A stretch of 64,000 nt of DNA, taken from Ophelia neglecta (lineage: Eukaryota). The notes beneath the pieces were generated by a model that was given only the letters and a program-made list of their open reading frames with translations, made no database searches and was not told the DNA's origin. Made by a program: the position numbers and the translations under genes. This document shows, piece after piece, positions 1-64,000 of the stretch. The stretch is from assembly GCA_965285935.1 (NCBI GenBank), contig OZ260666.1, forward strand, positions 35,960,001 through 36,024,000, read 5' to 3'. Every line of letters begins with the position of its first letter. Within the stretch, counting starts at the first letter, position 1.

Positions 1-1191
1 TGTTCTTGTGGGAATGGGAAGATCTTGCATCATTTTTATGCAGAAACGATGCGCAACTTCGATGAGGTTTAGTTCTGATTTAGACACGTTGGCCCAAAGC
101 TCGCATCCATATAGCGCACGAGGCAGAACCATATGATTGTACAATTTCCGCGCGGTAAGAACCGACAATCCTTTTGGGTTGACCCCTAAACCTGTAAGGG
201 AAATGGCGCCCTGTCGTAGTTTACGAGCAGTTGTTTTGGCTCTTCCTGTATGGTCGTGGGAGGCATTGAGACACCCGCCTACGTGGGTTTCCTCCTCAGA
301 CACGGAGAGTGGGGCGCCATTCAGGAGCCATCTTCTGTCTGCTTTAAGCTTTTTAGACTGCTTCTGACACTCGTTGAATACCATTACAGTTGTCTTCGAT
401 TCGTTGTATTTATATCTCCACGATGTTGCATATTGTTCACATATATATATCAATTGTTGGAGAGCATGTGGGGAAAAGGTATAAGGGCTATGTCATCAGC
501 CTGCTGTACTGAAGCTATGTTGATGTCCCCCAAGGTCGTCCCATGACCGCAATCACGGAGGGTTTTCGTTAGGTCATGAATGTAGGCAAGATACATTCTT
601 GCTCCCAGCACCGAACCTTGCCTACATGATTGGAGTACCTGTATAGGTACAAACCTTTGACCATTCACAACAACACTTGCTGACATTCCATTGTAGGATT
701 CCCTCAAGAGGCGCCACAACCTCCCTCTCAAGCCTAGCTCATACAGCTTGAGGAATAGGCCGTCATGCCATACACAGTCGAAGGCGGTGGAAGCGTCCAA
801 CAAGCACACGTATGCCTTTGTTTGACGTTCTCTGGCGTATGCTATTACCTCCTGTAGAACAAAAGATGTCATTGGGCAGCATCTTTTCTTCTGGTATGCG
901 TTTTGGGAATCTAGCGGAAATGAATCCTCTTGATGAGCGCTAAAATTCTCCCATCTTTTGAGAACAACTTTTTCCAGGAGCTTAAACAGTACAGGGAGCA
1001 AACTACTGCAGCGGTGGTTTTTACGGTCATCAGAATGTTTCCTTTCCCTTTATGCACTGTGACTATCAAACTGTGTTTCTTATCATGCGGAATGTATGTG
1101 AGACGGTATATTGAATTGAAGAGCAAAGCTAGGGATGAAGTCAGGTGTGAACCAGCGAATTTCACATGCTCGTACGTTATACCGTCTGGAC
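1..1191 (-). mobile_element. Non-LTR retrotransposon (LINE, RTE-X/L2-like) ORF2 reverse transcriptase fragment; 5'-truncated, frameshifted, runs off the window
   Basis: Minus strand reads GPDGITYEHVK...IVTVHKGKG, frameshift (~1000-1040), LPVLFKLLEKVV...LDASTAFDCVWHDGLFLKLYELG...RQGSVLG...QADDIAL (YADD-type motif), frameshift (~470), then LQQLIYICEQYATSWRYKYNESKT...LPRALYGCELW. These are non-LTR RT motifs in the expected order. Confidence 0.92.
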
Positions 1192-1228
1192 CACACACGC
1201 ACGCACGCACGCACGCACCCATGCACGC
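1192..1228. repeat. (GCAC)n/(CA)n microsatellite at the LINE truncation point
   Basis: cacacacgcacgcacgcacgcacgcacccatgcacgc. Confidence 0.85.
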
Positions 1229-2353
1229 TTTGGAGACAAATTACACATTATTGGCCACCAGCACACTATGTATTAATCGCGTGGGACATTGTGGATAATC
1301 TCGTACTCAGAATCCCTTGCAGACACTCGCAACGGTCGTTCCGGTTTTATTTGTAACCGAAACAATTAATATCGAATAAACTGAAGCCACTGCGACAGGA
1401 AATTTGGGGGTATTTTTAGGTGTATTTAAAAGATTGTTTGAGCCAAAGGTCTGAATCGGCAGTACACTCACGGAGCTACAACAAACAACGTTGCGCTTAT
1501 TTTACTAAAGTTCAGCCGAAACGAGACATCTAATTATTTATCCAACAGCTTCCGATGTATGACAAGTCAAAATCAATATTTTAACATATATATCTAGACC
1601 TTTTTTTTAGTATCATTATCAATGCCAGATTACTAGTAGTTAAGTAACTGTGAATTGATGTTTGTGGGTCTGCATATGGCGGTTCTTAATAATTTCAGAC
1701 CTATTGATATAAACTTTTTCTTACTTAATGGCTTGAGGTGCCGTATGTTGTTTTGCCTCGCGTGTTTTGTAAGAAACGCCACCAGGCACTCCAAGAGTTT
1801 ATGCCCAAATATGTCCTTAAATATTGTCAAGGCATTACCAACACAGGGGCAATGGAACTATTCGTAGTCCAATTAAAATTGTTGTCATTTGTACTTTGAA
1901 ATTTAAAGTATTAAGTCATTGATATTTGTTCCCCGAGGGTTATGTACAACATGTACAACAACCATTACCAAGGGAGTATGGATGCGGCACATGACCTTAT
2001 AGGATTCATCTGATCAGCCATGCCTCTGTGCAGCTGCGCTCAGGCAAAGAACGCCTATTAGATGATGAGCAACATGTATTGTGACTTAGAGCACTAGCGG
2101 CAAACAAGATACAGAACAGGAGATACTATAGTACTGCTCTACCAGCCCGTCTACAAAGACATCGTAACACTAGCTTACTATAGATACTAGCTGCGCCCCT
2201 TTTGGCAATTCCTTTGGATTAAATTTACCGAGGAACGCTGGGATTTTCAGCAGATGAAATTGAGCGAAAGCAATACAGGGAATTAACGCGTTATCCACTA
2301 GAATATCAGTGAGACTATAACATCCCTCTGTCTAGCAGACCACGAACACGAAG

Positions 2354-2419
2354 ATGGGGCTTGGCGGATGCTACAGCTGCATCAAGTACTTGATGTTTGC
2401 CTTCAATTTCCTGTTCTGG
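2354..2419 (+). CDS. Tetraspanin A coding exon 1 (N-terminus/TM1)
   Basis: aagATGG start; [22 protein letters not shown]; donor gttagt at 2420. Confidence 0.93.
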
Positions 2420-5400
2420 GTTAGTTGATTTTTACAAGACACTCTTCTTTGTCCTGTCACAATAATACATGAATGTGCCGTTATTATATGAACATTGTTA
2501 AAATGGCAGACTATAGTTAGCATGATATGGCATGTCCTTCAAAAGTTTTTGTGGTAGACTCAGATAAAATGGCGATTTCCGTCTCGCCCACAGATGTAAA
2601 CATATTGATCTCTTAGAAGGGGCGTCCCATTTGGTTTCATGGGGACAGGATGTGTATTGTTTTGGCATGCAAAATATTAATCCTGACATTTGCAGAAATT
2701 ATAACAGATCTATTAAACGCGAAGTGAATATAACGGTGTCGTTGTATTTCAAATGACAGAAGGATTCTCAGATGGCGAGCAACAATTTAAATCCGAAGCC
2801 CTCATTGCCTCCACCCCCAAGAAATCAAGGGGAAGCCTCCCAACCCATTTGGTGCCATATTGCTGCCGGCACAGACAGCATTTTGTTAGCTTTCAAACAC
2901 CAGAAATCCATCGTGTTGTCCTTGCATATTTTCAGCAACAAGCAACAATGAAAATATTGTCACGTTGATATAATTTTTAATATGGGATTAGCTTTAGATT
3001 CCGTATTGCACATTCAAAACTCTAGCCACACTATTTCTGAATATTATGTAGTCTCAACTCCTAGCATGATAATGATACATCCACAATCAATAACAACCTT
3101 AATATTGTGATAATTCTCTGGCGATTAGGAAATTAGTCAGGGCATTCGGCCGCAGCATTTGTCAAATACTTTCAACAACTCGAAAATAGAAACAAACGTG
3201 AAGTTGTCCCCAATGGGAGACAGGCCACACAAAAGTGGAAAATGGTGGGCCGGTAAGAATACTTGCAAAAAAAGTTTATCACCGACCAGAAGAAACTAGA
3301 GTCAATAAGGAAGACCAGTCGATTAAATCGGTATGCAATCATCAAAAACCAAACGAGGACTCTTCAATATGTCATGTCTCGTCAGTTATTTAGCAGATTG
3401 ATAACATGCATTATGCGAATGATTATGTATTTGCATAACTCTATCAAATCACTGTTAACAAATTATCCCAGACATACATTCGGACGAAACTCAAATTCGT
3501 TCGAGTCATGATCTATACAAACAAAATGAGTTGATACCCGGCGACAAAACAAAACCATTAACAAGTATTTCTGGATCGATTGGGAAATAATTCATGTGGT
3601 ATTATAGTGGCATAAACATGAACTGTTCCAGAAAAGATGAAATATTCTGTGGCCGTCTTATGCTAATGATGGTGCACAGGGGTTTCGCCTATATTAGCAC
3701 TCAGAAAAACAGCAGCATCCAAAATGTCACAAAATGTTATGCACTTCCCAGGACCTTGAGTGGCCTGTACAAGTCTAGCGCCATCTTATCCATTCATCAC
3801 GTGGATAATCTGGAGCTATCATATATGTGACTCATTGGAACTAATTTGAAACAAGGGTCATCCTCGTCCACAAGTGGAATTAGTTGCATGTTATCAATGG
3901 TGAACATTGAAAGTGTTAATGGTAAATCAAAGTAATAAACAGGGTGAAAGCCTTGTTTCTCTACGTAGGAGCACGTGTGTAAAATAAACAAAAATGAAAA
4001 CGATTAATTGTTTGCATATTAAGGGGTTTTGAACTTGTAACTATTTCGTACATAAGAAGAGATTAGGAACATTTTCCAATTTTATTTGTCTGCATGACAC
4101 CAATGTAGATGTATGGAATCGTTGCAGATGGCTAGACGGGTTTGAAGCAGAACATCTTAATTACTAATATCTTGTCAAAGAGATAGGCGAAAAACGGAAG
4201 TGAATATCCAGCAGACAAAGCAACAGCATTACTAGGGAATTAACGACTAAATAATCCGCAACCGTCTAGTCACAGGCATATCCCCGCAAAAACTTGCGAA
4301 ACCGATCGTTGAACAAGAAAGTGGCTATGGAGATAGGAGACTTGAGACGATGATCAAAATGATATATTGCTTGTTATATGTATTAATAATTATATAAAAA
4401 GCATTGCCAAGATTATAATATTTGTCGGACATTTCTGTATGTGTTCCCTTGTTACCAACCCACAGCTAAATTATTTCAATGACTTTTGGTTTGAATGGAT
4501 GCCATATTTAAGTTATTTTTTCAGCTTATGGGCTGTGCTCTTCTTGGGGCTGGTATATGGGTTCTGGTCGACCCTAACATCAAGAAGTTCTTGGACAACG
4601 CCGATTTGTTTCAGCATCTCTACACGGGGGCATATATCCTCATCGGGGTAGGTGTCCTCATCATGATCATCGGCTTCCTCGGGTGTTGTGGAGCCATCAA
4701 GGAGAGCCAATGTATGCTGGCAATGGTACGTTGTCGTCCTAACATTAAGATATACTTTCCCAGGAGCCGAACAGCTACTAGGAAAGAATGGTACATTCGC
4801 AAAAAGACCGACCTACTGTTGTTAGCCTTCTTCCACTTCCGAAATGAGTATTTTAAGCCAGTAATAGATTTTTTTTTATCTGAGGCCCTGCATTAAATTA
4901 TTTTAGTTAAGGAAAATTATCACTATGTTACATTTTCAAATGATGTTCAATTAAGATGTATTTATGGCCAATGAAACGTAATATTACGCTACAATATATC
5001 CTCTTCGTACGGGTTTGCAACTTGCTTTTAATGAAAGAACTGTTGAAAGGCAAAATATCAATTCATTTGTCGCATCAGGAAATCTAAATCATGATTGGAC
5101 GGTAGTTCCACTTCAGTTAGTTGTTAATTCTTTTATGAATGCAAATGTGTTCCGGATACCCCTAGGAAAACAATAAATTGACTTATCCCCACGCCCGCTC
5201 CCCGGGTAAATCCGAACCTCTCCCGTACCCAATAATCTAATAATGTTTCTACCCGCGGCTCAACCTGACCTATCATTCAGTCTAATTTGACATTGTTCAC
5301 AAAAGCAGCGCCCAGTTGTCACTTTTGAATTGTAAAGGGTTTTAAGAGGAGTTGCTTGGCTTAGTAATGAATCAATTCATTAATATCGAGTCAACTAGAA

Positions 5401-8400
5401 CAGCTTTTGAAGCACCCTGTTCGTTGTAATAGAGGTATAAAAGTTTTGTGCTTACCCATTCAATTAAGCGAATTCCCTTTGACACCCATTTGCCATACTT
5501 TGATCGTTAATGTCATCATTATATTGTTATGGCGGAACTCAATAGTTTTGATCGCCCCAGAGGGGAATCTGCAGAGTTCGGGAGCGAATGACCCAGGTCG
5601 ATTGTAGCTATGAGAATGGTATCATCTGGTGAAGCTTAACCCTCCTCCGCGTACATCAACATCCAACCCGCGCTAGCCAGTATTGAGGGCGCCGCAGCTA
5701 GTAACCACATAAACAGCAGCAATGCCCGAAGGAAATATCAAAATATTGGTCCATCTCTGCCTTGGAGCTGAGTTGACTGGGCATCAACACAAATGGGATT
5801 GTACGCTTTGGTACTAAACCAAACATGCGCGCTTATACCAGTTGACTGCCCGCCAATTTGAACATATATTTATATAAAGATAAGTTACCTATGTGAAGTG
5901 CAAATAAGACAAAATGTATTTGTGATCGTTTGTTGGTCTAACCAGTACCTGGTGATGGAGTAGGTAATCCTTTGCTTCAAACCAGTATCGGTTTATGGCA
6001 AATTGTATCCTGTGGCTAAGTGCCATGAATTCAGTAAAGAAGATACTCCCATTTGTATGTGTTATGATACTTCCAAGAAAGATCGGGAAATGTTAGCCAC
6101 TTTAAACAGTATGCACTGCAATATGCTCTTGTACATGAAAAATTAAGGATTGCGGGATTAAGGGGTTTGTCTACAAAAAAGGCTGACCAGTTCCCTTTTA
6201 ACATCTCTGACTATTATAAACGATGATACGGATGAGATATGCGTAGTCCATCAATCGGTCTGTCAGGACCGAGGTGCCTCAGTGATAAACACATTCTCCA
6301 TTATTGCAAATCAAGATGTTTGCGAAAATATCATGTATTATACTGATGCATGGTAGAAATATATGGTATAATTAGCATATCGAAGTCATTAAAACATTGA
6401 AAAACAAACACTTAAAGAAAAATCGTGCACATAAGTACCACTGGATAGCTTAGTAATATATTACAAATGAACTTAAGTTATTACGTTTGAATGTCGTACG
6501 TAAATTTTAAAAGAGTGGAAACATTAAACCAGTATAATGAGTTCGCTGAGTCCAACTGTGTGGATGTTTGCTAAACGCACGTGCATGTCAAAAGAATTGT
6601 TACCAACAAGTAATTTTTTTGGTGTCTGATTATTTGGGATACATCTTCATGATATTTTAATATGTAGGCAAATTTCCTGACATACACGTTTAAAAAATGT
6701 GGTAAAACAAAACTGTTTTTGCAGTTATTTATCCACTAAAAATTGTGTTTCTTCATATTTGCAGTTTTTCGTATTCCTTTCCATCATCTTTGTTGTTCTG
6801 TTGGCTGTGGGCATCTGGTTTATAGTTGCCAATGCTGATGTAAGTTTCGATGAAGAACAAAATGAATATCTGCAAACATTGGGTCATAATTAGTGTACAC
6901 TAGCAATGATTTCCGAATGCATTAACTAAATAAACATATTTGATTAAGGCATGATGAATACCTATCAACATAGTTTCGCTGTTCAGCACTTTATTCCATG
7001 TAAAGCGCACCACTATTATTCCTCTTGACAAGTATGTACCCAAAGTTGAAACCGCACGTATGCTCTTTTTCATATCCAGTTGCAAGACAAGGTGAGGGTG
7101 GCTTTGACGGAATCTGCCAAAAAGTATGAAAAACAAAAGTTGGCAGAAATATTTATGGATAACGTACAAACGACCGTGAGTAGCAGATTTAAAAACAATC
7201 CATTTGATTGGTACTTTTCGGAAAAAAATCACTGTCAGGTGACCACATTATTTTATAACATATTTTTAATTATAGCGAAACAGCATTCGCCGAAAATGCA
7301 TAGCTCCAACAAAGTATAACTGTTAATGAAACCTTCAAACCAGTTCATTTGTTGTGAACCGAATTCATCAACAAATTATTTTGTACAGTGACATCATCAG
7401 CTCCAGAATAGAAATTCTTTGTCGTCAGCCAAACATGGTAAATTGGTTGACTGTATCTTTGCTCAAGCTTGCCCACTTCTATATGTTGACTGTACATCGG
7501 TTAGCTAAAATGCATAATTTGTTTTCTTACTTTCCTAGTTTGAGTGCTGTGGATCAGCAAGAGGAACAATGGACTACACTGAACATGGCGTCGGTATACC
7601 CAAATCATGCGAAAATAACGGTCAAGTGGTAGGTGATATGTGACATTATCTACATATCCTATCAAAGCAAAAAGGACAAGTTTTAATTGTTCCACGCGGG
7701 AAAGTGAATGCTCCCTAGCGTTTAAAAGTCCAACTATTCTAACTATTCTAAACTAAAGTCAGTCCTCTTTCATTTGTTCATGCGCATAATATGGCCTGTG
7801 GGGAAAGCGGCAGGGCACATTCAGGTTGATACTGGCATTACTTTACACTTTTCTTTACTATTTACTAAAACAACTGGCAGAAGTCAATCTGAATATAATA
7901 CACGAAAGCATACATCCTGAGACCTCTTTTAAGTATCTTGCTTAATGTCTGTTATGTAATGATTCTTCTTAGTTTAGCCATGATATGACTTAGTTATTTA
8001 TAGATGATATTCTATATTCAAGATATAAGTAATATACAGTATCAACCTATCAATCAATGTTTATATATAAACGTTTTTAAACATGTCAAATAACAAAAGA
8101 CAATGTCTTGATGTAGCATTTGTATTAGGTAAATATTTGCGGGTAATCTCCCAAAAAAATAAGGATACACCTAAATTCAAAAGAACCAACTACAAAAGAA
8201 TTAAAATTACAATTACAGAAATAGTGTCTACAAAAGTAAATTTAATTGAACTACATGTCTAAAATAGGAGAGGAAATCTCAAGACAAGGGTAAACATATC
8301 AATGGTAATTCATTTTATTATGTTATATTAATATCAGACAAGAATTATAGCCAAATAATGGACCAAGGTAACAGTTATTGAAACAAGTTTTTCCAGGCGA

Positions 8401-9464
8401 GAATCTTAGACCCTTCTTTAAACTGTGTATCGAAACGTACTTTAATGACGCATGTTTGACCAGTCAAAAAAGCAACTTTCAAGCAGATTTTGCCGAAGTA
8501 TAAACCAGTACAGAAATAGATCCCACGACTGTTATGGGTATTCCCTTTGACGACCATTATACCATTATTGTCAATATATAATCAATAACCTTGGGAATAT
8601 AGGCAATAATGAAATTCTTTATGAAAGAAATTATATGAAAAATTGATCTCTAGCAATCAAAATAGACGCTCACCAGCGACTTTCCCTGGAAATTCCGCTT
8701 GACGGTGCTGACCCCTACCGAATACACTGGAATCGGGGTCAATACCATGTAGCTAAGTGTTAACTGCAGACTTTTCTTCAAACTTAGATAGAGTAAAAAT
8801 TATTTTTATTCGTTGAATTTCTAAAGTTGAAACAAATATCAATGCATCTGATATGCTGGAGTCATGCCATGTTGCACCCTTATGCCAGGTGCACGACCCA
8901 TCGCCAATCACGGTATGCCTCATCAGTGATATTCGTAAATTAGCTAATAAAATGTTCTATATTCTTTTAATGTTGTTTCCAGAAATTGGTTTTCTTTAAG
9001 TTTAAACAAAGCAAACAATAGTTTTATTAAAATCTGAACTCGTTTTGTAGCCGTGTGATGACAAGTTGTTTAGTCACTTGCGAGCCAACACGATATTAGT
9101 CGCTGCAATCTACATTGGAATTGGCAGTGTAATGGTAGGTGTAAAACTATATTAAAATAGATTTTGGTGTATTTGATTCATTCATCACTACTTTTTAACC
9201 CATCATAAGTTTTCATCAATACTCATTGCAATGCAACTAAAATATTAATAATGATAAATCAATATGATTTACAAATTATGGCATTCACTCACCTACCAAA
9301 TCGAATCCTTCACGTTCGTATACTTGCTTCTGTTTTGTAACAATGTTTATTAAAACGCATGCTCTCCCATTTCACCACCACATGCTCGATTATACGTTTC
9401 GTAGGTTTTGGGAATGGTTCTCTCGATGATGTTATGCTGTACCATTCGAGAGGCTGCTGCTTAA
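2354..9464 (+). CDS. Tetraspanin gene A, CD9/CD81-like, 223 aa; join(2354..2419,4525..4725,6765..6839,7080..7175,7539..7628,9051..9134,9405..9464)
   Basis: All introns GT-AG phase 0, 672 nt total. Protein [35 protein letters not shown]...[36 protein letters not shown]...-FECCG...PKSC...-PC...-VLGMVLSMMLCCTIREAAA*: four TM helices, CCG motif, 4-Cys large loop. Confidence 0.95.
3600..3880 (+). mobile_element. Highly decayed CR1-type LINE ORF2 C-terminal remnant
   Basis: Frameshifted pieces MVHRGFA / NVTK(M)L / QDLEWP resemble the CR1 'VQRRAARFV...SVT.ML.DL.WP' region; boundaries approximate. Confidence 0.4.
4525..4725 (+). CDS. Tetraspanin A exon 2 (TM1 end, small loop, TM2)
   Basis: ttttttcag acceptor; [12 protein letters not shown]...[18 protein letters not shown]; donor gtacgt. 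Confidence 0.95.
6765..6839 (+). CDS. Tetraspanin A exon 3 (TM3)
   Basis: atttgcag acceptor; [25 protein letters not shown]; donor gtaagt. Confidence 0.93.
7080..7175 (+). CDS. Tetraspanin A exon 4 (large loop helices A/B)
   Basis: ctttttcatatccag acceptor; LQDKVRVALTESAKKYEKQKLAEIFMDNVQTT; donor gtgagt. Confidence 0.92.
7539..7628 (+). CDS. Tetraspanin A exon 5 (CCG variable region)
   Basis: tttcctag acceptor; FECCGSARGTMDYTEHGVGIPKSCENNGQV; donor gtaggt. Confidence 0.92.
9051..9134 (+). CDS. Tetraspanin A exon 6 (helix E, TM4 start)
   Basis: ttttgtag acceptor; PCDDKLFSHLRANTILVAAIYIGIGSVM; donor gtaggt. Confidence 0.92.
9405..9464 (+). CDS. Tetraspanin A exon 7 (TM4 end, C-tail, stop)
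   Basis: tttcgtag acceptor; VLGMVLSMMLCCTIREAAA-TAA. Confidence 0.92.
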   Translation, partial: VLGMVLSMMLCCTIREAAA

Positions 9465-9901
9465 GGAATTGGCTGGACCATAAACAAATCAGGGTGTGAA
9501 TCAAGCAAAATGGATATAAAATAATACATCTCCTTTCAGTCTTCTTTTAAGTCTAGATTTAAAGCGCTTAAAAACCATTTATATATTATGTTTATAGATT
9601 TATCATTTCATTATGAATTGATACACCTTTTTACTATTTACTTGTTAGGTTTGAGTTTTCCTTCATATTTTTGTTCATTTTGAGAAAAGTGTTACTGTAT
9701 CTATCTACTCGAACAAGGCCAAACCCAGTTAACCCTCGCATGAAATATATTAGTTTGCATGGGGAATATACGTTTTGAAAACGTAATATTAATCATACTG
9801 GTCTTTGACGTCATTTATCATATAAGACTGAACTATTCGGGATATGTAAAGTCATAAAATATTTATAAAATATATATACTGTTGTTTTATTTATGATTTA
9901 G

Positions 9902-10090
9902 AGTTCTGGGACGCCTTTTTCCATGGGTCCGTGTTTCGCAATTCGACGATCAGTAGGAGTGCAGAAGGGACTGTTCTCTGCCTGGTATCCACTTCCTTGT
10001 TCGTCTTTAATGAAAGGGACTCGAAACAATATATCCATATATAATATAAATACTAAATGTGCTTTAAATGTGTTCCTAAGTGGATTTTAA
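9902..10090 (+). pseudogene. Degenerate duplicate of the tetraspanin terminal exon (relic or alternative last exon)
   Basis: After tttag (9897-9901), phase 0 reads SSGTPFSMGPCFAIRRS, colinear without gaps to gene B exon 7 LVGMVFSMLLCCAIRRS (10/17 identical); open to TAA at 10088-10090. Confidence 0.7.
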
Positions 10091-10322
10091 AGGTCAAGTA
10101 ACATACGATGTTTCACAGAGTTACGCTACCGTTCGTACATTTATTCCATAACCACATGTGCCTATTAATACCTGAATTGATGTAAACACTAAATGTATTA
10201 TATATGTCAGTTGTAATTTCTGTACAATTCAACATTTTCAATTAGAAATCAGTATAACAGGACCTAAGAATGCCATTTGCCAATAATTCCCCGTGTTCGG
10301 TGGCAATGAACGCAAACATATA

Positions 10323-10671
10323 CAGTGAAACCTGTCTAATCAGGTCAGTCAAGGAACTGGAAAGAAAACTGACCACGTTATGTGGGTGACCTTAATAGGA
10401 AGGTCAGTTAACGTCTGTAGGCATAAATGAAGATTAGACGATTAAGTGACCATAGTAGGCAGGTGACCTTATTACACGGGTGACCACAAACATGGGTACT
10501 AATGTACATTGAAACTTTTCTGATCAGGTCAGTCAATGGACTGGAAAAAACTGACCACGTTAATAGCCAGGTTAGTAAAAACAGGGTTAAATGGGGTTCG
10601 GGGTATTTAGGAGTGACCCTAGTGAGCAGGTGACCTTACTATACAGGTGACCACAAACGCAGCTTTCAGTG
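10323..10671. mobile_element. pogo/Tigger-like (Tc1-mariner) MITE, dimeric
   Basis: TA|CAGTGAAACCTG...CAGCTTTCAGTG|TA (TIR 10/12, TA TSD); a second internal unit starts ~10505 (tacattgaaacttttctgatcaggtcagtcaa). Confidence 0.75.
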
Positions 10672-11902
10672 TATATATTAAAGTGCATTTTTTGTTAATA
10701 GTTAAGTGGTAAAAGTAATGTGAGCTGTGTTTTTTTTGAGACATTCAATAATACCGGACATCTTTTCTTTTTCTTGCTTATCTATATAAAGATATAGCGC
10801 ATATAGAGACATTTCAACACATGTAGGCCTAGTAAGTTATAGACGCATTGTGTTTAGTACTTACGTACAGACGACACAAAGTAGCATAATATAAAACACA
10901 ATATCAGTGTTTATGATTAAACATTTATTCCACGCGAATTTAACTCAAATTGCTCTTCATCAACGCTATGCTTTGTGCCTTTAGGTACAACTACTTGGTG
11001 CTTTTAAATCGTTGAACCTAATCTGCACATTTGTATTCCTAATCAAGTTTATTTTTCGCTCATGACATTCGTACGCCTGCTGGTGTATACTGCTCCAGAC
11101 TATAATACATTTTCTGCGTCAAGGCCATATTATGAAATGTTTAATTGCTCATAATTATCTCCACTTACCCTTCGTAGATAACTACACAGCTACGCACTCT
11201 CCACTGGTAATGCGGTGAAGATGTGCGAAGAGGATTACCCTCTGCTACTAAGGATAATCTAAACTGTTTAGAAAACGATTTTAATATACGACAAATAAAT
11301 CAATTGAACAATCCATCTATCTTTTTTTTGTTCTTTTATTTTAACTAACAGCAAAATGACACCAGAAGCAAGCTTGCTTTGAGAGTCACATCTCGTCTTT
11401 TAAACTACTGCAGACCACAGTTAAACCAGCTAATAGGCATATAGCATAATCTTAGTACGAGCGCCTCAGAAATAGCAGTGAATACTGTAAGTAGCTGTAA
11501 AAACGAATTCGGGCCGAATTATGGATTATTTCCTGGTTTATTCAAATGATTTTAAACATAGTGGGGGAGCTAGATGTATTTCATTAGTCTTATAAACAGT
11601 TACATGATTTTAACAACTAATATACAGTATAAGCTTAACTAATACAATAAATTATGAAAATATATAATGGTCAGAGAGACCATACTTAGATCCTAGAAGG
11701 ATGACTATCGGATGACCACCATAGGAAGAATATTAAGTAAAATAACAAAAACACTTGATAAATACATTGCCTGAAAGGTCAAAAACTGAAACAAACTTAC
11801 ACCGTGTCACTCAGGTTTAATAATATATTAATTTTCGGTATTTCTAGAATAATGAAAGAAAGGAAAACAGATCCATTGCTGGTGATAACCATACACCTGT
11901 AA

Positions 11903-12380
11903 ATGGGGGGAGCGCGGCAGCAGTTGAGGCGACCATATGTCGCAAATTTTGTACTTTTGTACCCTATTTTGGGGGTAGGCACGCAGGTATGCACCGGTAA
12001 TAAGAAACAAGAAGAGGAAACGTACTCATTTGTATATGGCATATTTGAATACAAACCATCACCTACAGGAAACACTACTAACAACCATGATACTACTCCT
12101 CAAAGACGGCTCAGTACGAGAATCTCGCTACAGAAATCCCGTTTGGACGTTTTGGAATGTATTCATTGGAATGCATAGAGAAAAATACAACCATCCTTAT
12201 TTCAGGGCCAATCCTACCAAGTGTAACATTTTTAGTAGACCTTGGCTGGAATGTGTCCTCTTTAGACTGATGAAAATAGATTGATGAATGGTATAAATAA
12301 ATAAATATATAACGTTTATGTTAATGTTTAATTGATACTTCGAATAACACATGATGGAAGTCATCCCCCCCCCCCCGCCT
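11903..12380 (+). mobile_element. HINE/pearl-like non-autonomous element (putative)
   Basis: G-run 5' end followed by accctatttt; 3' end ggaagtcatcccccccccccc; same terminal architecture as 14636-15162 and 38273-38580. Confidence 0.4.
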
Positions 12381-14635
12381 CCTACGCTGCAAGTTACAGT
12401 ATCACCTAATGCATAGCCCCAAACTTCCCTATAATAACCCCTCACCATACTTTTAAACATAACTTCATTTCTGTGTAAACTTATCTGGTCAAGGCAGCGA
12501 ATTGGGTCAAACAGATGTGACAGGTCATCCATGCTGCTCATTACAACTCTCCTAGCTTGACCTGACAATAAACAACAGAACATGTATATCTGTCCAGGCA
12601 TTTATTCGAAGTTAAATTGAGACGCACGTTAAGCTAATTTTTCTAACAGTGGCCCAGCTAGGGACCTTTTTCAGAAAGATGCGATAGTCAAAAATCGACT
12701 AATTTAAAGAGTTATATAAATTCCTTCTTAAATAACTTTCTTAAAATACTTGAGTTGTATTTTGTTACAGCTTTTAGAGTAATTGTTTTCAGGGTTGGAT
12801 GATAGCAGGAAGTAGGGGTCATGATTTTATTATCTTTGATGAGGTTAGATGACTGTAGTTACTATGAGGACGTGGATTCGGACACCAGCCATCCTACTAC
12901 ATGGAGACATACAGGGCTTGATTATCTCTGTGCAGAATAGACTCATACGGTCAGGGAGGATTTGATAAGGCATCCAGCAGAGGGGCAATCTGGTTTGTGT
13001 CAGCCGTCCCCGCTGAGGTCTGAGCCTACAATTGCAATATTTAAACGCTCCTCCATGATATGTCAGGTCCCTTCTGTTGCCTTCTAGTGACTCCTAGGGC
13101 CTTGCAGGCAAAGCCATTCAAGGGCAATGCAGGGCATTCCATGGTCTTCAGGTTCTTTCTGGGCCGACCATAGCCTGTCAAGACCTATAAGCTACTACAT
13201 GTACCTTGATCCAGGACATGCCATGGCTCCCAGCGCATGTCAAGCCGAAGCAGTCTATGCCAGGCAGCCATTCGGGGCTTTCAAGACTTTCGGGGCTTTG
13301 GGCCTGCAAGACCCAGCTAGGGCATTCTCCAGCCTATCCGGGCTTGCCTAATCATGTCAGATGCTGCTCCTCTTCTAGCTGACTAACAAGTGACTGTGAA
13401 AACTTCCTGGCCTGGACCCCCACCTAACTCAGACAACCTGCCCTGTGGTCAGCCTAGATGAAAACAGGCGACTGTATCCACAACTGGGACGGCTCGTAAA
13501 AAAGCCACCGAAAGGCCAAGGCCACTGAAAAGTCAACTGTCTCGCTTCAGGTTTAATACTCACATGTTTTAGTCCTAGTGGAAACAACAAAGTCAATGTA
13601 AGACTAGGTTCACTTTCGCATAATGCCAATTTGCTACCAAACTCGCAGGCATGAGGCGAAAACACTGAAATGTCATAGAGCCGCAGACTATTGGAGGCTG
13701 GCGTGACCCACATAAATATCGTCTATGGTAGGGATGCGCACTGCGCTGAGTATGAGATAAACAGGTAATCATATGGAGAGGAAAACAAGTTTATTTTCCA
13801 ACTAATGAAAAAGTCTTTTGAGTTGTTTGGGCCGAGGTTATAGGCCTTTTAGTGAATAAAAGTAGTGTCTTTTTGCATAGACCTACAAACAACAGTGCAT
13901 CGCCACATACTCTTGAAAATAATTAAAAATAATAAGAATGCGATTAGACAAAAAAAGATTGTTCGAAAGTAATTGGACGCCTTGAGATAACTTTTAGATT
14001 GACTTGTCAGACACACAGACAATTGGCTAGGCAGATTTGGGAAAAATCCGACTATTGGTACTGCCTTGCCTTCAAAAACGTCCCTTCCTAGGGGTACACT
14101 ACACTACACTACACCAGCATACGAAGTGAGACACCCCCTCCTCCAGCACCTCCAGGGGTGTGTCTGCCTGCTGGTAGTAAACGCGGAGGATATACATATA
14201 TATCAAAATGGCGTATCCAAATTTACAATATTCAATGTACATGTATGTGTGTGGTGGTGGGGGGGGGGGATCCCAGTTTAGTACAATTGTTTAGGGAGGG
14301 AAAGGAATGCGTCAATTATGCACGATCCAAAAACCATGTCGCGATCACAGCGCCATGAATTTAATTTATTAATAATATTTTTTCATATGTTGTATACCTC
14401 TCTTAAGTACGACCTGAAATTACAGGCTGCACATTTGTTACAGTACAAATACCTCATTCCGCGGGAGTCCCACCACAAGCTAAAATTACTTTCCATACTG
14501 TTAGCCATCTTTATGGCGGGATTTCTGTTTTATGGCCCACGTCAGACATCCATTGGTTCTGATGCATCTTGAATAGATCTAGGTACGTGTATCTTAGCTG
14601 CCTAGCAATGGAAGGCGATACACAACACCAAGACC

Positions 14636-15162
14636 GCGCCCCTGGGGCAGGGGGGTACCCTGGGGCAGGGGGGTACCCCGTATTCTTGATATATAAACAA
14701 TAGGCCTAGTATTGTGAAGATATGTGAAAACCCTATTTTACATGTAGCTTTAAGAATCCCCCAAATAGCTGATCTAGCCCCCAGTATGGCATCTGTGCTT
14801 TAGGTCTAGATAAAAATGTCGCGGTCAACCACCAGAGATCTTAGCACAAAATAATATGAAAGCTGATTACTGAACAAGCATAATTAACCAAATGGGATAT
14901 TGGGCACCCCACTGGATATTCATCATAGATTTGTAGTCAGCCATTGTTACCAGCTGCAGCGAGTTCGTTGTCGAGATAAATTGGTGTTGTTCATGGGCCT
15001 AAATGGTTCTATTTTTTCCCGATGGCATGACAAGTTATCCTTAGATACCTTTATAAATGCGTATATCAACGCGTGTCCATACTGCAGAAAAAAATCAGCG
15101 TCTTTATCGGCATGATACAAGTTTTTTCCCCGAGTGCCCCCCTGCCCACCCCGCGCCAGGGA
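14636..15162 (+). mobile_element. HINE/pearl-like non-autonomous element with duplicated 18-bp 5' terminus
   Basis: cctggggcaggggggtac x2 at the 5' end, aaaaccctatttt motif, and 3' cccgagtgccccc complementary to the 5' gggggtac end. Confidence 0.45.
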
Positions 15163-15471
15163 GCCGCATCTGTAACTGAAGTAGGTCGTGTTCCCCACTC
15201 GGAGAGAGATCATTCATGACCGAACGCACTCGCTGTAGAGAGCACCCTAGTCATTGAGCCGAATATATTTTAACTGTAAACATTTATGTAGTTGACAAAA
15301 TAGTTGGATAATTACACTAGGAACATTTCCTTGGAATAACTATAGTTTGAGGAACACTGGTATTATATACAAGACCTATTTTTGTGCAAGGACTAACCAG
15401 CTACTTTCAGGATACCACTGAAAATCTTCTTGGAAATCTATAGCCGAAGTTGACTGTCTACAATAATCAAG

Positions 15472-15537
15472 ATGGGTCTAGGCGGTTGTCACACCTGCAT
15501 CAAATATTTGATGTTTTTCTTCAATTTCCTGTTCTGG
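15472..15537 (+). CDS. Tetraspanin B coding exon 1
   Basis: aagATGG; MGLGGCHTCIKYLMFFFNFLFW; donor gtgagt. Confidence 0.93.
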
Positions 15538-18500
15538 GTGAGTTAATGGTTCTCATTATCTCGATCGCCCTTTTGGTCTTAAAAATATCACATTACTTTT
15601 GTTTCTCGGCCTTGTTTATTATGACCTATTCAAATAACAAATCGCCTTGCCAAGTCGACAGTGGCAGCCTGAGCTACAGTTGTTGGACCAAGTAGGCCGA
15701 CAGTGTGGAATAGCACCAGGCAAATACCAAAAACGCTTGTTTTATTTCCTCTTTTTTTGCACAAAATACCGAGAGGGGCAGACTATTTATAGCTAAAGCA
15801 AGTAGCAGCTAACGCCACATTCTTGCTATACATATGTACGTTATTTATCGGTAACTACATGTGCCATGTACAAAATCTGTTGATCATATTCATAGATACT
15901 GCTTTCTAGGTAGGCTAGCTCTTAAAAATGGAATAAAAATATCATTAGTTATACTCTAATTGTGTCTCTAAAGCATATTTACTAAAGTTAACTAAAGTTT
16001 ACGTATAAAACGATTTAATCTGAAATGCTTGTACATTTTATGTTAACAAAAACCTGTTCAGGGTCCACACTATAATAGCCGATTTATTGGTTAAATGAAC
16101 AGATTGACACTTGGCAAAGAATCGGTGCAAGATGACAATCATACTAATGTTCACTTCCGGGGAACATTAGAAAATTAAAACAGGGGCAGGTCTATGCACA
16201 TCCCCCTCCCCGGGCCTGGCGGCCACGCCCATCCCCTGCTGTACACCTTACCTTGTAGTAAATACATGTACTTTAGCTCCCGAGTAGGAGCACAAACCAG
16301 CCCTCATGTCCTCGGTGGATACAGGCAGCAGTCTCAATATTCAACGGACAAGCTGAAATCTGCATATTTAGCTTGATTAATTATTCGTTTGTGCAAAAGT
16401 TATTTTAAAATGACGTTAGGACAGTTAGGGGACATAGCTTTCGCCTTTATTCATAACAAGAAAATAACGATGCGCCTTTGACTTTAAAACCCTTACTATC
16501 ACCATCGGCGCACCATAACTATTCACTTCGCTCTATTTCATATATTATGAGGATAGCTTTCACTCTAAAAGTCACCGCGGTTAAATCCGTCTGTGACTGC
16601 AACTTAACATCGTCACTTGTCACGGCAATCCCTACCACTGTACACATAAGTGCGTCGGGAGAGATGCTCTGGGGAACGAGAATGGCAACTTAATGGATGC
16701 CAACGCCCCTGTCAACGATAGAAGCCATATTAAACACTGATATTATGTAGGCAGCTGTCGGAGCGATGGGAAGTTATATATAGGCCTACCCCAGCGCGTT
16801 GGCTCCGGTAATACTCTGTTCAACCCGGTGCACGGACTGAAAGTAACAGGGAAAAAAGTCTTCGAAAAAGTATCAATTTTCCCTAGGCATAAAAGTAGCT
16901 GGAAAAAAGGCATCAGGGGAAAAGTATCACCTAATATTCTGGTCTCAATACAACAAGAAACAGATGAATTTCGTCCAAACTATATTTATAGTTTGTAATA
17001 TTGTGAAAAAAATATTTAAAAATGCTCAACTTCCTACAGAAAAAAAAAACTACAGAGAAAATAATAAATGTAAGCTATTATGCCAAACTAAAAGTTGATA
17101 AAAGCTAACAAACATATAAATTTATTCCTACACCAGGCAAATATTTATGATTATACATTTTCTCACACCAGACAATAATAAGTTCCCCGCATTCTTCTGA
17201 TGTAGTGAAGTAATTTCTTGAAAACCATATCCTCATTAATTGTCTCCATTAATTGCTATGCACGGCTTTCATTGTATAATGTATTGGTTAACGAAGGGTT
17301 TTTTGACAATCATTGACAAGGAAGAAAGGAATAAATCATACAAAACTTACATTGGCTAGAATTGTCATTTTCATATTGATACTTTTCCGCTGATGGCTTA
17401 TTTCTTGATATTTTTTTCTGATACTTTTTTCCTGACGCTTTCTGTCCTATATTCTGTTCAACCGATGCAGATTTTACAGCCCACTTAGAAGCCGTTGTCC
17501 TGAAGTCTGATATCCCTAACAGGCGGTGCAATGCAAATGCCTTTCCATGCCCGTTATTGCCATGGAGATGACATATTTTCAAATTCTTCTCGTGTACACA
17601 CTCATTCTACAGGGAAAGTAAACCTGTACAATGATGCTGCTGGTACACGAATATGTACTGAAGTAGAGACGAAAGAAGACTTTTAAGTTTTAGAAACAAC
17701 CAGCTCTGAATGTTCTCTAGATCATTCACTGTACCTTTTAGGGTTCCAGATTAAAATGTATTGGCATATATGAAATATATAGGCCCACAGTGAAACCAAC
17801 TCGGTGGTTTTCCCAGTATTAAGCTTGTTGTTCTTGTAGTAGCATGCCTTATCCTTAAGTGCCTTGCTCAAAGTATCCAAAGTTCAGAGCAACTTTGCCC
17901 CAGATTGATTTGGGGTTGGTAATGAATGAAGAATTTAATAATGATATATGATCATTACCTTTATTATTCAAAATATGGTATAAAAATAAATAATGATAAT
18001 TGACGCCTAAGGGTACATATACCTGTATTGGTCTCAATTATAAAGAATCATTATAAGTTGCGCTATGTTTAGAATTAGAAAATCTACAATACAATAGAGT
18101 AAAACCGACAGGGTGCATTGCTGTACATGGCACAAATGATTGGGAACACTAGTACCAGAGTTATATGTAACAATATATAAATATTCATGCGTACATGACA
18201 GATTTACGAGGGAAAAGTTTTTTCGATCTTCTTGTGAAAGAGGGGAAATCTTTAGTTTGAAATTAACGGAATCAACGATAGCGCAGATCTGCGTTGCATG
18301 TTGGTCCTTAGGTTGATTTCTCGTTAAAAGTTTGTGGTCTCCAACTGTTGGAGTGTTAGCAGTGGAGATAAAATTGGAGAGAAATGTTATTAACTCTCCG
18401 AATAAAAGATGTTGAGGTGCAGCTTCGAATTGCTGATGAAAGTGGTCGACAAGCTACTTCCAAAACAAATAGTTTTGCGCTAGCTATACAGTAGATGACA

Positions 18501-21500
18501 AGAAATATTTGAAAGTTTATTGCAGGAAATTGTGATATGTCTCCGATTTGAACATTCTTCTTGGATATTCAACTTTGACTTAATAAGCAGTACGTTGTGT
18601 TAAATTATAGCTGAATATGTAATGAATAAGATAAGCAAGGCACTGAACTTACTCAATACTAATAAACTTCCTTCTTAGTACTGACATTACATAATTGAAA
18701 GTAGTGAACTTTTTTAGCTCAAGATGATTTCTTTTTATCGACATTTCTTAGTTATGATTGCTTCTTCTTTGAAGGAATGCCTTATTATTCAACATCTTAT
18801 CCATCGTTCTTTTCAGCTGCTGGGATGTGTCCTGCTTGGAATTGGTATTTGGGTTTTAGTAGACAAAAATTTTGCGCAGTACTTTGACAACGTAGAAGCG
18901 TTGGATGTACTCTACAAAGGGGCCTACGTTCTCATTGTGGTGGGTTCCATTGTAATGGTGCTCGGCTTTCTCGGATGCTGTGGGGCCATCAGAGAGAGCC
19001 AGTGTATGCTGGCAACGGTAAGTTTTAGCTGGTGTATACATTCATCTGTACACAACTGATCTGTAGAGCGCAGGGAATAAGTAAACAGTCTATCCGGCTG
19101 TAGCCAAATAGCATCGCTCTTTAATAAAATAAAAAAAAAGTTTAAACATTAATGGCCTCCCAAACGTAGTGTTCCTCGTGGCGGTTATTCCTAAATATGT
19201 GTTTTCTTGCACTGTGAATTTATCATTACTTTGGCAAAACTATGATTTTACCACAAAAAGGCCGAGACTGCAGAATAAATCAGACTCAATGTCTGTCATT
19301 ATGTAGTATTAGGTTGTACCATGTACTATTTAAAGACTAGCAATGATACTATATGAAACAAATCTGCTATTTTGTCAATAATGTGCGACAAATTATATTA
19401 ACTTTGTTTAACTGCAAGGCGTCATTATATTAACTTTGTAATGCAAGGCGTCACTAATTCCCCAATTCACTGCCACAAATGCCTCGTATTTAATCTGATC
19501 AATTTCGCATCTAGTCGTGCACATATGTAATTGCATTACAATTTTACATACTGGTTGGGAGCTGTGGATTGTTTTATGTGGGGTTGTGGCTTCTGGATTC
19601 TAATGATTTAATTCAGACCAATTTGATGGACAATTCTTGATTAAATATTTTGCTTTGTCTCCCGGTTACGGTACCCACAGCCGTTTTTCTTTTTTTGGAT
19701 CAACCCCCTTGAAGCACAGTCTCTCCGATTGGCCGTAAGAGATACACATCCGGTATGTTCACCCAATGTAAACAGCCCATATGTACCTAAATGGCGTTAC
19801 GTGCATAGGTCGGGGTGCAATCCACCCAGGTACGGATCTAAACAGTTGTAAGGCATCAAGTTGTATTTCACATTTACATTAGTACTTTTGTCAACAGCGG
19901 TTATTGCTGGACAATAAGTTGAACAAAATAGAAGAATTAAATTCAAATAACATGTAAGTCAGAACACCTGTCCCTCTAAGGACACAGGTACATATTCTTT
20001 TATAATTATAAGATTAAGTAATACATGCTTGCCCAATGCCAGCTGTTTGTAAGGAGGGTTTCCCTTTTCCGAAGTTCATTTACAACGTGCGTTAGCTGGT
20101 TCTTTGTGAGTATTGGGGGAATGCCCCTCCAGAAATATATGATAAAATATACTTTAAAAAACAGTGGATCCACATTTAAAGGTGCTAAACTCGGTGGACA
20201 GATGGCGAGTGACATGAACGACTTAAACGAATTCATGAAAAGCTACTTGAACAACTACTCAAGAATAGCCGGTGCGTCTGGCTTTATCCATTAACTAAGT
20301 GTAGGACGGGAGTTACGCCACTCTGTCCAATTAAGCGAAAAAGAACACAACATGGCCCCTATAAAATATATAACATTATGCCAGAGAGCCTGTTTGATTA
20401 AAACAATTACGAGTTTTTAAATATCTCACTGAACCGGTTCCAAATCAAGACACGGATACCGCAGTAGAAGAGGTGTTTCCGGATTGATAAGAGCCCATCA
20501 TGCAATTGGCATTCTGAAAATAATAACTGTATTTTCGATCGACTATTCATACAACGAAAGCATGTTAAATGAATATGTATTTGCCCAGCTATATTTGATA
20601 TGTTCAGTACATTTTCTTTTATTTGCAGTTCTTCATTTTCCTATTTATCATATTTGCTATTCTACTGGCTGCTGGAATCTGGTGTGTAATGGCCCATGAC
20701 AAGGTAACTGTTGATTATTATTGTTATTGTTATTGATTAACATTATGCACATAAATTGTTGAATTGTTGAACATTATACACCTATATCAAAACATCTTCA
20801 TCTGGTGAATGTACATCCTTGGCCAGTATGATAGAAACACCGGTGATATAACGTGCCCTTATCGCACTTTATTAGAATGAAGTTTAATGAATCAGTTAGT
20901 CAGTTGATGACAGGAAAAAATTTTACAATTTTTTTTCGGCATGCTAACAAAGAACGTCACATACCTTGGTGATTTTAGAAACATAGGTAGCGATTTGTAG
21001 TTGAGACACGAACAACAACACAATTAACTCTTAACTCATTTACTCTTCTTGTTTAACAAATTCGACCTTGTTATATTTAATAAAACATAAAATAGCTTAA
21101 CCTATGGTGTGTTTCCTTTTCAGTTGCGTACTGCGTTGACAGATGATTTGAACGCTTCCGTAGCTAAGTACTATGATGCGAAAGAAAACGACACGAGATC
21201 GAATTTGGATGATCTGCAAGAAAGCGTTAGTATTATGTGCAAGAACAATCACTTTATACTAGACATATTTGAAAACTCCTATTGTCATGGATGATAGTAA
21301 CAACTTATTTGTTTTATCTTACAAGCAACACATATGATAGTGTGACTATTACAACCTTGTAATTTTAATTTCGATCAAGGCCATTATACACGTGTACATG
21401 GTCTCATATAACTGATATGGAACAGGTACAATGAAAAGTTATACTAAAAACTGTGATAGTTATATTAAGTAATAAAGGGGACGACAGTATAATCTGTATA

Positions 21501-22978
21501 AAATATCAGTATAAACTAAATTGAATAAAATTGATTGATCATATCTGCAAACATCAGAATCATTCAGTGGCATATATCTTAGAGTATCAAAGATACTCTT
21601 TATGTCTCCATGGGAAACACTGAACTGTAGTAGTGTGAATGACATGATACTATAGATTATAATAATAACGTCGAACATTGTTATCGGTTATATTTGTATG
21701 TTTATTAGCAAACGTCTGTTTCAATTAATTCGTAAACACCTACCATGTTTGTGTATACCAGTCTTGACCGGTGTACGCCTCAAACAACATTTTCTTTTTG
21801 TAATAATCTGCGTCATAACATCAAAATTGTTCTTTGGACAAAATCCCCTTATGGGGTTAGGAATTAGAAATTGCTAAAACTCTTTCAAGGCATTAAAGCA
21901 AAATGGGGCTAAAACTTATATATTCTAGTTAAAATGTTGCGGATCGGTCAACGGAGCAGACGACTACAAACCAAACCCAGCACCCGCTTCTTGCGGTGAA
22001 TTCGATAAGGTGGTGAGTAACTTAACCGTTTCCTACGTGCAGGATTGTGGTGGGATGAATTCATCCCTAGATCTTTTTGACAAATTTATTTCAAATATTT
22101 ATTATGTTGACTTTGGCTTTGTCATATAATATACAATCAATGAAAGAGGTTCATATCTATAGGAAACATTCTCATTATTAACATAACCTAGAAGTGTCTT
22201 CTTATGTAAAGTAGCAGTCTTAGGCTGCACATTTTGAGAATAGTATCCTTAAATCATTCAGATTATACGAACTATACTATACCAATTTGCATTTGAAAAT
22301 ATGTTGCTCCCTCCGTGAATAATATAACTAAATACCGGCATTTCTGAACAGGAGAGCACTGAGGATTTGATCATTAACAAAAAGTTTCGCAGCGCCCTTC
22401 ACTAAAACGGTTTATTTTTCACATCTTGTATTGCAACGGGTTCCTGAATACTGAATATAATCAATACAGTACGTGTGTTAGATTTGTACTATCAAATGAA
22501 CACTCATGGCTCATTATTTTTATTTGGTCTGTAGCCCTGTGCAGATAAATTGTTTGAGGAAGTCAACAAAAACATTATACGCATCGCCGGAGTCGCCATC
22601 GGTGTTGGCCTTGTAATGGTAGGCTTTATTTAATAATTCCTGGATTTTATTATTGTGGTAATTGGTCACTTTGTGATACTAAAATCTTTTCATGAGAAAA
22701 ACAACATTGTCCAATGTTAAGCTTATTCTTATTTGATTTGGGTTTCCAGCACCACTTTCATTTTTTGCCGATATTCTTAAGAAATTATTTAACATAAAAG
22801 ACTTTAAGATGTTAACAATTAAAGTTGAATACATGTAGAGTCCTAAAATTAGTTAAGTAAACAATACCATATTTTATACTTAAAAACTCATCCCCCTTCA
22901 TTCGATTACACTCGGCAGCTGGTGGGAATGGTCTTCTCCATGTTATTGTGCTGCGCCATCCGCAGGAGCTCTTCCTAA
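15472..22978 (+). CDS. Tetraspanin gene B, CD9/CD81-like, 223 aa; join(15472..15537,18817..19017,20629..20703,21124..21225,21929..22012,22535..22618,22919..22978)
   Basis: All introns GT-AG phase 0, 672 nt total; MGLGGCHTCIKYLMFFFNFLFW...GFLGCCGAIRESQCMLAT...LKCCGSVNGADDYKPNPAPASCGEFDKV-PC...LVGMVFSMLLCCAIRRSSS*. Confidence 0.95.
16826..17454. mobile_element. Mutator-like (MULE) foldback non-autonomous element
   Basis: Flanked by the 9-bp direct repeat TGTTCAACC (16817-16825, 17455-17463); long imperfect TIRs (left ggactgaaagtaacagggaaaaaagt, right reverse complement ggacagaaagcgtcaggaaaaaaagt) built from repeated gaaaaagtatca units. Confidence 0.75.
18817..19017 (+). CDS. Tetraspanin B exon 2
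   Basis: cttttcag acceptor; LLGCVLLGIGIW...GFLGCCGAIRESQCMLAT; donor gtaagt. Confidence 0.95.
20629..20703 (+). CDS. Tetraspanin B exon 3 (TM3)
   Basis: atttgcag; FFIFLFIIFAILLAAGIWCVMAHDK; donor gtaact. Confidence 0.93.
21124..21225 (+). CDS. Tetraspanin B exon 4
   Basis: tttccttttcag; LRTALTDDLNASVAKYYDAKENDTRSNLDDLQES; donor gttagt. Confidence 0.9.
21929..22012 (+). CDS. Tetraspanin B exon 5 (CCG region)
   Basis: attctag; LKCCGSVNGADDYKPNPAPASCGEFDKV; donor gtgagt. Confidence 0.92.
22535..22618 (+). CDS. Tetraspanin B exon 6
   Basis: tctgtag; PCADKLFEEVNKNIIRIAGVAIGVGLVM; donor gtaggc. Confidence 0.92.
22919..22978 (+). CDS. Tetraspanin B exon 7
   Basis: ctcggcag; LVGMVFSMLLCCAIRRSSS-TAA. 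Confidence 0.92.
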   Translation: MVGMVFSMLLCCAIRRSSS

Positions 22979-25900
22979 ATGGAATGCGACCACACACTAA
23001 AGCAATTAGGGTGAGCATGAAGCATTGTTTGTGGATCTTACAATGCTTTTCTCATTGTTCATGCACGTGCGGTTGGTCAAAAATGACATGTTTGATAACA
23101 CGTAGAGATTAATATACTTATATCCCAAGCATGCAAAGATCAAGCTTACTTGCCCATTTTATGAAAGATGTTGTTAATTTATAATGTACCGATAGGAACT
23201 GTAACGTCCCATCCATACCACTACTACGAGAGCTAAATATCGGCGCTATGGAATGGCCTTTTAGTATGGATTACAAAACGCAAAACGTCGTGGTAGTAAT
23301 TGCAGTGTGTATAATTTAAGCGCTCAGTCTAAAGTTATATTTATATATGTCAGAATAACTCTGAAATCGTTGAGCAGTACTCAGTAAGCATAACTAATTT
23401 TCTTAAGTCATGGGTGATTAGGAATTTCAGTAGACATTAATGCTTTTCTCAAATCTTGGCTGAAAAGTTGCCAAAACTCCATAACCATCAAATTAAGGGT
23501 CAATTTCACCAGTAGTACCGATTTGCATTATGCCACATATATGATATTAACATTAATTTAGAGGAAAGCTGGGAATAGTTTCCTAGCTACGGTGAGGGCA
23601 GTTATATGATAGAAGCGTTACTGGCTCACATGGTTGATGTGGTCTGAAACACTGCTAAAGTCAGCCGACCTTGAAATTCTAATATATGAGGTATCCGGTC
23701 TGAAAATTCCGTTTCTCTGCATGACCCAATTTACTAATACCCGCTATATTTGGGACGACACATAAATAACAAACTGTTATTCCCTTTAGTGAAAGAATTC
23801 ACTCTTTATTTCTCGACATGAATAATATTTAGCAATAATTAATAAAAGATGTCATTCTATAATTGTCATGCAGGCATATCGTTTTAAATATATCTATTAA
23901 ATATTATACTGTTATACACATTGTGGTCGGAACCATTAGTCTGTTATCATTTACATTCTCATATTAGGCAAATAAATTAGAAGATTTTATTTAGTAGATA
24001 GAAATATTCTTGGCAATAAGAAACAGTTCATCCAAATTATGTAAATGTGGTTATCCTTTCAGCGTCCCTGGATGTCCATTTCTATGTGTTGTGGTAAATA
24101 GTTCGTCCACCAACTGGAGGTTTATGGACAAAACTGGCAGTCCGAGCCTTAAGTCAAGAGTTCTTTGAAACAGCAACATGTGATAACATGTTTGTCTTTT
24201 GCTTTTTCAAATATCATATGGTCCAAACGCAAGTTGTTTTACCCGTAATAATCTTCTTTCATAACCTAATTTCATTATACATTACAGGGAAAAATTGAAT
24301 AATCTAAAGTTCCTTAGCTCTTCTGCATCAGATCCAAGTATTTCTTTATGCTCTATTTTAGAACTGTATAGTTACTTCATGCTAAATAACTCGTCTAATA
24401 GTTGCTTTTAACCAACTGTAGTAGGTAAATCCGATTGTTTTTTTTATCAATAATGCATGTCAATACTTGAAAGCTGGTAAACATGATAAACGAAATAGCC
24501 GATGCATTTCGCTTCATTTACTGATATTTGCATTTATTATATCAAGGGTTCTGACAAATTTCACTGTAATTGGACCACATAGTCTAAACGGCTATTATTA
24601 GTAAACTTGTCCACATATTTTGTTGAAAACAGTCCAAAACAAACTCAAGGGCCTTTTGTCAGTTGTCATTTGTTAAGTGTTAGTATAATGCTTTCTTTTT
24701 CATTCTTATTATATGCTGAATTTCCATTATAAACGGTGTAAGGAAAAATTCCTCCTTTCTAATTATTTGCATCAGGTTGATAAGATACAAGGCATTTACA
24801 CATTTAGTTATAGAAGCACATTACTCATCATATATTGCTTGTGGCTAAAGTTTTGGTATCATTTTTAATTTAAAGCTACTCACAAACATTGACGACACCT
24901 CTTGTCGAAATTGTTCCTTTGTGTGTAGTCATTTTGCTTTATGTCATTAAGCTACAGACGGTTTTTCCTCGTTAATTTCTGCCCTGATCTACAAAGGACA
25001 AACTTGTACCTCAGTTTGAGATTTTTTAAGTGTTACCCTTAACGTTGTTAATTGAAAGTGTTTGCATTTGTATAAAATGACCTAAAAAGCATCAAGCAAT
25101 AATGACAGATATTTTTTGATACACCATTCAATTACGAGGTTTTCTCAAAACTTTTACAAAAATCACAATTTCTAAACAGCACTTCTGTGTTTTCCACTAA
25201 GGAAACATAAGCACTGCAAAAGTAGCATATTTTTGCTAGTCAATGGTTGCATTGAAATCTATATCAGGTTCCATACTTAATTAATACTTGCGACGTTTAT
25301 TAGACATGATTATGGCCAAACTCATGTCTTGGTGTGACTAATGTGTTAGGGAAAATAACGGTTTGTTCTGATACGATTTTCGGCAATGTGTTTGAAAAAA
25401 TAAGGATTTAATACGAGGCGTAATAGAATAATGGATAAGCCAATCGAGAGGAGTGTTGGGAAAACCTGAATTTCCAAACATTTACTCTATATTCTTTTGC
25501 ATTTTATCGGACATGATAATGGTGAACTTGGGTCTCTGCATAAAATATACTGTCTTCATGACTTAATTTCACTTGATTAAGTTGCAACCATTCAACTGTT
25601 CACCAGACGACTATATCCGGAATCTCATGCGTATGCCATATTGAAATGCTAGAAGAGTTGTACAACGCATTGGTTGTCTGGTTGTCTGTGTGTTTATATG
25701 TATGTCATTTTGCCACCATTCCTTTATAAGTCAGTTGGAAATACATACATTGGACAGTTATATAGTGCCATTGAATTAAATAAAAAGCAAGCATTTTTGT
25801 TTTATTCCTTCAATATCGAAAAATTGGATCAAAACACTAGCCTAAAGAGATTTATCCTTACGCATTTCATGAAATATTTTTGTAGATTTTCCATTTGCCC

Positions 25901-26933
25901 GTTGGTAAAAGAAATGTTTGTGTAAACCACCCAACATGATTCAGGCAGTTGGCCTTGTTGCATATTAGATATATTTCCCTCAACCAACACATGGGGCCAT
26001 TATTCTTACACTAATTCCCTTTGCCATTTGTAAATGATTTCGCGATTTAAGCAGTGATACAATAAATTGGCTTTACTAGAAATACATTGAATTCATTGTT
26101 TTGTCACCACATTGGCCATGAAAAGTATTTCCAATTACAATATTTACCTGATGAACGTATATTTATGTTATGGTATGCATGTTTTTCTATATATATTCAA
26201 TAGTTACCTGCTATACTTCACAATAAAAGCGTGCCTGGTTCACTTTGCTTATTCACCGTATTATTGCAATATAAGGAGATATTATATCCTTTCAAGGTGT
26301 TTCCTTGATGTAAATCGCACACAAAATAATTGAATATCGAGTGACAGATTGATTTTAAGGGTAAATTCATAGAAAAACATGTCCGAGGGTTAAGATGGAC
26401 AAGGCTTTCTCATAAATTAGAGACTGCAAATGAGAGTAGCCCCATACAAATTCCTTGTACTACTAAGAAGATGCATGATTTATATATCACCAACATTACT
26501 AAAAATTGTATCAAAAATCATAGCTTTATTGTGACTGGCCGTAGGAAAGACTGCTTATCATTTGTGAAGGACAATTAATGCAAGACATACACAGGCGCTT
26601 TAATTTCTCACAAATTATCAATAAATTCCTTCACATGTAATATTCTCAAATACCACAGCACATCCTATATTCATTCGAAAGTGTGCAACATACAATGCAG
26701 CAGTACTTCTGATTAATACTTCTGTGCAACAACCTTCACTCAGATGTGAGACACTACATACCATAATACTGTTAGTATTGGCTATATTATATATGTTACC
26801 TGCAATTTGAAATTTATAATACACTTTCATGTTGACTGTTAATAGCCAATCGTTGCTGCCCGTAAACTGTATATTCTATGGAAAAGTAATGATGATGACA
26901 ATGGGGTGGAAGCAGAATTCTGCTTATATACCC

Positions 26934-26987
26934 ATTAGAAGTAGTGACATGTGATTAGAAGTAGTGATTAGAAGTAGTGACATGTGA
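26934..26987. repeat. Short tandem repeat of attagaagtagtg(acatgtg)
   Basis: Three copies of attagaagtagtg, two extended by acatgtg. Confidence 0.8.
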
Positions 26988-28215
26988 GGGTTACCAGCAA
27001 GTAGTGTTATCAAGTCGGCGTGCTTTGAAAAAATGGAGAACTACTATAACAACTAGTGTCTTTAGATAGCAAGAGTTCTTAGTGACAGTTTTGAATATGT
27101 TCTAAAAATAGGAGTGTCATCATTACTTAAGGCTTGTTAACCCAATACCCCCCACCCCCCCCCCCCCCCATCCACACACACACACCCGCTCGGCCCGTTT
27201 TTGATCCTCCCTAGCACCGCCCCTCCCCACACCCATGTTCCGCCCTACCATTGTATAGACGTCAGCACATGTACGAGTCTGTAATGCCATTAGCCACTTG
27301 ACACATAATACGGTACCGCCGTCATCCTTCAATCTGACCTGATCAGGATCACTGGGTCACCCATTAATTGGTCAATAAGGCTGCTTTCAAATTGATCCAC
27401 CATTTAGTCCACGCCTCGATTCGGATTCCTCCGAGTATTATTCTGGTAAACTAACTACGTTATGATCTCGATAAATGTGCTTATGACGGCATGTGTTTGA
27501 TCATGTAGTGTTTCATTCGAAAAACATGAAACATTAAAAAATACAGTTAGTCTGAATAAGCAATGAAATATCATTTTCTTAATATAATTAGCAAGATTAA
27601 TCATTATCAACTGTTATCTAATGTATAGGCTTACTGTAGAATTACTAGTAAACAACGTTCGTAATTATTAGATTTATAGATAAGTTAACTTATCGTGTCG
27701 GAATTGGTAATGGCTAACGTTAGTTAAGCCAGATGTGCTTATATTAGGGAGCTCTATGTACCTTCGGCAGTAATGACGTTAGTTACCTATCCGGACAACT
27801 ACAGCTGTGTGCCTCATCTACCAATATCTATTAAACATCATGCATGCATGCCGCTGGCTTGGCTGGTGAGTCAAACTGAACAAAGCGTCCATGGCGGCAC
27901 CACTATCCATCCGCGCAGTGAATTTCACTGGGCGCTGGAGCCAAGCACAAGACGCTTAGCACTAACGAGAGCTGCACTCTCATGCGAGCGGGATATATAT
28001 TTACCAGTTTGTTTACAGTCGGACCACACAAACACTAGTGTTCGAAATCTGCCAGAGTCCCGTTGGAATACGTTCATACCGAGTAACGTCAGTTTCACCA
28101 CATAGCGCAGGTAGACTTGAGTATAGACACTGTGGGAATCTTCTGTACCTTAACAAGCTATACACTGGGATACCAATTTGATTCTTCCCCTATCTAGAAG
28201 ACTACAAACAACAAG

Positions 28216-28281
28216 ATGGGTCTTGGCGGGTGCTACAGCTGCATCAAGTACTTGATGTTTGCCTTCAATTTTCTGTTCTGG
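28216..28281 (+). CDS. Tetraspanin C coding exon 1
   Basis: aagATGG; MGLGGCYSCIKYLMFAFNFLFW (same peptide as gene A, 63/66 nt identical); donor gtaagt. Confidence 0.93.
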
Positions 28282-31200
28282 GTAAGTGAATGTTTTTTAG
28301 CACGACAGCCTCATTTGTTCCCTTACATTAACATTCATATTACATTTGCCGCAAATAATGTAAGAGATTACTAGTAAAATGACAAATAGACTCGGAGATC
28401 AACATTAGCATGTTTAGCATGGCAATAGTCAATTGTACAGGTCAGATAGGACTATACACGTCATATACAGGCCCGCCGATAAAAATAATGCTCTACAATT
28501 AACATCGCAACAAAACTGGAATAGTTATAATGGAATATCGGTTAGCTTTAGTACGAGTTGTGTGCGTTTAAATTGTCCAAGAAATGTATGCTATACACAT
28601 GTACATGTAGTATGTACAAAAGATAATAAATCAGATTATAAACAATGTGCCTAGGACAATTAGACCCCATTAAACGGATGGGTGTGTCCTTCTGAGTATA
28701 TCCTCTCATTATCAAGAAAGAAATGGACTAAACACGCAAATTGTACCATTAATGTAGCTTAATTACAATTTATCGGATTGAATACAAAATATAAATAAAC
28801 CAATCAACCAACCAAAAGAATCTTTAATAAAAAGATGGCATTTTAACTGTTCATACTGCTGTGTTACGATTAGGAATAAGAATGGTGACAAATTTTTATC
28901 ACTATTATATTCCCGCCTGAATATTATCTGGTACTAGGAATGACTAGTTTTACAATGGGTGGTGTTTGCTTGTTTTCTGTGTAGTGCTATGTTGGCGAAA
29001 GTGATCCCTACATCTCAGCACAGTATGTGAAATAAAAGGGGATATGAATCTACAGAGTGGCTTGTTGAAAAACCTTCTCCCTAAAGATATTATACCAATG
29101 TCTCTGAAAATGTTCACATTTTTATGCCTGTGTGCTCAGCCCATTTCATGATAACCCAAAGCCCCCCCCCCCCCCCCCCCTCCCGCTACAATTCTGCAGG
29201 AAGAACCGAAAGCTGTGAGATATCCTGGAAAAACCAAAATGTATATCCATGCTTGACTTATTCGGTCGGGGATTGATTCGATTAATAGCACAGTATAATC
29301 TGTTGATCAGATAATGGTTATAAACCAGCTGCCACATTACTGGGAATTGGTCTGATAATCTCTTGATATGTTTAATATGGCAAAACCAACAAGCTTTTTA
29401 ATACACTAAGAGGGAAACCTGCATCCTATGTGCAAAGTTATCACTGTTCTTGACAAAGTTATTAAATCTAGAACTGAGTCATTGTTGCCAGAAATACATG
29501 TATGAATCACGTATCATACTGTGTGCGATTTGTATTAAGGTCATACCTCTTTTCACGTGATGCCAGCTTTCATCGATTCCGTTCAGGTTCATGTTGTAAA
29601 GTATGACATATATATGGCATAATTAAATGCTGGAAGAGACCTGAAGGGGGGGGGGGGGGGAGGGTTCGGAGAGGAATATTCTAGAGAGTGAAATGGTCAC
29701 CGCTCCCTTGCCAGTTTTTGTTTGGAGGATCCATGAAAGTTACCACTAAAAGAGATAAGCCTCATGTATAGTATGTGTTGTCAGGTAAGTTTTACACCAA
29801 GAGAGCTAGTTTAGTACAGTCTAGAGCTACAAACAAGCGACAACACATCAAATTTATGAATCTCTTTTATTGTAAATTCCATCTAGTGGGCAAAGACTAC
29901 ATACAGGAAAATAAACTAAATACAATAGTACTGAGGCCAAAACAACCAAGTATACAAGCTAACAGAAACAAGAACATGTGATATAACATACTTTAGATAT
30001 ATCAGAAAACCACCCTTAAAACTACCCTTAAAACTACATATGAACAATAACATGTCATGTTGAGATATCCCACATGCTCAAGATGAAAAGAGTTGACACT
30101 GTACAACAATACGATCTCTGAATACCAAAGTGGAAATCAAAGAAAAAACTAAACAAGCTTCCCTGTGGTGTATCCTGGTTCTGATCGGTGAACCCTCTTT
30201 CGCGATAGCCCTTAAATAGTACAGTAATGCTAGTGGGATAAAATCATAATTTCTACCAGCTTTCCGTGTGTGTGATGTCTATAGCATGTTTACCAAGTCG
30301 CTTTCTGAGGTTTGTTGTTTTACTAGAGGGATGATACACTGATCTCTAGCGCAAGTAGAACAGACTCGATCATTATCTCTCCATGGCTGCCTGGGCTGGC
30401 AGAGAAAACTCATAAAATGTGTTTTACCGTGCTTTGACGATCAAATAAATTCTGACAGGCTTGGTTAATAAAACACTGTCGATATAGATTGACTGCACAC
30501 ACTCCGATTCATGACAGGCTTGTAAATTTAGCCCAAGCTAGCTGGGGGCGGTGTAATGAGCGAACGGGACTTAACGGCTGCAGGAAACAAGTTGCTCCAT
30601 GCTGCTTGTATAATTCGATCATGTAGGTCAAGGCATGCTCAGAAATCATTGGCAGGAGGCAGAGAGGAGCCAAACATGATTTAAGTATTATGGCCCTATA
30701 TACATGCGAGCAATGTGGCCGCGCCATTGCTGTAAGGATGCCTGGATGTTGTTGCCTGGGGCGGCAAGTTCCACGAATGTTCTTTTAAGAATCACTATGC
30801 AAGCGCAATCCGTCTCCAAATGAGACTGTTAGTCTAGGATGGGATAACTTGAAACATAAGTTGGGAGCTAGAAAGCCTGTCCGCGATTATATCTGCCGGA
30901 CGCGATGTTTGATTTACTGGGTAGGGTTGTATTTGTGTATGGTTTGTTCTGAGTTCCTAAGCAGTTACTTATGAGACTTGGGTAGATAATTTGACACTGG
31001 TCAATGTGGCATGCCAGGATCGAGAGGGCTCCAGCAGGGATGTAGCGCGATCGAGATTCGAAACAGATGTATAGGCTGTTGGATTTTGTTGATATGCTGA
31101 TATGGTTTCATGCGCCAGAATGTGCTGAACTAACCTATTTTATATGTGAATGTGCTTGATCTACTTAGGTGTTATTATTCAATAATTGCCCAGCAAAACG

Positions 31201-34200
31201 GATTCCAAGTAATATTACATGAATCTGTACATTTCTGTACATGCGTCTTCGTTTAAGAGATCATTTCGTATTGTTTACTGTACATTTCTGTACATGCGTC
31301 TTCGTTTAAGAGATCATTTCGTATTGTTTACTATTCATGTTTCTATAGGTATACGGGCCTATAGTATCATAATTACTCATGCCCCTGTTCGTCTTTACCC
31401 GATCCAAAAAAACAAATTTTCTCCCCACTTAAATTAGCCATGCCCCGGTTCTTCTATGCCCAATCCAAATAAACCAGATTCTCTCCCCACTTAAATTAGC
31501 ATTTACCAACACAACCCATTTCAACCTGGCGGTGTTTCTCTCCTGATATTCAAACCCAGCAACAGATGTGTGTGGGAAACTTGAGTAAATGTACGGGATG
31601 ATCGAACCTTTGAGTAGTTGTCACTTCAAACACACTGGAATGGCTGCTAATAATTAAGAACGCTGGCGGCAATATGGTTGCTCATTACTGTGTCTGGTAG
31701 CTGTTGCTATAATTGTGATGATTTTGACTGTACATGTTATAATGCCAGACCCGGTCAGATCCTAGTGTAGTGCCGTCTGCATCTCCCAGTCCCAGGATTC
31801 CCAGCTTCCTTACTGCCGTATGGTATGTACGTGTTTGTAAGTACACGTTGATTATACAGCCGTGAAGACGTTGGTTCAGCCCACCACATGGTGAGCCAGG
31901 AATGTGCGTACGAGCTGCAAATACAAGATGAAGAATTAGGTCCATGTCCAGTTTGTAGTCCCTCCTCACAGTGCTGTTGTTACGTTCCTCATTAACTCTG
32001 GAGGTTAATGACACTGTAGACAGGGTACAAAGGATCATGGGTACTGTTCTGAACATTCTCAATCTTAAGAGGCACCCGCAGAGGCACAGGTGGCAAGCCC
32101 GCAAAATATGGCGAGCACCAAGGAAACTTATCCCAAATATGTGTCTAGAATAATTGTTAAGCAGGGTAGATCTATGATGCCTTGCTGAAATAGCTACTGT
32201 ATTTGTTTAGTATGTGCACAGCCCTACTAGTTTCAATTTACTAAAACCAGTGCACGATCAATAAAAAATCACGGTAAGGCCTAATCATATACCACAGGCA
32301 CGAACATCTGTTGGAATGGCCACGAACATTTACATCATTGTTAACCCTCCCCTTGTCGCTAACTAAAACCAACTATTGGAACGCTTATTTCTGGATTTTC
32401 GAGGTGAAAATTAAGTATTTTTGTCTATTGTTTTCACCCCCTCTGCATCGAGACAAAGCAAACAGTTTCTCTCCGGTATCTACACTATTTAAAACTAAAT
32501 TTGAATCGAATTTCGATGAAGTTAAACAACTTGTGCAAGTTGTAATACACCGGCCGTGGTTCTACGACCAAACTGTGACAGAATGTGTGCCGATGTTCCT
32601 AGGGGCGTCGATTTTATTTCAAAGGTGTGAATGACTGTTCTAGGAATCGTAAAAAGTAGAGGTGGCTTTATTTATGACATATTTGCCGTCCTGTGAAAAC
32701 AGTGCATGTGCTAATATCTAGTTTTGTTTTGCCCTACCCGAGCTCTCCCTTCTTTTTGTTGACCCCCCCCCCCCCCCCAGGGTTGTCTGCTTATTTCATA
32801 CCATTGAATTAAGGGGAGGCTGTTAAACAGCACACACATCTATATGTTTTTGATGTATATATATATATACATCAAATCATGTATACATTGAATACAATTG
32901 TCGTATGCTCGGTTCAGTATGTCCGTGTCAGTCCATTAAATGAATCATTGATGGTAATTAAGGTAGACTTTGATCGGGGCTGATTCATGTATCAGTGTAT
33001 ACATATCTGATTACCTTAGAACATTGCTATATTAAACAATAAAGCTCCGGGCGGACGCTTGTTTGATCATAAACTCTCCATGATCAGCAAATACTGTCAT
33101 TTTTTTCAGTCACACACCACTGGCTGCCCAAGTAACTTAACTATAAGAAATGCATAAACATGGCTAAATTTAATGATTTTCTCTGGGGAAGGGGTACGGC
33201 AGTCAAGACCCCCATACTATTAACAGGCTCCTGCCAGACACCCAGGCGACCAGAGTTAGATCCGCTAGTCAATAAAGACATGCAGTATTTAAGGAGTGCC
33301 TGTTCCAATACTTAGACAGAAATACATGTCTTCATTCTTTTGTCAATATGGCTTTAAACAAATATTATTTGCTCGATACGGACCCTCCCTCTCTGTACCA
33401 ACACTGTGTTTTTCCGTTTATTAATCATCTCAATGGTATGCTTGGTCTGCGCCTACGATCAGTGTATGTATTCGGGTTAATAGGTAATTGGCTGACATTG
33501 ACAATTCCTGGTAGTGTTCTGTCGTTTCCGACCGTCATGCACGTCGATGTCAGAGCCTTAAAACTAAAACGAGACAGTTTTATGGTTAGGAAAACCGTGC
33601 AGAGGTGCTCCCAAATAAGGGATACTTTGGTACAAATGTTAGACATTGAAGTAGAATCCTATATACTGGATCGTGTGTGTTCATGTTTAAAAGTTATTTG
33701 TATGTGGGCGTATGTGTGAAGTTTTAGTCTACAACTATTTCCTTCTTTCTTGATCGTATATGAAGTTATTAGGTAACTCTAACCAATAAAAACGAAGCAT
33801 TATGCAAGTAAAGTGTAATACTGGCCTGATATTCCGGAATGGTGACAACAGGTACCTTAACACCATTCAGGTGTGTGGCGTATGTCGTCTGCTGTCGATC
33901 GGCAGACGTGTCATCAAGCTGCCGCCTCCTATTATCTCACATTACTGTACCATGTTAAACACATCAAACTATCCGTATTATCGTGTTGTCAGCCGTTATC
34001 GTGCCTACTGCACGACTGTTACTGACAGACTACCGTAGTGATTCTTATAAACACAATATAAAAGGATTGCAGGATAAAGCCGGGTGTATATTTATGGCTA
34101 TTTGGAGCTGTCTGATTTTAAGCCGATAAAATTCTAACCGAGCGATGCAGTGTTATCAATTCATTACCACGATGTTGAAGAATAGTTTGACTAATAAACT

Positions 34201-37200
34201 AAATCATAACTAGTGCGTAGATGTATATACTTTATATATGAATATTCCCAAAATTAGGCCGCGCCTTCAGAAACAAAATAGCCACTCAAACAAGGGAAAA
34301 TTTTGACAACCCTACAAATGTTAAAAGAAATGCCAAAGCAATAAAATAAATGCAAATATCTTTAGTGTGTTTCTTGACACATGGTAGGTTCCAGTTTTAC
34401 TGACTTTAAATTATTAGGTATCCCTCCATCGTAAGAGGGAAATTTCAATAGAAGAAGTTGCTTCTTTTCGTGTCTGGAGCAACCACCAGTGTAAGACAAA
34501 ATGTCTGATAAACTTTAAACAAGTTACTTTTTATGCATGTAACTTTCATAGCAATGCATGTTAATGCTGAGTTCATATTCAGTGATATTAGTAAGATTGA
34601 CATAAAACACTATGGGCTACATAAAGGCTTTTTTATCAGCAAAATTAGACACCATAATACTAAATGGCCTGTCTAACATCATCCACCCATATCAAAATAT
34701 CCTGCCTTCTAATGACATGGGCAGTTATATTAATCTAGGACAAATACCATCGAAAAAAAACATGCAATTAATTTGTTTTTGGCCTTTTTGAAGAAAAAAA
34801 CTGCCAAAGATGGAAAAGTACTACTGCTGGTCACATATTATCAATACATCAGATAGTAAACACAAAAAGCAACTGTAAGCAATGGAATAGTTGTTGAAGT
34901 TCTAGGACTATGTCTTAACTGCAATCATGAACGATGTCCATCTTAGGGACGTGGTTTTCCAATCTGCAGGTCTTGATGTCTTGTGTCCCCGAGACTTTCG
35001 ACATGGCTGTATAGCACAACCTGCCTTAAAAACCACCTCTATAATCAGACCACCTGTCAATTCAGACCACTAAACTTAAGACCATAGTGTACACTTTCAA
35101 TGTTAAATTACCTGTCTAAACAGACCAGACCAGAAATTAGACCAGTAGTTTCCAGTCCCTTGGGTGGTCTTAATTCACAGGTTTCACTGTTTTTTAGTGT
35201 AGTTCTGCCAAAATAGTGTCGACAAGTGTCATTGAAATTTGTTGACACATGCCGTACTAAATTAAATGGCTAGAATCTATATATGCGCGCCTCAAGTCCT
35301 GTGAGAACGAGGATAAATCGAAGTTTGTGGATAGAAAGTAAACATTGTTCCATATTTGCCGTCGAATAAGAAATTAACCTTAATATCGCTGATCAATGGT
35401 TATTTGTGCTGATGCAAAGGGCATCAGCAAAATAAGCATTCAAATTTGAGCAAAAATTACCGGATCAAGTACAAATATTAATTTTGCTTGACTCGCTTTT
35501 ATCCGATGGATATGAGTGAAATTAGGTGATATCTAACCTCTCACCTTGATTTGAAAAAAGCTGTTCTTGCCAACAACAAACAAGATGTTAAATGCAGTGT
35601 AGTCGTTTAAACGTTGGTTTGGCATTTACTGCTCACAACCTAACGTTATCCGTCCACTGTCTCTTCACATTTCGTTCCTGTTCGTGAAATTTTGTTCAAA
35701 GAAAGTCATCGAGGGGCATGAACAATTCATGGTGATCATGGTACATGCATTTGCTTTATTCGGAGCTTGAGACCAAACGTATGGACAATTTACCATTGGC
35801 AATTAACTAATTCATTATATTAATTCATTTATTGTAAAGGCCTCATTCCTCTAAAATCATTTTTAGAGGAATGCAGGCTTGCGTGCCAAACGTACACATT
35901 TGTAGATTTTAATACTATTATAACCTCTGGTGCATCTCTCGAAACTCAATTATAGCATGTATAGTTGAAGAGCCAGGTATTCCGAAATGGTTTAGGAGTC
36001 AGTCGTTTCACTCCAATGCGAAGGAGACCCTCCCCAACAAGGAACATATTACTCACCCCATGCCACTCTGGGCCCGTTCCATACCTACAAGCCCAAGCAA
36101 TTTACAGTTACACAAGTTTTACCTCAGAGACCTTTTGCAGCCCATGTAGGCACGCCTGATAGGACATTAGTAGAGTGTCATCACGGCAGATCAGGGCAGA
36201 TGTCTTTGTGTGCATTTATTAGGGTTTTATTGCCATTTAATGTATTGACATCAATATTAAAATGAGTTATAACTAATGATATGGCCCGCTCTAAAATTAT
36301 GTTTAACCCCTGACCTGGAATATTCCTTTAAAAGGTATATGTATATCCCACCTTAGCGATGAAATGCATAGTATAGTGATAGTAATTAATCAGGGCCGAT
36401 TCACGGGTACTTTTAATATTTGAAAGGTTTACCTAGACCTAGAATCGATAGCTTTGGGTTGGGGCCCATTATCATTGATGTATTTTCTGTGATCCAGTAC
36501 CAACACATGACGCATCTGTCAGCCGTGGCTGTCATTAATTCTGGTATGTTTTCAAGAATGAACTACATAAATGGCTTAGTGTTGGGTCCTCTCTGAATTC
36601 ATACATTGAACTACGACTCGCATCTGTCCGACTTGTATGGCTCTAGGTGAACAATTTACAGGCCATGCACTCTGATCATAAAATATGAACAGGGACAGTG
36701 CCACAGAACGAAATGATCAGGCTGTGTTGTAAAAGATCTATTTATTTGGCTAAAGGTTCAATTACATAGGGATACAAACAAGAATTGGTCCTTTTTATAT
36801 AGTCGTAAACATTTATTATTGTTTTCTCTCAGTGGTTTTATAATAACATATTACTGTTTTCTACCATAAGGTTTACTATGATATTACATTCTGGCGACTG
36901 GCACAAATAGCAGTATTATTTCAGTGAACTGGTTGCCATAAGGAATGTGTGTTATTCCCATGAATGTATCGTGGGGGCGGCGGATGGGGGGGGGGGGGCT
37001 CACCAAGAGGGGAAAATTATATTCAATTTGAAATGATAAATTTGATTGTTCACTGGATAATTTTGAAAGGGCAAGTGGACGGACCCGAACATCCGGTCCA
37101 CCCTCCCCCCACCCCCTCCCTTCCTCACCCAGCCACCTCGTATACCTCAGTGCTAAAATAACACACAACTTCCTGGATCGAGCAAACGGAACATGGAGAA

Positions 37201-40200
37201 TCGGAACAGACAATTTCCACCTCCTGGGCTTTGAGGAACCGAATCCGTCGTGCTGCTCAGAGAATCGTGCTACAATCCATCCGTTCTTATGCAGAAGAGC
37301 TTTTACACCGTGAACAGACATAAATCATAAATAACAATTTACTTGGCCACTAGCTGCATGGTTGTGGCCGCGTACATTTTTCAAAGCCTACCTTTTTTCG
37401 TTTCCCATTTAATAGGGTTTTTGTCAAAAGAGTAGGGAAAATACAGTTTGTAGGCCATATTTTAGGTAAAAAGGTTTGTATTCCCAACTACTGGGGAAAA
37501 ATTAGTCTGGAAGGCCCGCAGCTAAGATATATTTTTATATAAAATAAACGTTACCACAAGCTTACAAATAGCAAAGTGCATAGGAAAATAATCGACGCCC
37601 CCATTTTTATTTAATAGTGCATCCATAAATATGAATATAAAATGCAGAACTCTCGTCTACTTTATAGGCCTGAGTACTACATGAACTGTGCAGTTTATAG
37701 CCAGCGACATTCGGGGCCGTTTCCTTAGCCGCAGGTGTACAAAGTCAGTGCACAATGTTGACTATGATAATTCATGGTAATTGGATGATTAATTACCTCT
37801 TGGCCTCGAACAACTTGTTGACATAGTTTTATAGTGTCGGGTTGTATATAATAACATATTCTATTGCTCTTTACATAAAAAGATAGTTTTGGAAGTGTTT
37901 TTTAGAGCGTGGGTTGTGAAACAAATGATAGATAGCCATCCTATAATGTTACGCACATATCACCTTTGTCGTTCATTTACTTATAGTGATTCAGATGATA
38001 ACTCGTATACTCAATGAGGTAACATCTTGGTGAGAGTTAAGACCCGCCAATTATTACAGGCTAGCTCTCCGATCCTGTCCTGTATCAGGGTCTCCCATTG
38101 ATTCAGCAGCTTCCGTCCCATTTCATGTGGTCCAGATTGCCCATTGCCTCGGGGCTGGGAGCCCTTTGTTCGCCACACGCACGGTCCTAGAACAGCTTCC
38201 CTTCCTGATCCTGCCAGGGTTTCAGTTTAGATTTGTCGATGAGTAATCGATGAGAGAACTTGGGCAGTTTTAAATGTACTGCCGGCAGCTAAGCAGAGAG
38301 GAGCGAAGCTATCAAATGGACCCCTTTTTTCACAATTATGCTATCAAATGGGTCCCTTTTTCAAATTTCAAAATTATGCTGACAAAGGGTCATCAAATTT
38401 ATAGGCCCATCAAAAGGGTAGCTTTTTTGAACAATTTATATCAAAAGGTAGCAATTTTTGAAAAATTTTCTATCAGCGGGTACCTTTCTTACAGATTTTC
38501 TATCATAATGACTCCATTTTTCGAAGATGCGGGGAGCACGCCCACCCTTAAATATAGGAAGTATTGCCCCGGGTGGGGTATAGATAAACATAGTAGCCCA
38601 CGTGCATCCACCCAAATTGCCACGTCCCCTACACCCCACCCACCACCCATCCCGAGAAACTGCGTGGCTATGCTCTACCCAGCTCCCCAGAATCGTTTGT
38701 ATAATATTTAGACCTCCAGTGCCTGCACACGGTCCAAGTTCACGGCTGTATAGCTAACGTTGAGCTCGTTTAAATAAAAATAGAGAAGTGCTTTTCATTA
38801 TTGGTGCTCCGCATCGGGGATGCCATTCGGCCTTTTGTATACTGCTAGGAGTCAGCACAGCTGGCATAGTTTATAATTCATGTATAATCAATACACTAGA
38901 TAATTCCCTTCCCTCCTACAATAAGATGACTGTCATAAAACTATGATGTGTTATGCATTCACAAGACATAGACCTCAGATCTGGATTGTCTGTGAGCCAG
39001 CGCTCCAAATTGATGCTAAGAACTGGCAGGTGCTCGGTGACTGGGCCGGGTGTTTTTCTAGCGGAAGGTTTTTGCAAACCACTCAACGATATGTTCTTTT
39101 TTGTGTGTATAATTTTGGTAGTAGAGTTGCCTTGGAGAGATTTGCCATGGATCTACCAGTACTTATTCTCAATTGGAAGCATCTCACTTGTGGTTTTGTC
39201 CATTTTTGACCCCTTGGAGTACTAGAATATGTAAATGTTTTCGTTAAGCGGATAAATTCACAGATTATTTTATCGGGCAAAGTGAGTCTTGTCGGCTGAA
39301 CTGGAGTTAGAACTGATATTTAGTACTTTGCACGATAATGGTCGCTTCGTCGTAATGTATAGTTAGTGTTCTCCTTGTGTTATAAAAACTTATAATGAAT
39401 ATATGAATAATGTTATATAGCTGCCAGTAAGAACAAAATGGCTGCTGTTTTCTTCGTGACACTTGTCACGTAGAATGATAATCCGAGGGTTAAGCAAGAG
39501 ATCGAGTCATCTTATGCATCGAAGGGCGACATGCTGTTAAAAATTCTCTTTTGATACAATCAGGTTTGTGTATTAATTCCTGTCCTCCCGGTTAATAAGC
39601 AGGCTTTCTGTGCTAACAAGATACACATTAATTTGATTGAAATTATTTGTGACGTTGCTGCTCTGACGTGCACTGTGCGTGTCGGCCAACCAGTTACTAG
39701 TACTTCACAAAGGTTGACGTAGCTTGTATAAATAGGACTGTCCAGTAAAAGATGGTATACAATGCATTGTATACCATCTTTTACTGGTCCGAGTGTTAAA
39801 TCGCTTGCAGTCAAGTCTACCATAATATGAGAAGCCCTTGCCACGATCCTTAACATACTAAAACACCTTTGTATTAATAGTTTGATGTAGGCCTATATAA
39901 AATCTAGTTCCACCAAAACAGCAGGATACTGGTATCTTTTATGTCATAGAATTTCACAGCAGAGCAAAGAAATCAGAGATACGTGCATGTGGTTGTGGCT
40001 ATGTTCCTTGACACTGCTCACACGTGTTTATTCGTCATTTCCGGTAAACGGGCAGTGGTTCCGGTAACTTGGCACGAGATCAGATAATTTCGCGTGAGTT
40101 CAGATTTAAATCCCGAACCCACGCTTCGTCTGCTAGAGCAACCGCGTTGTGCCCAGCCTAATGTCAACATATATAGTGTTGCAGAATTACGCCGCAAATG

Positions 40201-43200
40201 ACGATCAAAGATCCCCTTAGGTTAGCTCTGTTTTACTTTGTGGTCTAACCTGTTTGTGTTAAAACAACTTACCAGTGATATTGCATCAGCTTTTAACCTG
40301 ACTGAACTATAAGCATATAATGCATCAGCGAAAACTGTACCATGAATCACTGCAATTATAAGAAATAGACTGAGGAATGTGACGATATTATCGATCAAAA
40401 ATGGAAATATAACACATGTGATTGTTAATTTGTCACCGTTGGACTGATGACGGAGAATTGGCAAACCTAATTCACCGAAATCGTGTACAGTCATGTAGTT
40501 GAGAAATGATCATGTTGGTAGGAGATTTCTTCCCCTGCAGCAGCAACTCACAAGGAGCGGTCAAATGAAACACGACTACACAGAGAATCACTTCCTTTCC
40601 TTTTAATGGACGGGAGGCGTGTATTAATCGAGCTCCTATACATGAACATGGTGTGTCCCGGCGGGATTTGCATTACTCGCTATTGATTGGTTAAATCTGA
40701 AGAAAATTCGGGCGTTGGAGTCTAATGGGTTCTGATAATGGACGTCCGCCGAGCAAATCCTACACAGCCCTTATTGGACACGACATTAAAGACTAGTTGC
40801 ACTCGTATCAAATGAAAGCGGATCACTCTTCCGGTGCATGGATTTTAAATTATCGATAACTGTATATCAGGGGATCAGAGATTGCTAGATCGGTTAGAAA
40901 TGCAATTCCACTTCTAATATAGATTTTGAAAGGCGTAAGCTCCATCCATAAGTACTCGAGATGGCGTTCTCTGAGCTATAGGAAATTTGATATATTCTAG
41001 TGATACCTTAACTGTCTCAAAGAGGTTATGATTCTTCCTATAAAGTATTATAGTTCTATACGTTATTGTACAGACTGAATGTAAAATTTCACGCACGCCC
41101 GAAACAATGTAAGAACGGGGATTCATTAAATCGGCCCGAGATCAGTAATGATTAATTCATATATGAACTGGCCGCCACAGCCCCCCACACATCAATAAAT
41201 AATCCTCCAAAGTCCAAACATGAACAAATAAAAGATTCCCCAAAAAATATTGATGTTACTTGAAATAAGAAGTATAGTCAACGGCTTTCCATAATGCGAG
41301 TAAGATAACAAAACAACGAGTCAGCGATCAAAGTAGGACAGCAAAAAATATGTCCAAAGAGGAGCTAATATGGAATAAACTCTCTGGTAATATTAAGACA
41401 CTATATATGAAAATGTCCTAGTAAACAAAAGACCATCGAGGGGTGTAAGAAGTCCCAGATTACTAAAGACGAGAATGGTATCAAATCAAAAAAGTATACT
41501 TTATAATTTTACCTAGGTTAAGTGAACCAGTCATGCTTTTATTGTGACTGAACACCTGCATCTGCATAAAATACGTCAGTATGAAACAGATGCACATGGC
41601 TCCTAGCGTTAGGATAATCGGAATTGATTACTCTAGTCCATTTCAGCCTTTACCTGGGCTGGTGTTAAAACAATGACAACTAGAACCTACCCATAACCAT
41701 AGGAGGGTCTTCGATCATATTTTGAATTCGACAGATCATCAAAGCAAGTGCTGTATTGGGATAAATTGATAGAGTATTAATCCGTGAATAGCATATATGC
41801 TTTTTGCATGAAAAAGCCAGATTTTCAATGTATGTGATTTGGGATTGGTTATATTTCACACTTGGACCGCCCTAAACTCCCCTCAATTAAGGCCTGCAGG
41901 AATCAAGGTGCCGCGGTATGCTCAAAACCTTGTGTGTCGATCGTGTCGATTTTTACCTATGTATACCATAGGACTACGTGTCTGCCTTAACATCAGGCAG
42001 AAAATCACAAGCTCCAACTCGCAGGTGTAAGCTATTAGGGGTGTATGCTGTACATGACAGACAGTGTAACCAATTTGGGTCGTCCAATCCATCAAATCAT
42101 CACAAACAAACCGACTCCCCGCCTCGGCCACTCTGGCATTTCCACCAGAGCATCTGGCCATCTGGGAATACATTCAGGTCTGCCCTTAAACACTGCCCAG
42201 CCCCGTGCCTACAGGTACAGCTCGGGTTAAAAATGTGAGGCATCTTGCAGGTGAACCGATACGTTTTAACCTGAAGTGTTGGCTCTTAGGCGTATTTTCA
42301 AAACTTTGAATACCTAACGTAAGTCTTTCAAAGAAAACAGAAAGAACCGTGGCCTCAGAAGCTCCCAGTCTACAATCATGTGTCGGCTCGGTGTTGGTTT
42401 CGACTAGTATAAAAGTACTCGAACGTCGCCAATAGCAGTATTCTAAAACGACTAAAACTGATCAATATTTCAATGCCAGAAATCTACCCTTATCTAAAAT
42501 TAAATGCTTACAACAGTGTGTGCAGTTTGGGCCGTCAGTGCTGTCCATGATCAATATGGGACGATGGGAAAGGGATGCAATTGTAAGCAGAAATTTGATA
42601 TATCATTTGAATATTTCAGTTTGGCCTTTCAATTTTTATCAAGTTTTAATATTCACACATGCCGACAATGAATGTACTTCGTACCATAGGTCAACTTGCT
42701 CAGCATTGTGTATAGATTATGTTGAATTTGTTAAGGCGAGATCGGGGCGCGGGTTCGATGTTTATGGCTTCGAAAATAAAAGAATATTCTTCCATATTTT
42801 CATTGTCTTAATTGCAAATCTTTGCGATAAATATATAAGCGAAATAATTATACTGAAGGATTGCATTTACATTTCCCGACATATTTGGAACACCGCAATT
42901 TATGCGCATGTGCAAAAAACGTGTATAAATATATCCGTATAGAACTCATCGTTCACTGTCAGGGCATTCCCTTCAATACCATTGCATTATGATTAAGTGC
43001 TTAGGGATTTACCTGAGGAGAGATATATGATTAAGGAAAAGATGTAGGGCTCCTACACGGGGAAATTTGAAATCAGAAGGCTACGCCGTCTGAATCACAG
43101 ACGAGTATTTCCTAAAATATTCCCATATATCAAGTAATATGCCAGGGCTTGTTTTATATTATTAAAGTGTTCCTTCTCCCCATGCACTTACTGTTTCACA

Positions 43201-46200
43201 GAAAACCACTTAGACTTATAGTCTTGTTGTCAAGTAAACGTTACACAATAAAAGTATAACAAGAACAGAAGAAAAAGTAAGTGTACTGGTGTCTGTTTGA
43301 GGCAAACACGTGCAAAATATATAAGTGTTTGCTTAGAGTTACTTCTTTTAAGTAAGCATACGCCTGAGCATGCTTCCAGGCTTTCTCCATAAACAAGATA
43401 TTTTTGGGCGATGTTTGATTTGTCTTATGCACGCACTTACAATCTATCACGCACAATACTGGGGCTGCTGCCTTTAAGTAAGCAGTTGTCCGACACCGAA
43501 ACTGATCCTTGCGAAACGATACCGAAACCAAAACCATCCCGATATAGCGATACTTTTCAAAGGTCCTTGCTTTAAAAAGGCAGAGTTTCAAGTAAATAGA
43601 GCTGCGTATCATTAGGATTGAACAAATATGTTACTAACTCGTCTGATATGTGAGCGAAACCTAAAGATTATCATAGGGTGTCCTAGTCATTGATAATACT
43701 GATAGCAATATTTTCCAACCAATAAATTGCTTTCGAACTGTTTATTTGAAAATTAACGTGTTTCTTGTAAAATGTTCGTCTTGTATATTGTAAGCAATAC
43801 ATTCCAATATTCAGCACTTGAGCTGAAACAGAGGGAAGTGAATGAATCCAAGGGCAAAAGTCTAAAGGTACACAACTTTCTATGGCCTAGATTCTAATTT
43901 TATCCATTTTGGAACCAAAAAGTATCGTTTCGAAGTATAAAGATAGTCATTTCAAACCGATACCGATACCTCAGTATTGATACGATACGAGTATAATATC
44001 GGATACTTGTAGACAGCCTTACATGCAAAAGACACAAGGGTTTTGTTTTCACGATGTGAAACAAACCCTGTAAAAGACAAAGTGAGACTTGAGTTTGCTC
44101 ATAGGTATTGCCCCCCCCTCCCCCCCCCCCCCCACATACACACACACTTCACCACCCTAACCGTATCAAGTGGTCGCTTCATGATATCACTCTGCAGGTT
44201 AAATTACTGTTTGCTTTCGACCAGGAAAACAAACTTTATGACGCCTTTGCAAATGGTGCGCTAATTTCGGTAACACGCCATGCTTTTATTGTGCTTGAAT
44301 GCATGTCGCGGTGGATGTCAGATGTGATAGATCATAATTGTGAATGATACAGAAAATGTAAAATGCGATCCATAAAAGTTGATGTGATGTGTTACACATC
44401 CCCAGTTAATTGTGTAGAAATTACATTGCCAAGAATTCTCCATTGATGGGGGCTTTTCTCTAAAATGAGAATCGACTCCCACAATATCAAATAAATAGTC
44501 GATTTTTCTCATGCCAAATCCATTACTAGGCCTGGGGCTACACGAGCTCTCCTTGCACCACAAGAAGCCACACCAGGGTTAATCTTTGAAATCTGAGGTT
44601 ATTTTGCCTTTTCCATTAATTTTGCAAATCTCAATACATGTTGGCTCTTCCCGGGCGCACATTTTCAGAGGAAAATCTCCGACTACCGAGCCTTCAGCGG
44701 AAAATTTCGGCCTTTTTCCGCGGAGCATTGGTACATCGTTTTCCGACGTTTAATCCCAAGAATCAATGCATTCCAAGAACGCCCCACGTTTTCCCGAAGT
44801 TTTCCTCGAAAAAAGTTCCGAAGTTTTTGCCACGGAACAATAACTGACAGAATTAGACATTGGCCGAAAAAAGTGACACAGCAGATTTCTTGCTGACGAA
44901 TACAGACAATGATTTCGGGTTACCCAATACAGCTAACTTTGCAAGTGACATTTTAACAGATCCCTTCTCAAACTGTCAAGCTATTTTTTGAGTTGCAGAA
45001 ATATAAACAAAGGTTAATAAAACAATCTCTATCCGCAGTACCCAAGTAGTTTTTCTGTAGACAATAAAATTCATAAGGACACTTGAAAAATGGCCACTCG
45101 AAAAACACCCAAGTGCCTATAGGCCTACTCATTTATTATACTGCACTAAGGGTCTGTGTCCACAAATTAACGCTCCTATAAAAATAATCAACATTTCTCT
45201 ACACGAGTCAATCTAGACATATATTCTGGTTGAACCATGCAGTGTCCAGTAGGAGCAATAGTTAGGTATACACCAGTGGTTCCTAGGAAACTAGCTGGAA
45301 TTTGGTATATGTGTCGGAATTATGCCTTGCAGGTGAGGTGAGCCTTTAGGGGCGTTGGGTGTAAGTTCTGATCTGTCGCCTGCTGTTACCCGCCAACCTG
45401 GTCACCAGGCTGTCGTCTGGAATTATCTGTCATTACTAAATACAGTATCACAGCCATCCATTTAATCCTTGTGAAACCACCGCCGCCCATGCCAAAATGT
45501 TATTGTATTTATAGTATGTGTAGCTATTTGTAATCGTTCTCTAGTTGATCAGAGTTTAGTATATACATGTACCATAAAACTTGCATGTACATGAATGTAG
45601 CTAAGCTAATTAGTTAGCGTGTTGTAGGTTGTGGCTCATTCCACGGTTTACTATCTTGATCAGACAGAGCTCATTCTTGAAACCAATCGAATAACGGAAG
45701 CTGCAGTTCCTTGGTGTCTTTCTCTATCTCCAGAGTAGACAACAAATCATGACCAATTTTCCAAATGGTGCCAACCATGGTAGGCTTATATTAGAACGGA
45801 CGACGACATAGTCGCTCGGATGTTGGAGTAGAATATTTGATTAGAAATGTTTAATTACGAAACCACACCACCGAGAAACAAAACCGAAATGCCTTTCCAA
45901 TATGTATGATTAACAAAATTTCCCCACCGGCCACTAGGTGGTTAAAATAGTGTGCCCAGCTATCTCTTGTTCTGGGCGGCGTGCTTTATATCAATCCAGT
46001 TTATTGGCATTAAAGCACCGAATTGTCGCATGGAATTGAAAGAATTAACCAACCTTAGCAGCTGTTCCAAGCCGAAATAGCAATTGGACATATCGAATTG
46101 TTCTGTCTCGAAGATTGAGTTATCGCGAGAATTGGCCCAGTGGAACTACGCCCTGATAACATAAACTAGGTTTTGGAAATTGTCAGACGGTATAGTTGAG

Positions 46201-49200
46201 TGGTGCTGGTCATAAGGAACCGCACTGGTTAGTGTAGCCCATGTGTCTGTTAAGTTAATCAATTATTTAAGGGCATGAGTTTCATGAATCGTAATGAATC
46301 GTAATGAGTTCAATACGCAATACCCTAAATTCAACTACAGTGAAACTGCCTTAAAGACCGCCTCTGTAATCAGACCAACCGTCAATTCAGACCCCGAATA
46401 TGAGGCCTGGGTTGTATACTTTCAATGATGAATAACCTGTCTAAACAGATCACCTCTGAAATCAGACCAGTATTTTTCAGTCCCTTTAGTGGTCTTAATT
46501 CACAGGTTTCACTGTGCATGTATATTAAAGATATAGAACTAGCTACAGCACGTATTGCAATTATGTAAAAGTGTACCGCACATGTTTTGAAACAAAAGGG
46601 GCCTAGGATTTATTGATTTAAAAAAATAGGGACCTGTGATTTATTGTTTTGACGCAATAGGGGCGTTTTATTTCTTTTTAAGTGTCTCGCCCAGGCATTC
46701 AATCTAGACTTGGTTACGAGTACGTGACACAATTATGGGTCTGAATTGTACCATTCCAGGACTATGCTATCTTAACGAGTTTGTGCTCGACTAAACCACT
46801 GCATATACATGTTATTATACACTCGGACTGTTTGATATTAATGTATGATGAAGGCTAGAGAGTGACTATAAAATAGGGCCTTGTTTCAATTGTATTAAAC
46901 ATCTATGGTTGGAAACCTCAGTCAGGTTACGACTATTTGAGACCAGAAAACGTTGAAATAGTGAGCAAGCAGACACAGCGTGCAGCTTGCGACTGGTCGG
47001 TGAGGTCGTGGGTCGTTAGAGTAAAATCCGTCGCAGAAAGGCCGATTGTCATGTTCAAAACTTGAGGCCTGCGATTCCAAATCGCGGACAGTTATTACAT
47101 GGTCGTAGCATTAGTCGCAAATGGTCGCACAACTGGTCTTGCATGATCGCAGCTGAAACAGTCGCATGATTGGTCGTGTAACTGAACTTGCCACCTGCCG
47201 TAGGCAGCGACGATTGATCGCCGATTGTCACCGCTACTGGCGCGATCACCTACGATCAATCTTGTGATCGATCTTTTGGAAGATCACACGCACCACCAAT
47301 CGCAGTTTTATTTACGAGTGGTTTTAAGAGCACCCGCAGTACGCGACTTAAAAAGGATATGGCAGCAAACATTGACCAAACGCACGATTCAGAGATCGTA
47401 CGATCTGATGTGTAGAGGCTTTTTTAGCTACCCGCAGAAAGCAGCTAGAAGTACCATAGCACTGCATTGAATAGAACATACGTCTACCTTGAGAAAACAT
47501 GCAATATTGCGCATCGCCATTTGAAAAAAAAACTATTGTGTATGATAAAAACGCGATGTAAATGGTGACAAACTGTAACCACGGTATATTGTACCGGAAA
47601 TATCATATTAATTTTAGATAGATCTCTCGATTACCTGATCATCACAGACTCGTACACAGTGGGAAATTATCATCCGACTCCATTTCCTGTGAAGTCCATT
47701 ACTTTGGAGAACATTAACAAAGCTTTGATGGAGCAGTGGGACGGGAAACATGCTAGAACTGAATAATGAAAAGCGCTTGAAAGCAGCGCTGTACAATAAT
47801 TGAATAAACGGAGCAGGTTATCCGAATATAGATTATTTTGCTATCCACTGTCGAAAAATCAATTAACTTTCATTTATCGACACAAACACAAATTATCGAT
47901 TATAATTCGAGAGTTTTGACTGTGAATGGTAGATACCTGAAAGTGAATTATAGACCATTACCAAGCGGTAGATAAGTGAATCAGATTTTCCACCGGCTTG
48001 TCCCGATATTCTATTGAGCAGCAGGGTCATGGATGAGAACAGTTATGTCCTATGTCGACCTCCATCGGTCAATCGCCATAGATTAAATCGTCATCGATCG
48101 CTGCACCATGAGTTTTCTATTATTGACTAGAATGTGCGGTGTGGGGAGCTCATTAAGTATGGATAAGATGAACCGCGGTGAGTTCCACTACTCCGTGGTC
48201 CGGGCACGCAAAGGTGACCAATCCCTGGACAGAATACAACGGAAGTTTTCTAAAGGCTTAATGCAAATTGCAATTAAAGTAAGAATGGAAAGGGCATATT
48301 ATAGACCATTTTCATTCAAAAGATATCCGCTCAACTCAGCGAACCTTAAAGCGTTTGCTGAGGGTTTCCATTATTTATAATCCTAAAAGACAATCCTAAA
48401 TAAATTGATACGTGTATGTCGTTATTATGTTTTATTTTATGATGTTAATTCAGAATATATATGCTTCAGGTTAATCAGCTTTTTATAGGCTTAATAATAT
48501 GGGTAAAGAAATATATTAACTTATGCTAAGCGTTTTATCACTACTAGACCATCCTCAATGAAAGCATTTTGCTGGTCGGCGTATGGGCGGTGCCATCTGG
48601 TGGTGGAACTTGGTATTTCTGATTTCTAGGGCCAGATTATCACGAAGGGCAAATCGCATGAGGTGTGTATGGCATACAAACATGATTGACCCCAGAATAT
48701 TCAGGATTACTTTGTTGTCTTAAAAAGGCTTTTTATACGTAATTCCATATTGACAGTTAATTCTCCATATCCGCACCGTAAAGTCATTTCACAGCTTGGT
48801 AATAGGATCCTCTGGTATTTGCACTTCTAGAAAAAGCTACGATTTCTTTTGAATGGGACACATTATCGAGGAATCCCCGAAGTCGGTTTTACTAATGGCA
48901 ACATTAAGAGTAACAAGACCTAGACGCTCTCCAAGAAAATGACTAATGTTTTGTAATGTCCTTTGCGGCGCGGTTTGAGACCATGCACACAGGACAATAA
49001 TGTGTTTGAAGGTTTTTCAATGTCTGTTTAGTATTATGTAGAAAGGCAACATAAGAAGCACAGGTACTAGCCTATATATAGTCACGCCCATACTATATAA
49101 TATAGTAATTTTATATATATTTATATACAAACCAAAGAGTATAGGCTAATCTCGACTTCACACACCGTTCAGTCTTTGACACAATCCAGATTTGATTTAA

Positions 49201-52200
49201 ATTGTTTATACATATACTCGAGTTCCAGATATTGCAGTTTACTGTAATGATTAAGCGTGGCATTTATCGGTGATTAAGAATCACACTAACAAGAGCATTA
49301 TCTGCAGTGCGAAGGCTTATTTACATGAATCTGCGTATGTATACATACAGCGAGAATATTTCAAGCATTATATTTTGGCCCTTCCAGGTGTATAGCCCTT
49401 TTTTATCAGAAAAGTAGGCCTATAACATGAACATATTAACAGTACCGTCCATTGGTAAAATTTTGAGGCTACTTTTGTTCTCATTTCCTTGCTGGCAGTC
49501 TTCTAAACATATAGAACTATGTCACGTGTATATTGTACTAAGAGCTCCAGGCAGCTTGGTGATGGAATGGAGTCTGATCATGGCCACCATATCCTCCAAC
49601 CCCTTCGAACTGAGCATGGTAGTGTCAAGGGAGGTGAGTGGAGGCCTTAAATTCTTCTCGTTTGGTTTCGGAAAGCCAGGCTTCTTCACCCGTAGCGAAA
49701 AGACGGAAATATGCCACAAATCTTGCCGCCGGAAACTGCGTTACTCATCGAGAACTCTGGTGTTTTATCGTAAAGGAGCATGTCTCGAACGAGCACCTGC
49801 GAGGCTGACGATGAAGGTCCTATACCCCGCAGGGTTTCGGATTACTGCCTATTGATTAACCTGCTCCAGCTGACACTCGAGCATTCAATCTGAAGATACT
49901 GATAATGGTAGCTAGCCCAGGAAATCCCCACATCCTGCATACAGGCCCAGAGGAATAGGTAAACATGTATTTAGTCAGGTCGGAATGTGACGCACAATAT
50001 TAGCACAAACCGGGAAGACGTGACAAAGTATGGTGTCAATACGTATAATTTATCATTAGCAATCCAACCTCCAAAATGTTAAAAGGCAAAAACCAACTCC
50101 ACATAGTGACACGCTTAAAATATTGGTCATGAACTGTAATTAAGACTCATGATATATATGCATACTGCCTGGGTACCGGTATTGTAATTAAGAATACCGA
50201 ACGACGACTAGGTATTATGTTGGCATGAATTCAGACAATCGTGCATCTCAGTGTATAACATCACTGTACCTCGCCGAATAGTGTTTCTGCCGCTTGCTGC
50301 ATTGAAACTACTCTGTCCGCATAATAATACTGTTTGCCGTAGTGCCCTCTGGACAACAGTGAATACACATGGCTAAGAGATGAAAGAAAACGGAAAACAC
50401 ACCTCTTGTGCAGAAGCAATAACACTTACTAATATTTTAGCATGACGATACACAATATTGCCTTCAGTTAGCAAAACAGACCTACTCCCTACAGACCTGT
50501 GGTAATCTTCTAACAGCGGATCATGTGTTTTCTGTCCCGTAGAAAAACAGAAACTCCCAGTAGATACCATCATAACATGCAGCCGGACACATATCAGGGT
50601 TATAGGTTTACTTTGATGTTGTTACTTTATACACAGAATATCACATTCGACGGAAAACAGCCATATAAATACATGAGAACAGTGACAGAACGCTAGAGGG
50701 CTAATCGTGTGACAATGCCTGGGAACTCAAGTCAATCGTACATGAAAAGAAACGTGCCCTACACCAAATGTAACTCATCCTGGGTCTAAATAGGCTATAT
50801 TTGCAGTGAAGATTTTATTTGCTCGCTGATTATTTAGATCTATATTCGTGACTGACTCAAGTGCATGAGGATATTAAACCAAATAGCCTTTAAGTCAAAC
50901 TCAAATAGAAAGGCCACAACCATATGTAATGAACATCTCTTCGGTGTTTGTCCGTAAGTTGTTTATAAATAACACATTTACCTGCAAATTCCGTACTAGT
51001 CACTGACAGCTAAGCCTCAGAGGACAAAAGACACATCAAGCATTTTTGTAATTGTGTTTTTTTTTATATAATAGGAACAGGAATAAGTGTAGGAACAAAC
51101 AGTATTTATTAGGTCGTGTATGAATCTAATCGGTTTTGTTATGGTCGAAGGTTACTTTTGTCATTCAGGTGTGTAGTACATCATTACCAGTAAACCTATT
51201 GGCGGACTGATGATATAGAACTAAAATAAAGGAAAGGTTATACCACCAACACATGAAACTCTATCGATTATTAATAAACAAGAACATATTTATTACAGTT
51301 AAGCAGCTGCGAGCAAAGTTAATTATGAATGATAATATATTACCGTGATTTATGCTATTGACATATATAGTTAGAAGGCCCAACATCTCCATTACCGATA
51401 TGAAATCAGTGGTCCATAACCATGCCGTGAGTCGACATACAAGTCAGCGCTCTGATATTAGTTCTAAAACACTGCCTTCATAAAAGAAGTATCGGCTGTT
51501 ACACGGAAATAGGGGCAACTTGAGTTTCAGTCTGTCGAATAACTTTCATTAAAGCCACCATTCTTTAATACCCTTTCTTGGTGTTAAGGGCATCTCATTT
51601 ATGTCACTTTTTATTCCGTTGGGTCATAATTTGTCACAGCAAGCCTGTAGCATATGTTTTATATAATAAGTAAAATCGAATGTCAAGAATATTTGTATAT
51701 CATTGGGACACTAAATGACCCACATGGTGTCTATGTGTTGTTAATCCCAAAAATCCAAAATCCAATCCAATGATGGACATGAACATCCAAAATTGATAGA
51801 AATAAAACGGCTCATTACGATGATTTGCAGACTGCCTGGTGGGCAGATTACAACAGTTTTTGAAGCGTCAATAACGAAAGAAAGAATCGAGAAGAGTAAT
51901 AAGCAAATTCGACTATGCCATGCTGTTTCCATGGTTCCTGCGTGGCGAAAGACTAACGACGTTGACTTACGATGTGATGGACTCGAGCAGGTACCAGAAA
52001 GTACCACTGATACGGCACATTAAGAAAAATTAACTGATTTATAAATGCGTACTCGAGTAACCCGGAAAATTGGAAACTAAGGGCTACGGGCCACAAGGCT
52101 ACATGGATGTTAAGGAGATGCAGGCAAGAATAAATATTGTAACAGCTTAGATAAGCTTTTTAGGGATTTCAGCGCGCAGTACATAATACATTCTCCTTGC

Positions 52201-55200
52201 TTATTTCTCTTATCCAATGCAGACGGCAATAATGATTATGATTTTTATGGAACTATCTTTCGCTCCCAATCTGATGTGTTTATGAATTAGAAAAACATGC
52301 AATGAAATTAATGAAACAAGATTAAATTGAAAAAAAAAGGACATCTTTTTCTCGGCAAACCATCCAGATAATGCATGATTATCAAATAGAAAAGAGAAGA
52401 TTGCTTCACTGCTGAATTACCGGATGTTTTCCTCATCGAATTAGGTAGTGAAACATATGGAAAAAGCGCGTAGGTGATAGGTTTATAGTCGACTCTCAAT
52501 GAACCCTTTCTCCGGACTGAATACCAGGCTTATTGTTTTATGCGTCTGCTGTCGACAGTTCTGGGCAATGTTGGAATGCTTGGCTCTTGAACAACGGAAT
52601 GGTATCCTTGAAATTTCCTTTGAAATGGAATAACGACTATTTAGTCTAACATTGTACATATGGTTGCCCTTTTTTGCAGAACAAACCTTAATGACGTGGT
52701 ATATGTTTGAACGCATATTGCACGACTATAGTCATTTTAAAACATTTTGAAAATATATACCTGCAATCTTGTCTTCACTTGGAACTTTTTTGTTAAATGA
52801 AATCTTCTTTTTTGTAACTCATCCTTCACTTATGATGATAAATGTTGGCATATATTCCATATAACTGTTAAGATGTACATCAAGGTATACACATTAATAT
52901 TAATGTTATAGAAATTTCTATCCATTCACCTGTTCACTCGCTCCAGGCTGAATACAAACTCTGTATCGTGCTTTTAAGCCATCGGCCAAAACTGTATGTC
53001 GGGTTGCCAAGGGCAACATCATCATATATTATACATCGCCTATTTTAAATGAGTTTAAACTTATGATTAATTAATAGTATATGCCGGACATGTACACATG
53101 ACATACTAAAAACCTCTGTAGACATGTGTATGCTTGTGGGTCCATGTGGAATTACATAGACAATATTAATCTTTACAACAGAATTCTATATAGGATTCTT
53201 CATAATTTGTATTGCATTTTAAGACAATGTATAACATTACAATTATGTTTGACTGTTGCTAAATAGCGGCGGTAGGATGCAATTCTCTGAAATATTTGTC
53301 CACGCATATACATGTATGCAAAGGGTGGTGCCATTAGATCAATATGGTTTGAATTTAACATTAACATTAGCATTAGGCTAAGTAACAGGACTGGGGAAAA
53401 AGTAGCCATAGTAATGTAAAGAACCAGGTTTAGTTATTAGGTTATTGGACAAGTATATAAACAAAGGACATCCTATGCGATTGTTCATTGTCTTACGATC
53501 ATTTACTCCATGCATGCACTGGGTATGATCATTTCTCCACCTGTGCACAGCAGATTTAAATTTTCAGATTCGTTCTGCTTTCATAATGTATCAGCACTTG
53601 CTTGTTATTTTTTTATACCCACAACGTTATTATTATTTACGGTTTTATTTATATATTTTGTTTATGACTATTGTCTTAAGAAAGTCACCTTACCAATGCA
53701 CCATAGGTACATGATCTATCTGATTTTGCATGATATAGGAAAACGCTCACTTTTCCTTCCTCAATAAGTTAGCTTACGACTTTATATACATGTAACATTA
53801 AACGGACATAAAGTTTGGTAGTTATTTGTATAATTATTTATTGGTTTTATTTATAGAGGGTCGTTATTAAAACAAAGCCGCGAGGTAATTTAGGACATTT
53901 CGTACAATGCTTTAGATCTCCAGTTTTAAACACTATATTATACCTGTAAAGAATAATTTGCTGTTGGCCTCAAAATAGCAGCTGGGTAGAATTTGGAAAG
54001 GCTTACGGGGGATCTTAATATAAATGTTTTTGTTTGATAAATCTGGCATATGTTGTTTATAGGTTGCATATTGGATGAAAGATAATAGGGCAGAACTGGT
54101 GCTAGCATTAATTCATCCTTAACAAGAGTGCACTTACTTCTTGGATCGGATCCGATCCACGTTGCCTGTTATAATGTACCTGTACTATTTTGCTCTCTGT
54201 TCTGGCCTTGTTTGTCAGTATTGTATTCTTTGAGGAGGTAATAAATATATTTAAAATAACTTAAAGATTTGCCTGTCAGCCATGACACCCAAACATCATG
54301 GCTCTCAGCTGGGCCTTCCGCCAGTACTTTTATACGTGTTATTAAAGATCCCAATTATTTCAGCGTATTGAATGATGTTTGGACTGGCTCTAATCAACAA
54401 GTCAAGATAAAATATCAGCGTCCATGATGCCAACATGGCCACATATGCACGTCTTGTCTTCAGTCACTGAGTTGTGTGAGAAATTAAGGGTAATCATCTC
54501 TATGCTGACCCGCGGCTGTCGTCTTTGGCGATGATTGTACCTTAAAATAACTACAAAGCTGCCAGAGACGTGTGGATTGGCCACCAGCCTACCACACTGG
54601 CCTCTGGAAGCCACGGATGTCACATCCAGCAGCTATACAGCTTCCATGTACAGATCGTTAATTGTGATAAATGATAAAAGTTAGGTTGCAGAGCTTTTCT
54701 ATCGTCAACAAGTGATTGCTCGGAGCAAAATACCACTGTTGCGTTATGTACCTTTCAATGANNNNNNNNNNNNNNNNNNNNNNNNNNNNNNNNNNNNNNN
54801 NNNNNNNNNNNNNNNNNNNNNNNNNNNNNNNNNNNNNNNNNNNNNNNNNNNNNNNNNNNNNNNNNNNNNNNNNNNNNNNNNNNNNNNNNNNNNNNNNNNN
54901 NNNNGTCTATTTGATTTTGGTTCTCTATCTTCGTCAATTACAACAAGAAACGCACGAGTGTAAACACACTGTGCTCGTATTCTATTTACATCATTGATTT
55001 GTATACTGACATTTGGTGTTTGATAGTGCCTGACCCGTACAACCCAGGTCACACGTCAAGTTTGTACTTACACGAGTTTGACGAGGAGTGTCAATAGTGC
55101 CATATAAAGCTACACTTTGCTGATTGTAAAACAATAATGTATCACTGTGACCATGTAAATGAATACACTGCCCACTAATCTATTAACTTCGAATGTAAAA

Positions 55201-58200
55201 CTGCCAGTGCCTTAGCTATGCATCTTTAATGTCCCTCACCCAGCTGACACTTAAATGATCTTGCTGTTCCATTGCTATTCCATCGGTTTTGCTAGAAAAA
55301 AGTGAAATGCACTTTGAACAGTCGCCGAAAAACGAGCACCTGAGCGTTGTCGTCCTGTAACAAACACGCGTCTAGACAGAACAGTTGGGCCGATTTCCGG
55401 CAAACAATTTATAACCTAAATATTGATGACGAAGACAAAAGTATGCTAATTGTGAGACATAAAAATCAATATTTCATATGAATTGCTTTGTACATTTAAA
55501 ACTCTCAGTCTGGAGTTTCATGCCAACTGTTCTGAACAGTACCAGTTCCGCAACCAAACCTTGGCTGGCTGGTACATCAAAGTGTGACAGCGCATGCAGT
55601 TGGAAACATTTATTTTCCATCAGGATAGTCCATGCCTTGGTGGTAATCGTGTCTGTAGAGGGTGGATGATCCTTCAGTTATAGTAATATATGGGCAATTC
55701 TCATCGAAAACAATTCTGAAATACTGCAACGATATCATGTCTTAAATGCTTAATTGATAGGAGAAAAGAACCAAGTCGCAGGAAAAAAACTATTTAAAGG
55801 GAATACTAAATCGCCATAAAATTGGATTCAGAAATGATCCCTGTGCATGGCGTCACATATTATAGTACGAGCTGGTTAGGCTTTAACACATTGCAGGGAT
55901 ATTTGGTGTTCTCCCAACTACCCAAAATATATCAAGCTGGCAGTTTTCATAATCAACACTTATCATTGATAATTTCTGCCATCTGAGAACAGTTATGAAA
56001 AATAAAATACAAAGAGCTATTTGTTTTCGCTAGCTCCTCCCTCGTCCTTTTTATTTTATTATTGAAATAGTAGAGGTGTAGTGATAAACATCTCTGCAGG
56101 ATCAATCAGATATTTATGTCATGGGGTTGTTTCAAATGACTTTCAGACAAGGAAATGTGACTATTCGCAATTTATATAGTGATCGAATGTTCTCTCATTT
56201 TTTTTCTCACCATTTTCAGCTCTTTTTTATGTTAGAAATCGGCTTCCAGTCTGAGTTTAAGACGGATCTGAGTAAAGGTTTATGGCCCGTTGTCTTTCAG
56301 TAAAGGCAGACCCAATTCCGATTAGGCTGCGAATGGCCTTATAAATCAAGGAGCTATTCTATTTCCGTGAGTATGAGCGGGAACTAGGGCAGCCTTTGGC
56401 CCTTAAACTATCTCAATAAAAAGTCTCCAAATGCCAATTGTCTACCTACGCTGGCATTGGCTTGGATTTGCAAATTATCCTCCTTTGCCTTGTTAGGAAG
56501 TATGAGTACCATCACATCTATAAAATACATACCATCAAGGGATATTTTAAAATATTTTAATGCGGCCAGCCTAAACGGTTGGACATATGTATCGTATAAC
56601 AGGTAGAACGAGTATTTATTATGTAGTTGTTAATTACTCTTTGCCGTTTCTTGCACTGAGTAGCACAGTATGGAAACGAGCAAATATCTGCACGAAATGT
56701 AAATTGTAGATGACTCTGATTGTTAACTGATATAATTGCTTTATGCATATTGATGAATATTCACATTTGTTTGAATAATTGATCTAGTATTTATGCAATG
56801 TGCTATAAGTGAATGCATGGTGGTCTTATCGGAGATGCAAAACGGATGGCAAACACGCGGGTCGAGTCTTCCGTGGGTGCGCGAATCAAATTGTGGGAAC
56901 ATTTTTGTTGTACATATTATCTGTATGAAAGTTAAAAGACATGTCACATAGGCCTATAGCATCAAACACTGTGTTGTTGCACAATCCGGTTAAGAACGAA
57001 AAATTTAAAAAGGACGGATAACGACGGGGAGAAGTCTGTATCTCATTAAGTTAGGCAAAGTGCTTAATGATTAAGTATAAATCAGGTTAACTTTATGAAA
57101 ATACTACTATCAAGATAATTGTCTCACTGAATCGTCTTAATATGGGAAAAACCTCGTAGTTGGCCACAGTTTGTGCAAATGATGGTTATTAAATCGAAAG
57201 AAGCTAGTTCAAGTCATCTTTGATTCCGTGGTTGACTTCGTTAGCCTGGGTACACATTTCATATCCTGCTGACTCGAGTGTAAACCAGTCAAGGGCACGG
57301 CGCAAGGTCAAACAATACCAAGCATTTACATTTACGCACCTTCAGCAACAACAGGTCGTGTCCCCGGTTGTATCAAGAGATTTCTACCAGCAGATTTGAG
57401 TGAATTGGCTAGTAAATATGTTTTGAACAAGTTTAGCCATGGCACATGATGAAATTAACTTTATTACACACTGTCATGACAGTTTAACCTTGTTCTAGGT
57501 GTTTTATGAGATACAATTCTGCGACCTCGATAGAATGTTTGTTTTTGTCATGGTGCTATTACACAGATGTCAAACCTGTGTGGCTACCTACAACATTTTC
57601 AAAAACCTGTTACATCTTGAATATCTTGGCCTAAGTGAATACCGGGCATGTTTTTATCTGCAATTCTCCCACCCTGATTGCTATACTTCCACTTGCTGAT
57701 TTTTGGTTACGGTTAAAATAACTCGTTAACTCACATATCATAAAGCAGGTTATCTTACGAAATTCGGAGTGTTAAATGTGGAAGTTGCCACATACGGAGT
57801 GAGCCCTAGTTTGTCAAGCTACCTAATTCTTATCATCAAAACATTTTTTCCACATGGGAAATGAAGTGTTTGGCCAAATTATTGGGATTTCACTGAGGAC
57901 CAACAGTGCTCTATTGGTTCTAGATTTGTTTCAGTTCCCTTAGGAATATAATTTTATGACTCGTTTGCAGGAAAAGTGGGAAGTTGCATATTAAGGTATA
58001 TACATCATATTTTTTCGTTTATTAACAAATATTTCGGACAACATGTGAGTGCCATTTATTCACCATTATTATTATAGTGCGACTCCCCCATTGTCGCCTC
58101 ACCTTGAGTTGCTTTTCGAATGAATCTGCCCGGTCGGGATCCGATCACGCAGGTTTATCCCTTGACGTCATAACGCCATACAAACGTGAGCTTGGCATAA

Positions 58201-61200
58201 TGCTTACAGCTTGGGATAATGCCTTGCAACTAAGCTTTCAATGCTTTGAAAACATTATCCCCCATCAGAACAACTGCATGCAATTTCATCTCCGAACACC
58301 AAAGGTTAAAGTTGTTTTCAACGGTTCAATCTGACCCGTATGTGTTGTACTGCTCAGTAGTGTTGCCACTAAAATAAAAAAGCATGTTTAACACATAATT
58401 CTTTTCTCTCCGAATTTTGTCCTTGAAAGTTGCTTCTTCGCGCCACCTGAAAGGTTGCACTTAAATTTTTGCAACGAAGTGAGTTTAGGAACATTCTTCA
58501 ACCTTACTGATTTAAAGCTCCATAAGAGTTGGTGCCGAGGGGTTGACAGATCTATGTGCGTCATCATTTACATTTAGTCGCTTGTTTTCCTGCTCAATGC
58601 ACAAAAAAATAAATTTCGTTTCTCTCTGTTTCCTTAAGGAATAATTGCTCTTGGGCACACTCAATGTCCTGCCAGTGTCAATAAGCTGCCAACAGGAAGG
58701 CTCCACACATTGTAAGAAATCTATAAGCTTCACAATGCATCGCAGTTTCAGTTGTGGGGAATGGGAAATTGATGAATGGGACTATAGCCTCGAACCCAAG
58801 TAAAGTAATAGGCCATTTTTGTTGGTAAAGGCCTACTATGGCTCCAAAAAAGCAGTGGGCCATTTTTCGTTAAATTACGTTTAATCCGATTACCCCAAAA
58901 ACACACAAGAAATCATTTTTCAATAAATAAACGTGTTCTATGGTATTCTTTTGAGTATTACCATGTCATCTTTGTAATGACACTGTTTCAACCAGCTATT
59001 ATTCAAGCAGGGTGTTATTTTATAGATTCTTTACTGATGAGTAGCTTTGTAGATCAGCTGAAGGAACATTCCACAACACTGAGTTTCTGAAGTGAAGTTT
59101 CGTTTAAGTAAAAATTCTGAATAAGTGACAATTTTTCAGGTGTCTATAGTATTCACCAACACGGGTATACCGGTCAGTCAATCACGAGCGCTCTAGAGCA
59201 TCTTTATTGTCTAGCGCCCAGTGAAGCTGGCACCTTATCTGTAGTATGATCTCAACAGCAAACATATCTATATTTGCCAACAACGAGCACGTGTTCTGCT
59301 GTTATTGCGTTTTTTTCAACATTTTTATGTCGCACAGCATGTCATAATACACATGCGCCCAAGGCCCGTTCTACGTGATTTTAACGCGCCATTTTATCAC
59401 ATAAGCGTGCAGGGAGCAGGTTATCCAAATAAACCGGGTTTGTAATTTTCATCGTCGGTGTCTAAGTGCATCGTGTTTAATACAATATGCACTGTGTGTG
59501 GCTGATCATTCTCAGAAAAGACATTTTTCACACTTATCTTATATCTGGCTCTGAGGATTTTTGATGCCAGTCATGTTATTTTGTGAATTTCTTCTCTCCA
59601 ATTAAACCGGATTTAGAGTTCGCATTGGTGTCGGCTGATTTCACGAACTCTTTAATGTGCTTGAGAAATAAAACCTGACGGTTATAATATCACTAAACCA
59701 AAAAACCAATCCGATCTAAAGCGGTTTGGTCATTGCAAAATTATTCATGCTCCGCCAATGCTCAAATGTGTTCGTTGTCAAAAATATTACCACTTATATG
59801 TAGCTCCGTGAACGAAGCAACATTGTAATAAGAGTTGATCAAAACTCAAAACATGTAATCATCTTGGGCGCCTAAATGTGTTTTTTTATACTTCAGGCAC
59901 ACATTCTCAATTAAATAATTAGACAGAATAAAACCTGACAAATATTGGAAAACAGACAGTCAGTCTAACCACCTGCATAAAAGACCGCTAAGTAGAATCG
60001 CAAAAAAAAATAATTTACCGATCGAACTCCCTCATTGCCTGCTGTGTTCCTCTCTGGGAACCCAGTCACTTGAGAGTCTGAGCCAGGAGGGCACTTCGGT
60101 TTGAGAGGTTGGCACCGTGACTCTTCAGGCTGGGTCTACTCACTTCTCACGAATCATTTCGTTCTGCTGATTGCCTTGATGATGGCTATTACATTAAAAT
60201 GGAACATGTCAACTTCCGTCTTAAACCACGAGTGATCGTGCTGATGGGTCAATGATGTTAATTTCGTATGTAACCTCTCAATAAATTCGGCATAGTTCGC
60301 TTGATTCAGGAGCGAGAAGCACTATCTTCATACTCCATCGCCCGAAACCCACAACCGACATGTTACGGTGCCGATAATACGTGATACGTCAAAGTAAAAC
60401 TACCGTTGGAATCTTGAGTTTATGCTCTTTCAAATAGGCCTAATATACAGTTTATATGTGCATGCCTCTCCAAAAGTGAATTCTTACGTTTACCCGTCAG
60501 GTGATCAATTTTCCCTTTAAACGACCGGTACCCGCACCGGTCGTTTCGTTCCAGTTATGTTAGCGTATCCTCAGTAGGGTGAACTTCCCCAAGCGTAACA
60601 TTTCTGTGACTCAGCAACCGCAACCATCACAGTAATAATTAAAAACCTACTTTAACTATTTTTTGCATCGATAAGTCATAATAATTGAACATTTTTTCCC
60701 CCGACAATTATGCGACGAATTGCATTGGGACGTTGGGATTTAACGCATAGATTTCCCTCGAAGTTAGTTAATATATGATTGGCGAAGGAGAGGTTCTTAG
60801 CTGTTCGATACTTAGCATTAATTGAGAAATTTTATCGTGGTGTATAAAGGCTTTGTCGTATTTATTTTAAAACCCTACGATAACAATGTGGCTTAGGGAA
60901 GTTGTTATTATTATACTCAGCACCCGTACAAAAAAGTTAATGCCACTGAACACATTTACAAATTTGAGTTCATTCGTGAAAAGTTGCTCCATTAATGTGA
61001 AAACCTTGTCTGTTTCATATCAATACGTCTGTTGCACAGTTCTATGTTTGGCACCAAGTTAGCCTCCTTGTTTCTGAAAATAAGAATGTGAAATCCGGTC
61101 CGGAGGTGGAATATATTCAGTTCCATATGTAAAAACATCTGGGCGGCGGTGCCTGCCTCTACCGCTGCCAATATACAAGTTGTTATTGGCTTAAGAATTC

Positions 61201-62861
61201 CTGACCTTTAATATACTATATGAATTCATAGTTATTCTGTTCAATGTTTCTTTTTTAATCCGCAATGATAGATATAGATATTACCCAGACTGAAAGACCC
61301 GGCTATACCTTTGGCAGACAATGTTTTTCTCGTAGGAATTTCCTAACTTTTATGCAGTTTGCAACGATACTCCATGGTGCAACTAACCACGATTAGATGT
61401 AGAGAATGTGTCACCCTGCTGTATTCTCATTCTAATATTACACTGCCTATATAAAACGTCTTTCACCTTAGTGTTGGCTTACACTGACATTTTGAACTGA
61501 TCTCGCCGCTATGGTATAATAATATTATATATTGTAAGTAGTTCGGATTGGCAAGAAGCCACTGCATGTTTGATTGTGCATCAGCCCAACATGGCGTTTT
61601 ATTAAACTAGAAACTGATACCCTCTCTCAGACACCAGAATGCTAGTAACTGACACCCCTTCTCAGAGACCAGCGTGCAAAAAGTGTGCAACACGATAAAT
61701 TATAGTTTAAAGGCTACTATAGTATTTATAATTGAAATACTAGCACGTATTCATTTGGAGACATACATATTCACAAATATAAGTAGTTGCCATAATTCCC
61801 TTAATTCTCTTAACATCTGCTGCTAGGACACACCTTACTTATAATGACCCTGCTAAGGAAACAAACATATAATATTAAATATTTTTTTAATAGCAAGTAT
61901 TTATTACAGAGCCTGTCGCACAATGTTATGTGACAAAGAGTTTTTTTTTTGACAGCTACTATAATTCATTATTAGTGGTTGTTTTGTCCTTTATTACGGA
62001 CTTTCCTAATGTGATCTGTTTACTTTTCCAGCTCCTTGGCTGTGCTCTCTTGGGAGTTGGTATTTGGATCCGCGTTGACCCTAACTTCAAGGAGTATGTC
62101 GACAGTTCAGATGAATTTAACTACCTCTACACGGGAGCGTACATTCTCATCGTGGTCGGTGTCCTCATCATGGTTATCGGCTTCCTCGGATGTTGTGGCG
62201 CCATCAGAGAGAGTCAGTGTATGCTGGCAACGGTAAGCTGTTACAATGGCTGATGCCTGCAGAACATTCCCCTGTGTATGAATAAATTATAATGCAGCTA
62301 AACTTATGCACAGGCCACAAAAGCGAAATTTGTAAACTGGTGGAATTAGAAAAGAAATGTACACAGTGTTTTGATTCTGTTTTGAATCTTTGCTATGATA
62401 TGATACAAACATGAATACATATATTGTACTACACTATAGTGCTTACAGGAACATAATGTGATTATCCAGAAACTGAATGCACTTGATAATTTATATGAAT
62501 ATTTATTTGCAGTTCTGCATATTCCTTTTTGTCATCTTTGCTGTCTTGCTGGCTGCTGGAATCTGGGCTATAGTTGCTAAAGATGATGTAAGTTTTATCC
62601 GAAAATGTAAGAGGACTTGCGTCTAATTGTTAACTCGCCAATGTCTGTTCATCACTGGCGGGATTTTGCTCTTAACTATTTTAGTGGCTATTATTCTTCC
62701 ATCAATCATCTTCAGTGTGTTTCATCAGTAATTGACGTATATCATGTATTCTGTTTCACCCACAGTTGCAGGACATTGTGACTAAAGCATTGCAACAGTC
62801 AGTAAAAAATTACGATACTGACCCCGCAGCGCAGACCTTCATGGATAACGTACAAACAAAC
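28216..62861 (+). CDS. Tetraspanin gene C, 5' partial; join(28216..28281,62032..62232,62513..62587,62766..62861,...)
   Basis: Same exon sizes and phases as gene A (66/201/75/96). Exons 5-7 are not in the window. Linking exon 1 to exon 2 across 33.75 kb and an N-gap is inferred because no other exon-1 or exon-2 copy was seen between them. Confidence 0.85.
31225..31332. repeat. Perfect 53-bp tandem duplication
   Basis: ctgtacatttctgtacatgcgtcttcgtttaagagatcatttcgtattgttta x2 (starts 31225 and 31278). Confidence 0.9.
31378..31500. repeat. Imperfect ~61-bp tandem duplication
   Basis: catgcccc...atccaaa...tctccccacttaaattagc x2. Confidence 0.8.
35012..35189. mobile_element. pogo/Tigger-like MITE
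   Basis: Ends in CAGGTTTCACTG; internal aatcagacc/gaccac repeats; colinear with 46338-46514. Confidence 0.75.
38273..38580 (+). mobile_element. HINE/pearl-like element with an internal degenerate ~30-bp tandem array
   Basis: About seven ctatcaaa(t)gggt-like units (38309, 38341, 38379, 38408, 38439, 38470, 38500), then 3' gagcacgcccacc...ggaagtattgccccggg. Confidence 0.55.
38960..39280 (-). mobile_element. Decayed RTE-clade LINE ORF2 remnant (post-RT region)
   Basis: KTFTYSS...LRISTGRSMANLSK...LYTQKRTYR*VV resembles RTE 'FTYLGS...RI..A..AMA.L.K...L.TK.RIYRS.V'. Confidence 0.5.
39570..39860 (-). mobile_element. Possible Ty3/Gypsy pol remnant (RNase H-integrase linker)
   Basis: LCEVLVTGWPT...KACLLTGR resembles Gypsy 'L...I..GWP....GLL..G.R'; short match only. 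Confidence 0.35.
43479..44021. mobile_element. hAT-like non-autonomous element (putative)
   Basis: Clusters of cgatac/ccgatacc subterminal motifs at both ends; right end gacagcctta resembles a hAT TAGGGCTG-type TIR; TSD not resolved. Confidence 0.4.
46338..46514. mobile_element. pogo/Tigger-like MITE
   Basis: TA|CAGTGAAACTG...CAGGTTTCACTG|TG; colinear with 35012-35189. Confidence 0.8.
46985..47420. mobile_element. PIF/Harbinger-like MITE, one terminus only (putative)
   Basis: CpG-rich block of repeated gtcgca/cgatc motifs ending gatcgtacgatctgatgtgtagaggct|tt; opposite TIR not found. Confidence 0.45.
48050..48370 (-). mobile_element. Possible Ty3/Gypsy RT remnant
   Basis: Minus-strand FRKLPL and GAAIDDDLIYGD resemble 'F.RLPFG' and 'GV..I.DDILIYG'; very degenerate. 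Confidence 0.3.
49520..49870 (-). mobile_element. Decayed L2/CR1-group LINE RT remnant
   Basis: KKPGFPKPNEKNLRPPLTSL...SKGLEDMVAMIRL resembles 'KKPGLD...KNYRPISNL...SK.LE..VA.QL'. Confidence 0.5.
54762..54904. other. Assembly gap (143 N)
   Basis: Run of N. Confidence 1.
62032..62232 (+). CDS. Tetraspanin C exon 2
   Basis: ttttccag; LLGCALLGVGIWIRVDPNF...GFLGCCGAIRESQCMLAT; donor gtaagc. Confidence 0.95.
62513..62587 (+). CDS. Tetraspanin C exon 3 (TM3)
   Basis: atttgcag; FCIFLFVIFAVLLAAGIWAIVAKDD; donor gtaagt. Confidence 0.93.
62766..62861 (+). CDS. Tetraspanin C exon 4
   Basis: tttcacccacag; LQDIVTKALQQSVKNYDTDPAAQTFMDNVQTN; donor gtgagt. Confidence 0.93.
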
Positions 62862-64000
62862 GTGAGTAGTATGTCTATTACAACCATACTTCTATTATAA
62901 TTCTATCATAGTAGTAATACTGAGTGACTATTTGTAAATCACGAGATTTTGAATATTAAACATTGAACTGTTATAATCTCTTGGAATCACAATTTGTATG
63001 CGTATAATGATAACAATGTCTTAACATAATTCACGCATTAAACGGGTGTTGTTATTTTTCCAGAATTGTTTATTGTTCAAGTAGCATGTTTTGTAAATGT
63101 ATGAATATACCTATTTTTTTACCAATACATATTCCCTCATTAACAGGTAAATGTTTGTTCTTTAAATATGCATTTGTGAAAGAATAGGCATATGCATTAT
63201 CAATGATAAGCATGTTCAATAAACGATCGTCTGCGGTAGCAGTTCGATTATGCTGCTATATCACACAATGTAAGCTGTAGTTTATTTCAACTGCATGTTA
63301 TCCCACCTAGAAAAATCGGTATTGAAACAATACTTGAGTAGCTATTATTAAAGCAGTCAAGGGGCATGCTTTTGATTTAATGCTGATTATGTACTACTTG
63401 TTTTCGGTTCCTTCCTTGCTTTGTATGGAGTGTTGCCATAAAAGAAATGCAGCATGAAAGTTATTCATTTCCAGTATATATTGACCGGAAACAAATGATA
63501 TGTCCTAAGAACTTAGTAACTATATATCAATGGCTAATCTGGCTAAGCGGACCGGAGCTCGTGCAACGTCACGTGTCGTCTGCCTCTTATTGTGGTGTGG
63601 CTTGCAACCGTTGCTAACTTATAACCTTTAACCTCTGGTCCCGAGTCCAGAACCAGTTTGATGAAACGGAAACAAACCCAGTTAACAACTTGATTACGCA
63701 CAGACCTTATGATGAATAAATAATTACGAAGTAAAGTACTACCTCAAAAAAGCAGATATATATTGATATATTGACCCTGAGATTAACCTCGTCCGCCCCG
63801 AGATTGTGACACTGATATTTATTTCAATTAAAATGTACTAGAAAATGTTAATAAACTACAGACTAAAACAAAGTCGGCGATGATAAAGAACTTGTCCCTA
63901 ACATCGATTCATGTTTGTCAGAAAACAAATATCACATGCTGATCATTCCCCAATTCAGGAATAAAAAAAGGTTGGTAAAATGTATTTACCTGCAATCAGA

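Follow-up and report, generated by a model that had tools for sequence, protein, structure and literature searches.

A probable dead copy of the last tetraspanin exon downstream of a CD9-like gene in Ophelia neglecta

Pseudogene fragments and dead duplicated exons in tandem gene clusters are products of birth-and-death evolution. The element described here, which is located downstream of a tetraspanin gene, is like such relics in several respects: it lies on the same strand as its relatives and within a tandem array, its homology extends over one exon, and it carries disabling missense changes and probable indels. Unlike typical pseudogene fragments, it is a single surviving exon; as its AG and its open frame are both preserved, leaky splicing into it may still occur. 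According to one study, invertebrate tetraspanins arose mainly through small-scale duplications specific to single species (PMC2965184), and the relic would represent one more duplication and loss in a cluster of this kind.

Another comparable system is the substitution of C-terminal exons derived from tandem exon duplication. Of 236 such events in human, 77 are C-terminal and operate via alternative poly(A) use (Martinez Gomez et al. 2021, PMC8373072). Like those exons, the element is a homolog of a 3′ coding exon, is placed downstream of the principal one, and may occupy an equivalent position and phase (phase 0 for codons 4–15; codons 1–3 fit the +1 frame better). In contrast, the substitutions described there are annotated, expressed, mostly deeply conserved, and retain their domain, whereas the helix appears to be destroyed in the element and no transcript is known; for these two reasons, it cannot be filed as such a substitution. 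There are three other differences. One is that no canonical poly(A) signal exists between the two copies. Another is that the BLAST cut-off of that study (E < 0.005) is not reached by the element, the tblastn E values being 17 with exon 7 of gene A and 0.046 with exon 7 of gene B. The last is that the same study excludes paralog-derived copies, while the element is equidistant from A and B, and a paralog origin is possible.

The third system is that of the non-conventional tetraspanins. In human TSPAN6 isoform 3, the second half of the fourth transmembrane segment (TMS4) is missing and the C-terminus is replaced by a different one (Hochheimer et al. 2019, PMC6773723); a hypothetical isoform containing the element would have the same build. 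In that paper, ER retention is expected for tetraspanins without a helix, and a role of TM4-defective isoforms in ER exit is proposed mainly as speculation; the proteins considered here arise by exon skipping or alternative starts and have validated human mRNAs, and none of them comes from a decayed duplicate exon. In our literature search, in which few subscription papers were covered, neither this locus nor a duplicated TM4 exon was found to have been described.

The window (the whole 64-kb stretch of DNA that was analysed) contains three tandem plus-strand CD9-like tetraspanin genes. Gene A (2354–9464) and gene B (15472–22978) each consist of seven coding exons and encode 223 aa, while only exons 1–4 of gene C (28216–62861) are within the window, exons 5–7 being beyond its edge. 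Every intron of the three genes is of the GT-AG type and in phase 0. The TM4 coding sequence is split across exons 6 and 7: in gene A, the first half is in exon 6 (9051–9134), whose phase-0 donor is the would-be splice partner of the element, and the coding part of exon 7, including the stop codon (9462–9464), spans 9405–9464 and scores 23.8 bits with the family HMM. The corresponding exon of gene B is at 22919–22978. The exon-2 translations of all three genes match PF00335 above the cut-off, with E values from 5e-14 to 9e-16 (A, 1.7e-14; B, 5e-14), and the CCG motif of the large extracellular loop is present in exon 5 of A and of B. Among named proteins, the closest relatives are CD9-like and come from annelids, molluscs, and nemerteans, with Capitella, Owenia, and Lamellibrachia among the sources. 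Genes A, B, and C belong to the CD9-like PF00335 tetraspanins of lophotrochozoans, whereas the element has no family score at the protein level. Gene C is the slowest-evolving copy; a 21-protein tree was mostly without resolution and grouped the three genes in 10% of the bootstrap trees. A same-species protein, sought as a source of exon 7 of gene C, was not found among the matches, the best of which were 74% identical to exon 2 of A and 91% to exon 2 of C.

The element follows a T-rich tract (9877–9901, plus strand) that ends in AG (9900–9901) and forms a weak acceptor-like site. The decayed exon-7 copy itself, which corresponds to the second half of TM4 and the juxtamembrane residues, occupies 9902–9952 (plus strand), i.e., 17 codons when read in phase with the AG. 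It begins 437 nt past the stop codon of gene A and lies 497 nt after exon 7 of A on the same strand, and the open frame continues to 10090 (62 codons and a TAA). The first-pass annotation of this DNA, which had pointed out a T-rich tract, an AG, and a 62-aa frame about 440 nt past that stop codon, was correct in these respects. The GC content rises by 0.40 at the AG, a value within the top 0.12% of 3,402 AGs that speaks against a relic. The same annotation regarded the element as nearer to B than to A. This holds for the protein (10/17 identities to B and 6/17 to A) but not for the DNA, where the identity is 24/51 to each gene, or 26/44 to each after one gap, and a closer kinship to B was rejected on this equality; an assembly duplication is ruled out by the same level of identity (47%). 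Two residues common to the element and B, F6 and A13, are family-wide states that were lost in A, and codons 16–17, which match B in residue, share only one of six bases with it; the latter identities are probably coincidental. Codons 4, 10, and 12 are altered at residues that are invariant in all 16 named homologues, and the juxtamembrane Cys-Cys pair has become Cys-Phe, the loss of one Cys that had been noticed earlier.

The resemblance to exon 7 was evaluated by several scans. When the six frames of the window (127,894 positions) were compared with exon 7 of B, only exon 7 of A and the element reached 10/17; no position had 9/17, one had 8/17, and four had 7/17. Among 6,839 AG-anchored positions, the element was the best non-exon (BLOSUM score 36; next, 18). 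We then used decay-aware DNA scoring, which models a family-like exon decaying neutrally, with codon usage taken from the genes of the window. Its profile comprised 16 named homologues and excluded the residues of A and B; five of the 21 named proteins were dropped (one partial, one with a non-homologous C-terminus, and three distant deuterostome proteins). The element scored 22.2 bits, which was matched by none of 500,000 shuffles of its own composition and by no position in 500 block-shuffled windows. It ranked first among 6,717 non-exonic AG sites (22.8 bits; next, 7.2), while the AG-anchored profile scans for the other six exon starts peaked at 2.4–12.7 bits. A second profile, built from 13 further named homologues, again placed it as the top plus-strand non-exon (19.4 bits). 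For decay values of 0.15–0.45, its score was 19.6–22.2 bits, with no equal match in 40 simulated windows, whereas a no-decay profile representing an intact protein gave −1.3 bits, with 10 equal matches in the same 40 windows.

The protein-level methods gave a different result. The 62-aa frame matched no Pfam family at E ≤ 10, and the exon-7 family HMM (16 named homologues) recovered both real exons and a match of −3.2 bits but missed the element. Thus, the tblastn and HMM comparison of exon 7 with the locus proposed in the first-pass annotation was negative in the HMM and weak in tblastn (the E values above), and it is the DNA profile that detects the element. The first-pass annotation had named a non-significant profile score as a refutation of homology, and the protein HMMs technically give such a score. 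This is a sign that the element is no longer a TM4-coding exon, not a proof of unrelatedness. Judging from these scores, the element is very probably homologous to tetraspanin exon 7, and this homology is one seen in DNA and missed by protein HMMs.

Both ends of the element appear to be displaced relative to its core. At the 5′ end, the probable original first three codons (V-L-G) are found in the +1 frame at 9903–9911 (plus strand): these 9 nt agree with the exon-7 start of A at 8 positions and with that of B at 6, while the unshifted start agrees with A at 4. This implies a one-base loss near codons 3–4, and shifting the 5′ codons gains 4.7–8.3 bits (null p, 0.007–0.021). At the 3′ end, a probable original terminus of D, Q, and TAG (9954–9956) is found in the +1 frame at 9948–9956 (plus strand), implying a one-base gain near codons 15–16; shifting the 3′ codons gains 4.2–7.0 bits (null p, 0.025–0.09), and D occurs at that position in 11 of 18 family rows. 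The indel-tolerant alignment used both shifts in three of four settings (22.8–26.8 bits; none of 80 null strands as high), while the harshest setting gave no gain over the ungapped alignment (22.3 and 22.5 bits, respectively) and let one of 80 null strands pass. The exon in this reading has 17 residues as compared with 18–22 in the family. One-base indels at both ends are therefore likely, the evidence from these alignments being moderate, and they would account for the pair of serines at the start, for the motif resembling a stop that was noticed earlier, and for the long tail, which would be old UTR in a shifted frame. The first-pass annotation described the element as being in the same phase as exon 7 from the first codon; this applies to codons 4–15, and the agreement is probably the net result of indels.

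The TAG at 9954–9956 is probably the old stop codon. An echo of the post-stop motif of A and B had been reported downstream of the element; the alignment there is not significant (p = 0.29 to A and 0.16 to B; A versus B, 0.002), although codon 18 of the +1 frame is indeed the TAG. The 45 open codons that follow the element (9953–10090, plus strand; TAA at 10088–10090) correspond to the tail of about 45 aa that was noticed earlier, but the tail looks like read-through of old 3′-UTR past that TAG, and we consider this its probable origin. Its openness counts against a relic: 2.6% of shuffles are stop-free, and 8% of the positions in the window precede at least 45 open codons (P about 0.03–0.08). 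A word-indexed protein search with the 62-aa frame, covering longer proteins only, yielded one candidate and nothing at E ≤ 10; no homologous C-terminus was found by it, and the tail had no Pfam match. A HMMER search of 1.84 billion representatives gave two unannotated matches (E values, 2e-5 and 2e-4; 250 and 895 aa), each composed of three or four stretches, with the best match in the middle of the protein and not at the C-terminus.

Information on the ancestry of the element can be obtained by comparing candidate ancestors. A family-consensus ancestor fits it with 22.2 bits, whereas copies of today's A and today's B give 8.3 and 10.0 bits, respectively. Its flanks have no similarity to intron 6 (p = 0.85) or to the UTR (p = 0.19) of gene A. 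In simulations without large indels, the flanks of a duplicate neutral from birth were detected in 100 of 100 cases under all four settings with a per-branch decay of at most 0.3, and in 72–85% of cases at a decay of 0.45. Because the consensus ancestor fits best and because the flanks are unlike those of A despite this detection power, we infer that coding constraint continued to act on the exon for a long time after the duplication. The substitution pattern was also compared with neutral decay. Separate rates for codon positions 1 and 2 brought no significant gain (2lnLR, 2.35), and a run of 17 codons without a stop is expected under neutral decay (P about 0.6–0.7). In the ungapped alignment, the loss of T at second positions exceeded the neutral expectation (P = 0.018–0.028, post hoc), a point against neutral decay, although the gapped alignment removes two of these six losses, and the corresponding hydropathy test gave P = 0.055–0.096 (post hoc).

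On this basis, the element is likely to be a dead copy of exon 7 that once coded for protein, derived either from a lost paralog or from an old exon duplicate; that it is a dead copy of some kind, the young duplicate considered below being included, is a still safer statement. The course of events may have been as follows. Exon 7 would have been duplicated either along with a fourth tandem paralog, of which it was the last exon and which was deleted later, or as a duplicated last exon of the ancestor of A. The copy would have coded for protein long after the duplication and then lost constraint. Its decay would be represented by the missense changes at five codons of the helix core (4, 5, 9, 10, and 12) and probably by two or three one-base indels; the indels would have left codons 4–15 in phase with the nearby AG and pushed the old TAG out of frame, and the displaced TAG would have opened the read-through into the old UTR. 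Today, the element would probably lie in the 3′-UTR of A and be skipped, as the upstream exon-7 acceptor wins. The product of any leaky splicing from 9134 to 9902 would be 266 aa long and have a defective TM4, and its probable fate would be ER retention and degradation. The element no longer encodes a plausible TM4.

The relic of a deleted fourth paralog that the first-pass annotation envisaged is thus upheld as a relic of exon 7, while a lost fourth paralog cannot be separated from an old duplication that involved only exon 7: the chances of the two are about even. No relics of exons 1–6 were detected between A and B in 15 profile scans (exon 7 included), whose best match other than exon 7 had 14.4 bits and was not AG-anchored. 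A T-rich exon-3-like stretch near 9647 was rejected, its 14.3 bits being within the background. For annotators, the element is a caution that decay and indels can yield an in-frame AG followed by an open frame.

The first-pass annotation also offered an alternative last exon, and this is the rival that survives best, although we regard it as unlikely. Exon 6 of A would skip exon 7 and be joined to 9902, and the 266-aa product would have a broken TM4 and a new tail. The features that support it, and at the same time speak against a relic, are the AG, the phase 0, and the 62-codon frame, all of which are intact; an in-phase state is, however, a one-in-three event after indels. Neither AATAAA nor ATTAAA is present between the stop codon of A (9464) and 9902, and only variant hexamers occur before the first ATTAAA at 10677 (the first AATAAA is at 11294). 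Since no canonical poly(A) signal precedes 10677, the element is probably on the pre-mRNA of A and, from this signal map, probably inside its 3′-UTR; it would then probably act as a distal acceptor and not as an exon for which a separate poly(A) site is chosen. The acceptor of the element scores −0.61 with a matrix trained on the window and ranks 900th of 6,825 non-exon AGs (top 13%). The 15 real acceptors score from −1.8 to 10.3 leave-one-out, two of them below the element, and the exon-7 acceptors of A (−1.76) and B (−0.12), which have poor pyrimidine tracts, are similarly weak. On the other hand, an acceptor-like site at 9540 in the same UTR scores 5.0, and hence such sites are common. As an internal exon, the element was rejected, its best donor-like site scoring 5.8 against at least 8.5 for the 16 real donors.

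The predicted product is unfavourable to the alternative last exon as well. In the hypothetical isoform, the estimate of membrane insertion for the best 19-residue TM4 window shifts from −1.0 to +3.0 kcal/mol and the mean hydropathy of this window is 1.56 as compared with 2.45, both on a rough scale, and the spliced product would likely lose TM4. An intact TM4 followed by a short tail was found in the 16 and the 13 named invertebrate homologues and in all 15 of the top unnamed matches. Isoforms of related construction do occur: besides TSPAN6 isoform 3, the exon-5 region of gastropod orthologues exists in two homologous forms, and a Solemya model (P0019, left out of the profile) ends in a non-homologous C-terminus after the exon-6 region. 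A functional version of this rival can be conceived, in which a trispanin-like isoform, retained in the ER, would dampen gene A or the partners of A, and selection for the frame would have maintained the compensating indels; we consider it just as doubtful. Stated in full, a decayed TM4-exon duplicate, reframed by compensating indels, would now be a regulated distal acceptor in the 3′-UTR of A that produces an inhibitory trispanin-like isoform with a UTR-born tail, and this too seems improbable from the sequence, in which the changes resemble decay and frameshift and for whose tail the word search found no homologous C-terminus. RNA editing as a repair route was discarded by reasoning only, as several unrelated edit types would be needed. 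If junction reads from 9134 to 9902 exist, the locus would offer a natural setting in which to ask whether ER exit is regulated by tetraspanin isoforms with a defective TM4, and it would illustrate the re-use of a dead exon.

A chance resemblance, i.e., a GC-richer UTR sequence that happens to match exon 7 after an AG, is still less probable. Its best support is a control match on the minus strand at 21933–21983, antisense to exon 5 of B, which has an internal stop and no AG: its score of 23.7 bits is no lower than that of the element and was likewise not attained in 500,000 shuffles, and it has 8/17 identities to A. This match must be due to chance because exon 5 of B is an ordinary CCG-bearing loop exon, and the shuffle nulls are therefore too optimistic. 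Chance is also favoured by the tblastn E values, by the gapped DNA alignments, which are not significant (p = 0.26 to A and 0.16 to B), and by the single null strand among 80 that reached the score in the harshest indel setting. Against it, indel tolerance lifts the element to 26.8 bits, whereas the antisense control gains nothing, and the other six exon starts peak far below the element in the AG-anchored scans. If one false match per window is assumed, the condition that it lie on the coding strand right after an AG (about 5% of positions) leaves about 0.03, and the further condition that it lie within 1 kb of an exon 7 leaves about 0.001, both by post hoc arithmetic.

The weakest rival, a young tandem duplicate of today's exon 7 of A (unit of about 497 nt) that was neutral from birth, would account for the strand, the 497-nt spacing, and the shifted first 9 nt, which match A better than B, but it is very improbable and largely refuted by the equal DNA distance to A and B, the poor fit of the copy-of-A model, and the unrelated flanks, which had a 100% chance of detection at decay values up to 0.3 per branch in the simulations without large indels.

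Several other features of the cluster were found. A 10-nt motif, TCGATTAYAC, is located just upstream of the exon-7 acceptor in both A (9386–9395) and B (22902–22911) on the plus strand; it occurs nowhere else in the window on either strand, is absent at the element, and may be a conserved branch-point or enhancer element. An element of about 50 nt following the stop codon is common to A (9462–9515) and B (22976–23030) with p = 0.002, while their intron 6 sequences do not align; it is a candidate conserved 3′-UTR regulatory element and is not present at the exon-7 copy. The lack of this element and of the 10-nt motif at the copy favours a dead copy. At 10318–10675, 230 nt past the open frame, lies a MITE-like element; its terminal inverted repeats are imperfect, it contains an internal tandem duplication, and its end resembles elements at approximately 35018–35190 and 46343–46521. 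An Rfam scan of 9000–12500 gave no match at E ≤ 1. Upstream of gene A, part of the reverse transcriptase of a non-LTR retrotransposon (RVT_1, E = 7e-14) is found at 450–1049 on the minus strand.

Intron 1 of gene C (28282–62031) is about 34 kb long as compared with 2.1 kb in A and 3.3 kb in B and includes a 143-nt N gap (54762–54904); a scan of this intron found no tetraspanin exon relics. Exon 1 of A and that of C are identical at 63 of 66 nt, and the likeness reaches into the 5′-UTR and the start of the intron (2256–2470 and 28126–28335, plus strand), while exon 2 of the two genes agrees at only 155 of 201 nt, far below exon 1. Gene conversion or strong constraint is a possible cause of this likeness.

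Finally, the homologues themselves showed two features. One is that the X2 and X1 models of Physella acuta (P0090 and P0091) differ almost solely in the exon-5 region of the large loop, of which they carry two homologous versions, and that a pair from Biomphalaria glabrata (P0054 and P0059) shows the same contrast together with an N-terminal difference. This comparison suggests a duplicated, mutually exclusive exon 5 in gastropod CD9-like genes; a literature search on mutually exclusive exons in the tetraspanin large extracellular loop found none. The other is that the Lamellibrachia and Ridgeia models (P0077 and P0080) are 194 aa long, approximately one exon below the family norm of 219–229 aa.
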